From the NCBI GenBank assembly GCA_028705565.1, contig JAQWDH010000005.1, positions 5,803 to 69,802 on the forward strand: DNA of 64,000 nucleotides, in the 5' to 3' direction. Source of the DNA: Patescibacteria group bacterium (GTDB taxonomy: Bacteria; Patescibacteriota; Patescibacteriia; Magasanikbacterales; GWA2-37-8). How positions within the stretch are numbered: position 1 is the stretch's first letter; each line of letters starts with the position of its first letter. The notes beneath the pieces are model-generated. The model saw only the letters and a program-made list of their open reading frames with translations. It searched no databases and was not told the origin of the DNA. The translations under genes were made by a program, and so were the position numbers. Below are positions 1-64,000 of the stretch, one piece after another.

Positions 1-518
1 AAGTCCGCCGACTGCAAATGGAGCATGGCTTGGGTTTAGTGGTGATTGATTATTTGCAACTTATGGAAACGCGCGGAAACACTGAAAATCGCGTGCAAGA
101 AGTCGCGGAAATCACTCGCGGTCTCAAAAGCATAGCGCGCGAACTTAATGTTCCGGTAATCGCGCTGTCCCAGCTGTCGCGCGTGGTTGAACAAAGCAAG
201 CCGGCCATTCCGAAATTGTCGCATTTGCGCGAGTCCGGCTCAATTGAGCAGGACGCGGATGTTGTGATTTTTATTTATCGCAAAATGGCAGACCGCAATT
301 ATCGCGTGGAAGATATTCCTCCGGATGAAAAACGCATCGCCGAAATTCATATCGCCAAGCACCGCAATGGTCCGACAGGAATGATAAAACTTATTTTTGA
401 CGAAGAAAAAACGACTTTCAGAAATATGGATACTCGCTACAACGCTCCGCCTTCCGAGCCGGCGCTTAAGCCGAAGTCGGCTTTCGTTAAAACGAGCCCG
501 TCCATTCCGCCGATGTAA
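1..518 (+). CDS. dnaB: Replicative DNA helicase DnaB, C-terminal RecA-like domain (5'-partial, continues upstream of window)
   Basis: ORF track 18..518; motifs GLVVIDYLQLM, SIARELNVPVIALSQLSR, ESGSIEQDADVV, HIAKHRNGPTG typical of DnaB C-terminal ATPase domain. Confidence 0.85.
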   Translation, partial: VRRLQMEHGLGLVVIDYLQLMETRGNTENRVQEVAEITRGLKSIARELNVPVIALSQLSRVVEQSKPAIPKLSHLRESGSIEQDADVVIFIYRKMADRNYRVEDIPPDEKRIAEIHIAKHRNGPTGMIKLIFDEEKTTFRNMDTRYNAPPSEPALKPKSAFVKTSPSIPPM

Positions 519-557
519 ATGATGTAAATATAGCCGAAAACAAATCAATGCAATGCG

Positions 558-679
558 TTGTCATTGCGATCCCGACTTAGTCGGGAGAAGCAATCCCACG
601 GTTCGGTAGTGCCAATAATATATTTCTAAAACAATGGGATTGTTTCGTCGTTCGTTTCACTCACTCCTCGCAATGACAA
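558..679. repeat. GC-rich palindromic MITE-like element (termini ttgtcattgcga...tcgcaatgacaa; inner gcaatccca...tgggattg)
   Basis: Inverted-repeat termini and inner inverted repeat read directly; same family as in-frame copies inside leuS. Confidence 0.75.
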
Positions 680-718
680 CTAAGACAATAACAAAATAAT
701 TAATTAAATTTTTATACT

Positions 719-1021
719 ATGTCCGTATTTTCAAAACTAAAACAATTCAAGGACCTTCGCGAACAAGGCAAAAAACTGCAAGGCGCGATGGAAAAAGAAT
801 CAATAACAGTCAACGCGGCGGGAAATAAAATCGCTTTGACAATGGACGGCAATTTGCAAATCACAGGTCTAGCGATTGACGACGAAATGATGTCTCCGGA
901 TAAAAAAGAAAAATTGCAAAGCGCCATCAAGGACGCGCATTCAGAAGCGATTAAAAAAATACAAAGAATTATGGCCGGAAAAATGCAGGCCATGGGAGAA
1001 TTGCCGTGGCAAAAAAAATAA
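719..1021 (+). CDS. ybaB: Nucleoid-associated protein YbaB/EbfC
   Basis: 100 aa; conserved dnaX-ybaB-recR neighbourhood; sequence LQITGLAIDDEMMSPDKKEKLQSAIKDA typical of YbaB. Confidence 0.8.
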   Translation: MSVFSKLKQFKDLREQGKKLQGAMEKESITVNAAGNKIALTMDGNLQITGLAIDDEMMSPDKKEKLQSAIKDAHSEAIKKIQRIMAGKMQAMGELPWQKK

Positions 1022-1051
1022 TCTGAAAACACTTGATTAAAAAATCATTTC

Positions 1052-1648
1052 ATGTTTTCTCCTTCCATAGATAATTTAATCCGCGCGCTTAAAAACCTGC
1101 CTTCCGTCGGACAAAGAACGGCTGAAAGGTTTGTTTTTTATTGGCTCAAATCCGGAAAGAAAGAAGTGAATGATTTGCGCGAAGCTTTGGACAATCTTTT
1201 AAAAAATATTAAAAGCTGCGAAATTTGCTGGAATTTCGGAGATTCCAATCCTTGCCCGATTTGCCAAGACCAACGGCGAAACGCGGCCATTGTCGCAATT
1301 GTGGAAGACCCGCAAGACATTCCGGTGATAGAACAAACCGGAGAATTTAAAGGCCGCTACCATGTTTTGCGCGGACTTTTGGATTCCGGCGATGAAGAAA
1401 GTTTCAACAAAATAAAAATAAAAGAACTCCGGACGCGTTTGCAAACAGACAAGAACATCAAAGAAATAATTTTATCTTTAAACCCCAACCTGAACGGTGA
1501 AATGACAATGCTGTATCTGGAAAAAGAAATTAAAAAAAACAGGCCTGACATAAAAATCAGCCGGCTCGCGCGAGGATTGCCGATGGGCGCGGATTTGCAA
1601 TACGCGGATGAAATTACTCTTGGCAGCGCGATAAAAAACAGAAAATGA
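1052..1648 (+). CDS. recR: Recombination protein RecR
   Basis: 198 aa; C4 zinc finger CEICWNFGDSNPCPIC, Toprim domain; immediately follows ybaB. Confidence 0.9.
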   Translation: MFSPSIDNLIRALKNLPSVGQRTAERFVFYWLKSGKKEVNDLREALDNLLKNIKSCEICWNFGDSNPCPICQDQRRNAAIVAIVEDPQDIPVIEQTGEFKGRYHVLRGLLDSGDEESFNKIKIKELRTRLQTDKNIKEIILSLNPNLNGEMTMLYLEKEIKKNRPDIKISRLARGLPMGADLQYADEITLGSAIKNRK

Positions 1649-1726
1649 TTGAATTATTGGACAAAGATTCCACGTCTCCCCTCTCCACAGGCAAAGCGAA
1701 CCTCGCTCTCCGCCAAAGACGGATTA

Positions 1727-3055
1727 TCAGGAATGACAATTTGAAATTTGATTTTTGTCCACAATTCCAAGCCCTACAACAGCCCACCAAAATAAAATTC
1801 CAACACACAAACCAAAATAAAAATATTCAAAAAAACCGCCGACAAATAAAGTCGCCAAAACAGGCAGAAATAAAATGTTGCTTTTAAAAACATTTTTGGC
1901 AATCAAAAAAAGAAAGGTCATAAAAATCAAAAATCCGACAATGCCTGTTTCAGCCAAAATCATCAAATACATATTATGAACCGGCTGGTATTGCCACACC
2001 GGTAAATTGGACTTTTTTTGATAAAGAGTCAATGTATAATTACCAAGACCGACACCGAAAAACGGATGATTTTTCCAAATCTCCAACGACTCTTTAACCT
2101 GACTTTCTCTCGTTAAAATAGACATTGACTCAAGCCGATTAGTAAAATCAAAACGGGTAAAAAACAACGGCTTAAAAGCGAAAAAGAAAATAATTACGAT
2201 AAAAGCGTAAAAAATGAATTGTTTGAAAATGTTTTCCTTCACGCAAGGAATTTTTTCTTTTTTTAATAAAACCACTGCCCAAACCGCCGCCGCTCCGACA
2301 AGCGCCGCGAGCCACGCGCCGCGTGAAAAAGATAAAAGAAGACCGCTTAAAATAATCAACTGACCGAAAGAAATTAAAATTTTTATTTTAAAATTATTTT
2401 CACGCAAATACATTGTCAAACCAAGAACAAGCAAAACCGCCAAATAAATTCCCAATGGATTCGCGCCTCCCAAACTTCCATAAGCGCGCAGCCATCTTTC
2501 ATCGCCGAATTCAATCACATTCGCCCCCAAATCTGAAGAAATATGCCCGGAAAGCCCAAGCCACTTTGAAGCGAAAACATCTTGACTGAAAAATTGCCAA
2601 ACAGCCAAAATCCCTTGCGCGACTCCGCCCAACCATAACGCTCGCGCGAAACGCGATTTGTCGTTTAAACCAAAAAGAATGAAAAACAAAAAAATTCCTT
2701 CAATCAACCACATAAAATGCTGAGTGGCGATTTTCCAGTTTAAACTAAACTTAAAAATATAAAAACTTAAAAGTGATAAAATAACCGCGCAAAAAAATAA
2801 CAGAACACTTTTTTTGTTCATTGTCCATTGACGGATATTTCCTTTATTAAATTTTCCGACAGATGATAAAACAATCGCCGACAAAAGCAAAATTTCCGTT
2901 GCGTAAACGCAATAAGATCCGAATTCCCAAAATCCGCCGTTTAATTCTCCATAATGCCAAATCCACCTTGTTTGAAAAGGCAACAAAAAAAAGAAGGATA
3001 AAAAAATATAACCGCGAATTTTGTTTAAATTTAACATAATGCCGAAATTTGACAT
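1727..3055 (-). CDS. O-antigen ligase/Wzy-like polytopic membrane protein
   Basis: 442 aa, many TM helices, Wzy_C-like SFSRGAWLAALVG motif. Confidence 0.55.
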   Translation of the reverse strand: MSNFGIMLNLNKIRGYIFLSFFFLLPFQTRWIWHYGELNGGFWEFGSYCVYATEILLLSAIVLSSVGKFNKGNIRQWTMNKKSVLLFFCAVILSLLSFYIFKFSLNWKIATQHFMWLIEGIFLFFILFGLNDKSRFARALWLGGVAQGILAVWQFFSQDVFASKWLGLSGHISSDLGANVIEFGDERWLRAYGSLGGANPLGIYLAVLLVLGLTMYLRENNFKIKILISFGQLIILSGLLLSFSRGAWLAALVGAAAVWAVVLLKKEKIPCVKENIFKQFIFYAFIVIIFFFAFKPLFFTRFDFTNRLESMSILTRESQVKESLEIWKNHPFFGVGLGNYTLTLYQKKSNLPVWQYQPVHNMYLMILAETGIVGFLIFMTFLFLIAKNVFKSNILFLPVLATLFVGGFFEYFYFGLCVGILFWWAVVGLGIVDKNQISNCHS

Positions 3056-3097
3056 CCTTGTATTTTTTGCTCTTTTTCGGTATTATACAAGAAATTT

Positions 3098-4342
3098 ATG
3101 ACAGACACAAACTCGCGGATTTGGACAAAAATCAACAGCCGACTTGGCAAACATCGGTTTTTTTATGTATGCCGAGATTGGGAAAGAGCGGCGGCGATTT
3201 TAGGCGCGCAAAAATGCTTTATCATTACAAATTACGGACAGGAGGCTAAAAAAATTTCAGCGCGATATAAAAATATAATTTTAATTAAAGAAAAAAAATT
3301 GCTGGACACGAACGAATTGCTCGCGCGCGAAGAAATAAAATCACTCGTTAAAAAAAATGATTTTATAGTTGTATTTAAAAACACTCCTCAAATAGAAAAA
3401 ATATGCGCGCGCAATGGATGGAAATTGCTCAACCCACCGTCGGTTCTCGCTGAAAAAGTGGAGACCAAAATTTCGCAGGTGAAGTGGCTCGGCAATCTGT
3501 CAAGGTTCTTGCCTCCGCATAAAATAATTATTTGTAAAAATATAAAATGGAAACAGGAACGATTTATTTTGCAATTCAACCGAGCGCACACCGGCGGAGG
3601 CACCATACTCGTAAAAACAGAAAAACAACTCAACGAAATAAAAAATAAATTTCCTCTCCGCGAAGCTCGCGTCTCAGATTTTGTGGAAGGGCCAGTTTTT
3701 ACCAACAACAATATCGTTTGGAACGACAATGTTCTTTGCGGCAATATAAATTACCAAATAACCGGTCTCACGCCTTTTACCGACCGCCCTTTTGCCACTA
3801 TTGGCAATGATTGGGCTTTGCCGAATAAAATTTTGTCAAAAAAACAAATCAACGAATATCAAAAAATCGCTAATTTAATCGGAAAAAAACTATCAAGGGA
3901 CGGCTGGAAAGGATTATTCGGAATTGATATTGTAATGGATAAAAAAACCGGCAAACTTTATCTTCTGGAAATAAACGCCCGCCAGCCGGCATCAACGACT
4001 TATGAATCGCAACTGCAAAAAAAAGCGTCATCCGAAAATTATCTCACTACGTTTGAAGCGCATTTGGGAAGTTTGTTAAAAATCAAATACGACAACCCTG
4101 AATTGACAGAAATCAAAAATGGATCGCAGATTGTTCGCAGAATAACTGAAAACAAAAAAATCAATAATACAAAACTTAACGAAGCGAAAAAAAAACTGAT
4201 GAAAAATGGATTTAACGCCATCGCGTACGAAAATACCGAACCGGGCTCGGATTTATTGCGAATACAAATCAAAAACGGAATTATGACCGAACATAACAAA
4301 CTAAACGAAATCGGGAAATTAATAAAAAAATGTTTAAACTGA
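3098..4342 (+). CDS. ATP-grasp domain protein
   Basis: 414 aa; C-terminal ATP-grasp signature GLFGIDIVMDKKTGKLYLLEINARQPAST. Confidence 0.6.
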   Translation: MTDTNSRIWTKINSRLGKHRFFYVCRDWERAAAILGAQKCFIITNYGQEAKKISARYKNIILIKEKKLLDTNELLAREEIKSLVKKNDFIVVFKNTPQIEKICARNGWKLLNPPSVLAEKVETKISQVKWLGNLSRFLPPHKIIICKNIKWKQERFILQFNRAHTGGGTILVKTEKQLNEIKNKFPLREARVSDFVEGPVFTNNNIVWNDNVLCGNINYQITGLTPFTDRPFATIGNDWALPNKILSKKQINEYQKIANLIGKKLSRDGWKGLFGIDIVMDKKTGKLYLLEINARQPASTTYESQLQKKASSENYLTTFEAHLGSLLKIKYDNPELTEIKNGSQIVRRITENKKINNTKLNEAKKKLMKNGFNAIAYENTEPGSDLLRIQIKNGIMTEHNKLNEIGKLIKKCLN

Positions 4343-4345
4343 AAT

Positions 4346-5101
4346 ATGCTCTCTCCGCGAGCCGAACAACTTATAACTGAATATCTTAATCTCCCCTTTC
4401 CTGGCGTTATCGGCGCGCGCTGTCCGTATTTTAACAACATCCGCTCCAAGCAACGCGCCCAACTTGGGGTTTTAATCGGCAAAGGAAGTCCTCTGGAAAT
4501 AATTGAAGAAGCGCAAATTATCGCCACCCAATATCGCGCCAAAGAAATTTTGTCTTCAACCCCTGAAAAAATACGCGAGTTTCTAATCAATAATAATCTC
4601 GGGATTGAATGTTCCGGTTTTGTAACGCGCGTTTTATCCGCGCACTTCCGAGAAACCGCCGGCGTTGATTTAATTAAAAAATTATTTATCGTGTCGCCAA
4701 AATATTTTTTGCGCTGGATCATTACCAAATTAAGGCCGATTGAAAATATCAACGTAAATGTCTACGCGAACGATAAAAACACGAAAAAAATAAAATGGCG
4801 AGACGCGCGCGCCGGAGATGTGATAATATTTCTTGGTACGAACTCGCGTTACAATCGCAATCACATTATTTTAATAACCGAAAAAAACGACCAAACCGCG
4901 AAATATGCCCACGCGCGAGCTTGGGCAAGCGAAGGAAAATACGGACATGGGGTCTGCGAAGGTGAAATCAAAACCGTAAACCCAAACGGAGAAATCATTG
5001 AACAAACATGGGTTGAAAAAAACAAAATCGGATCGGAAAATGAAACTTATTTGGAAGCTGTACAGGCCAAAACCGTGGAAATAAGAAGAATTAAAATTTA
5101 A
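4346..5101 (+). CDS. Hypothetical protein, possible papain-like cysteine peptidase (NlpC/P60/CHAP-like?)
   Basis: 251 aa; candidate catalytic Cys in GIECSGFVTRVL and His in NRNHIILITE; family assignment weak. Confidence 0.3.
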   Translation: MLSPRAEQLITEYLNLPFPGVIGARCPYFNNIRSKQRAQLGVLIGKGSPLEIIEEAQIIATQYRAKEILSSTPEKIREFLINNNLGIECSGFVTRVLSAHFRETAGVDLIKKLFIVSPKYFLRWIITKLRPIENINVNVYANDKNTKKIKWRDARAGDVIIFLGTNSRYNRNHIILITEKNDQTAKYAHARAWASEGKYGHGVCEGEIKTVNPNGEIIEQTWVEKNKIGSENETYLEAVQAKTVEIRRIKI

Positions 5102-5121
5102 TTCTTATTGAATTTTAAACT

Positions 5122-6252
5122 ATGGACATCACGCCGTTTTCATTGGACCTTTTGAAGCTCGCGCTGATTTTTCTTTTTACATCAGCAATCGGGGCTTTTT
5201 TGTGGGCGCCGATTCTGACTAAAATTTTATATAAATACAAACTCGTCCGCGGCGCTGAATATGATTTTACGCTGAAATCCGGCGAACGGAAACAAAAAAT
5301 CGGCACGCCGATTATGGGTGGGCTTTTGGTTATTATCACGGTTACGATTATCACAATACTGTTCAATTGGCAAAGAAAATACACTTATGTTCCAATAGGC
5401 GTTATGGGCATATCTGCTCTTTTGGGCGCCGCTGATGATATCTTAAATATTTACGGTCAAAAAAGAAGAAACCGCGACTGGCAACACACTATTATTTTAA
5501 TCAAGGTGCACAAAAATTATCTGATGAGATTTTGGTATCTGCTTACTTTGCCGTGGACCGCTTTTAAACGCGTTGTTTCCGTATTCGGTTCGCATCCGGG
5601 TAAAGGAATACAAGTTCATGAAAAATTAATTTTTCAATTTATCGCCGGCGCGATTACCGCGTGGTGGATTTATTTCAAACTCGGGCCGTATTGGCATTCT
5701 TTACGCATACCGTTTGACGGACAGATGTTCGTCGGCTGGTGGATTATACCGATTATAATTTTTTTCGTAATATTCACGGCGAACGCGGTTAATATCGCCG
5801 ATGGTTTGGACGGTCTCGCCGGCGGTTCTCTTATCGCAACTTTTCTCGGACTTACAATCATCAGCTGGGCAGAGGGAAGACCGGCTTATACAATTCTTAA
5901 CGCCACGGTTTCTGGAGCGTTGTTGGCTTACACTTATTTCAACGTAAAACCGGCCAGATTTCAAATGGGCGATGTCGGCTCTTTGGGTTTGGGAGCGCTA
6001 TTCGCCATCAATACAATTGCAATCAACCATACGCTTTTGATACCTTTATTCGGATTTATTTTTTATTTGGAAATTTTTTCGGTTATTTTGCAGGTGTTTT
6101 CCAGGCGAATTTTTGGACGCAGATTGTTGAAAATGGCGCCGCTGCATCATCATTTTGAATTCAAGGGCTGGAACGAAGAAAAAATCGTAATGCGATTTTG
6201 GCTCATACATTTGTTTGTTGTTATCGTCGCGATTTGGATGTCTTTAAATTGA
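5122..6252 (+). CDS. mraY: Phospho-N-acetylmuramoyl-pentapeptide transferase MraY
   Basis: 376 aa polytopic; ANAVNIADGLDGLAGG and APLHHHFE motifs of MraY/WecA superfamily. Confidence 0.85.
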   Translation: MDITPFSLDLLKLALIFLFTSAIGAFLWAPILTKILYKYKLVRGAEYDFTLKSGERKQKIGTPIMGGLLVIITVTIITILFNWQRKYTYVPIGVMGISALLGAADDILNIYGQKRRNRDWQHTIILIKVHKNYLMRFWYLLTLPWTAFKRVVSVFGSHPGKGIQVHEKLIFQFIAGAITAWWIYFKLGPYWHSLRIPFDGQMFVGWWIIPIIIFFVIFTANAVNIADGLDGLAGGSLIATFLGLTIISWAEGRPAYTILNATVSGALLAYTYFNVKPARFQMGDVGSLGLGALFAINTIAINHTLLIPLFGFIFYLEIFSVILQVFSRRIFGRRLLKMAPLHHHFEFKGWNEEKIVMRFWLIHLFVVIVAIWMSLN

Positions 6253-6255
6253 TTT

Positions 6256-6903
6256 ATGTCTTCTTATTTGACTTGGGACAGAATTAAAAATACGGATTTT
6301 TCCGAAACAAAAATAAACTCGCTTTACAACGAAGGGTATCTTTTTACGCGAATCGGAAAAGGCATCATGGACCAAACAAGAAGCGCGCGGATTGATTTGA
6401 ATAAATTCAATTTATCAAGCGAAAACAAACGGATATTGAAAAAAATGGAAAACGCGCGAATGGAAATAAAACCGATTCCATTGCTTGATTATGAATGGTC
6501 GGTGCATAAAATGGGAAAAGATTTTTATGAAAAAAAATTCGGGCCCGAAATTTTCAGTGCGCAAAAAATAAAAGAATTGATTACTGACAAAGAAAAAAGC
6601 AATTTTAACCGGCTGTTCGTTTTTTCAATCAATGACAAACCGGCTGGTTATTGCATCACTCTTGAAACCGACGAAATTTTGCATTATTCTTATCCCTTTT
6701 ATCAGCTATCGCTCCACATCGGCATGGGCATGATGACCAAGGCGGTGGCATGGGCAAAAGAAAAAAACAAAAAATATGTTTATCTTGGTTCGGCGCAACG
6801 CCCGACTGACGTTTATAAATTTCAATTTGAAGGCATGGAGTGGTTTGACGGCAAACAATGGATGAATGACATTAAAAAACTTAAAGAAATATTAAAAAAT
6901 TAA
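6256..6903 (+). CDS. Aminoacyl-tRNA-dependent transferase-like protein (ATE_C/Bpt-like GNAT fold; Fem-like alternative)
   Basis: 215 aa; C-terminal YVYLGSAQRPTDVYKFQFEGMEWFDGKQW resembles ATE_C/Bpt signature; sits in peptidoglycan gene context. Confidence 0.4.
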   Translation: MSSYLTWDRIKNTDFSETKINSLYNEGYLFTRIGKGIMDQTRSARIDLNKFNLSSENKRILKKMENARMEIKPIPLLDYEWSVHKMGKDFYEKKFGPEIFSAQKIKELITDKEKSNFNRLFVFSINDKPAGYCITLETDEILHYSYPFYQLSLHIGMGMMTKAVAWAKEKNKKYVYLGSAQRPTDVYKFQFEGMEWFDGKQWMNDIKKLKEILKN

Positions 6904-6928
6904 TGATATAAATTATTTTGCATATAGA

Positions 6929-7017
6929 GCTAAAATATTTTTTTATCTTTTTATTACCAACCGCCCGCAGGCGGCGGTCCTGAAAGGCCGTTTAAAAAGA
7001 TAAAAAAATATTTTAGC
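6929..7017. repeat. Structured intergenic element: about 24-bp AT-rich inverted repeat enclosing GC-rich hairpins
   Basis: gctaaaatatttttttatcttttt ... aaaaagataaaaaaatattttagc are exact reverse complements; inner ccgcc-cgcag-gcggcgg and ggcc hairpins. Confidence 0.7.
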
Positions 7018-7041
7018 GATATCGCGGAATTCTAATAAATT

Positions 7042-8421
7042 ATGAAACACATTCACTTTATCGGAATATGCGGCGTGGGTATGAGCGCGCTGGCTATACT
7101 CTGGCAAAAAAAAGGGTGGAAAGTCACCGGTTCAGATGCCGGATTTTTTCCGCCGATTTCAACTCATCTGAAAAAACACGGGATTGAATTTTACCCGGGA
7201 TGGCATCCGGAAAAAATGACCGGACAAGAAGGGTCTCTGCCCGATTTGGTTGTAGTCGGCAACGTGGCGGCTTCTGAAAATCCGGAATGGAAATTCACGC
7301 TTGAAAATAAAATTCCTTATGTTTCTTATCCTGAACTTATAGCGAAAAACTTGGTTAAAAAAAATTCTATCATCTGCGCCGGAACTTACGGCAAAACTTC
7401 CACAACGGCCATACTCGCTTGGATTTTAAAAAACGCGAATTATAAACCTTCATATATGTTCGGCGGTTTGAGTTTGGATATGGAAGAAAGCGCCGACGAT
7501 TTAGGCGGAGATTGGAGCATATTGGAAGGAGACGAATATAAAGCAAGTAGATGGGACAACCGAGCCAAGTTTTTTTCTTATCAACCGACGCATCTTTTGC
7601 TTACGGCGACTGAATGGGACCACGCGGATATTTACCCGACTGAAAAAGATTATTTTAACGCTTTTCGCGAGTTGATAAAAATAATTCCGGAAAACGGATT
7701 GATTGTCATTTCGGAAAATGTTCCTGAGAGCATAATATCTTTGTCGCGCGCAAAAATTTTAAAATACGGAAAAAAAGAAAATTGCGATTATGGATATTCG
7801 GATGTTAAAATCGATAAAAACGGAATCGCTTTAAAAATAACTTTCGGAAATTCTCATTTTTTCGTTTCATCCAATGTAATTGGAGAATACATGGCTGAAA
7901 ATATCTGCGGAGCGTTCGCTTTGGCGCGCGAAATCGGAATCGCGCCGGAAACGATTATCAAATCGCTCGCCGATTTTAACGGGTTGAAAAGAAGGATGGA
8001 AAAAAGAGGAAAAACTCAATCTGGAGCGGATGTTTTTGACGATATCGCCCACTCGCCAGCGAAAGCCAAGTCGGTTCTGGAAACATTAAAAAAAATATAT
8101 AACGGCAAAATTTACGCGATTTTTGAGCCGAACACCGGAAACCGCCAGCCGCAATCCGCGCCGCAATACGATTACGCTTTTGCCGCGGCCGACGAAGTTA
8201 TAATTCCGCGCCTTACAAAAATAAAATCATCCGAGGAACAAAAACACTTGAATGGCGGCGAATTGGCCAACATTATATTTCGCTCGCATAGCGCGGTAAA
8301 ACACATTGAGGACGACGATTACTTGATAAATTACATAAAACAAAAAACACAGCCGCGAGACGCTGTCGTGTTTCTGGGTAGCCATGGTTTCAGAGGAATG
8401 ATTGAAAAAATATTAGATTGA
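7042..8421 (+). CDS. murC: Mur ligase family: UDP-N-acetylmuramate--L-alanine ligase MurC or murein peptide ligase Mpl
   Basis: 459 aa; N-terminal HFIGICGVGMSALA and central Mur ligase domain GTYGKTSTT. Confidence 0.7.
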   Translation: MKHIHFIGICGVGMSALAILWQKKGWKVTGSDAGFFPPISTHLKKHGIEFYPGWHPEKMTGQEGSLPDLVVVGNVAASENPEWKFTLENKIPYVSYPELIAKNLVKKNSIICAGTYGKTSTTAILAWILKNANYKPSYMFGGLSLDMEESADDLGGDWSILEGDEYKASRWDNRAKFFSYQPTHLLLTATEWDHADIYPTEKDYFNAFRELIKIIPENGLIVISENVPESIISLSRAKILKYGKKENCDYGYSDVKIDKNGIALKITFGNSHFFVSSNVIGEYMAENICGAFALAREIGIAPETIIKSLADFNGLKRRMEKRGKTQSGADVFDDIAHSPAKAKSVLETLKKIYNGKIYAIFEPNTGNRQPQSAPQYDYAFAAADEVIIPRLTKIKSSEEQKHLNGGELANIIFRSHSAVKHIEDDDYLINYIKQKTQPRDAVVFLGSHGFRGMIEKILD

Positions 8422-8435
8422 TGTTGAAGCTGAAT

Positions 8436-8600
8436 TCACTTGCCCTCGTCAACAACTTCTGTTTTTACTTCATCGCCGTCAATTGAAACAATCTGCAAAG
8501 TAATACCGCAAATATCGCATTCAATCACATGACCGGCGGCCAAATTCGGATAATTTGACAAATTGATTTCATTTTTACATTCTAAACAAATAAGTTTCAT
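8436..8600 (-). CDS. Small zinc-ribbon protein, LysW-like (not in ORF track; 54 aa)
   Basis: Own translation: MKLICLECKNEINLSNYPNLAAGHVIECDICGITLQIVSIDGDEVKTEVVDEGK; CxxC...CxxC with acidic tail, pattern like LysW/ArgW carrier proteins but ends in Lys, not Glu. Confidence 0.4.
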   Translation of the reverse strand: MKLICLECKNEINLSNYPNLAAGHVIECDICGITLQIVSIDGDEVKTEVVDEGK

Positions 8601-8662
8601 AAAAAAATGAATTATGAATATCCAACTAAAATAGTATATAATAAAAACGCAAAAAAGTAAAT

Positions 8663-9562
8663 ATGTTAACTCCTCAATTTAAAACTCCCCGACTCGCTAA
8701 AATAATTGGGTTAAAAAACGAATTATATCTTAAACGAGAGGACTTGCATCCTTATGGTTCGCACAAGGGACGCTCAATTCCTTTAATGATTGAAAAATAC
8801 GCCAAAGAAAAGCTGCGCGATTTTGTCGTTTCGTCTTCCGGCAACGCCGCGCTGGCCTCGGCTTTATATATTTCAGAATATAACAAACGGCATCCGCAAA
8901 AATCTCTTACTTTAAAAATATTCGTCGGAAAAAATATTGAAAAAGAAAAAATGAAAAATTTAAAAAGAACAATTCGCGGCAAAAAATTCATAATTCTATC
9001 GCAAACAGCGAACCCGAAACAATCGGCTTTTCAGATGGAAAAAAATAATTTGGCAAAAAACTTGCGGCAGTCAACGGATGATAGCGCTTTAATCGGCTAT
9101 AAAAAATTGGCCGCTGAATTATCAAAAATAAAAAATTTATCCGCCGTGTTCATCCCTACTTCCAGCGGCGCGACCGCGCAGGCGATTTATCTTAGTTTTA
9201 AAAAAATCGGAATCAATCCGCAAATTCACATTGTTCAAACTACCGCCTGTCACCCAATCGCCGATGAAATTAACAAAGACGAAGAACAAACGATTGAAAA
9301 TACAAAAAAATCTTTGGCATCCGCCATCGTTGATAAAATAGCTCACAGAAAAAAAGAGGTGTCGGAAGCGGTAAAAAAAAGCAACGGCGACGGCTGGATA
9401 ATAAATGACCAAGAAATAAAAACCGCGATAAAAATAACTGAAAAAACGACCGGCATTAAAATCTCGCCAAACAGCGCGTTGTCCATGGCCGGCCTATCGC
9501 AAGCCGTAAAACAAGGTCGTCAATTCTCCGGTTCGGTCGTTTGTCTGCTCACTGGAAAATAA
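8663..9562 (+). CDS. PLP-dependent enzyme, fold-type II (ThrC/CysK/TrpB-like)
   Basis: 299 aa; LHPYGSHKGRS with candidate PLP lysine, Gly-rich SSSGNAALA loop. Confidence 0.5.
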   Translation: MLTPQFKTPRLAKIIGLKNELYLKREDLHPYGSHKGRSIPLMIEKYAKEKLRDFVVSSSGNAALASALYISEYNKRHPQKSLTLKIFVGKNIEKEKMKNLKRTIRGKKFIILSQTANPKQSAFQMEKNNLAKNLRQSTDDSALIGYKKLAAELSKIKNLSAVFIPTSSGATAQAIYLSFKKIGINPQIHIVQTTACHPIADEINKDEEQTIENTKKSLASAIVDKIAHRKKEVSEAVKKSNGDGWIINDQEIKTAIKITEKTTGIKISPNSALSMAGLSQAVKQGRQFSGSVVCLLTGK

Positions 9563-9595
9563 TTAAAAAAGGAAGGTTTTGTCCTTCCTATGACT

Positions 9596-9778
9596 TTAAT
9601 TGTATTTTTTTTCTTCTCCTTCTTCCATATCCTCCCCTGCTTCTCCTGCATACTCCCTGAGCAGGGAGTCTTTGTTTTTAATTTTCTTTTCTTTTTCTTC
9701 TTTTTCTTCTTCTTTTTTTTCCGACGACCACGGGTCGTCATTTTCATTCAAAAAAATATTATTGTTGGGTTTGGTCAT
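9596..9778 (-). CDS. Small highly acidic Lys/Glu-rich protein (60 aa)
   Basis: Perfect SD aggagg 6 nt upstream of ATG on minus strand; low-complexity KE-rich product; three short hairpins in region. Confidence 0.4.
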   Translation of the reverse strand: MTKPNNNIFLNENDDPWSSEKKEEEKEEKEKKIKNKDSLLREYAGEAGEDMEEGEEKKYN

Positions 9779-9880
9779 TTTTTTCCTCCTTCCGCCAAAG
9801 GCGGATAAATATAAAATTTTTTATGCAAAGACCGTATAATTTTGTATTAAACTACATTTTTTATTTTTTGTCAATATCGC

Positions 9881-11941
9881 CTATTCTCTTATCATTACTA
9901 TCTCATCCGCGCCGTCAAAATTTACGTCAACGGCTTCCAAATAAATTTTATTCGCTCCGAAAAGCAATGGAGCGCCAAACTCTGATATTTTTTTGCCTTT
10001 TTGATTATAAACCATTATTAAAAAATTCTTGCCTGAATTAAAACCAGCTATTATCTCGTCCTTTCCATCTTTATTAACATCCCCGCTCGCCAACGCGAAA
10101 TTTTTATTGCCGCTTTTCGCTTTTTTCATATCAATCGTAAATTTTATTTTCAAACGCGCCAAAGAATTATCATATATGAAAATTTCGCCAGTGCTTTCTT
10201 TGCCGGCTATGAATTCCGCTGTCCCGTCGCCGTCTATGTCTCCGCTTGCTATTTTCACTGCTCCGACATATTTTTTTCCAACCGGATAAAATCCTTCGTT
10301 TAAAATAGCTCCGCTGTAATCGTATTTAATAATCTTTCCGCCGGTTGGGGAAGCCAAAAAAATTTCGTCAGTTTTTTGTTTTGTTTCCGTGTTCACCGCG
10401 AGCCCGATATCCCCTGCCATATTTCCGCTAAACGGATAATCGCTAAACCAACGTCCTCCAACACTGTTATAAATTTCCACTTTGCCTCCCTTGATGATTA
10501 TTTTTTCTTCCCTTCCGTCTCCGTTCAAATCTCCGCTATAAATTTTTACGCCTCCGGAAAACCCTTCTTCATAAATAAAAAATCCGTTACGCGCGCGTCT
10601 GCCTTTGATATCAAAAAAACTCGCGAATCCTCCATTGATAAATACTGTGTCTCGCGCCGTTTGAAAAGTTTTTAACAAAAGCAGTCCTTCTTTCGCGTTT
10701 AATTTTATTTTACTGACGATGGAACCGTCGTTGGCTTCCGCATCTTGCGAGCCGATTATTTTTTCGTATTCGCCTCCCAAATCCACCTCTGCGGATTTGT
10801 CGGACGAATTTACCAACACTATCCCGTTGGTAAAATCACGCCGCCAAACATCGCGTTGAAAATCCGTTTTACCTGACAAGGATCGCGCTTCGGATACTGC
10901 TTTGCCCAAATTTATCTCGTATTCGTCATACCACCAAACTTGACCGTGGTCCTTGTCGCCATAATCAAAAGAATAATACCCATTTCCCAAAAGCGCGCTC
11001 GCGAGTCCAAAACGCATTTCTTTGTAACTTTCTTTTCCGCCTTTATTGGCAGTATTATTGTTTATGATTAAAACTCTCGGCAATGGCTTTCCATTTTCAA
11101 ATGAAACGTATTTTTCCATGCTCGCCTGCCAATCGCCGGCTGAAAAATTTTCCACCATCAACCCGTTCAAATCATCCTTGTAAATCTCTCCGGCGCCATT
11201 GCCGACGATAATAAAATTATTTCCCGCCGACGCTCGCGTTTCATTAAAAAGAATTTTCATTCCGGCTCGCCAACGCTCATTCGCGTCCGCGTCAACTTTG
11301 CCGTCTTTGTCCAAATCAATTCCGGTAGAAAGCCAATTTACGCTATCCCACGAATTATCGTAAAAAATTCCGTCCCACAAACCGGTTGACAAAATTTCGT
11401 TCACCGCGAATTTCGCGAGATACTCGTTCCATCGCAATCCTCCGGCGCGCGGACAATTATCAGCAGGATTAAGCATCCATGTTTCCGGCCAAAAAACCAA
11501 ACGCTGTCCTTTCGTATCGGTCAAATACCATTTTTCGGAAATTCCGCTCGCCAATTTTCTTCTCATTTGACTGTAAGACGAAACAGCGTCTTGCCGTATT
11601 TCCTCTGTGGTGATATACGCCAAAATTTTTATATTCGGATTCAATTGCCTGATTTTTTTCAAAGTTTCTTTGCTTTTTATCTGCAGTTCCATATCTAAAA
11701 TCAGCAAGTCCCATTTTGCCAAATCCGAAGCGCGCGAAATATCAATCTCCCAAGTCAAATAATAATTCGCCCTTTTTGGAAAATTGTTTTTTTCCGCTGT
11801 AAAAACGCGCGTCGGTAAAAACAAAGACGCCGCGGCGAGAACCGCGAAAAAATAACTTAAAAAATATTTTTTTCGGATAAAAATCATGTTTTTAAATATC
11901 GTATTCTTTTTTAGACAACAAATCGTCATAAATTCTTTCAA
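9881..11941 (-). CDS. Secreted putative glycoside hydrolase (GH114/GHL-like TIM-barrel N-domain) with C-terminal FG-GAP repeats
   Basis: Signal peptide MIFIRKKYFLSYFFAVLAAASLF (true start likely near 11887); repeats GDLNGDGREE, GDIDGDGTAEF, GDVNKDGKDEI, VDVNFDGADEI. Confidence 0.55.
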   Translation of the reverse strand: MKEFMTICCLKKNTIFKNMIFIRKKYFLSYFFAVLAAASLFLPTRVFTAEKNNFPKRANYYLTWEIDISRASDLAKWDLLILDMELQIKSKETLKKIRQLNPNIKILAYITTEEIRQDAVSSYSQMRRKLASGISEKWYLTDTKGQRLVFWPETWMLNPADNCPRAGGLRWNEYLAKFAVNEILSTGLWDGIFYDNSWDSVNWLSTGIDLDKDGKVDADANERWRAGMKILFNETRASAGNNFIIVGNGAGEIYKDDLNGLMVENFSAGDWQASMEKYVSFENGKPLPRVLIINNNTANKGGKESYKEMRFGLASALLGNGYYSFDYGDKDHGQVWWYDEYEINLGKAVSEARSLSGKTDFQRDVWRRDFTNGIVLVNSSDKSAEVDLGGEYEKIIGSQDAEANDGSIVSKIKLNAKEGLLLLKTFQTARDTVFINGGFASFFDIKGRRARNGFFIYEEGFSGGVKIYSGDLNGDGREEKIIIKGGKVEIYNSVGGRWFSDYPFSGNMAGDIGLAVNTETKQKTDEIFLASPTGGKIIKYDYSGAILNEGFYPVGKKYVGAVKIASGDIDGDGTAEFIAGKESTGEIFIYDNSLARLKIKFTIDMKKAKSGNKNFALASGDVNKDGKDEIIAGFNSGKNFLIMVYNQKGKKISEFGAPLLFGANKIYLEAVDVNFDGADEIVMIRE

Positions 11942-13118
11942 TTTCGCGGATGTTTTTCTTTATGTCAAAATTTCCACGCGCGTATTCCCTGGCTTTTTCG
12001 CCCATTCTTTTGCCTTCGTCTTTACGCAAAAACAAAAACCTTACGGCATCTGCGATTTGCACCGCGCTTCCTGCTTTAACCAAAATGCCGGTTTCATCGG
12101 GTTTTATCAATTCTTCTCCTGCCGGAACGGACGCTACAACGCACCTGCCGGATGCCATGGCTTCCATTACAGCCAAACTTAATCCTTCCCACAAAGATGG
12201 CTGAATTACAACATCTATCCATTCGTAAAATCGCGTAATATCGTCAATATTTCCATGCCACGCGATTCTATTTTCAATCCCCAATTTTTTAGCTTCAATC
12301 TTCAATTTATCCCGCAAAGAGCCGTCTCCAAAAATTTCCAATCTCCACCAATCCATATTTTTAAGAGTTGAAAGAGCCCTGAAAAGATATATATGCCCTT
12401 TTTGCTGCTCCAATCTACCGACAATCGCCAAACGCAATGCTTTGTCTTGAAAAAAACATTCGGTCGGAACCGCCAAACATTTTTCCAAATCAATGCCGTT
12501 GCGTATCATTTTTATTTTATTTTCTTTTATATTAAAATTCGCGCGGCAATACACGCCCACTCCGTCTGACACTGCGATTATTTTATCGGCCGAGCGCAAA
12601 ATATATTTCCAAATAAAACGCCGTAAAAAAGAAGTTTGCCATTCAACATTATGCTGTGTGGAAACCCATTTAATTTTGCGTTTTGAAAAAAACAAAAGCA
12701 GGTAAGCGACAAGGTCTCCGCCAAAAAGATGACTGTGTATCAAATCGGGTTTAAATTCCTCAACATATTTTTTCAATGATTTGAAAACCGCCCATCTTCC
12801 GCCTTGTCTTGAACGCGAACCGACAAACAAATTAATGTCCAAACTTTCAAATTGCGGACGCAAACATCCATCTTCAACGGAGCTCGCGACGATTATCTCA
12901 TATTTTTCCTTATCCAAAAAACGCGCGTAATGCCAAACAACGCGTTCCGCTCCTCCGACATTGAACGCCGGTATGATATGCAAAATTTTTTTCTTTTTGA
13001 CTATCATATTTTTGAAACGAATTTCTTTTTTCGCGCGAAATTTATTCTTAAATTCGCGAACAACGTTTCGGAACTGTAAGCGATACTTTGCGCCACTGCC
13101 AAAGCGATGGGCACCCAC
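11892..13118 (-). CDS. Glycosyltransferase family 4 (GT-B fold)
   Basis: EGLSLAVMEAMASGRCVVAS motif; true start probably MIVKKKKILHIIP near 13007. Confidence 0.8.
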   Translation of the reverse strand: MGAHRFGSGAKYRLQFRNVVREFKNKFRAKKEIRFKNMIVKKKKILHIIPAFNVGGAERVVWHYARFLDKEKYEIIVASSVEDGCLRPQFESLDINLFVGSRSRQGGRWAVFKSLKKYVEEFKPDLIHSHLFGGDLVAYLLLFFSKRKIKWVSTQHNVEWQTSFLRRFIWKYILRSADKIIAVSDGVGVYCRANFNIKENKIKMIRNGIDLEKCLAVPTECFFQDKALRLAIVGRLEQQKGHIYLFRALSTLKNMDWWRLEIFGDGSLRDKLKIEAKKLGIENRIAWHGNIDDITRFYEWIDVVIQPSLWEGLSLAVMEAMASGRCVVASVPAGEELIKPDETGILVKAGSAVQIADAVRFLFLRKDEGKRMGEKAREYARGNFDIKKNIREIERIYDDLLSKKEYDI

Positions 13119-14479
13119 ATTTTGCTTGAATAAAACTGCGTGTTAAAAAGCTGAAAAACAAGCGGCGACAAAACCAAAAATAACGAAACGAAATAAGCCA
13201 AACGCGCCTCTTCGGTATAACGTTCGTCTCTATATCTTTTGTAAATAATAAAAACAATCCAACCGATAAACAAACCGAACGTCAAAAGACCGAATATTCC
13301 CTGCTCGGCCAAAAGTTTTTGCGCGATTCCGTGCGCGTCCAACGGGTCGCCGAATTCAAAACGAAACACGCCTATTTCTCCGGCGCGCGACAAAAAACTT
13401 CCTATACCTTGTCCGATAAACGGATGTTCTTTAAATAAAAACCAAGAAATGTTGGCGAGATACCAACGCGCCGCGGTTGAACTGCGGACAATCGGACTTG
13501 CTGTTAAAAAATACACGAGATAAACGAAAAGCGGAACAATAAAAAATGCGATTAAAAATTGAAATTTCCGCGCGTATTTTTTAAAATCTATTTTTTTACG
13601 CATCAAATAAACGAACACAACCGCCTCCACCGCCATTGTAAGCCAACCTGCGCGAGACAAAGTTAAAAGACCGATGATTAAAACAAATATCGTCGCCGCG
13701 CCGTAATATTTCCCACGCGCGGTGTTTTTATTTTTATACCAAAAATACAAAAATATCGGCAAGACGGAAGTTATCGTTTCGGCGAGAAAAATATGTTGGT
13801 CGCCGAAAGGCGCCCATCCGCCGATTGAGAACGGAGCGGCTCGGCGCATTCCGCCGGCTACAGCCCCCCATCCGAAAACGAAAGAAACAAATCCCATTGC
13901 CGCGCCCAAAAAACCGATTGACGCGAAAACAGCCAAACTTTTTTCCCAAATCTTTTTATCGTTCGCTATGTTCGCGCCGAGCATCACATAACCGAAATAA
14001 AATAATAAAAGAAAATGAAAAATATATTTTATTCCTCCAGCGATTTCAACAGACGACAAATTAATGAGCGACACGACAGCTGATAAAATAAAAAGCGCAA
14101 ACAAATGAAAACCCGGCAAGTTCACCTGTTCTGATTCGCCTTTGAAAAATCCACGAAATTTATTTATTACAAACGCGATTAAAAGCAAAATCGCCCAAAA
14201 TTCCACTGCCGGCGCGTTGACTTGTTCCAATCTGTAAAAACCTGAAAAAAAGGAAGGAAATTGTTCAAAACTTATAACCCAGTTGATGAGCGGTGAAATA
14301 AAAACCAAAATATACCAACCGATGTCTAAACGGTAAGAAACAGCCCAAGCCAAAAATAAAATGAAAAACACGGCCAAAGGCAAATATCCAACCCAAATAT
14401 AAAGCAGAACAAAACACAAAAACAGCAAAACAAAGCCAAAAAACTTGAAGGCCGTCTTTTTGTAAGAAATTTCCTTCAT
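13004..14479 (-). CDS. O-antigen ligase/Wzy-like polytopic membrane protein
   Basis: 491 aa, about 12 TM; Wzy_C-like LTLSRAGWLTMAVE motif. Confidence 0.55.
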   Translation of the reverse strand: MKEISYKKTAFKFFGFVLLFLCFVLLYIWVGYLPLAVFFILFLAWAVSYRLDIGWYILVFISPLINWVISFEQFPSFFSGFYRLEQVNAPAVEFWAILLLIAFVINKFRGFFKGESEQVNLPGFHLFALFILSAVVSLINLSSVEIAGGIKYIFHFLLLFYFGYVMLGANIANDKKIWEKSLAVFASIGFLGAAMGFVSFVFGWGAVAGGMRRAAPFSIGGWAPFGDQHIFLAETITSVLPIFLYFWYKNKNTARGKYYGAATIFVLIIGLLTLSRAGWLTMAVEAVVFVYLMRKKIDFKKYARKFQFLIAFFIVPLFVYLVYFLTASPIVRSSTAARWYLANISWFLFKEHPFIGQGIGSFLSRAGEIGVFRFEFGDPLDAHGIAQKLLAEQGIFGLLTFGLFIGWIVFIIYKRYRDERYTEEARLAYFVSLFLVLSPLVFQLFNTQFYSSKMWVPIALAVAQSIAYSSETLFANLRINFARKKKFVSKI

Positions 14480-14523
14480 ATATATCCATTATACCAAAAA
14501 TTTCGCATTTAGAGAAAAAGAAA

Positions 14524-14548
14524 GGGGGTTACACACAGGCAACCCCCA
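14524..14548. terminator. Bidirectional rho-independent terminator hairpin gggggtt-acacacaggc-aaccccc
   Basis: 7-bp GC stem with T-runs on both strands, downstream of the minus-strand gene ending at 14736. Confidence 0.6.
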
Positions 14549-14555
14549 AAAAATT

Positions 14556-14732
14556 TTGTCATTCCGATCCGCCCGGGGCGGAGAGAAATCTCTGCCGGTT
14601 ATTGTAAACCGGACAGAGATCCCTCGTTTCACTCGGGATGACACTTAAGTTTTTGTCATTCCGACGAAGGAGGAATCCCTGTCGGTTATTGTAAACCGGA
14701 CAGAGTTCCCTCGTTTCACTCGGGATGACACT
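14556..14732. repeat. Two tandem copies of palindromic MITE-like element (gtcattccga ... tcgggatgac termini; inner ctctg-ccggtt...aaccgg-acagag)
   Basis: Copy 1 14556-14645, copy 2 14653-14732, about 85% identical; termini and inner palindromes read directly. Confidence 0.8.
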
Positions 14733-14735
14733 TTC

Positions 14736-15875
14736 TTACAACCATCCACACTCCACCTTCCACCCCTCCTCCTCCTGGGGTGTCCATATGCATGGGTCTT
14801 GTTGACCTGTCTCGTCAACAAGACCATCGCAATCATTATCAAATGAATCGCCCGTGGTGTCGTGCATCCACGGGTTGTTCAATATTGACCCGTCGGTCCG
14901 GAAGAAAAAAAACGAACCTTCTGGACACTGGGTCTCTGTTAAAATAAATAATTTTCCAGTATCCTCTAGACACACTGTCCACTCCTCCAAATCGGTGGGG
15001 TCATCGTCGCAATCTCCACCCCACCAGACCTCGCACAACCTATTAACAGAATCAATGCACGGCGCCACCTCGCAGTGGCAATCTCCGTCATCGTCTGTAT
15101 TATCTTCACAATCTTCATCTGTATCATTATTACAATTACTATCAATATCATCTCCGCATATCTCTTCTGCGGCCGGGTTTATATTTGAATTAATATCGTC
15201 GCAATCCGGTCCTAACTCACAATTTTCTCCATAGTTATCGCCGTCGTTGTCTATGCATTCAAGAATAACAATTTCTCTTATACCGGCAAACATGAATGCC
15301 GGTTCATTATGAACTGTGGAGCACCTTGGGTCCACCCCGTCACAATTTTCATCAATTCCATTTCCGCATATTTCTGTTGCACTTGGATTGATAAAAAACG
15401 AAGTATCGTCGCAATCTTCCGGCGACAAAAAATTGTCGCCGTCACGGTCGCAAACATTGAGGTCGTCAACCTCAAGATTGCAATTATCATCAATTCCGTT
15501 ACCACATATTTCTGTTGCGCCGTGATGAATGCGTGGATTTCGCGGAGCACAATCAGTTTCGTTCGGATCTCCGTCATTATCAAAATCATCCGAAGGACAC
15601 GCGGCGACGATTCCGTCGCAGTCCTCGTCAATTCCATTTTCGCAGATTTCTGTTGCGCCAGGATTTATCTCTGAATCATTATCATCACAATCTGGTCCCA
15701 ACTCACAATCTTCACCATAATTATCACCGTCGTTGTCTATACAACTATTATTATCGCAGTTATTAGAGCCATAGCATGGCTCATAGCAGCTATTGATTGA
15801 GATCAATATACTCAACCCTACAAAAAAGAAAAACAAAAAAATAATACTGATAATAATATTTCTTTTTCCTATCAT
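14736..15875 (-). CDS. Membrane-anchored Cys-rich repeat protein, MopE-like putative metal-binding motif repeats
   Basis: N-terminal TM; at least 5 repeats of DNDGDNYGEDCELGPDCDD..INP.A.EICGNGIDE.CDG; codon usage visibly GC-richer than neighbours. Confidence 0.6.
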   Translation of the reverse strand: MIGKRNIIISIIFLFFFFVGLSILISINSCYEPCYGSNNCDNNSCIDNDGDNYGEDCELGPDCDDNDSEINPGATEICENGIDEDCDGIVAACPSDDFDNDGDPNETDCAPRNPRIHHGATEICGNGIDDNCNLEVDDLNVCDRDGDNFLSPEDCDDTSFFINPSATEICGNGIDENCDGVDPRCSTVHNEPAFMFAGIREIVILECIDNDGDNYGENCELGPDCDDINSNINPAAEEICGDDIDSNCNNDTDEDCEDNTDDDGDCHCEVAPCIDSVNRLCEVWWGGDCDDDPTDLEEWTVCLEDTGKLFILTETQCPEGSFFFFRTDGSILNNPWMHDTTGDSFDNDCDGLVDETGQQDPCIWTPQEEEGWKVECGWL

Positions 15876-15970
15876 AAAAAACCTCCCGCCCGTCCGCTTT
15901 TAAGCCGACGATACATTTGTTAAGGGCTAAACAACCCATAGAAAGGATGTGTTTAGCGCGAGCTTTCTTA

Positions 15971-15996
15971 TGTCTATAGTCTATAGACTATAGACT
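15971..15996. promoter_or_regulatory. Three closely spaced palindromic CTATAG hexamers upstream of the Cys-repeat gene
   Basis: t-ctatag-t-ctatag-a-ctatag-acta read directly, about 95 bp upstream of start at 15875. Confidence 0.4.
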
Positions 15997-16008
15997 ATTT
16001 AATTGTCA

Positions 16009-16173
16009 AAGAATACGCAAGTATAGCATATTTTAGCTGTCATCCTGAACACAGTGAAGGAACTCTGTCTGTTGTTGTTTAATCAATTGGACAGAGATTC
16101 TTCGCTTTGCTCAGAATGACAATTAACAAAACTCGCTAAAAGTTCAAAGAATACGCAAGTATAGCATATTTTG
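16009..16173. repeat. MITE-like palindromic element (gtcatcctgaac...tgctcagaatgac) flanked by 28-bp direct repeats caaagaatacgcaagtatagcatatttt
   Basis: Direct repeats at 16009-16036 and 16146-16173; inner element 16037-16131 has ctctgtc/gacagag inner palindrome like the 14556 family. Confidence 0.75.
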
Positions 16174-16289
16174 ACGATTTTGTCAAGTTTTTAAGCGCTT
16201 TTTTCGCTTGTTTTAAGCAAAAAACCGCCTTTTGGGCGGCAAATTTGGATGTTGATTTTACCTTATTTTGGTAAAATTTATTTTTTAAA

Positions 16290-17219
16290 TCAGAAACCGC
16301 GGCAATCAAAAAATTTTTTTCTTATTGCTAAACGACAATCGTTCTCGTGCAACTTAATAATTCCATCGCCAAAAATCACACCTTTGTCGCCGGCTACGGC
16401 TTTTTCTTTCACGGAAAATTTTATTTTTGCCAACTGCCATTCCCGCGCTTGTTTTTCAATCATATTTCCATACGCCACTGCCCACATTTTTTCCCACGCT
16501 TTTTTCCAACAAACGGCAAACAGTGTATCGGACACCGAAACTCTGCTTGTAAAATTCGCTTCTTTAAAGATATACGGCAAAAATTTTTCCACCCAATTAT
16601 TGGCATTTAAAAATTTTTGATAATAATTCAGCGGGTCATACAACGGAATCATTCGCCTCGTCCAATAAGCGAAATGTATATCGTCTTCCTCAATTCTGCA
16701 ACGCGATAAATCCAAATTGTCTTCGTCAATAAAAAACGAAAGACAAATTTTGTCGGCTTGTTTGGAGCCGTAAGTCCTCATTCCGAAAACGCGCAAAATA
16801 AGATTCGCGAAAAATCTCACAATCCAAACTCGCCCACGCGCCGCGACTATCAAAAAATCTATATCACTTTCCTTTGTCGCCTCTTCGGCGCCGACTGAAT
16901 TGCAAACGAACACCGCTCGTAAAAAAGGTATGGAACGAATTTTTTTAATCGCGCGTTTGGCTATTTTAATTTTTATTTCGCTCTCAACCAAAGCCGCCCG
17001 CCTTTTCTCCGTGATTTCATTTCTTCCTGGCAAAAAATAATATCCGCATTTCGTTTCCACCGAATTTTCATTTTTAATTTTTTCCAATTCATTTAAAAAA
17101 TCTTCATAACTTACTCGCGGCGGACGCCACAAAAATTCAAAAAGTTCCTCTTTTGTTAAGGGATAATCAAAAAAATTGAAGTATGACAATGTTTGAATTA
17201 TGGAAGATTTTAAATCCAT
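16290..17219 (-). CDS. Nucleotidyltransferase-domain protein (pol-beta-like minimal NTase)
   Basis: 309 aa; VFVCNSVGAEEATKESDIDFLIVAAR resembles G[SG]x9-13DxD NTase motif. Confidence 0.45.
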   Translation of the reverse strand: MDLKSSIIQTLSYFNFFDYPLTKEELFEFLWRPPRVSYEDFLNELEKIKNENSVETKCGYYFLPGRNEITEKRRAALVESEIKIKIAKRAIKKIRSIPFLRAVFVCNSVGAEEATKESDIDFLIVAARGRVWIVRFFANLILRVFGMRTYGSKQADKICLSFFIDEDNLDLSRCRIEEDDIHFAYWTRRMIPLYDPLNYYQKFLNANNWVEKFLPYIFKEANFTSRVSVSDTLFAVCWKKAWEKMWAVAYGNMIEKQAREWQLAKIKFSVKEKAVAGDKGVIFGDGIIKLHENDCRLAIRKKFFDCRGF

Positions 17220-17220
17220 C

Positions 17221-17571
17221 TTATTCGTTTTTACTCATCATTGCCCCGCCGAACGCGCCAACGGGAGCAGTATCTTTCACCGGCTCTGATTTTTCTTTTT
17301 CTTTTATTATGGCATCTTCAACCACGACTTTATCTGCGGTGATTTCTTTTACTTGGGGTGTTTTAATAAGATAAATCTGTTTGTTTAAAAAACTTTCCCT
17401 AACAGAGTATTCGGAAACCGCGTGCGTATTAACATCCAATTTAATATCAAAAATTTTACCCAGTTTGTCGCCGGATTCCGTGTAAACCGGCAAATCCATA
17501 AGTTTTTTAACATTGATGAACATATCATTTTCTTTTATTATTGGCAAAAATGAAGCCCATACTTTTATCAA
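17221..17571 (-). CDS. PRC-barrel domain protein
   Basis: 116 aa; INVKKLMDLPVYTESGDKLGKIFDIKLD typical of PRC barrel. Confidence 0.45.
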   Translation of the reverse strand: MIKVWASFLPIIKENDMFINVKKLMDLPVYTESGDKLGKIFDIKLDVNTHAVSEYSVRESFLNKQIYLIKTPQVKEITADKVVVEDAIIKEKEKSEPVKDTAPVGAFGGAMMSKNE

Positions 17572-18220
17572 ATTTGGAAGGAAAAACGCTCACTCCAAAT
17601 CCCCAACTTCTCAATTTTATTTCTATCTCTTTATGATTTCTGTTTTTATTGTTATGATATTCCAAAATTAAACAATCCATGGGCGACAAATCATTTTCAG
17701 ACAAACTTTCAAAAATTTCAAATTCCGCGCCTTCAATATCCATTTTCAACAAAGAAATTTTTTTGAGTTTGAATTTTTTAAAAAAATCCGGCAAACAGAA
17801 GACCTTGATTTTTATCTTTTCTCCATCCGTATTTTCGTCTTTTTCGCGCAAACGATGGTTGTGGCTGTCTTCGGAAATAAGCAAATCTCTCGCGCCGGTT
17901 TCATTAGACAAAGCCGCCGCAACGATTTCAACATTTTTTATGTTATTTTCTTTTAAATGTTTTTTCAACAATTCCAGATTGCGCGGCTCGGGCTCTACCG
18001 CGTAAATTTGCGAATTCTCGTTTAAAGCTCGGCAATAAATGGAAAACATCCCCGAATGCGCTCCCGCGTCAATTATCGGAAACAACGCCTCCGCGATTTT
18101 TTCTTCCGCCACCCTATATTCCCTTAATTTAAAAATTTCACGCATCACGCTTCTGTCCGCTTCATCGCGCAACCACAGCGTTATTTTTTTTCCTAAAAAA
18201 TTGATAATGGTTTTTTCCAT
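17525..18220 (-). CDS. FkbM-family SAM-dependent methyltransferase
   Basis: 231 aa; IDAGAHSGMFSIY and KMDIEGAEFEI motifs. Confidence 0.7.
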   Translation of the reverse strand: MEKTIINFLGKKITLWLRDEADRSVMREIFKLREYRVAEEKIAEALFPIIDAGAHSGMFSIYCRALNENSQIYAVEPEPRNLELLKKHLKENNIKNVEIVAAALSNETGARDLLISEDSHNHRLREKDENTDGEKIKIKVFCLPDFFKKFKLKKISLLKMDIEGAEFEIFESLSENDLSPMDCLILEYHNNKNRNHKEIEIKLRSWGFGVSVFPSKFDKSMGFIFANNKRK

Positions 18221-18230
18221 TTTATCAGAT

Positions 18231-18947
18231 TTATTTTTTCTTTCTGAATAAATACAGCTGTTGCAATCCCATTAAAACCGTGCTGAAAAACCAATATAAG
18301 GTTAATCCGGCAGGCAAGCTCAAACCGATAAACACTGTCATAACCGGCATAAAATACAGCATTTGTTTGTTCATTGTCGCCATCATGCCTTCGTCCTTGC
18401 CTCCGGCGCCGGCTTCTTTCGGCGGTTGTTTTTTTATAGTCATCCTCGCCTGCCAATATTGCGCCAACCCGGCCAGCGCTGCCAACGCAACGTTCGCTTT
18501 CGCCATATCAAAATAACCCAAAGAAATCGGATTGATTTGACCCGGATTGGAAACAAACGAGTATAAACTATCGGATAAATTCGCTGATGCCAAACCGTCG
18601 CGCAAAACCGCGTATAAAGCTATAAGTATCGGAAGCTGAACCAAAAGAGGCAAACACGAAGCGAACGGATTTACTTTATTGTTTTTATACATTTCCATTA
18701 TCGCCTGCGTTTGTTTTTGTTTGTCATCCGCGTATTGTTTTTTAATTTCATCCAATTTCGGCTGAATTTCTTGCATTGACTTTTGAGCTTTTATGGATGA
18801 ATTTGTAAGCGGGTAAACCGCCAAACGCACCAAAATCGTAACGACTAAAATTACCGCGCCGACATCGTGCCCCGGAATTAAATTATACAATCCGACAAAA
18901 GCGTTAAATATCGGCTGGTAAAGAATGACGTGAAAAAGATTTAACAT
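18231..18947 (-). CDS. yidC: Membrane protein insertase YidC/Oxa1 (short form)
   Basis: 238 aa; 5 TM core; sequence AVILVVTILVRLAVYPLT typical of YidC. Confidence 0.8.
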   Translation of the reverse strand: MLNLFHVILYQPIFNAFVGLYNLIPGHDVGAVILVVTILVRLAVYPLTNSSIKAQKSMQEIQPKLDEIKKQYADDKQKQTQAIMEMYKNNKVNPFASCLPLLVQLPILIALYAVLRDGLASANLSDSLYSFVSNPGQINPISLGYFDMAKANVALAALAGLAQYWQARMTIKKQPPKEAGAGGKDEGMMATMNKQMLYFMPVMTVFIGLSLPAGLTLYWFFSTVLMGLQQLYLFRKKK

Positions 18948-18961
18948 AGATATTATTTATT

Positions 18962-20266
18962 TTATTTTTCTTTTGTTTCTTTCGCTTTTTTTACTTTTTT
19001 CTTTTTGATCGTTTTTTCTTTGTCGGATTTTTTCAGTTCTTCATTTTTAACAGGAGCCGCTTCTTTATTTTCCGATTCAACAATTTCGTCAGTATTTTCT
19101 TCGCTGTCAATGCTTGAAACTTCGTTGTTCGTTCCGTCTTCTTTTACTTTTATATTCCAGCCGGTAAGCTGAGCCGCTAAGCGTACATTCTGTCCGCTAT
19201 GTCCGATTGCCAAAGAAAATTGATCCGGCGCGACAAACACATCGGCGTTTCTCGTTTTTTCGTTAAGCTCAACTTTCAATACCTTGGCTGGAGACAACGC
19301 GTTGGAAATATATTGTTTGGTGTCTTCGTTATATTGAATTATGTCAATTTTTTCTCCGCCAAGTTCCTCAATAATGGTATTGATTCTCCCTCCGCGCTGA
19401 CCAATACAAGAACCGATTGGGTCAATTGATTCGTCTTTTGAAGCGACAGCGACTTTTGAACGCCATCCGGCGTCTCTCGCGACGCCTTTGATTTCAATTT
19501 TGTCTTCGCCGACTTCGGGAATTTCCTGTTTAAAAATTTCGCGCACCAAACCTTCATTGCTGCGTGATAAAATTATCTCCGGTCCGCGCGGAGTCATATC
19601 CACGAATAAAATTAAAACTTTCACGCGGCTTCCTGGACGAAGCCGTTCTTTCATAATTTGTTCTTCCGGAGGAATAATGCCAGAAATTTTTCCCAAATCA
19701 ATCCGCGCTCTGTTGCCTTCAATCTGTTGAACGATGCCTGTGACAATTTTTCCTTCCTGCGATTTGTAATCGCCAAAAACCATATTTCTCTCCGCTTCTC
19801 TCAATTTTTGTATAACAACCTGTTTCGCTGTTTGCGCCGCCATGCGTCCGAAATCGCCTGGAATTTCAAGGGGAATTTCCAGCACATCGCCAATTTTAAC
19901 TTTTTTATCAATTTCTTTCGCAGCCGCGAACATAATCTCTGTTTTAATGTTGAATCGCGGCAAATCAGCTGTTTCTTCTTCCGTAAGTTCACGATTTTCT
20001 TCGCGGGCTTTTTCTCTTCTTGCTGTTAATTCCTCCTGAGCCGCGAGCAAATTTTCTTCGCTAACGTCATCAACAACAGTTTTTACATCCCAAACCTTAA
20101 TATCGCCCTTCTCGGGGTCAAATTTCGCCTTGATGTTTTGTTGTTTATTGCCAAAATCCTTGCGATAAGCAGCGGCCAAAGCCGTTTCTATGGTTTCAAG
20201 CACGGATTCATAAGATAAATTTTTCTCAGCGCAAATTGACTGAATCGCTTTTGTTATTTCCGACAT
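18962..20266 (-). CDS. nusA: Transcription termination/antitermination factor NusA
   Basis: 434 aa; S1 and tandem KH domains, acidic Lys-rich C-terminal tail. Confidence 0.9.
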   Translation of the reverse strand: MSEITKAIQSICAEKNLSYESVLETIETALAAAYRKDFGNKQQNIKAKFDPEKGDIKVWDVKTVVDDVSEENLLAAQEELTARREKAREENRELTEEETADLPRFNIKTEIMFAAAKEIDKKVKIGDVLEIPLEIPGDFGRMAAQTAKQVVIQKLREAERNMVFGDYKSQEGKIVTGIVQQIEGNRARIDLGKISGIIPPEEQIMKERLRPGSRVKVLILFVDMTPRGPEIILSRSNEGLVREIFKQEIPEVGEDKIEIKGVARDAGWRSKVAVASKDESIDPIGSCIGQRGGRINTIIEELGGEKIDIIQYNEDTKQYISNALSPAKVLKVELNEKTRNADVFVAPDQFSLAIGHSGQNVRLAAQLTGWNIKVKEDGTNNEVSSIDSEENTDEIVESENKEAAPVKNEELKKSDKEKTIKKKKVKKAKETKEK

Positions 20267-20424
20267 ATATTTAAGTTAAAATTATTAATAATATAATAGC
20301 ACAAATGACGTATTTAATGAAGAAAGAGCGTCGTATGAACGCTCTTAATAATATATAGAATAGCAAAAAATAAAATTTTTGTCAATATTGCTTGGGTTGT
20401 CCTACCGGCAAGCAGGTCTCTCCA

Positions 20425-20733
20425 TTACTGTAATTTGAGGAGTTCAGAGAGAGCTACTATTTCTCTTTCTAAAAATAGCTTTTTTTCCACATAATCGCTT
20501 TTTGCCTTTGGATCTTTCTCCTCCTTTATTTTTTCACATAACTCCTCTCGGAGTTTGTAAAGCTTTTCAATTTCTTCTTTATCTTTTTCGCCACTAGACC
20601 AAGAAATTGCTATGTCCAATTTTTCTTCCTCTACTTTATTTTTTGGATTTGGATTTAGCTCATCTAAATAATTTTTAAGTTCATCCTCAATCTCAATAAA
20701 ATCCTCTGTTTCATTTGGTTTTTTATTTGTCAT
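20425..20733 (-). CDS. Hypothetical acidic coiled-coil protein
   Basis: 102 aa ORF, no recognisable domain. Confidence 0.35.
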   Translation of the reverse strand: MTNKKPNETEDFIEIEDELKNYLDELNPNPKNKVEEEKLDIAISWSSGEKDKEEIEKLYKLREELCEKIKEEKDPKAKSDYVEKKLFLEREIVALSELLKLQ

Positions 20734-20862
20734 TTTTTTCTCCCTTTTTTAATCTTTTTTTTATATTTTAAAGGACCGCTTAATTTAAATTAAACCATAT
20801 TTAAAAAATTTGGTCAATCGCCTGTACAATACAGGACTGTCGCCGAATGTGTTTGTCATTCC

Positions 20863-20992
20863 GACCATAGCGAAGCGAAGTGGAGGAATCCCTCTTACGG
20901 TCAATGGACGACTGGCGACAGACGACGGACAGACAAAAGGGATTCCTCCACTCATTTCATTCGGTCGGAATGACAGAATGAAATGATTTTTG
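20863..20992. repeat. Palindromic MITE-like element (gtcattccgacc...ggtcggaatgac; inner gtggaggaatccc...gggattcctccac)
   Basis: Outer and inner inverted repeats read directly; ORF-track ORF 20785..21012 lies inside it. Confidence 0.8.
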
Positions 20993-21031
20993 TTATTCGG
21001 CGACAGCCTCAATACACATTCAGTGAAAGGT

Positions 21032-21877
21032 CTATCTTATCACAACATCCCCTTCTTCGTCTGTCCGCAAAATATCGGCTCCGGCGCGTTCAAGTCGGCG
21101 CATGGCCCTCAAAGAAGGATGACCGAATTTATTTTTACCGACTGAGATAATCGCCGTATCCGGACTTACAACTTCAAGTAAAATTTCGCCTGTTGAACTG
21201 TCGCTTCCGTGATGCCCGACTTTTAAAATCTCCGCTTCAAGTTCCGGACAATCGTCCGCCGACTCGCCGCAATATTTTTCAACCAACGCTTTTTCCAAAA
21301 TTTCTTCCATATCTCCGGCAAACAAAACCGACGTAAAAGAATTCGTAAATTTAAAAACCACCGACCGATTATTATTGTCCGCGTTTTTCAAATCCAAACT
21401 CAACGAATCGTCAGGAGCCAAAAATTCAAATTTATTTCCTTCCAAATTCCAAACTTCCGGCTTTATTATTGTTGTAATTTTTTCAACTTCTTTTTTAGCC
21501 GTATTGTCCCACGCCACCCAAAATTGGTCGTCTTTTTTTTCTGTTCCGTTGGTAACAATATTTTTTACTTCGTATCTTTTTAAAACATCAACGCATCCTC
21601 CGTAATGGTCGGTGTCAGGATGGGAAATTATCAAATAATCAATTTCTCTGTCAAAAAAAGGCAGGTACTTGCCAAGCTTGGATAAAATTTTTCTGTCCTG
21701 TCCGCAGTCAACCAAAATTTTTGTTCCGCTTTCCAAACGAATCAAAGCCGCGTCTCCCTGTCCAACATTAAAAAATACGATGCTGAATTTTTTATCGCCT
21801 GAAAAAAAATGAATATACGTCAAAAGCCCGATTGTGAGTAATAATAAAATCAATAAAACGATAGGTATTTTACGCAT
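21032..21877 (-). CDS. Metallo-beta-lactamase fold protein, ComEC C-terminal-domain-like, with own N-terminal TM anchor
   Basis: 281 aa; HPDTDHYGG and GHHGSDSS MBL motifs; signal/TM MRKIPIVLLILLLLTIGLL. Confidence 0.7.
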   Translation of the reverse strand: MRKIPIVLLILLLLTIGLLTYIHFFSGDKKFSIVFFNVGQGDAALIRLESGTKILVDCGQDRKILSKLGKYLPFFDREIDYLIISHPDTDHYGGCVDVLKRYEVKNIVTNGTEKKDDQFWVAWDNTAKKEVEKITTIIKPEVWNLEGNKFEFLAPDDSLSLDLKNADNNNRSVVFKFTNSFTSVLFAGDMEEILEKALVEKYCGESADDCPELEAEILKVGHHGSDSSTGEILLEVVSPDTAIISVGKNKFGHPSLRAMRRLERAGADILRTDEEGDVVIR

Positions 21878-21892
21878 AATTCATTATAAGTT

Positions 21893-22498
21893 TCACTTTC
21901 TTGCCACTATTATTTGGTTTATCCATACGCCGCTTTCCTTAATAAAAATTTCTTTTTCAATTTTAAAAGCCAACAATTCCAAAATTTCTATAATTCTATC
22001 CGGACGATGATAAAATGATTCAATTTTAATTTTGCCATCTTTTGTATTAATCTCAGGAGGGTCTTTTTGATTGATGTTCGTAATGAGCAGACGACCTCTG
22101 TTTTTTAACACGCGATACGCTTCATCAAAAAATCTTTTTGGATTTTTCAAATGCACGATTAGAAATTCCGCAGCCACCAAATCAAATTCTTCATCCGCAA
22201 AAGGCATGCTCTCCGCACCTCCCAACGCGGTGATGATTTTTTTATTTTTTCTTTGCAAAATTTTAAGCATTTGTTCCGAAACGTCCAAAGCCGTAACTAT
22301 CGCGCCTTTTTTTGCCAATTCAACAGCCAACCTCCCTGTTCCGGCTCCGACATCAAGAATTTTTTTGCCATTAACATCTTCAAACAAAGGAACTGTTTTT
22401 CCTTGTTCAAAACTGTTAAGATATTTTTCTTTTTTATCATAGTTCTCGGCCGCCAAATCATATCCTGCGCGAGAAGATAAAAATTTAATTTTTGACAT
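21893..22498 (-). CDS. Class I SAM-dependent methyltransferase
   Basis: 201 aa; motif I ILDVGAGTGRLAVELAKKGAIVTALDVSEQM. Confidence 0.75.
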   Translation of the reverse strand: MSKIKFLSSRAGYDLAAENYDKKEKYLNSFEQGKTVPLFEDVNGKKILDVGAGTGRLAVELAKKGAIVTALDVSEQMLKILQRKNKKIITALGGAESMPFADEEFDLVAAEFLIVHLKNPKRFFDEAYRVLKNRGRLLITNINQKDPPEINTKDGKIKIESFYHRPDRIIEILELLAFKIEKEIFIKESGVWINQIIVARK

Positions 22499-23999
22499 AT
22501 AATAATTTGTTTACCACCCAAACAATAAACCCGTATATTGCGACCATTCCCCACCACGGAAGAAAAAAATCCATCGCGGATAAATTCCAACCGCCTATTT
22601 TTTCCGCTATCATTATAACATAATTCAAACCGATGCCCACAATCCAGGCGACAACTTGCCCGAAAGGAAACCAAACAAAACTCAAAACAACAGCCAAAAA
22701 ACCGAAAAACATCAAATAAGGAACAATCCACAAAATCAAAACATTGGCTACCGGAGCGATCGCGGATAATCGACCGAATTGAAATAAAATCAGAGGCAAG
22801 GTGGCGATAATGGCGGAAAAAGTCGGAGCTAAAATTTGTTTAAACAACGAGGATTTGTTTTTTCCACCTAAAAACGGACTTAGATAAACGATTCCGGCGG
22901 TTGCCAAAAAAGACAACTGAAATCCCGCGTCCCAAACAAGAACATACGGATTAAACAAAAGCATCAACGCCGCCGCCAAAGCCAAAACATATCCTACGCG
23001 CGATAATCTGCCTAAACGCTCGGCGATTAAAAGCACAACACCCATAATTCCGGCGCGCATAACCGAAGCTGAAGCGCCAGTAAAAATGACAAAAACGCAA
23101 ATACCAAAAATCGCAAGCCAAAAAGCTTGACGCCTGTATAATCCGGCTGAAACCAAAAAAATCATAAAAGCCGCGGCAATAATGTTTATATTATAACCTG
23201 ACACAGCGACAATATGCGAAATGCCGGCTCTATTAAAATTTTCTTTCAAATCATCGGGTATTCCGGAACGCGCGCCGTAAAGCAATCCTGATAAAAGTCC
23301 GCTGTCCGGTTCAGGCCATAATTTTTCTATCTGTTCGTTTATCCTAGTTTTTAACCGTAAAATATTTTTTAAAACAAAATTTCCCTCGTCCGCGCCGATT
23401 TTTTCAATTTTCGCGTTTACGCATATTGACCAAATTCCGTCTTTCGCCAAATATCTGTCGTATCTGAAATTTCCATCAGGACTGTTTCGCGGACTTTTCA
23501 AATCGCACGATATTTTTAACTTATCTCCATATTCGTAGCGTGGATACAACAGGCCTTCAACTAACGCGCGTCCGGAAACTTTTTTATTGGAAGACGCTTC
23601 TAAATCATAAATAAATTCTGTTTTAATAATATATTTAACGCTGTCAGGACGGATGTCCGGCTCGCCCACCACCCAACCTATGATTTTTCCTCTCTCTCCG
23701 TTGTAATATAAAATGTTTTTCGCGTCTCCGGATGGAACGCTAATAAAAAAACGAATAGCTCCCAAAACAAAAAATAAAACGCAAAAAAACAAAAATCTGC
23801 TGTTTATATTTTTCCAAAAAATCGCAATCGCGAAAACCAAACACCAAAAAACAACAAATAAATAAAATAAAATATTTTTTTCAATGTCCGAATAAGAAAA
23901 AATGCCGACTCCTGAAATAAAACAAAAACAGAGCATAAGAAATGCCCCGCTTTTTGAATTGATAATTTTTTCAACAACATTCTCTTTCCGAAATGTCAT
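22485..23999 (-). CDS. comEC: ComEC/Rec2 DNA-uptake channel, membrane domains only (DUF4131 + competence domain)
   Basis: 504 aa polytopic; OB-fold-like N-region and competence-domain helices; MBL domain encoded separately at 21032..21877. Confidence 0.65.
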   Translation of the reverse strand: MTFRKENVVEKIINSKSGAFLMLCFCFISGVGIFSYSDIEKNILFYLFVVFWCLVFAIAIFWKNINSRFLFFCVLFFVLGAIRFFISVPSGDAKNILYYNGERGKIIGWVVGEPDIRPDSVKYIIKTEFIYDLEASSNKKVSGRALVEGLLYPRYEYGDKLKISCDLKSPRNSPDGNFRYDRYLAKDGIWSICVNAKIEKIGADEGNFVLKNILRLKTRINEQIEKLWPEPDSGLLSGLLYGARSGIPDDLKENFNRAGISHIVAVSGYNINIIAAAFMIFLVSAGLYRRQAFWLAIFGICVFVIFTGASASVMRAGIMGVVLLIAERLGRLSRVGYVLALAAALMLLFNPYVLVWDAGFQLSFLATAGIVYLSPFLGGKNKSSLFKQILAPTFSAIIATLPLILFQFGRLSAIAPVANVLILWIVPYLMFFGFLAVVLSFVWFPFGQVVAWIVGIGLNYVIMIAEKIGGWNLSAMDFFLPWWGMVAIYGFIVWVVNKLLYVKN

Positions 24000-26900
24000 A
24001 CCACAATGCTAACCAATTTTCCTTTTACATAAATTATTTTTTTCGGCTCTTTGCCTTCCAGCCATTTTTGAATTTTTTCACTCGCGAGCGCTTGTTTTTT
24101 AGCTTCTTCTTCGCTTATCTCCGCTGGCGCGATTAAACTATCGCGAACCTTGCCGTTCACCTGCACAACCAAAATAATTTCGTTCTCCATTGCCGATTTG
24201 GCGTCATATTCAGGCCATTTTTCAAAAATTACGCTTTTTTTATGCCCCAACAAACTCCAGATTTCTTCGCAAAAATGCGGGGCGAACGGCGATAATATCT
24301 TAATAAATAAAGAATAATGTTCAATTGATATTGTTTCTTGTTTTGATAATTCATTTGCTAACTCCATCATTTTCGCGATAGCCGTGTTAAAGCGCATCGC
24401 TTCAATGTCTTCGGTGACTTTTTTTATTGTTTGATGAAGCACAGATGTTATTTTGTCATTGCGAGGATTCGCCCAGGGCGAAGATGAAGCAATCCCGTCA
24501 TTTTTTTGTTTAGTTTTGCTTTTAACGACACGGTCAAAAAGAAACCACACTTTCTCCAAAAATCTTTTAGTTCCAACCAATCCGTTGGTATTCCAAGCGC
24601 ACGGCTGACTGAAGGGACCCATAAACATTTCATAAACGCGCATCGCGTCAGCTCCAAATTCCTTTACCACATCGTCCGGGTTTATCACGTTTCCCCAACG
24701 TTTGCTCATCTTGCGACCGTCTTCGGCTAAAATCAATCCGACGCTTTGTAATTTTTCAAACGGCTCTTCTTTATTAACAACGCCGATATCATATAAAAAT
24801 TTATGCCAAAAACGAGCGTAAATAAGATGACGCGTGGCGTGCTCGGCTCCACCGACATAAAAATCAACCGGAAGCCACCAATCAAACGCTTTACTGTAAT
24901 TGGAAATTGGAAAATTGCCTGCCTGCCGGTAGGCAGGGAAATTGGAAATTTTTTTCATGATATACGCGAGATAATACCAACACGACCCAGCCCATTGGGG
25001 CATCGTGTTGGTTTCTCGTTTCGCCGGTCCTCCGCATTTAGGACATTTTACGTTCACCCATTTTTGAATTCCGGCAAGCGGCGACTCGCCCGTGCCTGTC
25101 GGAACATAAGATTTCACATTAGGAAGCTTTATCGGCAATTTATCTTCCGGTATCGCCATCCAACCCGGATTTAATCGTTCACCATTGGAAATTGTCTCCT
25201 TTCGGGAGATATCCTGTGGGAGAAAATTTTCCATTGATTTTTTACACGCTGGGCAAAAAATCAATGGTATTGGTTCTCCCCAATAACGTTGTCTGGAAAA
25301 AACCCAATCGCGCAATTTATAATTTATTTTCCGTTCCCCATATTTTTTGTCTTCCAACCATTTGATTATTTTTTCTTTCGCCTCTTTGGTTGATAAACCG
25401 TCCAAAAATGTTGAATTAACCGACAGTCCATCGCCCGTATAAGCGCTATTTTTTACGAATTTTTCAAAAAGATAATGATGCAGAGGGTCTTTTACTTTTT
25501 CATCCGCTTCTTTTTCAGTTATCCATTCCAATTTGAATTTGTCTTTTTCCTTATCTGTTAAATTTTGCCCTCCATTTTTTTCGTCAGACAATTCAAAAAA
25601 CAAACCGACTGCTTCTATTTCACGATTTACATTTTTAGAGGCGGCAAAATAATGATGATGAATTTTTTCCGATTCGGCTATTAATTTTACATTTTTATAT
25701 CCTGTTTCTTCTTCAATTTCCCTTTGAGCGCATTTAACCGCGTCCTCTCCGTCTTTTAATCCTCCGCCGATAAATAAATTTCCTCCAAATTTTTCGCCCC
25801 AATTCAAAGAAAGAAGTTTATTGTTTTTTGGGTCGCGCACCAATGCCACGATACTGCGACGAAATTCCTCATTGTCTTTTTTCTGTCCGGTAATCGGCTC
25901 TACCACGGTTTTAATCGGCAATCCGTATTTTTTCGCGAATTCCATATCTCTGTCGTCATGCGCCGGCACGGCCATAACAGCTCCGGCGCCATAACCTCCG
26001 ATTACATAATCGGCGACAAAAATAGGCAATTCCTCGCCGTTGACCGGATTTATCGCTTTAATACCTTTAATTTCAACGCCGGTTTTGTCTTTTTGCAGTT
26101 CGCTTCGTTCCAAAACCGTTTTGTGTTTTGCTTTTTCAACATACGCGGCTATGTCAGCGAAATTTTCAATTTTCCTGCCTACCGGTTTACATACCGTAGG
26201 TATGTTTACATACCGTAGGTATGCAGGGAGACAATTTTCAATTAAAGAATGCTCAGGGGCGACAACAACATAAGTCGCGCCGAATAAAGTATCCGGACGA
26301 GTGGTAAAAACCTCCAAAATGTCATTGCGAGGAATTCCCGAAGGGGATGACGAAGCAATCCCACTGTTACCATTATAATTGTTATAAGATTGCTTCGCTT
26401 CACTCGCAATGACAAAACGCACTGTCGCTCCTTCGCTTCTGCCAATCCAATTTTTTTGCATTTCCTTAATCGCTTCAGGCCAATTTTTCAATTTATCCAA
26501 ATCATTTAACAGCCGTTCGGCGTAATCGGTAATTTTTAACACCCATTGTCTCATTGGCTTCTGCTCAACAGCGGAACCGCAACGCTCGCATTTTCCATCC
26601 TCCAAATCCTCATTTGCCAAACCTGTCTGGCACGACGGACACCAATTTATCGGAGCGTATGATTCATAAGCCAAACCTTTTTTAAACATTTGCAAAAACA
26701 TCCATTGCGTCCATTTATAATATTCCGGATCCGTTGTATTTATTTCCCTGCTCCAATCATAAGTAAAACCCAAAAGTCCAAGCTGTTTTTTGAATATCTT
26801 GATATTTTTTTCAGTCGCTACGCGTGGATGAACTTTATTTTTAATGGCGTAATTTTCCGCCGGCAAACCGAAAGCGTCCCATCCCATCGGATGCAAAACA

Positions 26901-27115
26901 TTAAACCCCTGCATTTGTTTCATTCTGGCGATGACATCGGTGGCGATATAACCTTTCGGATGCCCGACATGCAAACCGGCTCCGGAAGGATACGGAAACA
27001 TATCCAAAATATAATACTTCGGCTTGTCAAAAGTTTTTTTGGTTTGAAAAAGTTTTTTCTTTTCCCAATATCTCTGCCACTTTTTCTCAATTTTTTCCGG
27101 ATTATAATTTTTCAT
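23996..27115 (-). CDS. leuS: Leucyl-tRNA synthetase with NUDIX-domain insertion and two in-frame palindromic-element insertions
   Basis: HVGHP, NWIGRSEGATVRF, AHDDRDMEFAKKYGLPI, KLRDWVFSRQRYWGEPIP, VGGAEHATRHLIYARFW, KMSKRWGN motifs; 1039 aa vs typical about 820-860. Confidence 0.9.
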   Translation of the reverse strand: MKNYNPEKIEKKWQRYWEKKKLFQTKKTFDKPKYYILDMFPYPSGAGLHVGHPKGYIATDVIARMKQMQGFNVLHPMGWDAFGLPAENYAIKNKVHPRVATEKNIKIFKKQLGLLGFTYDWSREINTTDPEYYKWTQWMFLQMFKKGLAYESYAPINWCPSCQTGLANEDLEDGKCERCGSAVEQKPMRQWVLKITDYAERLLNDLDKLKNWPEAIKEMQKNWIGRSEGATVRFVIASEAKQSYNNYNGNSGIASSSPSGIPRNDILEVFTTRPDTLFGATYVVVAPEHSLIENCLPAYLRYVNIPTVCKPVGRKIENFADIAAYVEKAKHKTVLERSELQKDKTGVEIKGIKAINPVNGEELPIFVADYVIGGYGAGAVMAVPAHDDRDMEFAKKYGLPIKTVVEPITGQKKDNEEFRRSIVALVRDPKNNKLLSLNWGEKFGGNLFIGGGLKDGEDAVKCAQREIEEETGYKNVKLIAESEKIHHHYFAASKNVNREIEAVGLFFELSDEKNGGQNLTDKEKDKFKLEWITEKEADEKVKDPLHHYLFEKFVKNSAYTGDGLSVNSTFLDGLSTKEAKEKIIKWLEDKKYGERKINYKLRDWVFSRQRYWGEPIPLIFCPACKKSMENFLPQDISRKETISNGERLNPGWMAIPEDKLPIKLPNVKSYVPTGTGESPLAGIQKWVNVKCPKCGGPAKRETNTMPQWAGSCWYYLAYIMKKISNFPAYRQAGNFPISNYSKAFDWWLPVDFYVGGAEHATRHLIYARFWHKFLYDIGVVNKEEPFEKLQSVGLILAEDGRKMSKRWGNVINPDDVVKEFGADAMRVYEMFMGPFSQPCAWNTNGLVGTKRFLEKVWFLFDRVVKSKTKQKNDGIASSSPWANPRNDKITSVLHQTIKKVTEDIEAMRFNTAIAKMMELANELSKQETISIEHYSLFIKILSPFAPHFCEEIWSLLGHKKSVIFEKWPEYDAKSAMENEIILVVQVNGKVRDSLIAPAEISEEEAKKQALASEKIQKWLEGKEPKKIIYVKGKLVSIVV
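24455..24496. repeat. Palindromic element inserted in-frame in leuS, 42 bp, encodes GIASSSPWANPRND
   Basis: gtcattgcgagg-attcgcccagggcgaa-gatgaagcaatccc; length divisible by 3; ORF continuous through it. Confidence 0.75.
25440..25860 (-). other. NUDIX hydrolase domain embedded in LeuRS between the editing domain and the KLRDW segment
   Basis: Nudix box GGLKDGEDAVKCAQREIEEETGY fits Gx5Ex7REUxEExGU, at about 25698-25769; preceded by RSIVALVRDPKNNKLLSL. Confidence 0.7.
26321..26413. repeat. Palindromic element inserted in-frame in leuS, 93 bp, encodes ...YNGNSGIASSSPSGIPRNDI
   Basis: gtcattgcgag...cgaagcaatc / gattgcttcg...ctcgcaatgac inverted repeats; 31 codons; sits just after the NWIGRSEGATVRF start of the CP1 domain. 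Confidence 0.8.
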
Positions 27116-27251
27116 GCAATTAATGTTATCTTTTTAATTTTATCCAAAATAAACAAAAAAAGCAACCCTTATATTGACAACGCCCAATTTATATGCCAAA
27201 ATTAAATAGCTCTTTAAAAAAATAAATAGCTTGCCTACCAAGGAGGAAAAA

Positions 27252-27356
27252 ATGAATACAACGACAGCATTACTCTATTTCCTTTTAATCTTAACAATTG
27301 CCGCCCTACTTACATTGGCGACGATTGAAATTTACAACACATATTTTCTTTATTAG
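27252..27356 (+). CDS. Small single-TM peptide 1 (34 aa) MNTTTALLYFLLILTIAALLTLATIEIYNTYFLY
   Basis: Own translation; perfect SD aaggagg 6 nt upstream; below 60-aa ORF-track cutoff. Confidence 0.5.
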   Translation: MNTTTALLYFLLILTIAALLTLATIEIYNTYFLY

Positions 27357-27366
27357 GAGGTAAAAA

Positions 27367-27516
27367 ATGAAAAAGGTGTTAAAAGGAATACTTATTTTTT
27401 TTGCTTTTTTATTATTAACAATTCCGATTGTCCTTATATACTGGGTATTCTGCCCTGTATATAGTAAACGTCTATTGGAAGAATTAGAATTAGACAAGGA
27501 GGAAAGAAATGTTTGA
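27367..27516 (+). CDS. Small single-TM peptide 2 (49 aa) MKKVLKGILIFFAFLLLTIPIVLIYWVFCPVYSKRLLEELELDKEERNV
   Basis: SD taggagg upstream; TM helix plus charged C-terminal tail. Confidence 0.55.
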   Translation: MKKVLKGILIFFAFLLLTIPIVLIYWVFCPVYSKRLLEELELDKEERNV

Positions 27517-27667
27517 TAATATTTACACAAATTTTGTTTTTATTTTAACTGCTGTTAGTATTATTTCTTACATTATTTTCAAAGCCGTATCATATATTGC
27601 GGCTTGGAGAATAAAAAAATTCACTGAAAAAATAATTAAAGAGGAGGAAAAAAATGCCTCCAAATAA
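27509..27667 (+). CDS. Small single-TM peptide 3 (52 aa) MFDNIYTNFVFILTAVSIISYIIFKAVSYIAAWRIKKFTEKIIKEEEKNASK
   Basis: SD aaggagg at 27496-27502; start overlaps stop of peptide 2 (atgtttga), translational coupling. Confidence 0.55.
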   Translation: MFDNIYTNFVFILTAVSIISYIIFKAVSYIAAWRIKKFTEKIIKEEEKNASK

Positions 27668-27797
27668 TAATATAAATTTAATTTTTAATTCTCTAGTAGA
27701 GGTTTCTAAAAACCTCTTAATGGGGATAATCGTAATTATTGCCGCGATTATTGTGATGGTCGCGGTAATAACTATCATGGAAAAAATTAAAAATTAA
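27654..27797 (+). CDS. Small single-TM peptide 4 (47 aa) MPPNNNINLIFNSLVEVSKNLLMGIIVIIAAIIVMVAVITIMEKIKN
   Basis: SD gaggagg at 27641-27647; start overlaps the 3' end of peptide 3. Confidence 0.55.
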   Translation: MPPNNNINLIFNSLVEVSKNLLMGIIVIIAAIIVMVAVITIMEKIKN

Positions 27798-27806
27798 ATA
27801 ACAAAA

Positions 27807-27836
27807 AGCGAGCCAAGGTCGGCTCGCTCTTTTAAT
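27807..27836. terminator. Rho-independent terminator agcgagcc-aaggtc-ggctcgct followed by T-run; bidirectional (gdhA ends at 27843)
   Basis: 8-bp GC-rich stem followed by cttttaatt. Confidence 0.7.
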
Positions 27837-27842
27837 TATATT

Positions 27843-29111
27843 TTAAAATTTTATCGCTTTCGCCACTCTGTCTATCGCCAACGCGAACGCGGCTGTCCGC
27901 ATATCAACACCGTGTTTTTCTTTCATCTCCCAAATTTCAGCGAAAGCTCCTGTCATTTTTTCTTCCAATTTTTTCAAAACTTCCACTTCGGTCCAATGTT
28001 CATTTTTAAGATTTTGTTCCCACTCAAAACAGCTTACGGTAACTCCTCCGGCGTTCGCGAGCACATCCGGAACGACTGTTATGCCTTTGGCTTTTAAAAT
28101 TTCATCGGCTTCCGGAGTCGTCGGACCGTTCGCCATTTCCATAATGGCTTTGGCTTTGACGCGCGGAGCGTTATCCGCCCTGATTTGATTTTCCAAAGCG
28201 GCCGGCACGAGAATATCAACATCCAATTCCAAAATTTCTTCATTGGAAATAAAACGGCACGGACCATCTTTGGAAATTTGATTGAGAGTGCAGACCGAAC
28301 CGAGGCAATAACACCCGAGCATCCCGCCGGCTTTTTTAATTTTTTCCGCTTTATACGGGTCAACTCCGTCTTCATTAAAAACTCCGCCTTGCGAATCGCT
28401 CAAAGCCACAATTTTAAATCCCATTTTATGTAAAATTTTCGCGACATAACCTCCGACATTTCCAAATCCCTGCACCGCGACTGTTATTTGCTTTCCTTCC
28501 CAGCCCATTTTTTTTACAAGCTCGCGCGCGCAATAAGCCCCGCCTTGTCCGGTCGCCGATTCCCTGCCTTCACTCCCGCCGTCCGCTATCGGCTTGCCGG
28601 TGACAACGCCCGGGTCGGAATGGCCTGATAATTTTTCGTATTCGTTTCTCATCCACGCCATTATTTTCGCGTTTGTGTACACATCGGGAGCCGGCACATC
28701 TTTGTCCGAACCGATTTCACGCCAAATTTTTTGGATATAACCGCGCGATAACCTTTCCAATTCGCCCTCTGATAAATCTTTCGGGTTCACAATCACGCCG
28801 CCCTTGCCTCCGCCCATCGGTATCCCGACTGTCGCGCATTTTATCATCATCCAAAATGACAAAGCCATAACCTCGTCCAAACTCACATTCGAATGGTAAC
28901 GAATTCCGCCCTTATACGGCCCCAGCGCGTTATTGTATTGCGAACGATAACCTGTAAAAACTTTTATTTCCCCATCGTCCATTTTTACCGGAATATAAAC
29001 GGTTAAAATCTTATCCGGATTTTTTAAAATTTCATGTATATTTTTATCCAAATTTATGACTTTTGCCGCTTTGTCCAGTTGCGACAAACAATTTACAAAA
29101 AGCGCAGACAT
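27843..29111 (-). CDS. gdhA: Glutamate dehydrogenase (Glu/Leu/Phe/Val DH family)
   Basis: 422 aa; KGGIRYH..., GFGNVGG Rossmann motif. Confidence 0.85.
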   Translation of the reverse strand: MSALFVNCLSQLDKAAKVINLDKNIHEILKNPDKILTVYIPVKMDDGEIKVFTGYRSQYNNALGPYKGGIRYHSNVSLDEVMALSFWMMIKCATVGIPMGGGKGGVIVNPKDLSEGELERLSRGYIQKIWREIGSDKDVPAPDVYTNAKIMAWMRNEYEKLSGHSDPGVVTGKPIADGGSEGRESATGQGGAYCARELVKKMGWEGKQITVAVQGFGNVGGYVAKILHKMGFKIVALSDSQGGVFNEDGVDPYKAEKIKKAGGMLGCYCLGSVCTLNQISKDGPCRFISNEEILELDVDILVPAALENQIRADNAPRVKAKAIMEMANGPTTPEADEILKAKGITVVPDVLANAGGVTVSCFEWEQNLKNEHWTEVEVLKKLEEKMTGAFAEIWEMKEKHGVDMRTAAFALAIDRVAKAIKF

Positions 29112-29144
29112 AAAAAAACAACACTTAAAAATTATAATAAATTT

Positions 29145-29471
29145 TTAACCGTTAATATATTTTTCAATCATCTCTTCCAATTTTTCTTTCGGCACGCCGC
29201 CGACAATTTGGTCAACCGGCTCTCCGTTTTTGAAGATTGTAAAATTCGGAATGCTCATAACATTATACGCCACGGCTGTTTCACCGTTTTCATCCGCGTT
29301 GCATTTTCCAATTTTAATGTTTTTTCCTTCGTATTTTTCCGCCAATTCCGCCACTATCGGTCCCATCATTTGGCATGGTCCGCACCACGTCGCCCAAAAA
29401 TCAACAAAAACCGGAACCGATGAATTTAAAACTTCTTCTTTAAAATTCGCGTCGTTGAATATATACTCCAT
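29145..29471 (-). CDS. trxA: Thioredoxin
   Basis: 108 aa; WATWCGPC active site. Confidence 0.9.
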   Translation of the reverse strand: MEYIFNDANFKEEVLNSSVPVFVDFWATWCGPCQMMGPIVAELAEKYEGKNIKIGKCNADENGETAVAYNVMSIPNFTIFKNGEPVDQIVGGVPKEKLEEMIEKYING

Positions 29472-29493
29472 ATTAAAAAATAATTTATATTGA

Positions 29494-29519
29494 TTGTCAT
29501 TCCTCGGGATGACAATTTT
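29494..29519. repeat. Short palindrome ttgtcattcctcgggatgacaa: minimal copy of the GTCATYSCGA element family, possible terminator
   Basis: Read directly between trxA and infB. Confidence 0.6.
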
Positions 29520-29556
29520 TTGAAAGAATAATTTATATTATTTGTTAATATATTTT

Positions 29557-31617
29557 TTAATTTCGCAACACGAGTTTTTTGAATTTCTTTTCTTCTTTAA
29601 ACGCTTCCAAAACATCGCCAATTTCCAACTTTGTTTTGCCGATAAAATTCGCTCCGCACTCGCTTCCTTCCGGCACTTCGCTCATCGCTTGCTGGCCTAT
29701 TTGCAGTTTGGCTATCTGCCCCTTTCCTATAATTTCTCCGCTTCGTTTCACTCTTGCTTGGCAATCTTTAATCAGTTTCCCGTCTTCCACTCTGCCGCCA
29801 ACTATCATTGAGCCGCTTTCAGCTCGAAAAATGGCGACAATTTTTAAAATGCCAAACTCTGTAACCACCAATTCTGGAATCAACAATTTTTCCAATTCTT
29901 CTTTTACAAAATCCAACAAATCATAAATTATATGAAATTCTTGAAAATTAATTTCTGACTCTTCCATCATTTCTCTCGCATTCGCAGGAGCGATAACATT
30001 AAATCCTAAAATCAGCGCCTTACCCGCAACCGCCGTAGAAACATCGTCGGCGGTTATATTGCCCAAACCTTTACCGACAACTTTTATGCCGACCTCGCCG
30101 TGTTGAATTTTACCCAAAGAACCAACAATCGCTTCCAATGACCCGAGCACATCGGCTTTGACTACAACATTAAGATAAATTTTTTCACTTTCTTTGTCTT
30201 GTTCAATCGCAATAGCCGATTGTTTTTCCGCGCCTGTTTGTTTTATTTTTTTCACTCTAACGTCCACTTGCGTCGCGTTTTCCGCGGAACCCACATCAAG
30301 CACATCGCCGACTTGCGGAGCGACTTTAAATCCGAGAATCCGCGCCGGACAACTTGGAGACGCTGTTCGCAAAACCTCGCCTTTATAATTTTTCATTGCT
30401 CTTACTTTTCCGTAAATTTCTCCGTTTATAACTAACGGGTCGTTAATGTTTAAAGTTCCGGTTTGAACCAAAATCGTGGCAACCGGCCCTTCGCCTTTAT
30501 CAACATGCGCTTCAATAATCGTTCCGGCCGCTGGACGGTCGGCATTAGCTTTTATATTTTCCGCGTTCATATCCCCGACCAAAAGCAGTGTGTCCAAAAG
30601 TTTGTCTATATTTAATTTTTTCAAAGCGGAAATTTCCACCATTGGCGTATCCCCTCCCCAATCATCACTCAAAACATTGTATTGGGACAAATCGGCTTTT
30701 ACTTTTTTAACATCCGCGCCTTCCTTGTCCATTTTATTAATCGCCACGACCATTGGTAATTTGGCGGCTTTTATAATGTTAATCGCTTCCACTGTTTGCG
30801 GTTTAACGCTGTCATCTGCTGCCACAACCAAAATGGCGATGTCCGCGACTTTCGCTCCTCTGCTTCTCATCACAGTGAAGGCCTCGTGTCCCGGAGTGTC
30901 AATAAATGTAAGCGGGGTGATTTCTTTTGTTTTCGGATTAGTCCACATCACCTGATACGCGCCTATATGCTGTGTGATTCCTCCGGCTTCCTGCGCCACG
31001 ACATTCGCGCTGCGGATGGCATCCAATAATTTCGTTTTGCCGTGGTCCACGTGCCCCATTACGACTACAACCGGCGGACGCGAAGATTTTCCTTCGTCGT
31101 CTTCGGACAAAATCTTTTCCAAAGCTTCCGTGTGCGCCGCGAGTTCAATGCTATTTTCTTTTTTGCTTTCGGTTTTAAAACCGAATTCCTGCGCGATAAG
31201 CGCGGCAGTATCGTAATCTATATTTTCATTTTGATTCGCCAGCACTCCGTTTTTGATAAGTTCCATTATAACTTTTGTCACAGGAATTTGCATCAAATCG
31301 GCCAAAACGCGCACGGTTACGGTTTGTGGAATAACAACCGTCGCCCCACTCTCCCCTCTTACTTTTTTTTCAAGCTCTTTTTGTTTTTCTTTTTCAATGA
31401 TTTCCCTTTTATCAAGCGTCGCTTTAATGTTTCTCCACGCGCGCCGTATCTGTTCCGCCACCCTGTCGTCAATTTTTACAGCCCTTGCGCCGACATCATA
31501 ACCGAACTCCGGCAAAATTTGCAGGAGCTTTTGTGGATTTACTTTTAATTGTCTGGCTAATTCCGATACATTCATGTTATTTAAACTTAAAATGATTTGT
31601 AAAATCAATTCAATCAA
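29557..31617 (-). CDS. infB: Translation initiation factor IF-2
   Basis: 686 aa; GHVDHGKT, DTPGH, NKMD G-domain motifs. Confidence 0.9.
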   Translation of the reverse strand: MIELILQIILSLNNMNVSELARQLKVNPQKLLQILPEFGYDVGARAVKIDDRVAEQIRRAWRNIKATLDKREIIEKEKQKELEKKVRGESGATVVIPQTVTVRVLADLMQIPVTKVIMELIKNGVLANQNENIDYDTAALIAQEFGFKTESKKENSIELAAHTEALEKILSEDDEGKSSRPPVVVVMGHVDHGKTKLLDAIRSANVVAQEAGGITQHIGAYQVMWTNPKTKEITPLTFIDTPGHEAFTVMRSRGAKVADIAILVVAADDSVKPQTVEAINIIKAAKLPMVVAINKMDKEGADVKKVKADLSQYNVLSDDWGGDTPMVEISALKKLNIDKLLDTLLLVGDMNAENIKANADRPAAGTIIEAHVDKGEGPVATILVQTGTLNINDPLVINGEIYGKVRAMKNYKGEVLRTASPSCPARILGFKVAPQVGDVLDVGSAENATQVDVRVKKIKQTGAEKQSAIAIEQDKESEKIYLNVVVKADVLGSLEAIVGSLGKIQHGEVGIKVVGKGLGNITADDVSTAVAGKALILGFNVIAPANAREMMEESEINFQEFHIIYDLLDFVKEELEKLLIPELVVTEFGILKIVAIFRAESGSMIVGGRVEDGKLIKDCQARVKRSGEIIGKGQIAKLQIGQQAMSEVPEGSECGANFIGKTKLEIGDVLEAFKEEKKFKKLVLRN

Positions 31618-31713
31618 ATTAAGTATAAATTAAATAAAACGAAAAGTCAATAATTTGTAATGGGTCAAGACATCTGACACGCTTTTCCAACGGCACAAAC
31701 AATTGTCTAAATT

Positions 31714-31742
31714 TGACACAAAAACAAATAGGTGCTACTATT
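31714..31742 (+). promoter_or_regulatory. Candidate sigma70-like promoter (ttgaca-17 nt-tactat) heading an about 280-nt leader before rny
   Basis: Hexamers read directly; no experimental support. Confidence 0.3.
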
Positions 31743-32026
31743 TACATAGTAAATTTTATTATTAACTTGATCTTTGAGGGATTAAGGAAAGCGAAAAACG
31801 CGAAATTTGGCTGAAAATGGTGTTTTTCGGAAGCATTGGCACAGCGTAAACGGCTTAAAAATATGGTTAATTTCGTCTCTAATTTTAAAAAAACATATAC
31901 TTCTTCCGCGCTTGTTATTTTCGGACGATTCGTAAAAATTTTTGAGACAAAGACCCGTTAAAAAGGCCTGTTTTTCGTTATATTATTATTTTGAATTAAA
32001 AGCGTTTTACAGCTTTTTATTCCTTA

Positions 32027-33595
32027 ATGCGCCCTCAAAATCTTTTGAGGTTTTTTATTATGGAAACTATATTTATTACAATCGCGGTGGTCGCCGTTGT
32101 TGCTGGAATGGGCGTTGGCATCGCTTTGGGTTATGTTTTGCGCAAAAAAATAGCTCAGGCGCAGGCCAACTCTATTGAAGCCAAAGCGGAAAAAATACTC
32201 ACTGACGCGAAAAACAAACAACAGGAGTATATTATTGAGGCAAAAGAAAAAGCGAATAAAATCGTTGACGACGCAAAACGCGAAGAAAAACAAACACGCC
32301 AGGAATTACACGGGTTGCAACAACGTTTGGAACGGCGTGAAAATATGTTTGACCAAAAACTTATTGAGTTACAAGACAGGCAGCAAAAAATGCAAGAAAA
32401 AGTTGAACAAATAAACAAGGTGAAACAAGACATAGAACAACTGCGCGAACAGGAATTCGCGAAACTGCAAAATATCGCAGGCTTAAACAAAGAAGAGGCG
32501 CGCAATATTTTAATTAAAAAAGTTGAAGAACAAAGCAAAGAAGATTTGGCGATAAGAACAATGAAATTGGAAAAAGAATCGTCAGAGGTTTTTGAAGAAA
32601 AAGCGCGTGATATTATCGTGACGGCCATTCAACGTTGCGCGTCTTCGCATGCCGCCGAAACGACTTCCACTTTGGTTAATTTAACCAACGAGGAAATGAA
32701 AGGACGCATTATCGGCAAAGAAGGAAGAAACATAAAAACGATTGAAAAACTCACCGGCTGTGAATTGATAATTGATGAAACTCCTGATGTGATAACCGTG
32801 TCCGGCTTCTCCCCTATTCGCAGACAAATCGCGAAATTGGCTTTGGAAAAATTAATGGCCGATGGACGCATCCAACCCGCGCGCATTGAAGAATTCGTTG
32901 AAAAAGCCAAAGAAGATTTATCGCTTGATATAAAAAAATCCGGCGAAGAAGCGTTATACAAAACAGGCATCACGGGAATTGACCCAAAACTCGTAAGCAT
33001 TTTCGGAAGATTAAAATATCGCACAAGTTTCGGTCAAAATATTTTAAACCATTCAATTGAAGTTGGTTTTCTTTCAGCTTTAATAGCAACGGAATTAAAT
33101 TTAGACGCAGGTAAAGCAAAAAGATGCGGTCTTTTTCATGACATCGGAAAATCCGTTGACCACGAAACACAAGGCTCTCATCCTGAAATCGGACACATGA
33201 TTCTCAAAAAATTCAACATGGACGAAGATGCCGCGCAGTCAGCTCTTACCCACCACGCAGACAAACCGTATAATGTCTATGCGTCCATTGTTAAAGCCGC
33301 GGACGCGATTTCCAGCTCGCGCATTGGAGCCCGCAAAGACACCTACGAACAATTTATCGCGCGTTTGGAAGAATTGGAAAAAACAGTCAATTCTTTCCCG
33401 GGTATTGATAAAGTATATGCCATTCAAGCAGGACGAGAGGTGCGCGTTTTCGTAAAACCGAACGAAATTGATGATTACGCCGCGTTTCAAATGGCAAAAG
33501 ATGTGGCTCGCAAAATAGAACAAGAATTGCAATATCCTGGCGAAATCCGCGTCACGATTATCCGCGAAACACGAGTAATTGAATACGCGAAATAA
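32027..33595 (+). CDS. rny: Ribonuclease Y
   Basis: 522 aa; N-terminal TM, coiled coil, KH domain, HD domain with LFHDIGK. Confidence 0.9.
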   Translation: MRPQNLLRFFIMETIFITIAVVAVVAGMGVGIALGYVLRKKIAQAQANSIEAKAEKILTDAKNKQQEYIIEAKEKANKIVDDAKREEKQTRQELHGLQQRLERRENMFDQKLIELQDRQQKMQEKVEQINKVKQDIEQLREQEFAKLQNIAGLNKEEARNILIKKVEEQSKEDLAIRTMKLEKESSEVFEEKARDIIVTAIQRCASSHAAETTSTLVNLTNEEMKGRIIGKEGRNIKTIEKLTGCELIIDETPDVITVSGFSPIRRQIAKLALEKLMADGRIQPARIEEFVEKAKEDLSLDIKKSGEEALYKTGITGIDPKLVSIFGRLKYRTSFGQNILNHSIEVGFLSALIATELNLDAGKAKRCGLFHDIGKSVDHETQGSHPEIGHMILKKFNMDEDAAQSALTHHADKPYNVYASIVKAADAISSSRIGARKDTYEQFIARLEELEKTVNSFPGIDKVYAIQAGREVRVFVKPNEIDDYAAFQMAKDVARKIEQELQYPGEIRVTIIRETRVIEYAK

Positions 33596-33622
33596 TTATT
33601 GTGCTAAAGCCACACAACACTT

Positions 33623-33732
33623 CCAGCAGGGTCGAATGACCCTGCCAGCCAGGTCGCTCAATCCTGCCAGCAGGGTCGAATGATACTGCCAGCAGGGTCG
33701 AATGATACTGCCAGCAGGGTCGAATGACCCTG
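33623..33732. repeat. Five abutting tandem 22-bp units ccagcagggtcgaatgaccctg, each containing a 7-bp stem hairpin
   Basis: Units at 33623, 33645 (degenerate), 33667, 33689, 33711; no spacers. Confidence 0.85.
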
Positions 33733-33835
33733 TGGATAAGTTGTTTTGCCTTATTGTAGCGGAATAATAATAAGTATGGTAAGATAAGAAAGTAAAAGTC
33801 ATTATTTTATCTTTATAAAGAGAGGGGGTGAATTT

Positions 33836-34111
33836 ATGAACAAAGCAGAATTATCACAAGCATTAGCGGAAAAATTAAGCGCTTCCAAAAAAGAAGCCGA
33901 GGATATGATAAATGGTTTTATTGAAATCGTCACATCTTCTTTAAAGAAGGGCGAAGAAGTGGTTTTAACAGGTTTCGGCGCTTTCAGCGCTAAAATGCGC
34001 GCCGCTCGCGTAGGTGTTAACCCACAAAATCCTTCAGTAAAAATTCAGATCCCGGCCGTGAAAGTACCGAAATTTAAAGCAGGAAAGGCGTTAAAAGACG
34101 CTTTGAAATAA
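33836..34111 (+). CDS. hup: DNA-binding protein HU
   Basis: 91 aa; MNKAELSQALAEKLSASKKEAEDMINGF and GFGAFS, RAARVGVNPQNP HU signature; SD agggggtg. Confidence 0.9.
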   Translation: MNKAELSQALAEKLSASKKEAEDMINGFIEIVTSSLKKGEEVVLTGFGAFSAKMRAARVGVNPQNPSVKIQIPAVKVPKFKAGKALKDALK

Positions 34112-34120
34112 TCTTCACCA

Positions 34121-34162
34121 AAAACAAAACATCCCGACCAAATCGGGATGTTTTGTTTTGTG
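34121..34162 (+). terminator. Rho-independent terminator aaaacaaaacatcccga-ccaaa-tcgggatgttttgtttt
   Basis: Long perfect stem plus T-run immediately after hup. Confidence 0.8.
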
Positions 34163-34255
34163 TAGACGCAATGGGGCTAGGGTGGAACACCGTAGTTGAA
34201 ATAATCAAAGCGCGACTATTAAACGCATCCTTGTAAATTGCTGTGAATGTAGAAT

Positions 34256-35251
34256 TTATTTCTTATTTTTCTTTCCATTTAAATATCTCTTCATTGTTTT
34301 ATCAAAATCAGAAATAAGATTTTTGTTCTGTTCTTTTTTGTATTTTTCAAATTCTGCATTAGCCACCAGTACGGCTTGCTCGGCGCTTACTTTACCTGAA
34401 TTAACTAGAAGTTTTTTCTCGCTCAGTTTCAAAAAATCATCAAGTTTACCAATCCAGTCAGTCATTTTCATAAATCGACCGTTTGTTGCTTGTAATTCAG
34501 CAAAATCTAAATAAAGTGAAACAATTAAATTGAGTTGTTTTAGCTCGTTCTCCGACAAATAATTCTTGGCAATTTTTATATCTTGAGCGGTGACGTATTT
34601 ACCCTTGAAATTAGTTAGCCCCATCATCAGTTTTTTGCTATTCGCCCGATTGGCCACAATTTCTGCTGCCGTTTGTCCATGAACAGCAAAATGCATTTTG
34701 TTTTGAACAATAGCAAAAAAATCTTTTGTTAGTTCGTCGTCCTTTTTATAATCAATGCTAGTGGCGTAAATGTCGGTTACTTTTTGATAAAAATTGCGTT
34801 CACTACTCCGGATATCTCTAATTCTTTGGAGCAGTTCTTCAAAATAACGCGATTTATTATCGCCCTGTTTTAATCGTTCATCGTCTAACACAAACCCTTT
34901 TATAATATATTCCTTAAGCCGCTGTGTTGCCCAAATTCTAAACTGTGTTCCACGCAATGATTTAACTCGATAGCCGACGGAAATAATGATATCAAGATTA
35001 TAATAATTTGTCGGTTTAGTAGAAAATTCGGAATTTCCGAATTTTCTCATTGTTTGTGCTAAAACAAGCTCTTTTTCATCATAAATATTCTGAATGTGCT
35101 CATTTACCGTAGATTTTGATTTATCAAAAAGAACAGTCATTTCATCTTGGGTAAGCCAAACAGTTCCATCTTCCATTTTCACTTGCAGTTTTGCTTCCCC
35201 GTCATCAGTGGTGTAAATAATTATTTGTGACTTATGGTTGTTTTTTTTCAT
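34256..35251 (-). CDS. RhuM-family (virulence protein RhuM-like) protein
   Basis: 331 aa; N-terminus IIIYTTDDGEAKLQVKMEDGTVWLTQDEMTVLFDKSKSTVNEHIQNIYDEKEL matches the conserved RhuM-family N-region. Confidence 0.6.
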   Translation of the reverse strand: MKKNNHKSQIIIYTTDDGEAKLQVKMEDGTVWLTQDEMTVLFDKSKSTVNEHIQNIYDEKELVLAQTMRKFGNSEFSTKPTNYYNLDIIISVGYRVKSLRGTQFRIWATQRLKEYIIKGFVLDDERLKQGDNKSRYFEELLQRIRDIRSSERNFYQKVTDIYATSIDYKKDDELTKDFFAIVQNKMHFAVHGQTAAEIVANRANSKKLMMGLTNFKGKYVTAQDIKIAKNYLSENELKQLNLIVSLYLDFAELQATNGRFMKMTDWIGKLDDFLKLSEKKLLVNSGKVSAEQAVLVANAEFEKYKKEQNKNLISDFDKTMKRYLNGKKNKK

Positions 35252-35380
35252 ACATTCATGAGAATTCAGGCATTATTTTGGTCATGCGCAGATATTGGAT
35301 AATGTTTATTATAATATACTTTTTTCGTTGTTTGTACATCAATTCAAAGTAAGTGCATCAATGGAACATAAAATCCGCTA

Positions 35381-35455
35381 TGGTAGCCCCAACGGGAATC
35401 GAACCCGTATTACCACATTGAAAGCGTGGTGTCCTAGCCATTAGACGATGGGGCC
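35381..35455 (-). tRNA. tRNA-Glu (anticodon UUC), CCA encoded
   Basis: Cloverleaf folded by hand: acceptor GGCCCCA/TGGGGCT, anticodon stem CCACG/TGTGG, loop CTTTCAA, T-loop GGTTCGATTCC. Confidence 0.85.
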
Positions 35456-35557
35456 AGAAAAAATTTAAAAGCGTAATTATTATATGTTATTTTTAATCAA
35501 AAGTCAAGGGATAACATTGACATTTGCTGAATTTTTTGATAAAATTATTTTAACTTT

Positions 35558-35631
35558 GTCAGGGTAGCTCAGATGGTTAGAGCACGGGATTCATAACCCC
35601 GAGGTCGGGAGTTCGATTCTCCCCCCTGACA
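35558..35631 (+). tRNA. tRNA-Met (anticodon CAU; elongator or Ile-lysidine type, 1-72 paired)
   Basis: Acceptor GTCAGGG/CCCTGAC, D-arm GCTCAGATGGTTAGAGC, anticodon loop TTCATAA, T-arm GGGAGTTCGATTCTCCC. Confidence 0.85.
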
Positions 35632-35676
35632 CTAAAAATCGTTCTTTAAAATCTGCCGATTGGCGGAAGGAGGAAA

Positions 35677-36261
35677 ATGATGGAAGGAGAACTTATACGT
35701 GTTGGAGACGAAGTTATCATTACAATTCCGAAGGAGAATCGGGATTGGGGCTGCAACCCATGCCCTGATGGTTCAAAAGCGACCGTCCTCGGCTTCTCAG
35801 AAATCCACTATGGACGGCTCACAAATTGTGACATCAAACCCGGGGTGTACACCAACTACTATTGGGTGAAGCTACGTATAGAAGACGGCCGTGAGCTCAC
35901 GGTACCGGACCGCTTCCTTGAACTCTCTGACAAGTCCGTGTACGAACAACGGCTGGAGGCATTCCAAAAATACCAACGGGAAAATCCCGACAACTGGTAT
36001 AAAAACGAGGAATTTATTCGGGAACTTCCAGATACTCCATTCTGTGAAGGCGATCTCGTTTGCGTCCGTGACAGTTACTTAATCAGGAGCGCACGACGAA
36101 ACAACTTCCAAGTTATGGGGATTGACTATGACAGTAGAGAAAAAATAATGTATTGGCTCGCTTCCGACATATCGCATGTGAAGTCCTTAATTGTATATGA
36201 AGACGATATAGAGCTCGTCGAACACGGCTCTGTGTGGAAGAAGCTCCATAATAAAGAATAA
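35677..36261 (+). CDS. Hypothetical protein, GC-richer than surroundings (likely horizontally acquired)
   Basis: 194 aa ORF with SD ggaaggagg; codon usage visibly higher GC; adjacent to tRNA genes. Confidence 0.5.
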   Translation: MMEGELIRVGDEVIITIPKENRDWGCNPCPDGSKATVLGFSEIHYGRLTNCDIKPGVYTNYYWVKLRIEDGRELTVPDRFLELSDKSVYEQRLEAFQKYQRENPDNWYKNEEFIRELPDTPFCEGDLVCVRDSYLIRSARRNNFQVMGIDYDSREKIMYWLASDISHVKSLIVYEDDIELVEHGSVWKKLHNKE

Positions 36262-36275
36262 AAAATTTTTAACAT

Positions 36276-36310
36276 ATTCGCCGATGATATCATCGGCGAA
36301 TATTTAATTT
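36276..36310 (+). terminator. Rho-independent terminator attcgccgatgat-atcatcggcgaat + T-run
   Basis: Perfect 26-bp palindrome then atttaattt. Confidence 0.75.
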
Positions 36311-36414
36311 AATGTCAAAAATCATTTTCTTGAAAAAAATTCTACAATAAGTTATGATTCATTTAATAAACTCGCCACACGGTATTCGCGAGATTCTAAT
36401 AAACAAACTTTGCT

Positions 36415-37503
36415 ATGTTAGTTCTCGGTGTTGAAAGCTCTTGCGACGATACTTCCGTGGCCCTTTTGGAATGTTCCAAACAGGGCTGTTTTGTTGTAAA
36501 CGAACTTACGGCTTCTCAAATTGAAATCCACAAAAAATACGGGGGCGTTGTTCCTGAAATTGCAGGCAGGATGCATGCGGAAAAAATCATTCCTTTGATT
36601 GAAGAAGTTTTAAAAGACGGCGCAAAACCGGACGCCATCGCCGTGACTGCCGGACCTGGACTTATGACAGGACTTATTATTGGTGTGGAAGCGGCAAAAA
36701 CTTTATCCTATGCTTTAAATGTTCCGCTGATTGCGGTGAACCATATTGAGGGACACATTCATTCTGTTGAAATTTCCAAACAAACTCCAAATTCCAATAG
36801 CCAAATTACAAAAACCGACGACAAAATTTTGCCCATTCGGAAAAGTCCAAAAATAATTTATCCGGCGTTGGCGCTTGTTGCGAGCGGAGGACACACGGAA
36901 TTGATCTTGGCAAAAAAACAAGGCCGATACAAAAAAATCGGCGCCACGCGCGATGATGCCGCCGGCGAATGTTTTGATAAAGTTGCCAAGATATTGGACC
37001 TCCCATATCCGGGCGGACCGCAAATTTCCAAGCTCGCGATTGAAGGCGACCCGAAAGCGATAAATTTTCCCAGACCGATGTTGAAAAATAAAAATTCTTC
37101 ATCTAAAAACGGACTATCTTGGGATTTCAGTTTCGCCGGATTAAAAACCGCCGCGCTTTATTGGTTGCGCGACCATAAAAAAATAAATAAAAATGACTTT
37201 TGCTCTTCTTTTGAACAGGCGATTATAGATGTGTTGGTCGGAAAAACAATGAAAGCCGTTGAAAAATTCAAACCGAAAACCATAATCTTGGCAGGCGGCG
37301 TTTCAGCAAATAAAAAACTTCGCGAAACTTTAATTAAAGAGGTAAAAAACCAAGCTCTAAAATACTCGGTCCTGCTGCCAAAATCCGAATACTGTATGGA
37401 CAACGCGGCGATGATTGCCACGGCCGGTTATCACCACGCCTTGAAAAAAGATTATGTTTTATGGCAAAATATAAAGGCGGACCCGAATTGGGAAATCGCT
37501 TAA
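36415..37503 (+). CDS. tsaD: tRNA N6-adenosine threonylcarbamoyltransferase TsaD (Kae1/YgjD)
   Basis: 362 aa; MLVLGVESSCDDTSVAL N-terminus, HIEGH metal site, GGVSAN. Confidence 0.9.
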   Translation: MLVLGVESSCDDTSVALLECSKQGCFVVNELTASQIEIHKKYGGVVPEIAGRMHAEKIIPLIEEVLKDGAKPDAIAVTAGPGLMTGLIIGVEAAKTLSYALNVPLIAVNHIEGHIHSVEISKQTPNSNSQITKTDDKILPIRKSPKIIYPALALVASGGHTELILAKKQGRYKKIGATRDDAAGECFDKVAKILDLPYPGGPQISKLAIEGDPKAINFPRPMLKNKNSSSKNGLSWDFSFAGLKTAALYWLRDHKKINKNDFCSSFEQAIIDVLVGKTMKAVEKFKPKTIILAGGVSANKKLRETLIKEVKNQALKYSVLLPKSEYCMDNAAMIATAGYHHALKKDYVLWQNIKADPNWEIA

Positions 37504-37530
37504 TTTAACTAATTTATAACATATCTTTTT

Positions 37531-37998
37531 ATGACATTTTTAAAAGAACTTTGGGCTGAAAAATCAAGCGGGGAAAAAACAGGAAAAACAATTGAGGAAA
37601 ATAAAACTGCGCATGAATTATTAATTTGGAATAAATTGGAAAGAGAAATTAAAGAAATAATCAGTAACGCTGAATCGCAAAAAAATAAAGAACAATCAGA
37701 AACACTGTTTGAAGATTTAAAAAAATCAATTATATATTACGCGAATCTGGTAAAAAATACCCCGAATAATAAATTGATAGGAGTGGAGTCGCGAGAAGAA
37801 TATGAAAAAATAATAAAGGATAACGACAAAAGACGTTTAGCGCACAACGCGCTGATTGACAATCTGAATATACTTTCCCGTTTGTGCAAAAAATACGGCT
37901 ATGATAATAATTGGAGAGAAGAAATGGGAAATGATAGAGAAAGAATTACCGAATGGGCGCTGGCGATATGCGAAACAATAAAAAATAATCCCGTTTAA
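37531..37998 (+). CDS. Hypothetical protein
   Basis: 155 aa ORF, no recognisable domain. Confidence 0.35.
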   Translation: MTFLKELWAEKSSGEKTGKTIEENKTAHELLIWNKLEREIKEIISNAESQKNKEQSETLFEDLKKSIIYYANLVKNTPNNKLIGVESREEYEKIIKDNDKRRLAHNALIDNLNILSRLCKKYGYDNNWREEMGNDRERITEWALAICETIKNNPV

Positions 37999-40900
37999 TC
38001 CGGGATTATTTTTTTTAATTCTTCTTTAATCTCTTTTCCTTCTCCTATTGTATACGAAGTTTTAATTTTTTTGTCTCCGACTACCAAATACACTGGCTTT
38101 GAACCCTGATATTTTTTTAACACTGTTTTTATTTCGTCCGCTTTGGATTTTACAACCGAGGCCGGAATTTTAATTTCTATTCTGTCGGTGAAAACTTCAA
38201 AAAAATTTTTATCATCGCCGGTTTGCGGCTTTTGACTATTCAGTCCGAGCTGTCTCGCGATTGAAACCGCGTTTTCTTTCGTCAAAATATACGCCTTTTC
38301 AACAAAAAATTTGTCATCATTTTCTTCTTCCGATGTTTTTCCGAGCACGCACACTGTTTTGCCTTCTTGCCACACGTCTTTCGTGGTTTCATAAGTGCGA
38401 GGAAAAACCAAAAGTTCCAGCAAACCGGTTGTGTCTTCCAATGTAGCAAACATCATCGGCTTGCCGTTTCTGGTTATTTTCTTTTGAATTGAATCAATCA
38501 CTCCGCCCACCGCGACCCAGCGCCCGCGCGGTTGCGCCGGAAGGTCGTTTATTGAAGTCAAACAACCTGCCATCAATTTTTCAAAAATCGTAAAAGGGTG
38601 CGCTGTCACGAACAAACCCAACAGCTCTTTTTCCCATTTTAATTTTTCTTCCTCAACGGCTTGCGCCGCCGGTTCCAATCTTATTTTGCTTGACATATCC
38701 ATTTTCGTGCCGATAAAAAGAGAATTTTGTTTCGTGTTTTTCGCTTCCTGCGTTTGTCTGGTGAATGAAAGTAAATTTTCTATATTGGCAAGCAAAATTC
38801 CCCTGTCTTGATTAAAGCTATCCAACGCGCCGCATTTTATCAAACTTTCCAATGATTTTTTGTTTAAATCTTTGTCTTGCACGCGCGCCAAAAAATCTTC
38901 CAGATTTTTATATTCGCCTCTTTCTTTTCTTTCACGATAAATAACATCCGCGATATGTTCGCCTAAATTTTTAACGCCGTTTAACCCGAAACGAATATGC
39001 TGTTCGTTATTTTCCCATCCTACCATGGCGAAATTTTTAAAACTTTCATTGATATCCGGCGGTAAAACACGAATACCCATTTTTTCGCATTCGCGTATAA
39101 TTTCAGGCACTTTTTCTATATCCCCGCTTTCCGCTATAAGCACGGCTGTCATAAATTGCACCGGAAAATTCGCTTTCATAAACGCGGTTTGATAAGCCAC
39201 TACAGCATAACTCGCCGCGTGCGCCTTGTTAAAACCATACGCCGCGAACGGTTCAATCCTTTCCCAAAGCTGATTGATTTTAGTTTCCGACAATTTACCA
39301 AACTCTTTGCAACCTTTATAAAATTTGTCCTTTTGCTTCGCCATCACTTCAGGAATTTTTTTGCCCATGGCTTTTCTGAATTTGTCCGCTTCTTCCCAAT
39401 TATACCCAGCTAAATTTATCGCAGTAAGCAAAACATCATCCTGATATACAATTAAACCAAGCGACTGATCCAAATAATCTTGCATGCGAGAATCTAAATA
39501 TTCCACGTTTTCAAGATGATTTTTACGACGAATATAATCCGGAATTGAATCCATCGGACCGGGCCTGAAAAGCGCAACCATTGCCATAATATCAAGGATT
39601 GATTCCGGCTTAAGTTCTTTCAAATATCTCGTCATGCCTGAACCGGATAGTTGAAACACTCCAACTGTTTCTCCGCGCGCCAACATCTCATAAGTTTTTT
39701 TATCGTCCCACGGATATAAATTATAAATATCAACTTTTTTACCTGTCGTTTTTTCAACGATTTCTACAGCATGCCCCAAAATTGATAAATTGCGTATACC
39801 GAGAAAATCCATTTTTAAAACACCCGATGCTTCAACCGCGTGCATCTCGTATTGAGTGATAATTTTATCTCCTCCAACTTCGTATTGCACCGGCGTAAAG
39901 TCAGTGAGGGGGGTCGGTGAAATAACCACACCGGCCGCGTGAATGGAAGTGTGTCGCCCGCAACCCTCAATTTTTTGCGCCAAATCCAAAAGTCTCTTCA
40001 CTTGAGAATTTTTTTCATAAAGCGATTTTAACTCCGGTTCCAATTCCAACGCTCTGGCGAGTGTCATTTGAAAACCTTGCGCTCCGAAAGGAATAAGCTT
40101 GGCGACATGGTCGCAAAAAGAATAAGTATAACCAAGCGCCCGCCCGACATCGCGCACAGCTCCGCGAGCCATCATCGTGCCGAAAGTTATAATCTGCGCA
40201 ACTTTATCCGCTCCATATTTCCGCGTTACATAAGCAATCATATCGTCTCTGCGGTCATCGGCAAAATCCGCGTCAATATCCGGCGGACTTGGACGAAAAG
40301 GATTTAAAAACCTTTCAAAAGGAAGTTTGAAAAACAAAGGATTTACAGTGGTAATGCCCATCGCGTAAGCAACGAGTGAACCGGCTGCCGAACCCCTGGT
40401 AGTTTCCACGATGCCGTTCTCGCGCGCGTAATTCACATAATCCGCGACAACAATAAAATACGGAGAATATCCTTTTTTTGCGATAATTTCCAGTTCATAA
40501 TCCAATCTCTTTTTTTCTTCTTCCCCCACTTTTATCAAATCGGGCAAACGTTTATATGCCTGCTCTTTCAGATATTCATCGGCAGTAACGCCGGGCGGTA
40601 TTTCAATCGGAGGAAAATTCCATTTATTAAGCTCTATTTTTAAATCAACTCGTTCGGCGATTTTCACCGTATTTTCCATAACTTCCGGAATGTGTTTGAA
40701 CCTTTTGGCTATTTCTTCTCCTGTGGCGAGCGAGCAGTCAATTCCTGCCATCGTTTGTCTGTCCTGTTCTTCAATCGTGCGTCCGTCGCGAATGCAAGTT
40801 AAAATATCTTGAGCTTCAGAGTCTTCGGGATTCAAATAATGCGCGTCGCGCGTCACGACCAAAGGCGCTCCGGTGTCTTTAGACAATTGAACTAATTTTG

Positions 40901-41483
40901 TGTTCAATTCCATTTGCCCTTCCAAAGCCGGCAAATCCATCAGCTCCAAATAAAAATTTTCCTTTCCAAAAATGTCCTGATATTCTTTAACAGCCGATTC
41001 GGCTTTTTTTATATCGTTTTCTTTATTCAAAATCCAAGGAATTTCTCCCCGCAGGCACGCGGATAAAGCGATTATACCTTCATGATATTGCCGCAATAAT
41101 TCTTTATCCAAACGAGGCTTATAATAAAATCCTTCCAAATGCGCCAAAGAGGATAATTTCATCAAATTTTTATAACCTGTATAATCCAACGCCAATAAAA
41201 CCAAATGAAAATATTTCTGGTCATGCGCATTTTTTTCAAACCTGTTGTTCGGCGCCAAATACGCTTCCATTCCGATTATCGGTTTGATTCCTTCTTTCAG
41301 GCACTCCTGATAAAATTCAATCGCCCCATACATATTGCCGTGGTCGGTCAAAGCGAGCGCGCTAAAACCTCTCGCTTTGGCGGCTTTCACAAGTTCGGGA
41401 ATTTTTGGCAAACCATCCAACAAAGAATAGTGGCTATGAACATGAAGATGAACAAATTTTGACATATTGTCGTTATAACTCAT
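37995..41483 (-). CDS. dnaE: DNA polymerase III alpha subunit
   Basis: 1162 aa; N-terminal PHP domain HLHVHSHYSLLDG, polymerase core, OB fold. Confidence 0.9.
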   Translation of the reverse strand: MSYNDNMSKFVHLHVHSHYSLLDGLPKIPELVKAAKARGFSALALTDHGNMYGAIEFYQECLKEGIKPIIGMEAYLAPNNRFEKNAHDQKYFHLVLLALDYTGYKNLMKLSSLAHLEGFYYKPRLDKELLRQYHEGIIALSACLRGEIPWILNKENDIKKAESAVKEYQDIFGKENFYLELMDLPALEGQMELNTKLVQLSKDTGAPLVVTRDAHYLNPEDSEAQDILTCIRDGRTIEEQDRQTMAGIDCSLATGEEIAKRFKHIPEVMENTVKIAERVDLKIELNKWNFPPIEIPPGVTADEYLKEQAYKRLPDLIKVGEEEKKRLDYELEIIAKKGYSPYFIVVADYVNYARENGIVETTRGSAAGSLVAYAMGITTVNPLFFKLPFERFLNPFRPSPPDIDADFADDRRDDMIAYVTRKYGADKVAQIITFGTMMARGAVRDVGRALGYTYSFCDHVAKLIPFGAQGFQMTLARALELEPELKSLYEKNSQVKRLLDLAQKIEGCGRHTSIHAAGVVISPTPLTDFTPVQYEVGGDKIITQYEMHAVEASGVLKMDFLGIRNLSILGHAVEIVEKTTGKKVDIYNLYPWDDKKTYEMLARGETVGVFQLSGSGMTRYLKELKPESILDIMAMVALFRPGPMDSIPDYIRRKNHLENVEYLDSRMQDYLDQSLGLIVYQDDVLLTAINLAGYNWEEADKFRKAMGKKIPEVMAKQKDKFYKGCKEFGKLSETKINQLWERIEPFAAYGFNKAHAASYAVVAYQTAFMKANFPVQFMTAVLIAESGDIEKVPEIIRECEKMGIRVLPPDINESFKNFAMVGWENNEQHIRFGLNGVKNLGEHIADVIYRERKERGEYKNLEDFLARVQDKDLNKKSLESLIKCGALDSFNQDRGILLANIENLLSFTRQTQEAKNTKQNSLFIGTKMDMSSKIRLEPAAQAVEEEKLKWEKELLGLFVTAHPFTIFEKLMAGCLTSINDLPAQPRGRWVAVGGVIDSIQKKITRNGKPMMFATLEDTTGLLELLVFPRTYETTKDVWQEGKTVCVLGKTSEEENDDKFFVEKAYILTKENAVSIARQLGLNSQKPQTGDDKNFFEVFTDRIEIKIPASVVKSKADEIKTVLKKYQGSKPVYLVVGDKKIKTSYTIGEGKEIKEELKKIIPD

Positions 41484-41527
41484 TAAAAGGCAATGTATTT
41501 TAACCTAAAATAACAAAAAAAAGCAAA

Positions 41528-41557
41528 CAAAAATCCCGACTGTATGTCGGGATTTTT
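41528..41557 (-). terminator. Rho-independent terminator aaaaatcccgac-tgtatg-tcgggattttt
   Basis: Stem-loop followed by T-run on minus strand, just downstream of the 41569 stop. Confidence 0.7.
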
Positions 41558-41568
41558 GCTTTAATTTT

Positions 41569-41952
41569 CTATTTCGCGGAATCTGTTATCTTCTTTATTT
41601 TCTTTGCCGCGGATTCAACCGCTTTATTCACTGCTTCCTTGGCGGTTTTATTCGCGCTTTCCGCGCCTCTGTCCAGCCACTCCTCGGCTTTGCGCGAAAC
41701 CACTTTCTTTACCAGTCCGGTCGCGCCCTCAGCCGCGAATGTCATTAAATTTGATATTTGTTCAACTCTGTTTTTCACATGATTGATTGATTCAGTGAGA
41801 GACTGCAAACGCACCCTGAATTCTTCAGCGATTTTGCTGGCATTTTTTAAAATTCTAATCGCGTAAAAAAACATCCAACATAAAAATACGGTCACCCATA
41901 AAATACAAAAAGAAATAACTATATATAAAATGTCTTTTGAAGTGAATAGCAT
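41569..41952 (-). CDS. DUF948-like membrane protein (N-terminal TM + helical Ala/Lys-rich domain)
   Basis: 127 aa; TM ILYIVISFCILWVTVFLCWMFFYAI followed by amphipathic helical region. Confidence 0.45.
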   Translation of the reverse strand: MLFTSKDILYIVISFCILWVTVFLCWMFFYAIRILKNASKIAEEFRVRLQSLTESINHVKNRVEQISNLMTFAAEGATGLVKKVVSRKAEEWLDRGAESANKTAKEAVNKAVESAAKKIKKITDSAK

Positions 41953-42042
41953 GTTTTTCCTCCTACTTTCAATCTCGACTGAATGCCGAAATTGAAATTA
42001 ATTAATAAGCGAGCTTATTTATTTTTGTTATTGGTCACTTGT

Positions 42043-42098
42043 CATTGGACATTGGACATTGGACATTGGACATTGGACATTGGACATTGGACATTGGA
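42043..42098. repeat. Heptanucleotide tandem repeat (cattgga) x 8
   Basis: Read directly; between pheT stop and the start of the 41952 gene. Confidence 0.9.
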
Positions 42099-42146
42099 AT
42101 TTATACGGAAGTATTATATCACTTTTAACGAAAATACTGAAATTTT

Positions 42147-44606
42147 TTAACGCCTGACTTCCGCCCCAAATGTTTCTTCCAAAATTCGCGATGCTTTATT
42201 ACGCGCTTCGTCAACTTCTCCGGCTGTTAATGTTTTGGAAATATCTCCAAAAACAAATCTGTAGGCCATACTTTTGTATCCTTGTCCTATCTTTTCCCCT
42301 TCATAAACATCAAACAATTTTATTTCTTTTAACAAATGAACATTGCCTGAAATCGCGGAAAAAATTTCAGCGTGCGATATTTCTTTTTTTACGATAAACG
42401 CTATGTCTCTTACTGCTTCCGGATATTCGGAGATCGTTGAATAGGTTTTTGCCTTAATGCCTTTTTCCGACAATTTATTAAGATTCAACTCCAAAACACC
42501 GATTCTCACTTCCAAACCGAATTTTTCTCCGGTCAAAGGATTAATTTCATAAACGCATCCAATTTCTTCTCCGTCTTTTTTAACAACGGCCGCGCGTTCC
42601 GGATGTTGCCACTTCTTCGGAGATGGCTCCGCGGAAATTTCAAAATCGCAACCAAGACAATCATCAATGGTTTCCAACGCTTTTCTCGCTTGCGTAAACG
42701 GCATTTTGTCTTTTTTGGAAGCGTAAACCAAAGTTAACCATGTGTCCTGCCTTGGTAAAAGCTCATCGTCTTTTGCCGAAGTTCTGGCTCCCGGTTCTTC
42801 CATAAGATAAGTTTTGCCGGTTTCAAATAATCTTATCTCGTCGCAATATTCAATGTTTTTTTTCAAATTCCCCAACAAATTTATTACCAAATTTCTGCGT
42901 ACGAACGGACGATCTTTGGAAAGCGGGCTGTCTAATTCTATATATTTTTCCACTTCATCTTCAATTTCTTCAATATCACGCAAACTCACAAACGAATAAT
43001 TATACGCTTCAGTAAAATTAAGCCGACCGACCAATGTATTTTTAATTTCTCGTTCCAATTTTCCGATTCCGCTAATTTCCGGCGGAATGATTGAAAAAAA
43101 CGGAGACTGCGAAGGCGCTCTGTGATAACCGTAAATTCTCAAAACCTCTTCAACCAAATCTTCCGCCACCGAAATGTCTTTTGTCGCTCTCCAAGTTGGA
43201 ATTTTAACTGAAAGAATGTCTTTATTTGTTTTTACTTCAAACCCCAGTCTCTGCAAAATATCAATTATAATTTTTGCAGGAATTTCAACTCCAATTTTTT
43301 TGCCGAAAACATCTAGAGGAATTTTAATCGGCCCGACTGGCAATATAAAATCCGACACATCTTCAACCGCGCTCGCCACTTTCGCGCCCGGGCACAAATC
43401 AAGCGCAAGCTCAACAGCGCGTCGTAAAGCCGTTTCGCATAAATTCGGGTCCAAACTTTTTTCAAATCTCATTGAAGCGTCAGTGCGTAAACCGAGTTTA
43501 ACGGAAGTTTTGCGAATCACTGACGCGTCAAAATTCGCTGATTCAAAAACAACTGTTTCCGTTGTTTCGTTCACTTCGCTGTTTTTGCCTCCCATCACAC
43601 CGGCCAAAGCCAATGGTTTGTTTTCGTCCGCGATTACAAGCATGCTTGAATAAATTTTGTGTTCATTGCCATCTATCATTTTTAAAACCTCTTCGTCTTT
43701 CGCTCGTCTCACTATTATTTTCAGTCGTCCACCGTCAATCAATTTTTTCGCGTCAAACGCGTGCATCGGTTGTCCCAAATCCAACATCACATAATTTGTA
43801 ATATCCACTATATTGTTAATCGGACGCATACCGACGGAAATTAAACTTTTTTTCAGCCAATCAGGCGACTCCACGATTTTTACTCCGGAAATAGCCACTG
43901 CCATATAACGCGGACATAATTTTTGGTCTTCAACTTTAATTTCCAATTTTATATCCTTGCCTTTTATAATTTTCGGCGCGGCGTAAGGAACTAATTTTTT
44001 TTCAAACAAAACAGCGACTTCGCGCGCGATTCCGTAATGCCCCCATAAATCAGGTCTGTGCGAAAGCGACTTGTTGTCAATTTCCAAAATCGCGTCATCT
44101 AAATTCAAAGCTTTCGCCAACGGCAATCCAATGAAAGAATTTTTATCTTTCCGCAAAAAACTCAAATCCAAAATTTCTTTTTCCTCCTTCGGAGGGAACA
44201 TTTCTCCCAATCCGATTTCAATGGAAGAGCAAATCATACCGCGCGATTCAACGCCGCGAATCTTAGTCGGTTGCAGCTCAATCAAGTCCCCTTCCCCGTG
44301 CCAACGCACATTCGCGCCGATTTTTGCCAAAGCCACCAACATACCTTCGGACAAATTAGACCCACCGCATACAACAGTTATTTTTTCATTACTTACATCA
44401 ACTTCACAAACTTTCAACTTATCCGCGTTCGGATGTTTTTCAACTTTAATTATTTTTCCAACCGCGATATTTTCCAAATCCTTCGCTTTATTTTCTATTT
44501 TTTCAACCTCAACGGTGCTCATTTTCAATTTTTCGGCTATTTCTTCCGGAGTTATGGAATCCGGCAAGTCCGCGTATTTTTTTAACCAAGATAAAGATAT
44601 CAACAT
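42147..44606 (-). CDS. pheT: Phenylalanyl-tRNA synthetase beta subunit
   Basis: 819 aa; tRNA-binding, B3/B4, B5, FDX-ACB domains. Confidence 0.9.
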   Translation of the reverse strand: MLISLSWLKKYADLPDSITPEEIAEKLKMSTVEVEKIENKAKDLENIAVGKIIKVEKHPNADKLKVCEVDVSNEKITVVCGGSNLSEGMLVALAKIGANVRWHGEGDLIELQPTKIRGVESRGMICSSIEIGLGEMFPPKEEKEILDLSFLRKDKNSFIGLPLAKALNLDDAILEIDNKSLSHRPDLWGHYGIAREVAVLFEKKLVPYAAPKIIKGKDIKLEIKVEDQKLCPRYMAVAISGVKIVESPDWLKKSLISVGMRPINNIVDITNYVMLDLGQPMHAFDAKKLIDGGRLKIIVRRAKDEEVLKMIDGNEHKIYSSMLVIADENKPLALAGVMGGKNSEVNETTETVVFESANFDASVIRKTSVKLGLRTDASMRFEKSLDPNLCETALRRAVELALDLCPGAKVASAVEDVSDFILPVGPIKIPLDVFGKKIGVEIPAKIIIDILQRLGFEVKTNKDILSVKIPTWRATKDISVAEDLVEEVLRIYGYHRAPSQSPFFSIIPPEISGIGKLEREIKNTLVGRLNFTEAYNYSFVSLRDIEEIEDEVEKYIELDSPLSKDRPFVRRNLVINLLGNLKKNIEYCDEIRLFETGKTYLMEEPGARTSAKDDELLPRQDTWLTLVYASKKDKMPFTQARKALETIDDCLGCDFEISAEPSPKKWQHPERAAVVKKDGEEIGCVYEINPLTGEKFGLEVRIGVLELNLNKLSEKGIKAKTYSTISEYPEAVRDIAFIVKKEISHAEIFSAISGNVHLLKEIKLFDVYEGEKIGQGYKSMAYRFVFGDISKTLTAGEVDEARNKASRILEETFGAEVRR

Positions 44607-44609
44607 ATG

Positions 44610-45641
44610 TTAAAATTGTTTCAAAAATCTTATGTCTCCGCTTTCCAACAAACGAATGTCATCTATGCCGTATTTAAGCATTGCCAAACGAGTGAGTCCG
44701 AAACCGAAAGCGAATCCCTGATATTTTTTCGAGTCAACATCGCCCTCGCGCAATACATTCGGATGAATCATGCCGGCGCCCAAAATTTCCAGCCATCCTG
44801 TTTCTTTGCACAATCGGCACCCTTTGCCTTTGCACAAAAAGCAAGTTACTTCGCCATTCACGCCCGGTTCAACAAAAGGATAAAACTTTGGCCTCAACCG
44901 AACTTCTGTGTCTTTTCCATATAAATGTTTGGCGACTATTTCCAAAACGCCTTTCATATGTCCGAAGTTTATATTTTCATCAATTACAACACCTTCCAGC
45001 TGATAAAATGTGTGCTCGTGCCGCACGTCGGTTGCCTCATTGCGAAAACATTTCCCCGGCGATATCATGCGCAAAGGCGCGCCGTATTTTTGCATCGCGC
45101 GAACTTGCACCGAGGATGTCTGCGTGCGCATAAGCCAATTCGGATGATTTTTAATATAAAAAGAATCCTGCGAATCGCGAGCCGGATGGTCAACCGGTAT
45201 GTTGACGGCCGTAAAATTATAATATTCGCTTTCAAGCTCCGGACCGTCCAAAATCAAAAAACCCATTGAAGAAAATAAATCTTCCAGGTCGCGCTGAACA
45301 ATCGTATTCGGATGAAAATGCCCTCTCTCAAACGGAGGCAGGGATGGAGCCGTAATGTCAATTTTTTCTTTTGCCAAAGATTTTTGCCAATCAGATTCCG
45401 ACAATTCGCGTTTTTTTTGTTCCAACGCGGACTCTATTTCCTTTTTCACTTCATTGGCAATTTGTCCGACGGCTTTTTTAGCTTCCGCGTTCATATCTTT
45501 AAGTTCCTTCATCAAATCGGTAAGCTCTCCGCTTTTGCGTCCCAAAATTTTATTTTCCAAACTTTCCAAATCAATTTTGTCTTTAACAGCCTTCAACGCC
45601 ATTATCGCCTCTTCTTTAAGTTTTTTAAATTTTGATTCCAT
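44610..45641 (-). CDS. pheS: Phenylalanyl-tRNA synthetase alpha subunit
   Basis: 343 aa; class II motifs, FRNE..., GFAFGFGLTRLAML. Confidence 0.9.
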   Translation of the reverse strand: MESKFKKLKEEAIMALKAVKDKIDLESLENKILGRKSGELTDLMKELKDMNAEAKKAVGQIANEVKKEIESALEQKKRELSESDWQKSLAKEKIDITAPSLPPFERGHFHPNTIVQRDLEDLFSSMGFLILDGPELESEYYNFTAVNIPVDHPARDSQDSFYIKNHPNWLMRTQTSSVQVRAMQKYGAPLRMISPGKCFRNEATDVRHEHTFYQLEGVVIDENINFGHMKGVLEIVAKHLYGKDTEVRLRPKFYPFVEPGVNGEVTCFLCKGKGCRLCKETGWLEILGAGMIHPNVLREGDVDSKKYQGFAFGFGLTRLAMLKYGIDDIRLLESGDIRFLKQF

Positions 45642-45649
45642 ATTTTTAT

Positions 45650-45755
45650 GGTATGTAACGAATTACGAAAATAAAATATATGACGAACTACGAAAGGTAC
45701 GAAAATACGAAATGAGAGTGAGAATATGTAACGAACTGCGGAAGGTATAAAAAAT
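45650..45755. repeat. Repeat copy A (cgaactacgaaaggtacgaaaatacgaaatgagagtgagaatatgt) plus degenerate acgaa-type partial repeats
   Basis: Matches copies at 47764-47800 (direct) and 48227-48291 (inverted). Confidence 0.75.
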
Positions 45756-45761
45756 TATTTT

Positions 45762-47060
45762 TTAAAATATCCTTCCTAAAAATCCAATGATTGTTGATTT
45801 GAACACGCTTACGTCTCTCACTGTGATAAAAATCGCGAACGCCATTATCAAAGCGAATCCTACAGTATGCACCCATTGTTCAACTCTTGTGGAAACCGGC
45901 CGTCTGGTTATTTTATTTATAAACAGGAAAAACAATCGTCCGCCGTCTAAAGATGGAAAAGGCAAAATGTTAAAAATCGCGAGGTTTAAAGAAAGAAGCG
46001 CGGCAAACTGCATTAAATAAGCGAAGCCGAGTCGCGCGAACCTGCCTGTCATTACAGCTATTCCGACAGGTCCGGAAACCGCGCCCCCAACGCCGGCGCC
46101 CGTTATTAATCCTTTAATAAGAAAATAAAAAGCTAAAAATATTTCTTTCAAATAAATAAACGCTTCAATAAACCCGTGGTAAAAAGCTTCGTACCAAGGG
46201 TAACTCACAATGCCGGTTTCGGCGATTGACACGCCCAAACCGCCCTTTCCGCTGTCTTGATAAACCATCGGATGAATTTTTTTCTCAAATGTTTCATTAC
46301 CGCGTTTTACGCTCACGGCTAATTCCTTATCTTTGTTTTCATTTACATAATTTTGTATTTCTTTAAGTCGCGGGTTTTCCAAAACGTCAATTTTTATTAT
46401 CGCGTCACCGGCCATAAGTTCGGATTTTTCAGCCGGAGAATCGGCTATGACTTGCATTATCTCAACCCGCCAATCGCGCACTTTGCTCACATCATTCAAA
46501 TTTTCCGTCGTCTGCGGCAAACCGAACATAAAACCGATTGAAAGCAAAATTATCGCGACAAAAATATTCATTATCACGCCGGCTGACATAAATATGGCGC
46601 GACGCCACGGAGCCTTGTTCGCCAAACTGTCCGCTTCTTCAGAGTTATCGCCTGTTTCTCCTTTTATTTTTACAAAACCGCCAAGAGGAATAAAATTCAA
46701 CGAATAAACCGTGCCACCGCCCTCAATCGGCTCTATTTCTTTATTGCCAAAAATAAAACGATATTTTTTAATCGGCGCGACAATATCAATTTCTTTTTTT
46801 ACATCTGTAATCGTTTCTTGTATTATCTCTCGCCCGTCTTGCGATTTAATATCAGATGTTTGAACACTAATCGTTTCTTTTTCCGCGATTTTTTCCAATT
46901 TATTTCCGCGCAAAATTTGCACGCCGAAAATTCTCGGAGGAAATCCGAAACCGAATTCATCCACTCTTACTCCATTTTTACGCGCGGCGATAAAATGCCC
47001 GTATTCGTGCGAGATAACAAGCAAGGCGAGAATTGCGATAAAAGTGATGATTGTAAACAT
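45762..47060 (-). CDS. rseP: RseP-like site-2 protease (M50 family) with PDZ domain
   Basis: 432 aa; HEYGHFIAARKNGV HExxH motif in TM1, PDZ, LDGG. Confidence 0.75.
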   Translation of the reverse strand: MFTIITFIAILALLVISHEYGHFIAARKNGVRVDEFGFGFPPRIFGVQILRGNKLEKIAEKETISVQTSDIKSQDGREIIQETITDVKKEIDIVAPIKKYRFIFGNKEIEPIEGGGTVYSLNFIPLGGFVKIKGETGDNSEEADSLANKAPWRRAIFMSAGVIMNIFVAIILLSIGFMFGLPQTTENLNDVSKVRDWRVEIMQVIADSPAEKSELMAGDAIIKIDVLENPRLKEIQNYVNENKDKELAVSVKRGNETFEKKIHPMVYQDSGKGGLGVSIAETGIVSYPWYEAFYHGFIEAFIYLKEIFLAFYFLIKGLITGAGVGGAVSGPVGIAVMTGRFARLGFAYLMQFAALLSLNLAIFNILPFPSLDGGRLFFLFINKITRRPVSTRVEQWVHTVGFALIMAFAIFITVRDVSVFKSTIIGFLGRIF

Positions 47061-47196
47061 AATTCAATAAAAATTATAATTCGCGCGATAACCTTGTCTT
47101 TTCTCCATTATTTGTTCTATAATAACACAACAAACCCGATATAATCTCCAAAGATATTTATCGGACAAACTTTAATTCTTAAATCATATCAATTAT

Positions 47197-47763
47197 ATGA
47201 TAATAGTTTATATCATTTTAGGCGCAGTGGCAATAGGAGCTTTATGGATTATCGCCACATACAACGGTTTAATACGATCAAAAAACAGGGTGGATGAATC
47301 TTATAGCGACATTGATGTCCAACTCAAACGCAGGTATGATTTGATACCGAATTTGGTGGAAACCGTGAGAGGATATATGACACACGAAAGAGAAACATTG
47401 GTAAAACTCACCGAAGCGCGAACCGCGGCGATGTCAACGCGCGAAAACAAAACCGCTTCTTTGGCTGAAAAAGAAAACGCGGAAAACGCGTTGAGCCAAA
47501 CATTGAAAAGTTTGTTCGCGGTTACGGAAAATTATCCGGCGTTGCGGGCAAGCGAAAATTTTTTACAGCTGCAAAATGAGCTGTCAGACACGGAAAACAA
47601 GATTCAAGCCGCGCGCCGATTTTACAACGGCAATGTCCGCGATTTCAATATAAAAATTCAAATCTTTCCGACAAACATTATCGCCAACATGCTAAAATTC
47701 AACAAATACGATTTTTTTCAAGCCAATGATGGTGAACGACAAAATATACAGGTAAAATTATAA
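47197..47763 (+). CDS. lemA: LemA family protein
   Basis: 188 aa; N-terminal TM then LemA helical domain; canonical partner htpX downstream. Confidence 0.8.
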   Translation: MIIVYIILGAVAIGALWIIATYNGLIRSKNRVDESYSDIDVQLKRRYDLIPNLVETVRGYMTHERETLVKLTEARTAAMSTRENKTASLAEKENAENALSQTLKSLFAVTENYPALRASENFLQLQNELSDTENKIQAARRFYNGNVRDFNIKIQIFPTNIIANMLKFNKYDFFQANDGERQNIQVKL

Positions 47764-47800
47764 TTACGTACGAACTACGAAAGGTACGAAAATACGAAAA
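47764..47800. repeat. Repeat copy B (cgaactacgaaaggtacgaaaatacgaaa), left flank of GxxExxY cassette
   Basis: Direct match to copy A. Confidence 0.75.
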
Positions 47801-47815
47801 AAATTAATTACAAAT

Positions 47816-48214
47816 ATGGAACGGCGCCAATTAAAACGTACTGACCTTTTATATCCTGATTTATCTTATAAAATTAATGGTATTTTATTTGATGTTTTTA
47901 AAGAACTTGGCGGCGGACATCTAGAAAGATACTACCAAAAAGCTACTGCCTTGGGATTTCGGAACAACGGATTAAAATTTATTGAACAATACCACGTTCC
48001 TTTAGTATACTCCGGGGAAAAAATTGGAAAATACTTCATCGATTTTCTTGTTGAGGATAAAATCGTTTTGGAATTAAAACGAGGAGTATTTATTCCGGCT
48101 AACATTCTGCATCAAGTTAAAAAATATCTGATTTCAACTAATTTAAAACTGGCTCTTATCGCTTGTTTTACAAATAAAGGCGTGGTGGTAAAAAGAATAC
48201 TTAATATATATTAA
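47816..48214 (+). CDS. GxxExxY family protein (PD-(D/E)xK-like)
   Basis: 132 aa; GGHLERYY matches the GxxExxY signature; flanked by inverted repeats. Confidence 0.7.
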   Translation: MERRQLKRTDLLYPDLSYKINGILFDVFKELGGGHLERYYQKATALGFRNNGLKFIEQYHVPLVYSGEKIGKYFIDFLVEDKIVLELKRGVFIPANILHQVKKYLISTNLKLALIACFTNKGVVVKRILNIY

Positions 48215-48226
48215 CTGTATAATAAA

Positions 48227-48291
48227 TTTCGTACTTTCGCATTTCATCACATATTCTCATTTCGTACTTTCGTACCTTTCGTAGTTCGTAC
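48227..48291. repeat. Repeat copy C, inverted orientation (reverse complement of copy A), right flank of GxxExxY cassette
   Basis: Reverse complement gtacgaactacgaaaggtacgaaagtacgaaatgagaatatgt matches copy A. Confidence 0.8.
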
Positions 48292-48298
48292 ATAAATT

Positions 48299-49192
48299 AT
48301 GTATTCTCAAATTTCTTCCAATAAACGCAATTCGGTTTTGCTGATGATGGCAGCGATCGCGATACTCATCTCTTTAGGTTATGTTTTTGATTTGGCATCA
48401 GGACGACAGAATTACGGAGGCGTGGCAATCGCCGTATTTTTTTCTTTTATAATGACTGCTGTGTCATATTTTCAAGGCGATAAAATCGCGCTTTGGTCAA
48501 CTGGCGCTAAACCTGTTTTACACGATGAAAATCAATATCTTTACCACTTGGTGGAAAATCTTTGCATAACTTCCGGTTCTCCGATGCCGAAAATTTATGT
48601 TATTAACGACCCGGCAATCAACGCTTTCGCAACCGGCAGAAAACCAGAACTCGCTTCAGTGGCGATAACACGTGGGGCAATGGAAAAATTAAACAAAGAA
48701 GAATTGGAAGGCGTGCTCGCGCACGAACTTTCGCATATCAAAAATTATGATATCCGTTTTATGACGCTTGTTGCCGTAATAGTCGGCGCAGTGTCTATTC
48801 TTTCAAATATATTTTTGCGTTCCAGATGGTTTTCAGGAGGACGCGACAGCGACCGCGACAACGGAGGCGGACAATTGGCGGCGATTTTTATGATTATAGG
48901 AATTATTTTCGCCATACTTTCCCCTCTTATCGCGGAACTTATCAAACTCGCCGTTTCTCGCCGACGCGAATATCTCGCGGACGCGTCCGGCGCGCTGTTG
49001 ACCCGATATCCGGAAGGGCTCGCTCGAGCGTTGAAAAAAATCGCGTCTGAAAATCTACCTTTGCGTTCCGCTTCTTCAGCAACGGCGCACTTATTCATCG
49101 CCAACCCGTTCAACGGAAAAAAACTATCAGCAATGTTTTCCACTCATCCGCCAGTTGAAGACAGAATAAAAAAATTAAGAGAAATGGCGTAA
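48299..49192 (+). CDS. htpX: Protease HtpX (M48 family)
   Basis: 297 aa; HELSHIKNYD HExxH, 4 TM. Confidence 0.85.
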   Translation: MYSQISSNKRNSVLLMMAAIAILISLGYVFDLASGRQNYGGVAIAVFFSFIMTAVSYFQGDKIALWSTGAKPVLHDENQYLYHLVENLCITSGSPMPKIYVINDPAINAFATGRKPELASVAITRGAMEKLNKEELEGVLAHELSHIKNYDIRFMTLVAVIVGAVSILSNIFLRSRWFSGGRDSDRDNGGGQLAAIFMIIGIIFAILSPLIAELIKLAVSRRREYLADASGALLTRYPEGLARALKKIASENLPLRSASSATAHLFIANPFNGKKLSAMFSTHPPVEDRIKKLREMA

Positions 49193-49214
49193 AAATTCAA
49201 AATTTGTTTGTCGT

Positions 49215-50585
49215 CTATCGTCCATTGACCGGCTCAATCAAATCTGAAACTTCTTTAACTTTTTCATCCATTATTTCTTTTTTTCTCGCTTCCAAATTCA
49301 AACGCAAAAGCGATTCTGTGTTGGACGCGCGAACATTAAACCAAAAATCCGGATAAGTGAAAGTCAAACCGTCCAAATCGTTTATTTCCGCGTCCGCGTA
49401 TTTTTCTTTGAGCGCGGACAAAACATTTTCTTTGTTTTCCACGCGAAAATTTATTTCGCCGGAATGAAAATATCTTTTCAGCGGTTTTATGTAATCCGAC
49501 AAACTTTGGTTTGTTTCCGACAATTCCTGCAATAATTTCAAAATTACGACCATCGGCGCCTCATAAACTCCATGCGGAAATTTGACGAAAAAATGTCCTG
49601 ACGATTCACCTCCGAAAACCGCGCCGGTTTCCAACATTTGTTTTTTGATAAGAGAATGCCCGACGCGCGTAACCGACGGCGCTCCCCCATTTTCCAAAAT
49701 CATATCTTCGGTGATTTTTCCCGGACGAATATCATAACAAATCACGGCGCCTGGATTTTCGCGTAAAAACAATTTTGCCATAATTCCCCTGAGCATCGCA
49801 GGTTCCAATACCTCGCCTTTATCGTCAATAAAAAAAATCCTGTCGCCATCGCCATCCGTTGAAATTCCCAAATCGGCTTTTTCGCTTAAAACTTTTTCTT
49901 TCAAATCTTTCACATTTTTTTCTTGAAACGGGTCCGGCTGATGCGCTGGAAACGAACCGTCCAAATCAAAATTCATTTTTACAAAATCCACTTGCGGCAA
50001 ATCCGCGAATAATTTTTCCAAATACAAAGCGCCCATTGAATTGGCAGCGTCCGCAATAATTTTAAATTGTTTGATTTTGGCGATGTCCGCGTATTTTTCG
50101 CAAAAATTTTTTTCTTCTTCCAACGCCGTGTCAATGCTGATTATCATTTCTTTTTTTTCACTCGCCGGCGAAAAATTATCAGCCGAAACCGTCTCTCGTA
50201 ATTCCTCCATCCCGGTTCCCTGTCCGAACGGAATCGCTCGGTCGCGAATTATTTTTATTCCATTGTATTCTTTCGGGTTATGCGATGCTGAAATTAAAAG
50301 CCCTCCGTCATAACCGTAATATGAAACCGCGAAATAAAAAGTTGGGGTTGAAGCCAAACCGATATCAATAATCTCCGCGCCTGCGTCTATCAAACCGCGT
50401 TTTACGGCCTCAAACAAAGACGGGGAAGAAATCCGCATATCGCGTCCGATAACCAATTTGATTCCAATTTTTCCTGTTTCTTTTTTACGCGTTTCAGCGA
50501 ACGCGCGAGCGATTTTGTACGCCAAATCCTCATTTAATTCCTCGGGATAAACCCCGCGCACATCGTATGCCTTGAAAATTGACAT
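49215..50585 (-). CDS. Phosphoglucomutase/phosphomannomutase family protein
   Basis: 456 aa; ASHNPKEYNGIK phosphoserine loop, DGDGDR metal loop. Confidence 0.8.
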   Translation of the reverse strand: MSIFKAYDVRGVYPEELNEDLAYKIARAFAETRKKETGKIGIKLVIGRDMRISSPSLFEAVKRGLIDAGAEIIDIGLASTPTFYFAVSYYGYDGGLLISASHNPKEYNGIKIIRDRAIPFGQGTGMEELRETVSADNFSPASEKKEMIISIDTALEEEKNFCEKYADIAKIKQFKIIADAANSMGALYLEKLFADLPQVDFVKMNFDLDGSFPAHQPDPFQEKNVKDLKEKVLSEKADLGISTDGDGDRIFFIDDKGEVLEPAMLRGIMAKLFLRENPGAVICYDIRPGKITEDMILENGGAPSVTRVGHSLIKKQMLETGAVFGGESSGHFFVKFPHGVYEAPMVVILKLLQELSETNQSLSDYIKPLKRYFHSGEINFRVENKENVLSALKEKYADAEINDLDGLTFTYPDFWFNVRASNTESLLRLNLEARKKEIMDEKVKEVSDLIEPVNGR

Positions 50586-50635
50586 AAAATATTAAATTAC
50601 AAATTACAAATCAAGCCAAAAATCCAAATGTCAAA

Positions 50636-50745
50636 TTGTCATTGCGCTTCGCTCGTAATGACAATATTGTCCATTATCCGTTAATGTCACAAGACAGGGA
50701 TCCCTCTCCGCCCTTGGCGGATCGGGATGACAGCATCGTCCGTAA
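50636..50745. repeat. Two partial palindromic element copies (ttgtcattgcg...taatgacaa; inverted left end of the 14556-family element)
   Basis: Reverse complement of 50716-50745 equals gctgtcatcccgatccgccaagggcggaga, matching the start of copy 14556. Confidence 0.65.
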
Positions 50746-50894
50746 TCCATAGCCCATAGTCCGCCATCGTCCGCTTTGACTCTTTGCTGTAAATATCATA
50801 TAATATAACCGTAAATTAAAGCAAATTTTTATTTCGCCTTAACCTGTCAGTTTATCGTAAACGGATAAACAAAAAGGCCTAAATTTTTAATTTT

Positions 50895-53429
50895 ATGGAC
50901 ATTCTTGACCGTTTTTCAACTCATTTGCGGGAGACGCTTACGCGGGGAATCGGGACGGCAACCGAATTGTATAATTCGGAAGTGGAGCCAATCCACCTTT
51001 TTTTTGCTTTACTCGCGCAAAAAGGTTCAATCGCGTCAGAAATAATGAATCGCCTGAAAATAGACAAAAAAAAAGTTGAACAAATAATTGTAAATTTGCC
51101 GAAAAATTTTCAAGAAAAAATAATTCCAACCGGCAAACACAACCAAACCGCGGAGAATGTATTGCCCGCTATGTCGGTCGCGAGCCGTTTCGCTTTGGAA
51201 AAAGCCATGTCAATCGCGCATAAAAATCAACATAATTATATAGGAACCGAACACCTTTTGGCCGCGCTTGTTCAATCGGACGACGCTTTAATAAAACAAG
51301 CTCTCAAGGAAAGCGGAGTTAAAGCCGATAATTTGGAAAAACAATTGGAAACGGTTTTAAACAACGCCACTCAATTTCCAAAAATAGCCGAGATGACCGA
51401 AGCGCTGGAAAAAATTCAAGGACAGTTAATCGGCGACTCTTTGCTCTCCGGATTATCGGAAAACGAAGAAAAACAACCGCGCAAAACATCTCACAAAAAA
51501 AAGCAGGAATCGGCTTTGGATTATTTTGCCACCAATCTCACAAGTACGGAAAACCAAAAAAATATTGACCCTGTCATAGGACGCGAGATGGAAATTGAAC
51601 GGCTCGTGCAAATACTTTGCAGACGGACAAAAAATAATCCCGTGCTTTTGGGAGAGCCAGGTGTCGGTAAGACAGCCATAGTGGAAGGTTTGGCGAAAAA
51701 AATTTTTGAAAACAAGGAACCGGCTCTCGCCGGCAAAAAAATTTACGCTTTGGATATGGGGCTTCTCATTGCCGGCACCATTTATAGAGGCGAATTTGAA
51801 GCGCGTCTGAAACAAGTGATAGATGAGATTTCAGAAGATAAAAGCATTATTCTTTTCATAGACGAAATTCACAACATCGTCGGCGCGGGTTCAAATCAAG
51901 GAACAATGGACGCGGCGAACATCTTAAAACCCGCTCTAGCGCGCGGTCTCATTCATTGCATCGGCGCCACTACTCCGACCGAATTCAAAAAACACATTGA
52001 AAACGACCCGGCCCTTGAAAGACGTTTTCAGCCGATATTTACGCGCGAATCCGGAATTGAAGAATCAATAAAAATTTTAAACGGCATAAAAGAAAATTAC
52101 GAAAAATTCCACAATGTAAAAATTACAAACGAGGCCGTGGAAGCCGCGGTTAAACTTTCTGAACGTTATATTCCAAATAAATTTTTACCGGATAAAGCCA
52201 TTGATATTTTGGACGAAACCGCCTCAGCTTTGCGTTTGCGAAAAAAACCGACCCTGAATGAAAATAAACTTTTACGGCTTAAACAAAAACTTGAACAAGT
52301 TTTGATTTCCAAGGAAAAATCCGCCGCGTCTGATAATTTTTCAGAAGCCGCAAAATGGAAAGACGAAGAAAAAAAACTCGCGGAAGAAATCAAAATAACG
52401 GAAAACATAATTTCTAAAAACAAAAAAATCATCGGCGAAATAGGCGCGTTGGAAATCGCGGAACAAGTTGCTAAAATCTGCGGGACAAAACCCCAAGAAC
52501 TTCTGATGGGAGAAAAAGAACGAATGAATGGTTTAAAAAACGATTTAAAAAAATACATTTTGGGACAAGACGAGGTTTTGGAAGAAGTAAGCCAAGGCAT
52601 AATTCGCTCTCAATTAGGCATCGCGGACGCGAACAAACCGACCGCTTCGTTCTTTTTTGTCGGAGAAAGCGGCTCGGGCAAAACCGAACTGGCGAAATCA
52701 ATCACCAAGGCGCTCTATCCCGCGCACGACGCTCTCATACGTCTTGACATGAGCGAATTCAATGAAAGTTTCGGTGTGTCAAAACTTTTAGGTTCGCCTG
52801 CCGGATATATCGGCTACAAAGAAAGCAACCAATTCACGGACAGGGTGAAAATGAATCCTCACAGCGTTATACTTTTTGATGAAATAGACAAGGCGCATCG
52901 CGATGTCGTCAAACTTTTATTGCAAATTCTGGAAAGCGGCGAGATTACGGATTCAACCGGTAAAAAAATTTCTTTGCGTCAATCAATTATAATCCTTACT
53001 GCCACAACCGGAGTTGAAGAAACAAAAAACGGATGCATCGGTTTCGGAAACTCCTCACAAAAAAAAGAAGACCGCGTAAAAATCGCGGTAGAAAAATTAA
53101 AAGAACATTTTTCCGCCGAACTTATCAATCGTATTGATAAAATTTGTTTATTTAACCATATTTCTCCGGAAATTCTTTCGGAAATAGCAGATTTGGAAAT
53201 AAAACAAATCAACGAACGGCTGAAAAAATATAAAACCGCCGTGCAAACCGACAAACAAATTTTGGATTGGCTCGCTCGGCAATTGCCCGCGTCGGAAACA
53301 AACGCGCGTTCCATTCGCCGGCTCGCGCGCGAAGAAATAGAAAAAATAATGTCTGAAATAATATTGAAAGGAAAAATAAAATCCAATTTCAAATTAACCG
53401 TTGAAAAAGAAAAATTAATGGCGAGGTAA
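50895..53429 (+). CDS. clpC: ATP-dependent Clp protease ATP-binding subunit ClpC-like (class I AAA+)
   Basis: 844 aa; Clp_N repeats, two Walker A sites [15 protein letters not shown] and [13 protein letters not shown], middle UVR-like segment. Confidence 0.8.
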
Positions 53430-53475
53430 GTTAGCAAGAACCGCTTTTAATTTCCAATTTATATTTTAACAATTA

Positions 53476-53573
53476 ACAACACAAAATTTTTAATTTTATA
53501 ATTTTTAAATAAATCTTGATGCTTAAATTTTTAAACATTAAAAATTATAAAATTAAAAATTGATACTTGTGTT
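53476..53573. repeat. AT-rich inverted repeat (about 28-bp arms) upstream of the 53580 gene
   Basis: acacaaaatttttaattttataattttt vs reverse complement of aaaaattataaaattaaaaattgatacttgtgt. Confidence 0.7.
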
Positions 53574-53579
53574 TTATAT

Positions 53580-54314
53580 ATGTCTCCATTTGAAAAACAA
53601 AATTTTAGCTCACCTCCTCCGCAGCTGCCAGAAAACGAACAACATTCCGCGGCTGACGAATTGGCGAGCGCGAGATCCGCAAAACCCGCCGGGGTTGACC
53701 CTTCCGGATTTTTAAATCAACGCCCGCGAGAAGAATTCGCGTCTCTTGTTCCGTCTGAAGAAATCGGAGCGGCAGAAGAAATGGAAAACGAAAAAGCGCA
53801 AGCGAGAATGGAAAAAGAAAACGAAGAAAGCGCTCCGAATGAAGTTAATGAATATCTGGAAGAAATGGGAGGTATGGCGAATTTTGGAGGGCAAGGACAA
53901 GAACGCGGATGGACAAATCAGATAAACAACGCTCTGAAAGAAATAGGCGGCATGAAGTCAGACCAAAATAAACTGGAAAAAATGAACAGATTGGTTACTA
54001 AATTGAAAAAACTTGAAAAAGCGGCGCGCGCAGTTGATGCCATCTCCACCATCAAAAATTACCTAGCCATAATGGTTGAAATATGGTGGTGGACGATAAT
54101 TGGAGCTATAATAGATATAGTAATTGTCATCCCTGCGATTTTTCTCGCTTACTGGCTCGGTTTTGTCAAAGGCAAATTCGCGAAACAAATGGAGGCGCTG
54201 AGAAAAACCGCGGAAAAAGCGAAAAACAAAATATCCGCGATTATAAAAATAAAAAATTTGCAAAAAATCAGCCTTGCGGAAGCGGCGACTTTATATGGAA
54301 AAAATAAATTATAA
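53580..54314 (+). CDS. Hypothetical membrane protein (acidic N-region, C-terminal TM)
   Basis: 244 aa; TM IMVEIWWWTIIGAIIDIVIVIPAIFLAYWLGFV. Confidence 0.4.
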   Translation: MSPFEKQNFSSPPPQLPENEQHSAADELASARSAKPAGVDPSGFLNQRPREEFASLVPSEEIGAAEEMENEKAQARMEKENEESAPNEVNEYLEEMGGMANFGGQGQERGWTNQINNALKEIGGMKSDQNKLEKMNRLVTKLKKLEKAARAVDAISTIKNYLAIMVEIWWWTIIGAIIDIVIVIPAIFLAYWLGFVKGKFAKQMEALRKTAEKAKNKISAIIKIKNLQKISLAEAATLYGKNKL

Positions 54315-54324
54315 ATTTTAATCT

Positions 54325-55563
54325 ATGTTTTTCAATTTCAAAAAAATAATTTTAATCGTCATCGTCGTCATAATCGCCGGTCTTATCGGTTTCGCTCTTT
54401 ATTATATGTTTACCAAAACGGCCCCAATTCAAAAAACAACAGAAACAGGGGAAGTCACGCCGTCAGGACAACTCCCATCGTCCGGAGAAATGCCGGCCGG
54501 CGCGACAGGGGCTGAAACCGAAGGAGAAATACCGTCAGGACAACTGCCGTCGGGAATATCCGTTCCGGGCGCGGGAAGCGCGTCCTATTATCAGCCGAAA
54601 GCCGTAATAAAAATCAGCGACGATTACGCGGTCCATTCTTCTTTAAATTCAAAAAATGGAAATTATCGCTACTACAATTCAGGCAACGGAAAATTTTACC
54701 GCGTTCAAGCCGACGGAACGATAAAAGAATTAACCGACCAAGTTTTTTACAATGTCAAAAATGTAACTTGGGCGAAAAACAACGATAAGGCGGTTTTGGA
54801 GTATCCGGACGGCTCAAAAATAATTTATAATTTTGAAATCAAAAAACAAGTCACTTTGCCAAAACATTGGGAAGAATTTTCCTTTTCCTCGGATGGAACG
54901 CAGGTCGCCGCCAAAAGCATCGGATTGTCGCCGGAAAATCGATGGCTCGTGACGATAAACGACGACGGAACCGGAACGAAACTTGTGGAGCCGATGGGAA
55001 ATAACGCCGACCGCGTGCAAATCGCATGGTCTCCGAGCAACCAAACAGTCGCTTTTTCGCAAACCGGCGAACCGCTTGGAGCCGAACGACGCGAAGTGCT
55101 TTTTGTCGGATTAAACAATGAAAATTTCAAATCAACGATTGTTGAAGGCATGGGGTTTACTCCGCAATGGTCAAATACGGGAAAAAAGTTGCTATACAGC
55201 GTTTACAGCTCACGCACCGATTACAAACCGGAAATTTGGGTTGTTAATTCTTATGGAGATGAAATCGGCTCGGACAGACAAGAGCTAAAAATAAATACAT
55301 GGGCTGATAAATGCGCTTTCGGAGACGACAACACTCTTTTTTGCGCTATACCGCAAAACCTTCCCCGCGGAGCTGGAATGTCGCGTGAAATAGCGAACAG
55401 CTCGTATGATACGCTTTATAAAATTGACTTAAAAACAGGCCTCAAAACCAATATACCATTGGAGGAAAACTATAACATTCAAAACATTTCTTACGACCAA
55501 TCCAACAATAAACTTTTTTTTAACGACTTAAATAAAAACGGAATTTTTGAAGCGCAATTATAA
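54325..55563 (+). CDS. Membrane-anchored TolB-like beta-propeller protein
   Basis: 412 aa; N-terminal TM; repeats resembling PD40/WD40-like beta-propeller blades (LEYPDGSKIIY, IAWSPSNQTVAFS, QWSNTGKKLLYS). Confidence 0.5.
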   Translation: MFFNFKKIILIVIVVIIAGLIGFALYYMFTKTAPIQKTTETGEVTPSGQLPSSGEMPAGATGAETEGEIPSGQLPSGISVPGAGSASYYQPKAVIKISDDYAVHSSLNSKNGNYRYYNSGNGKFYRVQADGTIKELTDQVFYNVKNVTWAKNNDKAVLEYPDGSKIIYNFEIKKQVTLPKHWEEFSFSSDGTQVAAKSIGLSPENRWLVTINDDGTGTKLVEPMGNNADRVQIAWSPSNQTVAFSQTGEPLGAERREVLFVGLNNENFKSTIVEGMGFTPQWSNTGKKLLYSVYSSRTDYKPEIWVVNSYGDEIGSDRQELKINTWADKCAFGDDNTLFCAIPQNLPRGAGMSREIANSSYDTLYKIDLKTGLKTNIPLEENYNIQNISYDQSNNKLFFNDLNKNGIFEAQL

Positions 55564-56209
55564 TATGAAAAAATTATATTTGATTCTTTTTATTACAGCG
55601 GCTTTGGCAGGAGTTTTCTTTTTTACGCAATACAAAAAAATGCGCGGCATCACAATCACGCATAAAACCACCGATATCATTAGCCAACAAATTTATAACA
55701 TTCCAATTTCCAACAGCGAAGAACCATACGGAAACCCGGGCGCGCCTATGACGATTGTTGAATTTATTGATTTGAACAATCGCGACAGTCGCGATATTCA
55801 TCTCGCTCTGGTTGCTTTTATAAATAAAAACACTCAATCGGCAAGATTATTTTGGAAAGACGCTCCATATAAAGGGATTATTTTTCAAAATGATATAATT
55901 GCTCATAAAGCGGTCTTTTGCGCCGCTAAACAAAAAAAAGGATGGGAGTTCGCGAATAAAATAGCGACTGAGAAAAAAATAAATGAAGCGATTTTACAAA
56001 AAGTAGGACAGAGTGTTGATTTCAACATTGGCAACTGGTGGCTATGCGCCAATTCGCAAGAAGCGAAAGATTATATTGACGCGTCAGCTGCTTTAAGCAA
56101 AGCTCTCGGCGTAAATTCCGCTCCGGCGATTTTTGTAAACAATCGCCGTTTGAATTTGGACACCGAAATCCCATTGGAAGAAATTTTAAATAAATTCATT
56201 GTCAAATAA
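55547..56209 (+). CDS. DsbA-like thioredoxin-fold protein lacking a CxxC motif
   Basis: 220 aa; N-terminal TM; GNPGAPMTIVEFIDL resembles DsbA N-region but no CxxC follows. Confidence 0.4.
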   Translation: MKRNYNMKKLYLILFITAALAGVFFFTQYKKMRGITITHKTTDIISQQIYNIPISNSEEPYGNPGAPMTIVEFIDLNNRDSRDIHLALVAFINKNTQSARLFWKDAPYKGIIFQNDIIAHKAVFCAAKQKKGWEFANKIATEKKINEAILQKVGQSVDFNIGNWWLCANSQEAKDYIDASAALSKALGVNSAPAIFVNNRRLNLDTEIPLEEILNKFIVK

Positions 56210-56211
56210 TT

Positions 56212-58119
56212 ATGCGTGAAATTAAAAAACTCGGAATATCCTGCGTATTAAGCTTGTTTTTGCTGTTATTTTTTTGCGCGCCGGTTTACGCCGGATCGTG
56301 TAAATGCCTGCAAACAAGCGATACTGGTTCGGAAGAAATGTGTTATGAAGAAAAAAACAGCGCCAGCGATTGTCCTTCTGGAACTTTGGGAAATCTCACT
56401 ATCGCTTCATGCAATTTTTTTTCAGGAGCCAATTGTCAAACCGCGTCCACTGAAACAACTCCAGCCGTTACGGATGTCACGGAAGATTTACAAATTAACA
56501 AGCCCATATTGGAAATAAACATTCCGCAACTTCAATTGAGCGACGTTGGCGCCGAGCTGGATGAAGAGGGCTACATGCATTTGCCGTGGATAGGAGAATA
56601 TCTGTCCGCGATTTATAAATTCGGACTTATAGCCATAAGCATTGTCGCGGTGGTTTTGATTATTTTAACAGGAGCAAAAATAATCGTTTCTGACGAAAAA
56701 GAAAAAAATGAAGGACTAAAACGCGTCGGACAAATTGTTATCGGCCTTTTCATCGCCTGGGGTTCCTACGCCATTCTTTACAACATCAATCCCGATTTGG
56801 TGACTTTTAAACCGTTAAAAGTAAGGTATATACCGCGCACAAGTTTTGACCAACTGATATTTGATAAGGGAAATGAAAACGAATCCTTTGCAACTTCCAA
56901 CCTTTCGCCATCCGAGCTAGACGGTCTGTTCCGATCATATGCGTCTTGCTATGGCATGGATTGGAAAATTTTAAAAGTTATAGCTCAAACAGAAAGTAAC
57001 CTAAATCCGAATGTGGTTAACAGGTTTGGTTTTCAAGGCCTGTTTCAAATGAAAAGGGCGTATTGCGAAGGTTCCATGGAAATTGAACCGAGATTACAAT
57101 CTTCGGGTTTAAATATAAATTGCGAAAATTTATTGGATCCTGAAACAAATACCGCTCTTGCGGCTGCCGGCATCAACCATGATCTTGGTAGAATTATAAA
57201 TAAATGCGGACAAAATATCAACGGCGCCGATGCGGTAAGATTAATATATATAGGGCATAACAATGGCGCCGGAGTTTTAAGAAGCATATTAAACAGAGTG
57301 ACAAGCGGTCAATGCCAAGGAAATAATATAAGAGCCATTGTTGAACAAGTTTATAGAAGCGGGGAATTCCATAGTAATATCACAGTGGAAGAAGCATTGC
57401 GAAGATTTGATAATGCCATAACCAGAACAGCTCAAAGAGCCCAATCAGCCGGAATTTCCAATGTCTATCCTAACGGTCCAGATACGAACACTTGCCCGCT
57501 TTCAACAGGCAGAAGATACGCCGGTATAACAAATAATATAACCACAAATAATATTTTAGCTATCGGCGATTCTATCACAGCCGATTCTTCTTCATACGCG
57601 CGTGTTTTGACAATACCTGAATCAAATATAAAAGCGCAAGTTGGCAGAAAAGTTGATATCCCGGGCGAAGGCAGCTGCCCGGGAGAAACATGCGATATGC
57701 GCGCTTCAATAAAAAATCTTAATTTATCCGGTTTTACTTCAGTAATCGTTTTAGGAGGAATTAATGATCTGGCCTCTGTAAAAAATGCCCAAACCGTAAT
57801 TAACAGATTAACCAGTTTATATAATGATATAAAAAATAAAAACAACAATATTAAAATAATAGGTATTACAATACCTCCGTGGGGAAATTGGACTGGCAAC
57901 AGTGACGCCGCAAATTTACAAGACGAAACGCAAACAATAAATAATTGGATTAAATCAAACGCGGACATAGCTGTTGATTTTTACAGTTTGATACTTGAAC
58001 CGAATAGCGCCCCTCCAGCGCAACAACAAAGATATAAAGGCGACGGTTTGCACCCGAATTCCGCGGCTCACCAAGTTCTGGCAAACGAAATAAGACAGCG
58101 AGCTTTTCCAAACCAATAA
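56212..58119 (+). CDS. Secreted/membrane-anchored fusion: Cys-rich N-domain + 2 TM + lytic transglycosylase (SLT) + SGNH/GDSL hydrolase
   Basis: Signal peptide; SLT motif VIAQTESNLNPNVVNRFGFQGLFQM; SGNH blocks ILAIGDSITADS, VLGGINDL, DGLHPN. Confidence 0.65.
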   Translation: MREIKKLGISCVLSLFLLLFFCAPVYAGSCKCLQTSDTGSEEMCYEEKNSASDCPSGTLGNLTIASCNFFSGANCQTASTETTPAVTDVTEDLQINKPILEINIPQLQLSDVGAELDEEGYMHLPWIGEYLSAIYKFGLIAISIVAVVLIILTGAKIIVSDEKEKNEGLKRVGQIVIGLFIAWGSYAILYNINPDLVTFKPLKVRYIPRTSFDQLIFDKGNENESFATSNLSPSELDGLFRSYASCYGMDWKILKVIAQTESNLNPNVVNRFGFQGLFQMKRAYCEGSMEIEPRLQSSGLNINCENLLDPETNTALAAAGINHDLGRIINKCGQNINGADAVRLIYIGHNNGAGVLRSILNRVTSGQCQGNNIRAIVEQVYRSGEFHSNITVEEALRRFDNAITRTAQRAQSAGISNVYPNGPDTNTCPLSTGRRYAGITNNITTNNILAIGDSITADSSSYARVLTIPESNIKAQVGRKVDIPGEGSCPGETCDMRASIKNLNLSGFTSVIVLGGINDLASVKNAQTVINRLTSLYNDIKNKNNNIKIIGITIPPWGNWTGNSDAANLQDETQTINNWIKSNADIAVDFYSLILEPNSAPPAQQQRYKGDGLHPNSAAHQVLANEIRQRAFPNQ

Positions 58120-58149
58120 TTTTATACCAAAAAACGATTTAAAACAGCT

Positions 58150-59508
58150 ATGAGCAAACAAGCTGCGATGTTTATTTGTTCCAATTGCGACGCTCAATAT
58201 ACCAAATGGGTTGGGCGGTGTTTGGAATGCGGAAAATGGGGAACTGTTGAATCCGCCAGAGGCGGATTCGCCTTAAGCGAAAAATCACAAAAGGAAACGG
58301 CTGAATTTTCCCCGATAAAAACATTAACTTTAAACGAAATTGAAGGTAAAAACGCGATAAGAATTAAAACAAATATAAATGAACTGGATAGGGTTTTGGG
58401 TGGCGGCATCGTGCCTGGAAGTTTAATACTTTTGGGCGGAGAACCGGGCGTTGGAAAATCCACTTTAGCGATTCAACTCTCGTCAATTCTCCCGAATTCA
58501 TTATATATTTCAGGGGAGGAGTCAACGGAACAGATAAAATTACGAGCGGAAAGGTTGGATATAAAAGCGCCGAATTTGCGTTTGGCGAATGAAACGAATG
58601 TTGAAAATATCTCCGCGACCATAAAACAAAAATTTTCGCTTGCCGTGATTGATTCAATCCAAACAATTTATTCCGAAGAAATTGATAGCGAGCCGGGCAA
58701 TCCGAACCAGCTCCGCGCCTGCGCCGTAAAACTTATGGAAACCGCGAAATCATCAAACACTGCGGTAATCATTATTGGACATGTCACAAAAGAAGGAGTT
58801 GTGGCAGGTCCAAAAACTTTGGAGCATTTGGTTGACACGGTGCTCTACTTGGAAGGCGATCAGCGCCATCAGTATAGAATTTTGCGCGCGGTAAAAAATC
58901 GTTTCGGCCCGACAAATGAAGTAGGAATTTTTTCAATGGAAGAAAACGGACTCGCGGAAGTAAAAAATCCTTCGGCGAGTTTTCTTTCAGAAAGAGCCAA
59001 CGACCTCGCCGGAAATGTAATCACTTGCTTGATGGAAGGGACGCGCCCGATTCTTGTTGAAATACAAGCGCTCGTGACCAAAACCGCTTTCGGATATCCG
59101 ACGCGCAAAGCCAATGGTTTTGACATAAATCGCCTGCATATGATTATCGCGGTTTTGCAAAAACGAGCAGGTTTGCGTTTGGAACAATACGATATACATT
59201 TGAATGTAGCCGGCGGATTGCGCGCGGAAGAACCGGCGGCCGACCTCGCGGTTGCTTTGGCGATTGCGAGCGCCTGCAAAGATAAGGTGCTGGGATTTGA
59301 CATCGCGGCTTTCGGTGAAATCGGATTGGGCGGAGAAATCAGAACGGTTGCCAACGCGGAAAAAAGAATCAAAGAATGCGAACAATTGGGACTCAAAAAA
59401 ATAATCATGGCGCGCGGAACAAATCCAAACAAAAAATCGTCTGAAAAACAAAAAATCGCCGATATTAAAATTATGGAAATTAAAACCATCGGCGAAGTTT
59501 TCAAATGA
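58150..59508 (+). CDS. radA: DNA repair protein RadA/Sms
   Basis: 452 aa; Zn finger CSNCDAQYTKWVGRCLECGKW, Walker A GEPGVGKST, KNRFG, Lon-like C-domain. Confidence 0.9.
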   Translation: MSKQAAMFICSNCDAQYTKWVGRCLECGKWGTVESARGGFALSEKSQKETAEFSPIKTLTLNEIEGKNAIRIKTNINELDRVLGGGIVPGSLILLGGEPGVGKSTLAIQLSSILPNSLYISGEESTEQIKLRAERLDIKAPNLRLANETNVENISATIKQKFSLAVIDSIQTIYSEEIDSEPGNPNQLRACAVKLMETAKSSNTAVIIIGHVTKEGVVAGPKTLEHLVDTVLYLEGDQRHQYRILRAVKNRFGPTNEVGIFSMEENGLAEVKNPSASFLSERANDLAGNVITCLMEGTRPILVEIQALVTKTAFGYPTRKANGFDINRLHMIIAVLQKRAGLRLEQYDIHLNVAGGLRAEEPAADLAVALAIASACKDKVLGFDIAAFGEIGLGGEIRTVANAEKRIKECEQLGLKKIIMARGTNPNKKSSEKQKIADIKIMEIKTIGEVFK

Positions 59509-59523
59509 AAAACAACTGTTCTA

Positions 59524-61947
59524 TTATTTTTTCTTCAAATTTTTAAAGGCCGCGTCGTGAATCGGTTTTCCGTAAATTCCGACTGGAAAAAGAAGCTCAA
59601 TCAAAGACCTTAATCCTTTTGTTTTATAAAGACGGTCGTCTCCGTATCTTTTGTCGTCTTCTTTTTTTTGCCGTTCAAAATAAAAACCGCTGTGTCCATC
59701 TTCGCTCGGAGCGAACACCTGTATTTCTTCGTAATAAACATTGTTTCCGCCAGTATATTGAATATAAAATTTCGCGAACCGTATATCGCCTCCGCTTCCG
59801 ACGCTTCTTTTTTTCGCCTGATTTCCATTTCCGCCGGTTGGCTTGTAATCAAAAATTTTTATTCCATGATGTTTGGCTATCTCTGAAATCAATTCCAAAA
59901 TTGCCGGAACCTCTTCTCCATCTTTTTGTTTTATTTCTTTTTCAATCAAAATCGGAAAACCGCCGTTCATTTCCAGCTTACCTTCTTTGTCCCTTTTCGC
60001 TTCAAAAATTTTAATGTCTGAAAAATCTTTTTTTAAATCCGCGAATTTTTTCATTTCACCCATCTTTTTCAAATCCGCGTCCAAAGGATGTAAAACGATT
60101 TCTCTTCTAAAAATATCTATTATGTTTTTCGGGTCGTCCAGTCCCCTTTCAACCGCTTTGCGATAAACCGATTCAATTTTTTTCGTGTCGGTTTCAATTG
60201 ACGCCAAATAATTTTTATTTTTAAATTTTCGCAATTCCGCTTTTTGTCTTCCTAATAATACGTCGTCTTTCACTTCCACATCTTCCAAAATTTCATTGTC
60301 TTTTTTGTAATCCAAAAATTTATTGACGGTCGCGCCTTTAAAAACATCGGAAAACACTTTTTCAATCGGCGCGTTGCCAAGATTTTTACGTTCTTCATAA
60401 TGTTTGTCCGTTTCCGCGAAAAGATATAAAAGAACTAGCTGTCTTCTCGCCTCAAAAACCACTTCCTTGATTTTTCTTTTCAATTCTTCTTTACTGAAAT
60501 TTTCGTCCTTAAATCTTTCTTTCCATTCTTCGTCTCCGGCCGGAAAAGCCATTTTGATAATACCCTCCAAATCAAAATTTCTCACTTCATTTAAAGTTTT
60601 AACCAGCGAATGGTGAAAATCAATATCAATTTTCGGGCTGATGGCGCTATCAACCAAATAATCCAAAAACGAATTTATCCTGTCAAATTTTGAAAAAAGC
60701 GCGTCTTTTTCCACGCCAAAAGATTCCATAAAATCTTCCTCTATTTGTTTCGCCGTGTCCATATCGCGCGTTAATTCTCCTATTTTTTTAATCTTTCCAA
60801 AAAAACTTTTTTCAGAAGAAGAAATTTTATTGGCAAACATTTCCAATTTACCGATAAATTTGGAAAGTTTTTTGTTCTTTTTGGCGATTTCTAGATATTT
60901 ATCGGATAAATACGAAGTTTCCAAAAGCGCGTAAATACAACGCAAAACCGCTTCTATCTCGGATTTTCCCGCGCGTTCTCCGCCGACTTCTTCTTCAAAA
61001 TTACTCAAGTCCGCCGCCTCGCAAAACAAACCACGAGCGTTTTTTCCGTCTTTATTTTTAAAATCGCCATATTTTTTCCAAAAATCTTTTATCACTGTTT
61101 GCGTTCCCCATAAACCCTCACCTAATCCTTTTTTATCAACGGATGACGCGAGACGGCGCTTCCATTTATTTTTTTCTTCTTCATGCGCGCCCGACAAATC
61201 AAGAAAATGCGTTAAAACATTTATTTTTTTATTTGCTTCCTTTTCTTCCATAATTGACAGAAGTTCTCCTGAAATTTCACTCGCCGAATCGGAATCCGCG
61301 TCCAACAAATTTTCTTCTTTCTTGCCTTCCGCTGTAATATTCAGACTGTCCAACAAAAAAACTGTCTTTTTTTCCGGCTCAATTTCAAATTTTCCTTTCG
61401 TAAAAAGTTCAGCTGTTTGTTTTAAATCCAAGTGATGAAAATCTTCAACTTTATCTTCCGCCGGATTCAATGGATACGCTTCGTCCAGCGGCGGAACATT
61501 GCCGACAAAAAAAGACGCTTCTATCGGTATTTTTTCTTTTTTTCGGCTGTGAAAAATTTTATAATCCATTTTTCCGATAAATTTTAAATCAACATCAAGC
61601 GGACGCAGGTGCGTTTCTTCCAACATTTCCCTTTGCGCGGTTTCTTCTATTTTTTCCCAATCTTTCTTTTTTCCGCCGACAGGCATAACCTGCCCCGGAT
61701 TTACGCTTTCACTATTTTTTTCCATCCACATCGCGGTCGTAAAAAAAACATCCGATGGCTCGGCTCCTGATTCAATTTCTTTTTTAATTTCGTTTGTCGG
61801 ACGCGAACGCAAAATGAACACTCTGGCGACTTCACGCTTTTTTTCCGACTCTTTTTCTAAATTTAAACCTTCCTTGAACATAAACGATAATGAATTATAA
61901 ATATTAAGCCATAGTCCGTAGTACAAAGTCCGTAGTCCGTAGTCCAC
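59524..61947 (-). CDS. Large hypothetical protein with N-terminal Nudix-like domain
   Basis: 807 aa; GGKKKDWEKIEETAQREMLEETHL fits Gx5Ex7REUxEExGU except G to H at the penultimate position; remainder has no recognised domain. Confidence 0.4.
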   Translation of the reverse strand: MDYGLRTLYYGLWLNIYNSLSFMFKEGLNLEKESEKKREVARVFILRSRPTNEIKKEIESGAEPSDVFFTTAMWMEKNSESVNPGQVMPVGGKKKDWEKIEETAQREMLEETHLRPLDVDLKFIGKMDYKIFHSRKKEKIPIEASFFVGNVPPLDEAYPLNPAEDKVEDFHHLDLKQTAELFTKGKFEIEPEKKTVFLLDSLNITAEGKKEENLLDADSDSASEISGELLSIMEEKEANKKINVLTHFLDLSGAHEEEKNKWKRRLASSVDKKGLGEGLWGTQTVIKDFWKKYGDFKNKDGKNARGLFCEAADLSNFEEEVGGERAGKSEIEAVLRCIYALLETSYLSDKYLEIAKKNKKLSKFIGKLEMFANKISSSEKSFFGKIKKIGELTRDMDTAKQIEEDFMESFGVEKDALFSKFDRINSFLDYLVDSAISPKIDIDFHHSLVKTLNEVRNFDLEGIIKMAFPAGDEEWKERFKDENFSKEELKRKIKEVVFEARRQLVLLYLFAETDKHYEERKNLGNAPIEKVFSDVFKGATVNKFLDYKKDNEILEDVEVKDDVLLGRQKAELRKFKNKNYLASIETDTKKIESVYRKAVERGLDDPKNIIDIFRREIVLHPLDADLKKMGEMKKFADLKKDFSDIKIFEAKRDKEGKLEMNGGFPILIEKEIKQKDGEEVPAILELISEIAKHHGIKIFDYKPTGGNGNQAKKRSVGSGGDIRFAKFYIQYTGGNNVYYEEIQVFAPSEDGHSGFYFERQKKEDDKRYGDDRLYKTKGLRSLIELLFPVGIYGKPIHDAAFKNLKKK

Positions 61948-61957
61948 GCAACATCTT

Positions 61958-63991
61958 TCATTCCAAATGCGCGGTTTCCAATTCTTTCATCTTTTTCGCC
62001 AAAATCGGATATTTTTCCGCTTCAGGCGCCAAAAGCCGCGCCGCTTCTTTCGCTTTCTTTATTATACCAATATCCGTAAGTTTTGCCAGCCGCAGGTTCA
62101 TCATCCCGCTTTGCTCGGTTCCATACACTTCTCCAGGCCCGCGCATCTCCAAATCCTTGTCAGCCAATTTAAACCCGTTATTTTCTTTTTCAAAATATCG
62201 CAAACGCTCCGTTGCTTTCACCGCGTCCGATTCAGTAAAAAGCAAACAATAAGATTGATGCTCGGCGCGTCCGACCCGTCCGCGAAATTGATGCAATTGC
62301 GCCAAACCGAATCTGTCGGCGTTTTCAATCATCATTACCGAGGCGTTGGATATATCAACGCCGACCTCAACTACGGAAGTTGAAACGAGTATATCAATTT
62401 CCTTGTTTTTAAATTTTGCCATCGTATCTTCTTTTTCTTTCGCCTTTTGTTTGCCATGCAAATATCCGATTTTTAAATCCGTAAAAATTTTTTTGGACAA
62501 TTTTTCATATTCCGCCATCACTGATTTTTTTTCTTCCGCGCCAACGGCTCGCGGCTCCAAATTCAAATTGCAAGTTTCTGATTCGGAATCGCAAAAAATT
62601 AGCGGACAAATAACAAATGCCTGCCTGCCTGCTTTTATTTGTTCGCGGATGAATTGATACGCTTTTTCACGTTTTACCGGCTCCACCAAACGAGTCAAAA
62701 CTTTTTTCCTGCCAAGAGGCAATTCGTCAATGATTGAAACATCCAAATCGCCATAAATCGTGAGCGCCAAAGAACGCGGAATCGGTGTCGCGGTCATGCT
62801 TAAAAAATGTATTCCTTTCTTATTTGATGAAGCGCCGCCTTTTTCTTTTATTATTTTCCTTTGTTCAACTCCAAACCTGTGCTGTTCGTCAACAACCACC
62901 AAACCCAATTTTTCAAATTCAACTTTCTCACTCAAAAGCGCGTGCGTTCCGATAATAATGCTAACTTTTTTGTTTCTAATTTCTTTTAATAATACATTCT
63001 TTGATATTTTGATTTTGTCATTGATTGGAAATTGTAAATTGGAAATTTGACATTGCGAGCGTGTTAATAAACATAAACGCGCTTTATCTCCCAGCAATCC
63101 AACCATTGTATTGTAATGCTGTGTCGCCAAAATTTCAGTCGGCGCCATTATCGCCGCCTGATATCCGTTCAAAAAAGCGCTATATGCCGCCATCGCCGCC
63201 ACCACTGTTTTACCCGAACCGACATCTCCTGAAAGCAAACGATTCATTGGTTTGCCCTTCGTGATGTCTTGTAAAATTTCCCACGCGGATATTTTTTGCG
63301 ATTTGGTAAGCGTAAAAGGCAACGCTTTCACGAAATCTTGAATTTCTTTTTCTTTAAATTTCAAAATCGGAGCTGATTCAAAATTTCTTTTCATTCTCGC
63401 CGTTTCCGCCTTAAACTGCAATAAAAACCATTCATTGAATTTAAGCCGCTCAACGCTTTGCTTTAAATCATTGTCATCCTCTGGAAAATGTATTCCTCGC
63501 AACGCTTCGGAAATCGGAGCTAAGTCAAACTTTTCCAAAATAATTTCCGGTATCCATTCGGAAATATTTTGAGACAAACCGACAATTTGACTCTCAAGAA
63601 AACGAGTCTGTTTTTGAGTAAGCCCTGCTGTCAAAGGATAAATCGGAACAAGCCGCGCGGTATGCGTGGTCGCGTCTTTATTGGCTTTTTCGTAAACAGG
63701 ACTTACAAATTGCAACCCGAGCATGTCCGCCTGTGTTTTTCCTGATAAAAAAACAACATCGCCAATTTTCAAAATTTTAGTCAAAAACGGCTGATTAAAC
63801 CATACGACGCGAACGCTTCCGCTTTCGTCCGAAATCAGCGCCTCAGTGATGATTTTTCTTTTCTTAAAACTTCGCTTGTTGGCTATAAGTTCAACTCGCC
63901 CGCGAATTGTGATTGTTTCCCCGTCTTTTAGTTCGCTAATTGGAACCAAACGGCGAAAATCTTCATAACGGAATGGAAAAAAATACAACAA
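61958..63991 (-). CDS. recG: ATP-dependent DNA helicase RecG
   Basis: 677 aa; wedge domain, GDVGSGKT, DEQHRFG, QLHQFRGRVGR. Confidence 0.9.
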   Translation of the reverse strand: MLYFFPFRYEDFRRLVPISELKDGETITIRGRVELIANKRSFKKRKIITEALISDESGSVRVVWFNQPFLTKILKIGDVVFLSGKTQADMLGLQFVSPVYEKANKDATTHTARLVPIYPLTAGLTQKQTRFLESQIVGLSQNISEWIPEIILEKFDLAPISEALRGIHFPEDDNDLKQSVERLKFNEWFLLQFKAETARMKRNFESAPILKFKEKEIQDFVKALPFTLTKSQKISAWEILQDITKGKPMNRLLSGDVGSGKTVVAAMAAYSAFLNGYQAAIMAPTEILATQHYNTMVGLLGDKARLCLLTRSQCQISNLQFPINDKIKISKNVLLKEIRNKKVSIIIGTHALLSEKVEFEKLGLVVVDEQHRFGVEQRKIIKEKGGASSNKKGIHFLSMTATPIPRSLALTIYGDLDVSIIDELPLGRKKVLTRLVEPVKREKAYQFIREQIKAGRQAFVICPLIFCDSESETCNLNLEPRAVGAEEKKSVMAEYEKLSKKIFTDLKIGYLHGKQKAKEKEDTMAKFKNKEIDILVSTSVVEVGVDISNASVMMIENADRFGLAQLHQFRGRVGRAEHQSYCLLFTESDAVKATERLRYFEKENNGFKLADKDLEMRGPGEVYGTEQSGMMNLRLAKLTDIGIIKKAKEAARLLAPEAEKYPILAKKMKELETAHLE

Positions 63992-64000
63992 ATCAAGCGC

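What the first reader, a model, noticed from the sequence alone, without database searches (positions are those of the whole stretch)
25440..25860. NUDIX hydrolase domain embedded inside leucyl-tRNA synthetase
Between the end of the editing domain (AHDDRDMEFAKKYGLPI) and the conserved KLRDWVFSRQRYWGEPIP segment there are about 215 residues, where E. coli LeuRS has about 75. The extra region carries a textbook Nudix box, GGLKDGEDAVKCAQREIEEETGY, which fits Gx5Ex7REUxEExGU. It also has the upstream VALVRD...NKLLSL strand pattern. A Nudix pyrophosphohydrolase fused into an aminoacyl-tRNA synthetase could hydrolyse aminoacyl-adenylates, Ap4A made by synthetases, or other nucleotide derivatives. 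This architecture is not standard for LeuRS.
Basis: partly seen in the sequence, partly recalled or inferred. Interest (0 to 1): 0.8.

Follow-up and report, generated by a model that had tools for sequence, protein, structure and literature searches.

The report
Nudix hydrolase inside LeuRS editing domain
A leucyl-tRNA synthetase from a Patescibacteria (CPR) genome carries a complete, apparently active Nudix pyrophosphohydrolase domain spliced into a loop of its editing domain; many uncultured small-genome bacteria share this two-enzyme design, and no paper I could search describes it.

Summary
The ORF at window 23996-27115 (- strand, 1039 aa) is a bacterial-type LeuRS (TIGR00396, 1006 bits). 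Its HIGH, KMSKS and editing motifs are all intact.

The architecture is not a one-off:
- 83 of the 120 closest LeuRS relatives carry it.
- At least 183 species genomes encode a relative of the domain, and about 75 of the 80 loci inspected are LeuRS carrying it at the same site. These are Patescibacteria and small-genome Bacilli/Mycoplasmatota MAGs.
- The catalytic box is nearly invariant in an unbiased set of 61 sequences.
- Some relatives have two or three Nudix copies, or Ham1 or alpha/beta-hydrolase insertions.
- Stand-alone CP1-Nudix proteins exist in which the editing residues are degenerate but the Nudix box is intact.

The substrate is unknown. The features lean weakly towards an ApnA-hydrolase or RppH-like enzyme. 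I found no publication on this. I class it as a new variant of a known kind, of moderately high interest.

The parts
23996..27115 (-). leuS ORF, 1039 aa: a bacterial-type leucyl-tRNA synthetase that carries the inserted Nudix domain
   Evidence: ORF. TIGR00396 leuS_bact scores 1006 bits against a cutoff of 548. E 1.7e-206 to T. thermophilus LeuRS 1h3n. 100% identical to NCBI MDD4476997.1.
25898..26455 (-). CP1 editing domain, N-terminal part (aa 221-406), upstream of the insertion
   Evidence: PF13603 matches aa 221-414, profile positions 1-149 of 185. Aligns to Tt LeuRS up to residue 363.
26288..26305 (-). Editing-site threonine-rich motif TTRPDT (aa 271-276), intact
   Evidence: Read from the sequence. 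T271, T272, R273, D275 and T276 are invariant in the 71-sequence alignment A3.
25946..25963 (-). Editing-site motif AHDDRD (aa 385-390), including the conserved editing Asp387
   Evidence: H386 and D387 are invariant in A3.
25448..25897 (-). Inserted domain, aa 407-556 (150 aa), replacing the 11-residue loop Tt 364-374
   Evidence: Boundaries come from the alignment to 1h3n. Absent from 10 related Magasanikbacteria-type LeuRS of 800-870 aa. pLDDT is 83-96 in the full-length model.
25484..25864 (-). Pfam NUDIX (PF00293) match, aa 418-544
   Evidence: E 3.1e-13, 50.3 bits, gathering score 21.1.
25697..25765 (-). Nudix box GGLKDGEDAVKCAQREIEEETGY (aa 451-473), the metal-binding catalytic motif
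   Evidence: Exact fit to GX5EX7REUXEEXGU. In 61 insert-bearing LeuRS that were not selected on this motif: G451 61/61, E457 56 (plus 3 Asp), R465 60, E466 61, E469 60, E470 61, G472 59.
25646..25663 (-). Putative X-loop IHHHYF (aa 485-490), 12-17 residues after the box; Tyr489/Phe490 are the candidate specificity determinant
   Evidence: Position 489 is Tyr in 38 and Phe in 20 of 61 sequences. The X-loop concept, and the link between a Tyr there and ApnA hydrolases, come from PMC5389931.
25319..25447 (-). CP1 editing domain, C-terminal part (aa 557-599), downstream of the insertion and ending at KLRDW
   Evidence: Aligns without gaps to Tt 375-417.
26960..26971 (-). HIGH signature HVGH (aa 49-52) of the synthetic site
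   Evidence: H49, G51 and H52 are invariant in A3.
24698..24712 (-). KMSKS signature KMSKR (aa 802-806)
   Evidence: K802, M803, S804 and K805 are invariant in A3.

Best explanation
The gene encodes a bifunctional enzyme.

Shown: it is a complete bacterial-type LeuRS with intact synthetic-site and editing-site signatures. A whole Nudix-fold domain is spliced in frame into a surface beta-hairpin of its CP1 editing domain. The Nudix metal-binding and catalytic residues are conserved across distant relatives about as strictly as the LeuRS active-site motifs.

Inferred: the insert is a working Mg2+-dependent pyrophosphohydrolase that rides on CP1 as a third hydrolytic or catalytic centre, while LeuRS continues to charge and proofread tRNA-Leu.

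Inferred, with less weight: its substrates are nucleotide by-products that contain a polyphosphate bridge. The most likely are dinucleoside polyphosphates such as Ap4A, which aminoacyl-tRNA synthetases themselves make from the aminoacyl-adenylate plus ATP. The same chemistry at RNA 5' ends (ppp or Np4 caps, as with RppH) is also possible. Cleavage would yield NMP plus NTP/NDP. Fusion to an essential, constitutively made synthetase would guarantee expression and co-localisation in organisms with tiny genomes.
For: - LeuRS identity and intact motifs.
- Nudix HMM hit.
- Purifying selection on catalytic residues in an unbiased set.
- Wide, old distribution: 83 of the 120 closest LeuRS carry PF00293. 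At least 183 species genomes encode a relative, and about 75 of the 80 loci inspected are full LeuRS with the domain at the same site. The exhaustive search gave 284 cluster representatives, and 67 of the best 90 are attached to LeuRS or CP1 and none to another synthetase.
- Stand-alone CP1-Nudix proteins keep the Nudix box (10 of 11) while losing editing residues. One lies directly upstream of a Nudix-less leuS.
Against: - No activity was measured.
- No curated Nudix subfamily model is reached. RppH scores 26 bits against a cutoff of 116, and MutT 21 against 98.
- The closest structure, 2azw, is an uncharacterised structural-genomics protein. The next hits span ApnA, NDP-sugar, ADP-ribose, NTP and PP-InsP hydrolases with similar scores, so the substrate call is weak.
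- An aromatic residue in the X-loop is not specific to ApnA hydrolases.
- Relatives also carry Ham1/ITPase insertions, which points towards NTP-pool sanitation instead.
- Free-standing members of the same Nudix family exist, so the function does not strictly need LeuRS.
- I could not read model coordinates, so I do not know whether the Nudix site faces the editing site, the synthetic site or the tRNA.
Confidence: 0.5

Rival explanations
1. The Nudix domain is a general nucleotide-pool sanitiser of the MutT, NudI or NudB type, acting on damaged or non-canonical (d)NTPs. It is only a passenger. LeuRS loops in these lineages tolerate insertions, and fusing a house-cleaning enzyme to an essential gene saves a promoter and a gene in a minimal genome. 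There is no mechanistic coupling with leucylation.
For: - Relatives carry a Ham1/ITPase domain and alpha/beta-hydrolase domains in other loops of the same LeuRS, sometimes together with Nudix.
- The same loops in the window protein hold short palindromic inserts that model as disordered, so the loops are permissive.
- NudI, NudB, MutT1 and MutT-like structures are among the top structural hits.
- Free-standing family members exist, and JGI labels them MutT-type.
Against: - The MutT equivalog model scores 21 bits against a cutoff of 98.
- Of the best 90 representatives of this Nudix family, 67 are attached to LeuRS or CP1 and none to any other protein of comparable size. That is more specific than random hitch-hiking predicts.
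- Stand-alone forms repeatedly keep the CP1 scaffold.
Confidence: 0.25
2. CP1 and Nudix form one functional unit that acts on an RNA end or an adenylate-type ligand. The CP1 pocket normally holds the tRNA 3' adenosine. In this reading it positions a tRNA, an RNA or an adenosine-containing compound so that the Nudix site can cleave a pyrophosphate-linked group, such as a 5' triphosphate, an NAD or Np4 cap on tRNA-Leu or another RNA, or the second adenosine of Ap4A.
For: - Stand-alone proteins consist of a precisely excised CP1 domain plus Nudix.
- They appear in at least four places in a rough Nudix tree, and they keep the CP1 fold while losing the editing Thr-rich motif, the GTG loop and the Asp.
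- One occurs in a DPANN archaeon, which cannot have derived it from its own LeuRS type.
- One lies 43 bp upstream of a Nudix-less leuS.
- RppH is among the nearest characterised structural relatives.
- The connecting segments are confidently modelled, which suggests a fixed geometry.
Against: - Because the Nudix sits inside CP1, any partial duplication that retains it tends to retain CP1 flanks, so the association may be structural only.
- Nudix-only family members exist without CP1.
- The NJ tree has no support values.
- No RNA-binding evidence was obtained.
Confidence: 0.15
3. The domain is catalytically silent and serves as a ligand sensor or structural module that regulates LeuRS, as the Nudix-fold domains of NrtR or TRPM2 do, or it merely decorates the surface.
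For: - A minority subgroup has the box Arg shifted by one position, and a few sequences have a degenerate box (P0207, P0026).
Against: The full catalytic box REx2EE, together with Gx5E, is kept in 56-61 of 61 diverged sequences. Sensor-type Nudix domains typically lose these residues.
Confidence: 0.05
4. The fusion is an assembly, binning or gene-calling artefact, or the gene is a decaying pseudogene.
For: The source is a metagenome-assembled genome. GC content dips to 0.32-0.33 over the insert, against 0.42-0.46 in the flanks. One relative, L069, is split inside the Nudix region.
Against: - The reading frame is uninterrupted over 1039 codons.
- The same in-frame architecture was recovered independently in hundreds of assemblies from many studies.
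- Sequence is conserved on both sides of the junctions.
- The low GC fits a Lys/Glu/Asn-rich composition in a genome whose intergenic DNA is 0.26-0.28 GC.
Confidence: 0.01

Closest known systems
Bacterial-type leucyl-tRNA synthetase (LeuRS-B; T. thermophilus 1H3N/2V0C, E. coli 4AQ7 and related entries)
   Same: The domain order is the same: Rossmann core, ZN1, CP1 editing domain, second half of the core, anticodon-binding domain, C-terminal domain. HIGH, KMSKS, the TTRPDT editing motif and the editing Asp are present. E 1.7e-206 to 1h3n, and TIGR00396 is well above its cutoff.
   Different: - A 150-aa Nudix domain replaces the loop Tt 364-374 inside CP1.
- The leucine-specific domain (Tt 581-636) is missing.
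- There is a 26-aa extra segment at aa 625-650.
- Four short palindrome-encoded loops are present.
E. coli RppH/NudH and the asymmetric ApnA hydrolases (human NUDT2, lupin and C. elegans Ap4A hydrolases, T. thermophilus Ndx1)
   Different: Only 14-21% identity. The RppH equivalog HMMs are far below their cutoffs. The present domain has its own invariant features (W439, K494, W531 and the HHH(Y/F)(F/Y) loop, the latter from a pattern-selected set, so weaker). It is embedded in another enzyme.
PDB 2AZW, MutT/nudix family protein of Enterococcus faecalis (structural genomics, function unknown)
   Different: 18% identity. It is free-standing and uncharacterised, so it gives no functional transfer.
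Other bacterial synthetases with an added enzyme domain, for example NCBIfam NF040702 'isoleucine--tRNA ligase, N-acetyltransferase domain-containing'
   Same: This is a precedent for a class Ia synthetase fused to an unrelated catalytic domain. The family appears in the NCBIfam hit list.
   Different: The partner domain and the synthetase are both different. I did not examine where the GNAT domain sits. The AARS Online catalogue of synthetase domain superfamilies lists no Nudix domain (PMC11580382).
Free-standing trans-editing proteins derived from synthetase editing domains (AlaX, YbaK/ProX, ThrRS-ed); from my own knowledge
   Same: The stand-alone CP1-Nudix proteins (P0001, P0002, P0008 and others) are likewise autonomous copies of a synthetase editing domain.
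   Different: They derive from the class Ia CP1 fold. Most have lost the editing residues, and they carry a live Nudix domain. They are therefore unlikely to be deacylases.

Membership tests
Nudix hydrolase superfamily (Pfam PF00293) | Match to the family HMM above the curated gathering score | tested here: met
   50.3 bits against 21.1, E 3.1e-13, aa 418-544.
Nudix hydrolase superfamily (Pfam PF00293) | Nudix box GX5EX7REUXEEXGU with the metal-binding Glu residues | tested here: met
   aa 451-473 fit exactly. Nearly invariant in 61 unbiased homologues.
Nudix hydrolase superfamily (Pfam PF00293) | Alpha/beta/alpha sandwich Nudix fold with the box on a loop-helix-loop | tested here: met
Nudix hydrolase superfamily (Pfam PF00293) | Divalent-cation-dependent hydrolysis of a nucleoside diphosphate-X bond | not testable with these tools
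   Needs an enzyme assay.
Bacterial leucyl-tRNA synthetase (TIGR00396 leuS_bact) | Equivalog HMM above the curated cutoff | tested here: met
   1006 bits against 548.4.
Bacterial leucyl-tRNA synthetase (TIGR00396 leuS_bact) | Class I signatures HIGH and KMSKS | tested here: met
   HVGH at aa 49-52 and KMSKR at aa 802-806.
Bacterial leucyl-tRNA synthetase (TIGR00396 leuS_bact) | CP1 editing domain with the Thr-rich motif and the conserved Asp | tested here: met
   PF13603 E 1.6e-51. TTRPDT at aa 271-276, and AHD with D387.
Bacterial leucyl-tRNA synthetase (TIGR00396 leuS_bact) | Leucylation of tRNA-Leu and hydrolysis of mischarged tRNA | not testable with these tools
   Needs biochemistry. I also could not check whether it is the only leuS in the genome; there is none other in the 64-kb window.
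RppH / asymmetric ApnA hydrolase subfamily of Nudix | Curated equivalog HMM (NF001938 and related models) above its cutoff | tested here: not met
   Best score 25.9 bits against a cutoff of 116.
RppH / asymmetric ApnA hydrolase subfamily of Nudix | Tyr in the X-loop about 17 residues after the box (Dunn 1999, as cited in PMC5389931) | tested here: met
   Y489 is at +16 and F490 at +17. Position 489 is Tyr or Phe in 58 of 61. This is a weak, non-exclusive marker.
RppH / asymmetric ApnA hydrolase subfamily of Nudix | Closest structural neighbours belong to the subfamily | tested here: inconclusive
ADP-ribose pyrophosphatase subfamily | Conserved Pro about 16 residues after the box | tested here: not met
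   aa 484-492 read KIHHHYFAA, with no Pro. The marker is from PMC5389931.
NADH pyrophosphatase (NudC) subfamily | SQPWPFPxS motif after the box | tested here: not met
   The motif is absent from aa 407-556 (sequence). NudC NF001299 does not appear among the hits for the window insert.
MutT 8-oxo-dGTPase (TIGR00586) | Equivalog HMM above its cutoff | tested here: not met
   21.3 bits against 97.9.

The most novel reading that the evidence does not exclude
In Patescibacteria and allied small-genome bacteria, LeuRS CP1 is a platform that has repeatedly captured hydrolase domains: one to three Nudix copies, Ham1/ITPase and alpha/beta-hydrolase. On this reading CP1-Nudix is a genuine two-domain machine. 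The former editing pocket holds an adenosine or an RNA end, and the Nudix site cleaves a pyrophosphate-linked group. The synthetase would thereby gain a previously unknown clearance or proofreading activity, either destroying its own Ap4A-type by-products on site or uncapping/dephosphorylating tRNA or other RNA. The stand-alone, editing-dead CP1-Nudix proteins, including one in a DPANN archaeon, would be the trans-acting version of the same activity.
Probability: 0.15. Interest if true: 0.85.

Novelty: new variant of a known kind. Interest (0 to 1): 0.65.

Why it matters
Bacterial aminoacyl-tRNA synthetases rarely acquire extra catalytic domains, and the curated catalogue of synthetase domains lists no Nudix domain. 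Here a conserved, apparently active pyrophosphohydrolase sits inside the editing domain of an essential synthetase across a large part of the Candidate Phyla Radiation and in some gut Bacilli-type lineages.

If the substrate is Ap4A or an Np4-capped RNA, this would be a natural fusion that links the enzyme class making these poorly understood alarmones to an enzyme that destroys them. That would give a direct experimental handle on whether aaRS-made Ap4A must be cleared locally.

If instead it is an NTP sanitiser, it shows how minimal genomes package house-cleaning functions into essential genes.

In either case:
- It explains why NCBI labels these proteins only as 'class I tRNA ligase family protein'.
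- It defines permissive insertion sites in LeuRS that could be useful for engineering.
- It flags a family of stand-alone CP1-like proteins with no assigned function.

Tried and rejected
- The word-index homologue search with the insert alone returned only four fragments. I replaced it with the exhaustive representative search and a full-length search.
- Nudix-box invariance among the 65 LeuRS from the genome-contig loci was rejected as evidence. Those loci were retrieved with the patterns REIxEETGY and HHHYF, so the result is circular. The conservation claim rests on alignment A3, which was collected with the whole LeuRS.
- The PDB sequence-profile search gave only box-level hits at E about 1e-3. 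NCBIfam gave no subfamily above its cutoff. I therefore assigned no subfamily.
- The afdb50 fold library was unavailable.
- Model coordinates are not exposed, so I could not measure distances between the Nudix, editing and synthetic sites.
- Eight literature queries (plus the look-up in AARS Online) found no description of a LeuRS-Nudix fusion. The library lacks most subscription journals, so absence is not proven.
- Aminoacyl-adenylate hydrolysis was considered unlikely on chemical grounds. That bond is an acyl-phosphate and is handled by HIT-family enzymes (own knowledge). It was not excluded.
- Artefact, chimera and pseudogene readings were rejected (see rival explanations).
- The GC dip over the insert was considered as a sign of recent foreign origin and rejected, because relatives at 55-65% identity share the insert.
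- Gene neighbourhood gave no functional clue. The neighbours are comEC, gdh, infB, nusA, yidC and rny. The neighbourhoods of the stand-alone forms showed nothing consistent, apart from one leuS adjacency and one pth/hisS adjacency.
Full report
**The observation**

The window holds one long ORF on the minus strand, 23996..27115, encoding 1039 aa. NCBIfam identifies it as bacterial leucine--tRNA ligase (TIGR00396, 1006 bits, cutoff 548). It aligns to Thermus thermophilus LeuRS 1h3n with E 1.7e-206.

GGLKDGEDAVKCAQREIEEETGY (aa 451-473, window 25697-25765) fits the Nudix box GX5EX7REUXEEXGU exactly. It is the only such match in the six-frame translation of the 64-kb window. Pfam NUDIX (PF00293) matches aa 418-544 at E 3.1e-13, 50.3 bits against a gathering score of 21.1.

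**Where the domain sits**

In the alignment to 1h3n, query 1-406 pairs with Tt 1-363 and query 557-624 pairs with Tt 375-442 without gaps. So aa 407-556 (window 25448-25897), 150 residues, replace an 11-residue loop.

The Pfam LeuRS editing-domain model is cut at profile position about 149 of 185, and 43 further CP1 residues follow the insert before KLRDW. The Nudix domain is therefore nested inside the CP1 editing domain, between two neighbouring beta-strands (aa 405-409 and 563-565 in the model).

The LeuRS itself looks functional:
- HVGH (aa 49-52) and KMSKR (aa 802-806) are present.
- The editing motif TTRPDT (aa 271-276) and the editing Asp387 are present.
- All of these lie in columns that are invariant across 71 relatives.
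- The leucine-specific domain of Thermus (581-636) is absent.

**Fold**

AlphaFold2 was run on the full protein with a 71-sequence alignment and gave pLDDT 83 and pTM 0.77. The insert and both connecting segments score 83-96. The insert alone gave pLDDT 93.6 and pTM 0.88, with the strand/helix order of a Nudix fold and the REIEEE segment on the helix.

Against solved structures:
- Foldseek returns 525 matches with E <= 0.001; the 50 listed are all Nudix proteins.
- In Foldseek, E. coli RppH entries, including the Ap4A complex 7sp3, fill most of ranks 2-12.

**Distribution**

The protein is 100% identical to NCBI MDD4476997.1, 'class I tRNA ligase family protein [Patescibacteria group bacterium]'.
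- Of the 120 best-scoring LeuRS relatives, 83 carry PF00293. Most of the others are 800-870-aa Magasanikbacteria-type LeuRS without the insert.
- A scan of one genome per species found at least 183 genomes encoding a relative of the domain. Of the 80 loci retrieved, about 75 are LeuRS carrying the domain at the same CP1 site, most of them full length.
- The record titles name Saccharibacteria, Paceibacteria/Parcubacteria, Uhrbacteria, Berkelbacteria and other Patescibacteria, and also many Bacilli, Mycoplasmatota/Tenericutes and Erysipelotrichaceae gut MAGs. A few labels are probably wrong.
- An exhaustive HMMER search with the insert against 1.84 billion representatives gave 284 hits at E <= 1e-3 and 87 at E <= 1e-10.
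- I classified the best 90: 52 are LeuRS (full or fragments), 15 contain only CP1 plus Nudix, and 23 are Nudix without LeuRS parts. None belongs to another synthetase.

**Selection on catalysis**

Alignment A3 was collected with the whole LeuRS as query, so it was not selected on the Nudix box. In it, 61 sequences carry the insert. Their overall identity to the window protein is 55-65%. The box residues are nearly invariant:
- G451 61/61
- E457 56, plus 3 Asp
- R465 60
- E466 61
- E469 60
- E470 61
- G472 59
- Y473 56, plus 4 Phe

I do not use the 100% invariance seen in the genome contigs set. Those loci were fetched with the patterns REIxEETGY and HHHYF, so the result is circular.

**Hints on substrate**

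No curated Nudix subfamily is reached. The best hits are RppH at 26 bits (cutoff 116), MutT at 21 (cutoff 98) and NudB at 20 (cutoff 103).

Srouji et al. 2017 (PMC5389931) describe an 'X-loop' about 17 residues after the box that shapes specificity. A Tyr there goes with diadenosine polyphosphate hydrolases, a Pro with ADP-ribose pyrophosphatases, and SQPWPFPQS with NADH pyrophosphatases. Here the loop reads IHHHYF. Tyr489 is at +16 and is Tyr or Phe in 58 of 61 sequences. There is no Pro and no NudC motif.

aaRSs are the main cellular source of Ap4A, and Nudix enzymes including RppH degrade it and remove Np4 caps (PMC10148737). Together with the structural neighbours, this leans towards an ApnA-hydrolase or RppH-like activity. 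The lean is weak.

**Related architectures**

These were found in passing but bear on mechanism. Relatives carry other whole domains in loops of the same LeuRS:
- Ham1/ITPase
- a DUF559 Vsr-like endonuclease
- serine/alpha-beta hydrolase
- second and third Nudix copies

Mapped onto the window protein, the hot spots are:
- aa ~241-264: Ham1, DUF559 or two Nudix copies
- aa 407-556: this Nudix; P0249 has an alpha/beta-hydrolase directly after it
- aa 625-650: alpha/beta-hydrolase
- aa ~729: a 158-aa insert in P0165

In the window protein, three of these sites hold short extra segments. Two of them are encoded by palindromic DNA and model as disordered (pLDDT < 50).

Separately, there are stand-alone proteins of 270-350 aa that consist of a precisely excised CP1 domain with the Nudix in place. 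In 11 aligned examples:
- The Thr-rich motif is degenerate in most.
- The GTG loop is deleted in most.
- The editing Asp is lost in 6.
- The Nudix box is intact in 10.

They fall in at least four places in a rough neighbour-joining tree of the Nudix domain (no support values). One lies 43 bp upstream of an 804-aa Nudix-less leuS and just after another Nudix gene. One lies in a complete 875-kb DPANN archaeal genome near fibrillarin. Nudix-only members of the family (154-190 aa) also exist.

**Interpretation**

Shown: this is a full LeuRS with a structurally complete, evolutionarily constrained Nudix domain nested in CP1. The design is old and widespread.

Inferred: the domain is an active pyrophosphohydrolase, making the protein bifunctional.

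Less certain: it acts on dinucleoside polyphosphates or on polyphosphate-linked RNA 5' ends.

The main rival is a plain NTP-pool sanitiser that hitch-hikes on an essential gene. The Ham1 co-insertions and the permissive loops favour this reading. The strict LeuRS/CP1 association of the family counts against it.

A more novel reading is that CP1 and Nudix work as one unit on an RNA end or an adenosine-containing ligand. The repeated survival of editing-dead CP1 scaffolds attached to live Nudix domains suggests this. However, the nested topology alone could explain that pattern.

A silent sensor domain is unlikely given the box conservation. An assembly artefact is excluded by independent recovery in hundreds of assemblies.

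**Novelty**

The sequences and their automatic Pfam hits are already in public databases. Eight full-text queries found no description of a LeuRS-Nudix fusion, and the AARS Online catalogue of synthetase domains lists none. The searchable library omits most subscription journals, so prior description cannot be ruled out.

I class it as a new variant of a known kind: a known enzyme with a new nested catalytic domain. Interest is about 0.65. A synthetase specialist would be surprised, and the Ap4A link is directly testable, but function is unproven.

Noticed in passing
window 26321-26410, 26174-26230, 24911-24943, 24452-24499 (all inside the leuS ORF, - strand): Four short in-frame inserts are encoded by palindromic, hairpin-forming DNA: IASEAKQS...GIASSSPSGIPRND (RNA MFE -43.5), LPAYLRYVNIPTVCKPVGR, NFPAYRQAGNF and DGIASSSPWANPRNDK. 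They are absent from Thermus LeuRS and model as disordered loops (pLDDT < 50). They look like small REP/MITE-like palindromic repeats tolerated inside coding sequence.
   Followed up: partly
window 560-570, 667-677, 24455-24465, 26321-26331, 26403-26413, 50652-50662, 63049-63059: The arm motif GTCATTGCGAG of those palindromes occurs 7 times (with up to 1 mismatch) against 0.78 expected. The repeat family is therefore dispersed in the genome, both inside and outside leuS.
   Followed up: partly
relatives P0190, P0249, P0034 (Ham1); P0165, P0040 (DUF559); P0155, P0189, P0213, P0019, P0032 (alpha/beta hydrolase); P0007, P0010, P0047, P0244, L038, L059 (2-3 Nudix): Patescibacteria LeuRS is a hot spot for whole-domain insertions: ITPase-like Ham1, a Vsr-like endonuclease, serine hydrolase and extra Nudix copies. 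They sit at about four recurrent loops that correspond to window aa ~241-264, 407-556, 625-650 and ~729. The fragment P0091 suggests a further Nudix site near aa ~690.
   Followed up: partly
P0001 (L001 940-1752), P0002, P0008 (L082 6001-6864), P0013, P0015, P0017, P0026, P0027, P0076, P0136, P0141: These are stand-alone 'CP1 editing domain plus nested Nudix' proteins of 270-350 aa. Their editing motifs are degenerate but the Nudix box is intact. P0002 lies directly upstream of a Nudix-less leuS. P0008 is in a complete DPANN archaeal genome, CP066684.1.
   Followed up: partly
L007, L012, L014, L016-L023, L025-L031, L033-L037 and others (genome-contig loci): Many LeuRS-Nudix genes come from MAGs labelled Bacilli, Mycoplasmatota/Tenericutes, Erysipelotrichaceae or Bacillales. 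Their core is as similar to the window protein (about 55-60%) as other Patescibacteria LeuRS are. This suggests horizontal transfer of leuS between Patescibacteria and small-genome Firmicutes-related lineages, or mislabelled bins.
   Followed up: no
L069 4954-7274 (Clostridium sp. MAG chromosome CP091739.1): The LeuRS-Nudix reading frame is broken inside the Nudix region into two overlapping ORFs of 409 and 390 aa. This could be a frameshift, a sequencing error or a pseudogene.
   Followed up: no
window 24698-24730 region (aa ~798-802): This LeuRS lacks the leucine-specific domain found in Thermus LeuRS (Tt 581-636). The alignment jumps from Tt 580 to Tt 637 over about 4 residues.
   Followed up: no
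L073 5337-6423: In one Saccharibacteria MAG, a free-standing member of the same Nudix family lies immediately downstream of a peptidyl-tRNA hydrolase-like ORF and close to a histidyl-tRNA synthetase-like ORF (both ORFs identified by eye from their N-terminal sequences).
   Followed up: no
window 59524-61947 (- strand): An 807-aa ORF with no Pfam match at E <= 1e-6, lying between a RecG-like helicase gene and other genes.
   Followed up: no
window 34256-35251 (- strand), with tRNA-Glu at 35381-35455 and tRNA-Met at 35558-35632: A RhuM-family 'virulence protein' gene (Pfam E 4e-106) sits next to two tRNA genes, a typical setting for an integrated mobile element.
   Followed up: no
window 25300-25750: GC content falls to 0.32-0.33 across the Nudix insert, against 0.42-0.46 in the flanking leuS sequence. 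This is most simply explained by the Lys/Glu/Asn-rich composition, since distant relatives share the insert.
   Followed up: partly

Follow-up and report, generated by a model that had tools for sequence, protein, structure and literature searches.

Four short open reading frames (sORFs) of 34, 49, 52, and 47 aa were found on the plus strand of the analyzed window, a 64-kb stretch of DNA from a Magasanikbacteria-like genome of the Patescibacteria, where they fill positions 27252-27797 between leuS and gdhA (Table 1). All four were located where the original prediction had placed them, and no further copies occurred within the 64-kb window. The wider neighborhood is composed of housekeeping genes, with leuS and ComEC on one side and gdhA, thioredoxin, and IF2 on the other. 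The GC content of the locus is 27-29%, the same level as in intergenic DNA, compared with 40-50% in the flanks, and the GC skew flips here to the sign predicted for plus-strand coding. The cluster had been described as unannotated, which was true of ORF1, the only one reported by no gene caller and missing from the protein collection, but not of ORF2-4, which are predicted by JGI, Logan, and ENA gene callers; ORF3 is also present in NCBI as a hypothetical protein (MDD4476998.1 and MFA5175183.1).

Table 1. Coordinates of the sORF operon, its predicted regulatory elements, and its flanking genes in the 64-kb window.
Feature	Position	Strand	Description
leuS	23996-27115	-	One flank of the sORF cluster
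Candidate sigma-70-type promoter	27174-27202	+	TTGACA, 17 nt, TG-n-CAAAAT; ~50 nt upstream of ORF1
SD1 (AGGAGG)	27241-27246	+	Spacer to the ORF1 ATG of 5 nt
ORF1	27252-27356 (with SD1: 27241-27356)	+	34 aa, MNTTTALLYFLLILTIAALLTLATIEIYNTYFLY; one helix, no basic residue
Anti-SD-like UAUUUCCUU in ORF1	27276-27284	+	Predicted pairing with SD2 (global fold) or SD1 (local fold)
SD2 (AGGAGG)	27355-27360	+	Motif TAGGAGG, overlaps the ORF1 stop TAG
ORF2	27367-27516 (with SD2: 27355-27516)	+	49 aa; basic N-terminus, helix, mixed-charge tail
Allelic hypervariation island	27391-27779	+	58 substitutions and two in-frame indels relative to L008/L009
SD3 (AGGAGG)	27497-27502	+	Before ORF3
ORF3	27509-27667 (with SD3: 27497-27667)	+	52 aa; N-out helix with embedded Lys, basic/acidic tail
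SD4 (AGGAGG)	27642-27647	+	Before ORF4
Predicted SD4-masking hairpin	27643-27661	+	GGAGG (27643-27647) pairs with CCUCC (27657-27661, ORF4 codons 2-3), AUG in the loop
ORF4	27654-27797 (with SD4: 27642-27797)	+	47 aa; polar or amphipathic N-terminus of ~20 residues, C-terminal helix
Predicted ORF4 hairpin set	27676-27799	+	8-bp 27698-27717; 16-bp 27736-27771; enclosing 14-bp A/U helix 27676-27689/27786-27799
Bidirectional intrinsic terminator	27803-27832	both	Common to the sORF operon (+) and gdhA (-)
gdhA	27843-29111	-	Other flank of the sORF cluster

A perfect AGGAGG Shine-Dalgarno (SD) motif was found 5-6 nt ahead of the ATG in every one of the four sORFs. The sites had previously been given as AAGGAGG or GAGGAGG at a spacing of 6 nt; their perfection was upheld, but the spacer of ORF1 and the motif of ORF2 differ from that description. 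Across the window, AGGAGG-N4-9-ATG sites were observed eight times, four of them at the sORFs, against an expectation of 0.97, and none of 100 shuffled sequences reached eight. Any SD-like motif was present at only approximately four of the 47 long ORFs and a perfect one at two, compared with four of four sORFs (Fisher p = 6e-5), which strengthened the earlier remark that perfect SDs are uncommon in this stretch. The SD signals of the four sORFs are not chance, and their strength suggests a high level of expression. The anti-SD motif is missing in about half of the Parcubacteria (PMC9297842) and the 16S rRNA lies outside the window, so that the function of SDs in this organism is read solely from their enrichment before ORFs.

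The four genes are closely joined. The stop codon of ORF1 sits within the SD2 motif, and the two overlapping junctions reported earlier were both present, with an overlap of 8 nt between ORF2 and ORF3 (ATGTTTGA) and of 14 nt between ORF3 and ORF4. In each product, the maximal 19-residue Kyte-Doolittle value is 2.3-3.4, in agreement with the single hydrophobic helix originally proposed for each peptide, and the charged tails ascribed to the last three peptides were seen in ORF2-4. The hydrophobic moment is low in ORF1, ORF2, and ORF4, and reaches 1.04 in ORF3. The isoelectric points of ORF1-4 are 4.05, 7.87, 9.40, and 8.25, with charges of -1.5 to +2.5. The peptides were also found to be as dissimilar as first described, sharing nothing beyond hydrophobic runs at the protein level and the SD at the DNA level. 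When the four peptides were fused and modeled with AlphaFold2, four long helices were returned with a mean pLDDT of 67 and a pTM of 0.39; the model is uninformative on the packing of the helices, and complex formation is unsupported by it.

The sORFs appeared to be lineage-restricted. Outside the alleles of the locus itself, no homologue of the peptides was identified in an exhaustive search of 1.84 billion cluster representatives, nor among 5.8e9 clusters. No family match was found for the peptides in Pfam, NCBIfam, or PADLOC, or for the locus in Rfam, the only PHROGs matches (E = 0.01-0.03) were to families of unknown function, and the best E-value in a PDB sequence search was about 1. A tblastn search of the four peptides against 55 gdhA loci returned chance-level matches only. 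In 15 related Magasanikbacteria-like genomes, the sORFs were missing from the syntenic interval between gdhA and leuS, a slot whose content varies among these relatives; other lineages (L010 and L040) carry orphan helix-encoding sORFs of their own there. A 47-aa sORF of L010 (MFENL...) was considered as a homologue of ORF3 (MFDNI...) and rejected, as the similarity is not significant; the L010 sORF is also an orphan.

A second haplotype of the locus was represented by L008 and L009, with flanks approximately 99.7% identical to the present sequence and a sharply delimited island (27391-27779) that is 15% diverged. Eight of about 2,375 flanking positions differ, the divergence of the island is approximately 35-fold above that of the flanks (Fisher p = 2e-42), and both haplotypes occur in the single assembly ERZ27247363 (L006 and L009). 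All frames, start codons, stops, overlaps, and SD cores are kept in L008/L009, and the two indels (+27 nt and -3 nt) are in frame. Even the core of SD4 is unchanged in L008, despite three altered neighboring bases. Conservation of the ORFs, as opposed to the DNA, had been put forward in the original prediction as the test of the locus, and the outcome was divided: ORF2-4 remain uninterrupted despite 58 substitutions and two indels that preserve the frame, with a dN/dS of 0.15-0.19 in ORF2 and ORF4, but the genes are missing from the 15 syntenic relatives and have no homologues.

The pattern of change differed among the four genes. The comparison set consists of two haplotypes and one single-base variant, and the estimates of selection therefore rest on 10-32 substitutions per ORF. 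ORF1 is identical in L008 and shows a single conservative change (A17V) in L009; with comparative information almost nil, it is the weakest of the four. In ORF2, 10 substitutions relative to L008 led to three conservative residue changes (dN/dS 0.15), and the plus frame has the lowest dN/dS among the stop-free frames. ORF4 differs from L008 by 16 substitutions and the in-frame deletion of 3 nt (dN/dS 0.19). Codon position 2 is untouched by all 26 substitutions in ORF2 and ORF4 (p ~3e-5). The open antisense frame of ORF4 has a dN/dS of 0.21, near the sense value, and its strand was therefore assigned from SD, ATG, and GC skew. Such antisense frames are open because T at sense position 2 becomes A at antisense position 1, where no stop is possible. 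ORF3 was altered most: 16 of 25 helix positions are replaced in L008, with hydrophobicity retained, and the insertion of 27 nt lies in its tail. Its dN/dS is 0.77 overall and approximately 2.6 over the helix, a value of one or more that relaxed constraint also fits.

Signals for the start and end of a common transcript were identified around the cluster. The candidate promoter, which is 100% identical in L008, matches the consensus at 10 of 12 positions and includes an extended -10 TG; promoter-like sites numbered 11 in the region compared with 9.6 in shuffles, and the call is one of consensus match only. The sole minus-strand promoter-like site inside the cluster scores 9/12. The intrinsic terminator with which the cluster had been said to close was borne out, with a stem at 27807-27828 of -15.4 kcal/mol on the plus strand and -19.7 on the minus strand (z = -4.1 and -6.0, respectively), and in addition proved to be bidirectional and shared with gdhA. 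Over ORF4, folding z-scores in 300-nt windows fall to between -8 and -9, compared with a window-wide mean of -0.6 (sd 1.7), and a folding z-score of -9.6 for the mRNA ranks with the most extreme ones of the window. The hairpin masking SD4 is predicted in both haplotypes.

Several origins of the cluster were considered and rejected. Tandem duplication of one cassette was dismissed after codon-shuffle tests, which found no similarity beyond the SD, and TRF reported just two short simple repeats of 15-17 nt and no cassette repeat. An SD spacing of 142 and 145 nt and a 49-nt repeat at 73% identity were noted as hints of duplication. A pseudogene of one four-helix protein was rejected, as every segment begins with a perfect SD and an ATG of its own, which both haplotypes keep; the frames step 0/1/2/0. 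A target of a diversity-generating retroelement was discounted, with no template-like repeat in the 64-kb window and substitutions of all types, as was a phage or plasmid origin, for which no DNA match was found. No convincing flanking repeats of a mobile element were present.

The sORFs probably represent real, lineage-restricted small membrane proteins translated from a coupled and unusually structured mRNA. The original reading was sustained in part, namely for a compact, terminator-closed operon of four real-looking micro-protein genes, each led by an SD, coupled, and encoding a single helix. The preferred explanation, held with somewhat better than even confidence, is a genuine accessory operon of one species, whose four coupled single-helix proteins are encoded on one mRNA and may act together in the membrane. 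Its accessory status is based on the absence of homologues, the missing genes in the slot of the 15 relatives, the low GC, the elevated divergence of the island, and the presence of both haplotypes in one sample. A single mRNA would start at a promoter near 27174-27202, end at the bidirectional terminator (27803-27832), and encode four unrelated proteins of 34-52 aa, each with one membrane-spanning helix. Their translation would depend on perfect SDs, which hardly any other gene of the genome possesses. Coupling would arise from the ORF1 stop inside SD2 and from the ORF2/3 and ORF3/4 overlaps, with SD4 and possibly SD2 masked by pairing within the mRNA until a ribosome on the upstream ORF opens it. 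The four products may thereby be made together in a fixed proportion, and we infer that they may act as a small hetero-oligomeric membrane module.

As to function, a tentative and rather doubtful guess is a module for strain-specific antagonism or protection, in which one or more membrane-active peptides would be joined by cognate protective partners. It was prompted by the helices of ORF2-4, which differ between two co-existing haplotypes that have their starts, SDs, junctions, and juxtamembrane tails in common, and it is favored over a housekeeping subunit. A more specific version was judged fairly unlikely: a strain-specific membrane module for recognition or antagonism whose specificity lies in the transmembrane helices. 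The helix of ORF3 is swapped between the haplotypes, and ORF2 and ORF4 changed along with it; the alleles would be maintained in a Patescibacteria population by balancing or diversifying selection, and expression would use an SD-dependent channel left unused by the rest of this SD-poor genome.

Other explanations were weighed against the accessory operon. Type I toxin- or holin-like peptides, of which one or more would depolarize or permeabilize the membrane of their producer and whose translation would be restrained by the fold of the mRNA and perhaps also by antisense RNA, would account for small hydrophobic single-helix peptides with charged tails, an unusually structured mRNA in which SD4 and possibly SD1/SD2 are masked, and a lineage-specific, fast-evolving locus. 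They were nevertheless considered unlikely. Four different ORFs lie in a coupled operon instead of one toxin gene with an RNA antitoxin; promoter-like sites are not in excess, no convincing antisense promoter was found, and no Rfam sRNA was matched at the locus. In addition, no toxin or holin family was matched in Pfam, NCBIfam, or PHROGs, neither endolysin nor phage genes lie nearby, and the window holds no further copies. The original readings as type I toxins, holin-like peptides, or membrane modulators gained no support from any test; no family match, phage context, partner gene, or convincing antisense RNA signal was obtained. On the testable features, the peptides could be placed in neither the type I toxin, the holin, nor the leaderless-bacteriocin family. 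A role in a larger membrane machine whose genes lie elsewhere, as accessory subunits or regulators comparable to KdpF, CydX, AcrZ, or the small subunits of psbEFLJ, is quite unlikely, even though most characterized small membrane proteins of bacteria act in this way (PMC12648545) and coupled translation suggests a fixed stoichiometry. There is no large partner gene in the operon, the peptides are missing in relatives with the same core machinery, and the replaced helix of ORF3 is hard to square with a conserved docking surface.

It was also regarded as very unlikely that the ORFs have little or no function, as recently born or decaying frames in an AT-rich, recombining intergenic slot where T-rich DNA gives hydrophobic helices by default and the low dN/dS may be small-sample noise. 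Such an origin would suit orphans with an intergenic-like GC in a variable slot that houses orphan sORFs of other lineages, as well as the helix dN/dS of ORF3 and the open antisense frames. Against it stand four perfect, correctly spaced SDs in an SD-poor genome, which are very improbable by chance, the survival of SD cores, starts, stops, and overlaps through 15% divergence with both indels in frame, and the lack of position-2 changes in ORF2 and ORF4; the antisense frames are explained by register. Exported, membrane-active leaderless peptides of the aureocin A70/garvicin KS or phenol-soluble-modulin type, directed against competitors or a host, would share the layout of three to four consecutive leaderless sORFs that are often missed (PMC6131525), and allelic diversification suits an antagonism locus. 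They are highly improbable given the pI of 4.1-9.4 and net charge of -1 to +3 found here, compared with a pI of ~11 and +4 to +5, the full-length transmembrane stretches and lack of paralogy, and the flanking leuS and gdhA, with no adjoining ABC transporter or immunity gene. The suggestion that the locus is mainly a structured RNA in which the ORFs are secondary is scarcely credible. The extreme fold favors it, together with a z-score of -4.7 that persists over ORF4 in L008 and changes at 27692, 27695, and 27720 that keep or improve one predicted helix. However, across all predicted helices approximately five L008 substitutions are compatible and seven disruptive (manual count), the z-score of the whole region moves from -6.4 here to -2.8 in L008, both strands score alike, as plain inverted repeats would give, no Rfam family was matched, and the SD, ATG, and ORF pattern would be left unexplained.

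Annotation of small membrane proteins is deficient everywhere, and such proteins have hardly been studied in Patescibacteria, whose membranes are the interface with their hosts. The locus provides a clean example, with four coupled genes and with strong translation signals that the genome does without elsewhere, and SD-led sORFs are easy to spot in such SD-poor genomes. Its further unusual features are a structured mRNA and a sharply bounded allelic island of which both alleles occur in one sample. Should the divergence stem from selection for the specificity of helix-helix contacts, the operon would offer a compact model of polymorphic membrane-peptide systems; otherwise it would usefully illustrate how orphan genes turn over in a fixed genomic slot. 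A recognition or antagonism module, if true, would give an episymbiotic lineage a polymorphic small-peptide system of a new type.

The operon shares features with several known systems. Type I toxins such as Hok, Fst, TisB, DinQ, and Ldr/Ibs are likewise small hydrophobic single-helix peptides encoded by structured mRNAs with a maskable SD, and their size and helix criterion (<60 aa, one transmembrane helix) covers the present peptides at 34-52 aa and a Kyte-Doolittle value of 2.3-3.4. Each of their mRNAs carries a single toxin ORF, is paired with an RNA antitoxin, and usually has translation signals that are weak or occluded, whereas the four ORFs here are coupled and led by perfect SDs, and neither a convincing antisense signal nor a family match was found for them. 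In the leaderless multi-peptide bacteriocins aureocin A70 (AurA-D), garvicin KS, and the cereucins, three to four consecutive sORFs, often unannotated, encode mutually homologous peptides of 30-34 aa with a pI of 10.7-11, a net charge of +4 to +5, and a GRAVY of 0.4-0.7 (PMC6131525). Class II bacteriocins had been excluded by the original prediction for want of a GG leader; a GG dipeptide is indeed absent from all four peptides, but bacteriocins are not excluded thereby, as leaderless multi-peptide ones exist. Adjacent leaderless short ORFs, each with its own SD, are common to the leaderless bacteriocins and the present operon. In contrast to the paralogous, strongly cationic, and amphipathic bacteriocins with adjoining transporter or immunity genes, the present peptides are non-paralogous and near-neutral, with full transmembrane helices and lengths of 34-52 aa. 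The staphylococcal psm-alpha operon, composed of consecutive very short leaderless ORFs with their own SDs, has a similar layout.

The small membrane proteins YohP, AcrZ, CydX, and MgtS of E. coli belong to a class found via strong ribosome-binding sites in intergenic DNA (PMC12648545). Like the sORF products, they are under ~50 aa, contain one helix, are missed or partly annotated, and are recognized by an SD and a short ORF; the sORF products would presumably be inserted into the membrane via SRP/YidC, as in the YohP/AcrZ class. Members of this class are usually encoded by single genes or in the operon of a large partner, and their conservation spans a genus or family, whereas the present operon consists of four unrelated genes, coupled to one another, without a homologue and with two diverged alleles. 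Products of the psbEFLJ type are known as universally conserved subunits of a large complex, and Patescibacteria are not known to have a photosystem or respiratory chain; the sORFs differ from them in having neither conservation nor a known partner complex. The likeness lies in the arrangement itself, as psbEFLJ comprises four adjacent, co-transcribed genes with one transmembrane helix each, an organization that implies a hetero-oligomeric assembly in the membrane.

The four short ORFs (sORFs, ORF1 to ORF4) lie between leuS and the convergent gdhA, and the original prediction described their coordinates, Shine-Dalgarno (SD) sites, overlaps, terminator, and helices correctly. It had also given every start an AAGGAGG or GAGGAGG motif at a 6-nt spacing. 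An AGGAGG is indeed found 5-6 nt upstream of each ATG (27241, 27355, 27497, and 27642), but the spacer of ORF1 is 5 nt and the motif of ORF2 is TAGGAGG, which includes the TAG stop codon of ORF1. ORF2 and ORF3 overlap by 8 nt (ATGTTTGA), and ORF3 and ORF4 by 14 nt. Since the terminator stem forms on both strands, it serves the sORFs and gdhA alike. The mean Kyte-Doolittle hydropathy over a 19-residue window is 2.3-3.4 for all four products, each of which was modelled as one long helix by single-sequence AlphaFold2. Charged tails are found on ORF2 to ORF4, basic residues are absent from ORF1, and the hydrophobic moment is 1.04 for ORF3 and 0.3-0.6 for the other peptides. No paralogy beyond the SD was found among the four at either the protein or the DNA level.

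Features of the sORF cluster, other SD-led genes of the window, and sORFs of two related contigs
Feature	Position	Strand	Remarks
leuS	23996-27115	minus	flank of the cluster
Promoter-like site	27174-27202		TTGACA, 17 nt, TG-n-CAAAAT; consensus match only
ORF1	27252-27356	plus	34 aa
Predicted helix UAUUUCCUU	27276-27284		inside ORF1; pairs with SD2 or SD1 (SD sites of ORF2 and ORF1)
ORF2	27367-27516	plus	49 aa
ORF3	27509-27667	plus	52 aa
Predicted helix GGAGG (SD4, SD site of ORF4) with CCUCC	27643-27647 with 27657-27661		CCUCC in ORF4 codons 2-3; both haplotypes
ORF4	27654-27797	plus	47 aa
Predicted 8-bp hairpin	27698-27717		
Predicted 16-bp hairpin	27736-27771		
Terminator stem	27807-27828	both	-15.4 and -19.7 kcal/mol; z -4.1 and -6.0
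gdhA	27843-29111	minus	other flank, convergent
Acidic sORF	9596-9778	minus	60 aa; perfect SD
194-aa protein	35677 (35677-36261)		perfect SD; no Pfam match
127-aa protein	41569-41952 (ends 41952)	minus	N-terminal helix and coiled coil; perfect SD; sub-threshold matches only
L010 sORF	1728-1871	minus	orphan, one helix, SD-led; gdhA-leuS slot
L040 sORFs	7370-7516 and 5724-5837	plus	orphan, one helix, SD-led; in or adjoining the slot

A second haplotype, assembled independently twice as contigs L008 (JGI 3300037067) and L009 (ENA ERZ27247363), was compared with the window over 2.76 kb. Eight differences were found in ~2.4 kb of sequence from leuS, the promoter, ORF1, and gdhA, versus 58 differences and two indels within an island at 27391-27779 (Fisher p = 2e-42). 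Every start, stop, overlap, and SD core is kept, and neither indel breaks the frame (the second haplotype has 27 nt more in the ORF3 tail and 3 nt fewer in ORF4); SD4 is still AGGAGG despite three changed neighbouring bases. In ORF2 and ORF4, codon position 2 was hit by none of 26 substitutions ((2/3)^26 = 3e-5), the residue changes are exchanges among L, I, V, M, and F, and dN/dS (Nei-Gojobori) is 0.15 and 0.19, respectively. This substitution pattern between the haplotype sequences supports coding.

The cluster also contains long antisense ORFs of 74 and 62 aa. Third positions coincide in their register, and the position 2 T of hydrophobic sense codons becomes an antisense position 1 A; as no stop codon can arise in that register, the antisense ORFs are a by-product. 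Antisense dN/dS is 0.41 for ORF2 and 0.21 for ORF4, the latter similar to its sense value. The strand call of ORF4 rests on its SD, its ATG, and the GC skew, which turns to the plus-strand-coding sign across the cluster. In ORF3, the N-terminus and juxtamembrane tail are identical between haplotypes, synonymous sites included, and 16 of 25 helix positions are replaced with retention of hydrophobicity and of the Lys embedded in the helix; dN/dS reaches 2.6 for the 25 helix codons, compared with 0.77 for ORF3 as a whole. ORF1 is invariant apart from A17V in L009, and its support comes only from its SD, helix, and position.

The use of SD sites further distinguishes the cluster. Eight AGGAGG-N4-9-ATG sites were observed in the 64 kb window versus 0.97 expected, four of them in the cluster, and eight were reached in 0 of 100 shuffles. 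When the 25 nt upstream of the 47 long ORFs in the window were read, an SD-like motif of any kind was present in about four, and none was found there for leuS or gdhA. Perfect SDs precede 4/4 sORFs versus 2/47 long ORFs (p = 6e-5). The earlier statement that perfect SDs are uncommon was thus borne out and even understated the case, as the cluster stands out in an SD-poor genome. The few remaining perfect SDs are upstream of genes without a confident Pfam family, and across the window SD use seems to be kept for a small set of accessory genes. One of these, the acidic sORF at 9596-9778, encodes a very acidic product (net charge -7) that had no match in Pfam or PHROG; it has the same perfect SD (AGGAGGAAAAAAATG), and its N-terminus MTKPNNNIFLN resembles MPPNNNINLIFN of ORF4. 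Roughly half of the 16S sequences of Parcubacteria are reported to lack the anti-SD motif (PMC9297842), and the 16S gene is not present within the window. The AGGAGG enrichment upstream of ORF starts provides indirect evidence that the ribosome of this organism reads SDs.

The dS of the island (0.24-0.36) is far above the divergence of its flanks (8 differences in ~2.4 kb). The island cannot have originated by point mutation since the last common ancestor of the flanks; it is either an old polymorphism or was acquired by recombination from a lineage further away. The island is, in addition, a mosaic, where 91 nt (27446-27536; the ORF2 tail, SD3, and the ORF3 start) carry no change, with a probability of ~4e-7 at the island average rate and ~0.009 on synonymous sites alone. 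Both haplotypes (L006 and L009) occur in the ERZ27247363 assembly, whose graph was split into contigs of 761 and 785 nt. A diversity-generating retroelement was rejected as the cause, as the window has no template repeat and changes of every type are seen. In a comparison over 26840-28880, contig L003 (Logan SRR22315507) matches the window exactly from 26982 to 28607, switches abruptly past leuS codon ~45 to a leuS with ~30-40% nucleotide divergence, and differs from the window at scattered gdhA positions after 28608; the contig is either a chimeric assembly or a recombinant with the same sORF cassette in another background. Additionally, a palindromic element, GGGATTGCTTC...CCTCGCAATGAC, occurs twice in frame within leuS of the window (minus strand, 26312-26377 and 24446-24511), and its copies translate to GIASSSPSGIPRND and GIASSSPWANPRND. 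These look like repeat-element insertions that LeuS tolerates, and related translations ("...RFARNDN..." and "...SLRAKRGNL...") occur in contig L052 at 7153-7581.

For the 636-nt transcript region, the folding energy is -161.7 kcal/mol, whereas shuffles give -112.5 ± 5.1 (z = -9.6). When all of the window was scanned in 300-nt segments (mean z -0.6, sd 1.7), the cluster's 3' half was among the most extreme, with z of -8 to -9 on both strands. Other segments with z of -6 to -13.6 were 14401-14700(-), 15901-16200(-), 20701-21000(-), 33601-33900(+), 6901-7200(+), and 41401-41700 (both strands), which may correspond to terminators, repeats, or structured RNAs. SD4 would be masked by its predicted hairpin, and ribosomes completing ORF3 would open it through the 14-nt overlap, coupling ORF4 to ORF3. 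In L008, the z of the ORF4 region is -4.7 and that of the whole region falls from -6.4 to -2.8; by manual count, ~5 haplotype substitutions are compatible with the predicted helices and 7 are disruptive. Conservation of the RNA structure is therefore unproven.

The cluster had been called unannotated, which is right only in part: the ORF1 product is in none of the collections checked, but independent JGI, Logan, and ENA assemblies carry gene predictions for ORF2, ORF3, and ORF4, and ORF3 is listed at NCBI as a hypothetical protein (MDD4476998.1, MFA5175183.1) under "Patescibacteria group bacterium". GdhA shares ~72% identity with its counterpart in Candidatus Magasanikbacteria MAGs. The four peptides were concatenated into one query, which recovers the peptides themselves in a local check; searched exhaustively with HMMER against 1.84 billion cluster representatives, it matched only three self or allelic clusters, and a search of 5.8 billion clusters with ORF3 alone returned its two alleles only. 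The gdhA-then-leuS order is kept in 15 Magasanikbacteria-like genomes, none of which encodes the ORF1-4 peptides in this interval. The interval is between 49 nt and 3.5 kb long; from translations read by eye, it is empty or contains an Fpg-like gene, an inositol-monophosphatase-like gene, or other content. One relative, L010, carries at the same position and orientation one 47-aa sORF that encodes a helix and is led by a perfect SD; this sORF is also an orphan and has no significant similarity to ORF3 or ORF4. The orphan sORFs of L010 and L040, both from Magasanikbacteria-like genomes, are 37-48 aa, which suggests a recurrent turnover of small membrane ORFs at this slot. The GC content of the cluster is 27-29% versus 40-50% in the flanks, which fits a foreign origin, intergenic ancestry, or merely I/L/F/K/N-rich coding.

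Taken together, the cluster is probably a real, lineage-restricted accessory operon of four small single-pass membrane proteins, co-made by SD-dependent coupled translation. The part of the original prediction that regarded the sORFs as real genes is supported by the haplotype substitution pattern, the SDs, and the gene calls, while its functional analogies are not. The readings as type I toxin or holin-like peptides, as exported leaderless peptides, as accessory subunits of a larger complex, as young ORFs without function, and as an RNA-level element each either lack support or fall short on one or more of the defining features tested. For the cluster, no match at or near family thresholds was found in Pfam, PHROGs, NCBIfam, PADLOC, PDB sequences, Rfam, or phage and plasmid DNA.

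Within the favoured operon, co-translation implies that the four peptides may act as a hetero-oligomer, which an AlphaFold2 model of the fused peptides (pTM 0.39) neither supports nor refutes. The best functional guess, a rather unlikely one based solely on the accessory distribution and the co-existing diverged alleles with differences concentrated in the helices, is that the operon takes part in strain-specific antagonism or protection. Judged by sequence, ORF1 to ORF4 are a new orphan set among bacterial small membrane proteins, a class already known, and are unusual in their four-gene coupled layout, SD use in an SD-poor genome, strongly structured mRNA, and bounded hypervariable island.

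Follow-up and report, generated by a model that had tools for sequence, protein, structure and literature searches.

A predicted nuclease gene between inverted motif arrays at the lemA/htpX junction of a Patescibacteria genome, probably an inserted selfish cassette

The locus lies in a window of 64,000 nucleotides (64 kb, G+C 39.8%), the whole stretch of Patescibacteria DNA that was analysed. Between 44.6 and 50.6 kb the gene order is pheS(-), rseP(-), lemA(+), a 132-aa ORF(+), htpX(+) and pgm(-). The ORF is enclosed by two arms of an inverted repeat, the left of which starts right after the lemA stop codon TAA (47761-47763). The features are as follows.

45652-45745, + strand: solo one-armed array of three partial units in a single orientation, in the pheS/rseP spacer (exact 22-mer at 45683; two direct-repeat families)
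47197-47763, + strand: lemA, the upstream host gene (PF04011 LemA, 193.9 bits)
47764-47799, + strand: left terminal inverted repeat, TTACGTACGAACTACGAAAGGTACGAAAATACGAAA, in which four TACGAA motifs follow one another in tandem at a spacing of 7-9 nt (inverted-repeat and motif-cluster search)
47816-48214, + strand: GxxExxY / PDDEXK_3 predicted nuclease gene, 132 aa (TIGR04256 and PF13366 profiles)
48226-48259, - strand: inner, degenerate extra partial unit of the right arm (direct repeat, 48226-48239 = 48259-48272)
48260-48295, - strand: right terminal inverted repeat with four TACGAA motifs, ending 3 nt 5' of the htpX ATG (inverted-repeat search)
48299-49192, + strand: htpX, the downstream host gene (NF003425 HtpX, 345.8 bits)

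The two arms (47764-47799 and 48260-48295) are 36 nt each and 94% complementary, and they form the top inverted repeat within a 1.5-kb range across the whole window. The 22-mer ACGAACTACGAAAGGTACGAAA is present in exactly three copies in the window (45683+, 47770+ and 48268-), with none expected (100 shuffles). The hexamers TACGAA/TTCGTA are not over-represented window-wide (40 observed vs about 42 expected), and their clustering is confined to three places, the two arms and the solo array. The original prediction, made from the letters of this DNA, had inverted repeats bracketing the ORF. The bracketing holds, but the right arm proper is 48260-48295, and the stretch 48226-48259, which also pairs with 45719-45744 as an inverted repeat, is an additional inner unit. 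A third copy of the repeat had been placed after pheS; the exact 22-mer at 45683 bears out the copy, but the site lies 5' of the minus-strand pheS, in the spacer that separates its start from the rseP stop. Hairpin potential is absent from this solo array (fold z ~ +1). In a related locus (L092), the pheS/rseP junction is occupied by a 23S_rRNA_IVP cassette. Rfam gave no RNA family at the arms, rRNA included, with the whole window searched at gathering scores and 45500-48400 at E <= 1. The promoter scan of the region gave one sigma-70-like site (47736-47764), which is not used as evidence since such sites occur at twice the level of shuffles throughout this AT-rich region; the scan found no convincing promoter of its own for the GxxExxY gene. 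The exact sequence of the cassette was assembled independently in several sources, and NCBI lists the identical protein as 'GxxExxY protein [Patescibacteria group bacterium]'.

The HMM search proposed with the original prediction confirms the GxxExxY assignment of the ORF between lemA and htpX; the protein scores 85.7 bits with TIGR04256 (cut-off 35) and 87.2 bits with the PF13366 PDDEXK_3 profile (cut-off 22). The motif is G34-H-L-E37-R-Y-Y40. An alignment of 52 homologues shows no variation at E37 (in GxxExxY), D76, E86, K88, Q100 and Y104, and we take these residues to be the E / D / ExK / QxxxY set of the RecB/Cas4/lambda-exonuclease-type PD-(D/E)xK nucleases. The AlphaFold2 model (pLDDT 92) has the element order H-H-E-E-E-H-E-E and a restriction-endonuclease-like alpha/beta fold, for which the top Foldseek matches in the PDB are Cas4 SSO0001 (E = 1.8e-4), lambda exonuclease, tRNA-splicing endonuclease and Hjc. 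A sequence search of the PDB found no solved relative. By profile, residues and predicted fold, the 132-aa protein is a RecB/Cas4-like PD-(D/E)xK nuclease, in agreement with the PD-(D/E)xK-like nature proposed earlier. As judged from the sequences, the nuclease is intact and evolving under purifying selection (dN/dS ~0.10 between L011 and L092). To our knowledge, the GxxExxY/PDDEXK_3 proteins and the 23S_rRNA_IVP four-helix-bundle proteins are small, very widespread and without an assigned function. Literature on GxxExxY, PDDEXK_3 and PF13366 contained no functional study and assigned no function; the 2012 survey of the PD-(D/E)xK superfamily entered PDDEXK_3 as 'Unknown', with multiple transfers. 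A reading as a phage gene or as anti-phage defence was dropped, as PADLOC models, PHROGs models and tblastn against 50,697 phage records all gave zero matches for the protein.

Related loci were fetched by a metagenome scan with HtpX (80 loci, 51-75% identity); the overall comparison covers about 100 related loci, and that of the lemA/htpX junction about 75. lemA precedes htpX in nearly all fetched HtpX loci. The spacer is 0-17 nt, typically TAAttATG, in 21 of the ~75 lemA-htpX loci; these are empty sites, and the two genes are indeed normally adjacent, as had been supposed. In about 30 loci the spacer measures 24-270 nt, many of these spacers holding unrelated hairpins or short tandem-motif palindromes, and in about 20 it measures 390-3100 nt and holds inserted genes. 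GxxExxY is found at lemA/htpX in only six lineages (the window, L003, L008, L011/L092, L064 and L070), with flanking repeats in all six. Other occupants of the junction are 23S_rRNA_IVP four-helix-bundle genes (L088 and L050) and a GIY-YIG gene (L074), identified with Pfam and each with its own inverted repeats, and HicAB (L044); in the nearest relatives of the window, an uncharacterised gene family occupies the entire gap. The GxxExxY-bearing loci are scattered over a neighbour-joining tree of HtpX, and their sisters are empty or otherwise filled. The opposite picture, in which all relatives would share the gene at this site and lack the repeats, is not what these loci give.

The window and L003 are 70% identical in GxxExxY, 68% in LemA and 67% in HtpX, and L011 and L092 are 88%, 90% and 83% identical, respectively; both pairs fit co-divergence and look vertically inherited. 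The copies in L064 and L008 look independently gained. GxxExxY of L064 is 32-42% identical to the others, compared with 59-73% for LemA and HtpX there, and GxxExxY of L008 shares 64-67% identity with copies from macB, pilin and T4SS junctions, more than the 61% it shares with the window copy. From this mix of co-diverging and independent copies, the lemA/htpX junction was filled on more than one occasion, with filled copies then persisting. On this comparative evidence, the cassette is an insertion exactly at the lemA-stop/htpX-start junction, elsewhere 0-17 nt wide, and colonisation of the junction took place on several independent occasions.

Further, unrelated gene junctions are occupied by homologues that share 51-63% identity with the window protein. 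They are found in a T4SS-pilin gene array (L007), at a PrgI/TraC-like junction (L010), between two macB/FtsX genes (L100), at a cca/rluD-like junction (L108, Buchananbacteria), at an ftsI/murE-like junction (L110) and at a Na/Ca-exchanger/AdoHcyase junction (L111); counting a distant copy (35% identical) upstream of clpB (L047), seven junctions beyond lemA/htpX are occupied. At these seven the gene is co-oriented with its neighbours, begins a few nucleotides past the upstream stop and stops a few nucleotides short of the downstream start. All of the ~18 independent insertions, the four-helix-bundle (4HB) and GIY-YIG cassettes included, are co-oriented in this way. Inverted CGAA-type arrays flank each of the 10 independent genes of the main GxxExxY subfamily (10/10). 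The arm motif is TACGAAA or TACGAAC in the window, L003, L008, L010, L070 and L108, TGCGAAA in L007 and L100, and TTCGAAT or TACGAAT in L011, L092, L110 and L111. Of the distant members, L064 has inverted arrays of a different sequence, and the ATCCGTA heptamer arrays of L047 are direct, not inverted. The arms of the 4HB genes consist of TGTTnTAA (L088 and L092) or CTAAGTT (L010), and the motifs of the GIY-YIG cassettes are different again. Since 4HB, GIY-YIG and GxxExxY genes all lie inside inverted arrays, the architecture appears general and the motif tracks the gene family. The recurrence of the repeats beside other GxxExxY copies, on which the original prediction had staked its case, is seen for every examined subfamily copy in other genomes. 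The comparison shows that the gene travels together with inverted arrays of its family's own motif, as one unit that recurs at unrelated junctions.

The non-redundant fetched DNA (611 kb) contains 43 CGAA-type arrays, 19 of which directly flank a GxxExxY gene. The ~75 htpX loci that have no GxxExxY gene contain one weak CGAA-type array in all. A scan of 185,579 species-representative genomes with an arm 20-mer gave matches in five contigs, which belong to four MAGs; the label is Patescibacteria or Magasanikiibacteriota for three of the MAGs and Gammaproteobacteria for the fourth. One match is L003, with the same lemA-cassette-htpX layout; the remaining matches are intergenic arrays or palindromes with no gene. 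Gene-less palindromes of the cassette's motif variant are found in L007, L010, L004-L006 and L108, and they use the same genome-specific motif as the cassette arms (TGCGAAA in L007, TACGAAA in L010). Three near-identical palindromes of ~75 nt with identical loops lie in consecutive spacers within 2 kb of L010, and the gene-less palindromes of this locus fold strongly (z = -7 to -10). The gene-less hairpin palindromes of the same arm type are, by this comparison, locally multiplied. Counted in genome pieces of 8-64 kb, solo copies have a density of zero per 20 kb in L008 and L011 and of about 5 per 20 kb, the highest value, in L010. As the window has only one extra, one-armed copy and L008 and L011 have none in 20 kb, any REPIN-like population would be sparse in some genomes. 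A T-box leader suspected beside an array in L002 was not confirmed by Rfam.

These counts bear on the question of whether the arms belong to the gene. The hairpin repeats could instead form an independent REP- or MITE-like family moved by another factor, with GxxExxY merely inside one of them and unrelated to the repeats, hairpin loops or junctions being, for example, tolerated insertion points. Many unrelated gene-less hairpin families do occur at the same junctions, and the 23S_rRNA_IVP and GIY-YIG genes sit inside quite different inverted repeats; a gene-in-inverted-repeat layout with differing repeats implies that the layout is generic. L010 and L108 also point this way, each having a complete palindrome before the gene and a further arm after it. 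Against independent repeats, the motif type tracks the gene family, with CGAA-type arms at all 10 independent subfamily genes; CGAA arrays are practically missing from about 400 kb of related DNA with no gene; and the arms are conserved above the coding sequence between genomes. We consider independent repeats unlikely.

The conservation of the arms is seen in several comparisons. Between genomes, the arms are 76-95% identical vs 64-71% for the ORF. For the window and L003, the arms are 86-95% identical despite saturated synonymous sites (third codon positions 47% identical, dS saturated). The arms of L011 and L092 differ by two substitutions, each of which is found in both arms of either genome, so that the arms of each remain 35/35 complementary. 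In the predicted RNA fold of 47740-48320 (-129.1 kcal/mol, z = -5.4), the arms are the closing stem around the entire ORF. The arm mismatches in 12 cassettes (n = 25) comprise 4 G-U, 7 A-C and 14 others; a G-U bias, as a sign of RNA-level selection, was not found among them, and the mismatches thus give no specific support to selection on an RNA stem. Taken from the sequences, the arms show selection or homogenisation of sequence and complementarity, with the RNA stem not singled out.

A free-standing homing endonuclease would cut the empty lemA/htpX allele in related cells and be copied in via recombinational repair, the arms being secondary and serving, for example, in expression control or RNA processing. 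The precise insertion between two conserved genes, the patchy presence and absence in relatives and the repeated use of the same junction are what such a gene would produce, and both the PD-(D/E)xK and the GIY-YIG fold are used by homing endonucleases. GIY-YIG and IVP ORFs are also found in non-intron rRNA insertions of CPR bacteria (PMC11270868). Against homing, the same subfamily is found at seven unrelated junctions with no flanking sequence in common, and the flanking genes of the occupied lineages have ~65-70% nucleotide identity, too divergent for easy homologous repair. Gene-less palindromes with the same motifs, and arms conserved more than the ORF, would be left unexplained. We regard homing as improbable.

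In all five genomes with both flanks measured, the GxxExxY gene has a lower GC3 than either of its flanking genes. The values for gene and flanks are 0.25 and 0.42-0.44 in the window, 0.37 and 0.54-0.61 in L003, 0.27 and 0.52-0.55 in L008, 0.15 and 0.27-0.31 in L011, and 0.12 and 0.28-0.30 in L092. A low GC3 relative to the flanks is typical for inserted DNA. Between L011 and L092, the dS of the gene (0.81) equals that of the flanks (0.82 and 0.95), which indicates long vertical inheritance. One and the same protein in several contexts would point to recent transposition, but a single context per protein was found; identical copies of P0082 and of P0026 keep to one context each across dozens of metagenomes. 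No consistent direct repeat, as from target-site duplication, was found at the borders of 12 cassettes. No transposase domain (DDE, HUH or serine) was found in the cassette, the Pfam and NCBIfam matches being PDDEXK_3 and GxxExxY only, and in no genome (8-64-kb pieces per genome) did the gene-bearing element turn up in several copies. The fixed place within one species, together with the co-divergence of L011 and L092, suggests an old, stably inherited insertion rather than one that hopped recently. Movement was not observed, and we infer the mobility of the cassette from comparison.

The gene could also be an ordinary, vertically inherited operon gene that works with LemA/HtpX, the arms then being host signals (RNase III sites, terminators, attenuators or operator arrays). 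Several lineages keep the order lemA-GxxExxY-htpX, and the gene diverges in step with its flanks (70/68/67% identity for window-L003, equal dS for L011-L092), is under strong purifying selection, and is co-oriented with its neighbours with no clear promoter of its own. Against this, the gene is absent from the site in most relatives, has close homologues in operons of unrelated function, shows a GC3 consistently atypical for the host, and is replaced by other gene families at the same junction. We think this reading very doubtful. That the arrays are TIGR- or CRISPR-type guide-RNA arrays, or the repeat a chance or assembly artefact, is hardly credible: TIGR-Tas short-period repeats are reported from Patescibacteria (PMC12045711) and the source sequences are metagenome assemblies, but TIGR arrays have two alternating 8-12-nt repeats with 9-nt variable spacers beside Nop-domain Tas genes (PMC12045711), whereas here consecutive motifs have no spacers between them and lie next to LemA, GxxExxY and HtpX, with no Tas gene, and the identical cassette is present in several independent assemblies with zero chance matches expected.

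The stretch 47764-48295 is probably a selfish cassette that was inserted here, with arms that belong to the gene. The description in the original prediction, a small mobile or recombination cassette carrying a nuclease-like gene, gains support from the empty sites, the patchy occupancy and the recurring gene-repeat unit. The stretch would be a self-contained, promoterless selfish or mobile mini-cassette, with the nuclease gene between terminal inverted repeats that are each an array of about four TACGAAA-type heptamer-to-nonamer motifs. The gene would be expressed through read-through from lemA. The motif arrays may be sequence-specific recognition sites for the cassette's own nuclease, a link that is suggested by association and to which we give a little less than an even chance. 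The nuclease would cut at or near the cassette ends or at the extruded hairpin, and cutting would help both the cassette and the derivatives lacking the gene to be copied into further AT-rich stop/start junctions; nuclease and arrays would be related much as a RAYT is to its REPINs. In the lemA-cassette-htpX transcript, the arms would pair as a duplex of ~36 bp. By analogy with ORF-bearing 23S rRNA intervening sequences, RNase III may cleave this duplex, and cleavage would keep polar damage to htpX in check; we put this forward tentatively.

The closest analogues are the ORF-bearing 23S rRNA intervening sequences (IVSs) and the REPIN-RAYT systems. The rRNA IVSs of Leptospira, Coxiella and CPR bacteria likewise have an ORF of ~120-135 aa in the loop of a long terminal-repeat stem, co-oriented with the host transcript, and a sporadic distribution. 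In Coxiella, the terminal repeats of the 23S IVS form a stem of 28 bp, tandem heptameric repeats stand before the ORF, as they do in the cassette, and RNase III excises the IVS (PMC4990558). CPR rRNA insertions encode the 23S_rRNA_IVP and GIY-YIG families (PMC11270868), which in relatives are found at the very same lemA/htpX junction; PDDEXK was not found in the domain table, the part of that survey considered here (PMC11270868). Unlike the IVSs, the cassette is located in an mRNA operon junction rather than in an rRNA helix, its ORF is a PD-(D/E)xK nuclease rather than the four-helix-bundle S23p, and gene-less copies of its arms are dispersed in the genome.

In REPIN-RAYT systems, too, a single gene lies between inverted copies of a short repeat, the repeat recurs at other intergenic sites, either singly or in inverted pairs that form hairpins, genome-specific repeat variants match those beside the gene, and the gene is under purifying selection with vertical inheritance over short spans. 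The differences are in the enzyme (a predicted PD-(D/E)xK nuclease, whereas RAYT is an IS200/IS605-type HUH (Y1) tyrosine transposase), in the repeat (an array of 7-9-nt motifs, whereas a REP is one imperfect palindrome of 20-40 nt), in a copy number that looks low in several genomes and in the many different junctions occupied by the gene across genomes. Given the non-rRNA location and the lack of an HUH transposase, the cassette is IVS-like and REPIN-like and would be a member of neither class. The free-standing homing endonuclease genes of T4-like phages (seg/mob) resemble it as small nuclease genes placed precisely between conserved genes, with presence/absence variation in relatives and use of host transcription, but the cassette has in addition terminal inverted repeats and gene-less derivatives. 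With MITEs and small TIR insertion sequences it shares terminal inverted repeats, sub-terminal tandem motifs and short, near-identical gene-less hairpin derivatives; it differs from them in having no known transposase family, no recognisable target-site duplication and no multi-copy gene-bearing form in one genome.

The origin of rRNA intervening sequences has been a question since about 1990. In a wider reading, which we offer as speculation and hold to be rather doubtful, GxxExxY nucleases and their cognate heptamer-array palindromes would be an undescribed class of mobile elements or 'intragenomic symbionts', REPIN-RAYT-like and driven by a PD-(D/E)xK enzyme, with a design common to the 23S_rRNA_IVP and GIY-YIG cassettes; operon-junction cassettes, in Patescibacteria and in other bacteria, would then make up a general family, of which the classical rRNA intervening sequences would be the members residing in rRNA. 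In the comparisons made here, the small nuclease gene with its arms behaves like a selfish insertion cassette, of a type so far undescribed for the GxxExxY family. A reproducible unit of a gene and family-specific heptamer-array inverted repeats appears to colonise operon stop/start junctions in the very compact genomes of Patescibacteria and to leave gene-less hairpin derivatives. The TACGAAA arrays are a concrete candidate substrate for the nuclease, and one element architecture would link two orphan families, GxxExxY and 23S_rRNA_IVP. In annotation, such genes and the hairpins around them may be better treated as insertions than as members of the operon.

Operon junctions in related loci hold genes for either the four-helix-bundle 23S_rRNA_IVP family (IVP) or small GIY-YIG proteins, every one with its own inverted repeats:

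Comparison loci L088, L050 and L074, lemA/htpX gaps: IVP or small GIY-YIG genes
Comparison loci L092 (1551-1910), L010 (13170-13523) and L007 (12591-12881): IVP or small GIY-YIG genes

A TGTTnTAA motif array is common to two IVP cassettes of different genomes. The pheS/rseP spacer is occupied by an IVP cassette in L092, whereas in the window it carries the solo TACGAAA array. A further one-armed TACGAAA array, at 7563-7640 of locus L002, lies directly 5' of a sigma-70-like TTGACA-17-TAAGAT promoter and of a structured leader before thrS; a T-box in this leader was not confirmed by Rfam. In L047, a distant GxxExxY gene (35% identity) is located 5' of clpB, and its flanks contain ATCCGTA heptamer arrays (4570-4630 and 5035-5075), which are direct, not inverted. 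The CAYTPE01 contigs L003 and L004 belong to a MAG labelled 'uncultured Gammaproteobacteria'; their LemA, HtpX and GxxExxY show 67-70% identity to the Patescibacteria window, the repeat of the window is also present, and the contigs are probably mis-binned.

Other features of the window are as follows:

6924-7022, intergenic, after the ORF 6256-6903: palindrome, 30 nt, 93% complementary
14736-15875, minus strand: 379-aa ORF enclosed by a second hairpin-repeat family
34256-35251, minus strand: RhuM-family gene (PF13310, 354 bits)
53485-53561, intergenic, after clpB: AT-only palindrome with a perfect 24-nt arm pair

Divergent tRNA-Glu and tRNA-Met genes adjoin the RhuM-family gene, and this site (34256-35251 together with 35381-35632) may mark one border of an integrated element. 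The second hairpin-repeat family (14558-14732 and 16037-16115) is of the sequence type TGTCATTCCGA...TCGGGATGACA, with units of about 80 nt arranged as a tandem pair on one flank and singly on the other. The enclosed ORF contains four Cu-binding_MopE repeats. GTCAT...ATGAC hairpins of the same type occupy the lemA/htpX spacers of L051, L059, L069 and L043, from other Patescibacteria.

Among the closest HtpX relatives of the window, an uncharacterised family of 120-330-aa proteins is found in the lemA/htpX gap in place of GxxExxY (L012, L013, L018, L023, L032, L039, L063, L073 and L077). The family, for which there was no Pfam match, shows the sequence pattern …KMEKEIAxEGKFSIxLPE…IVFYSLATGILKY… and spans the entire gap, without inverted repeats; L013 has two copies, and the L012 member is internally repetitive. 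In locus L044 the gap extends to 3130 nt; one long ORF of 450 aa and another of 326 aa lie in it, together with a pair of 78-aa ORFs that, judged by eye, resemble a HicA/HicB toxin-antitoxin system. This content is a further sign that the lemA/htpX junction is an insertion hot spot.
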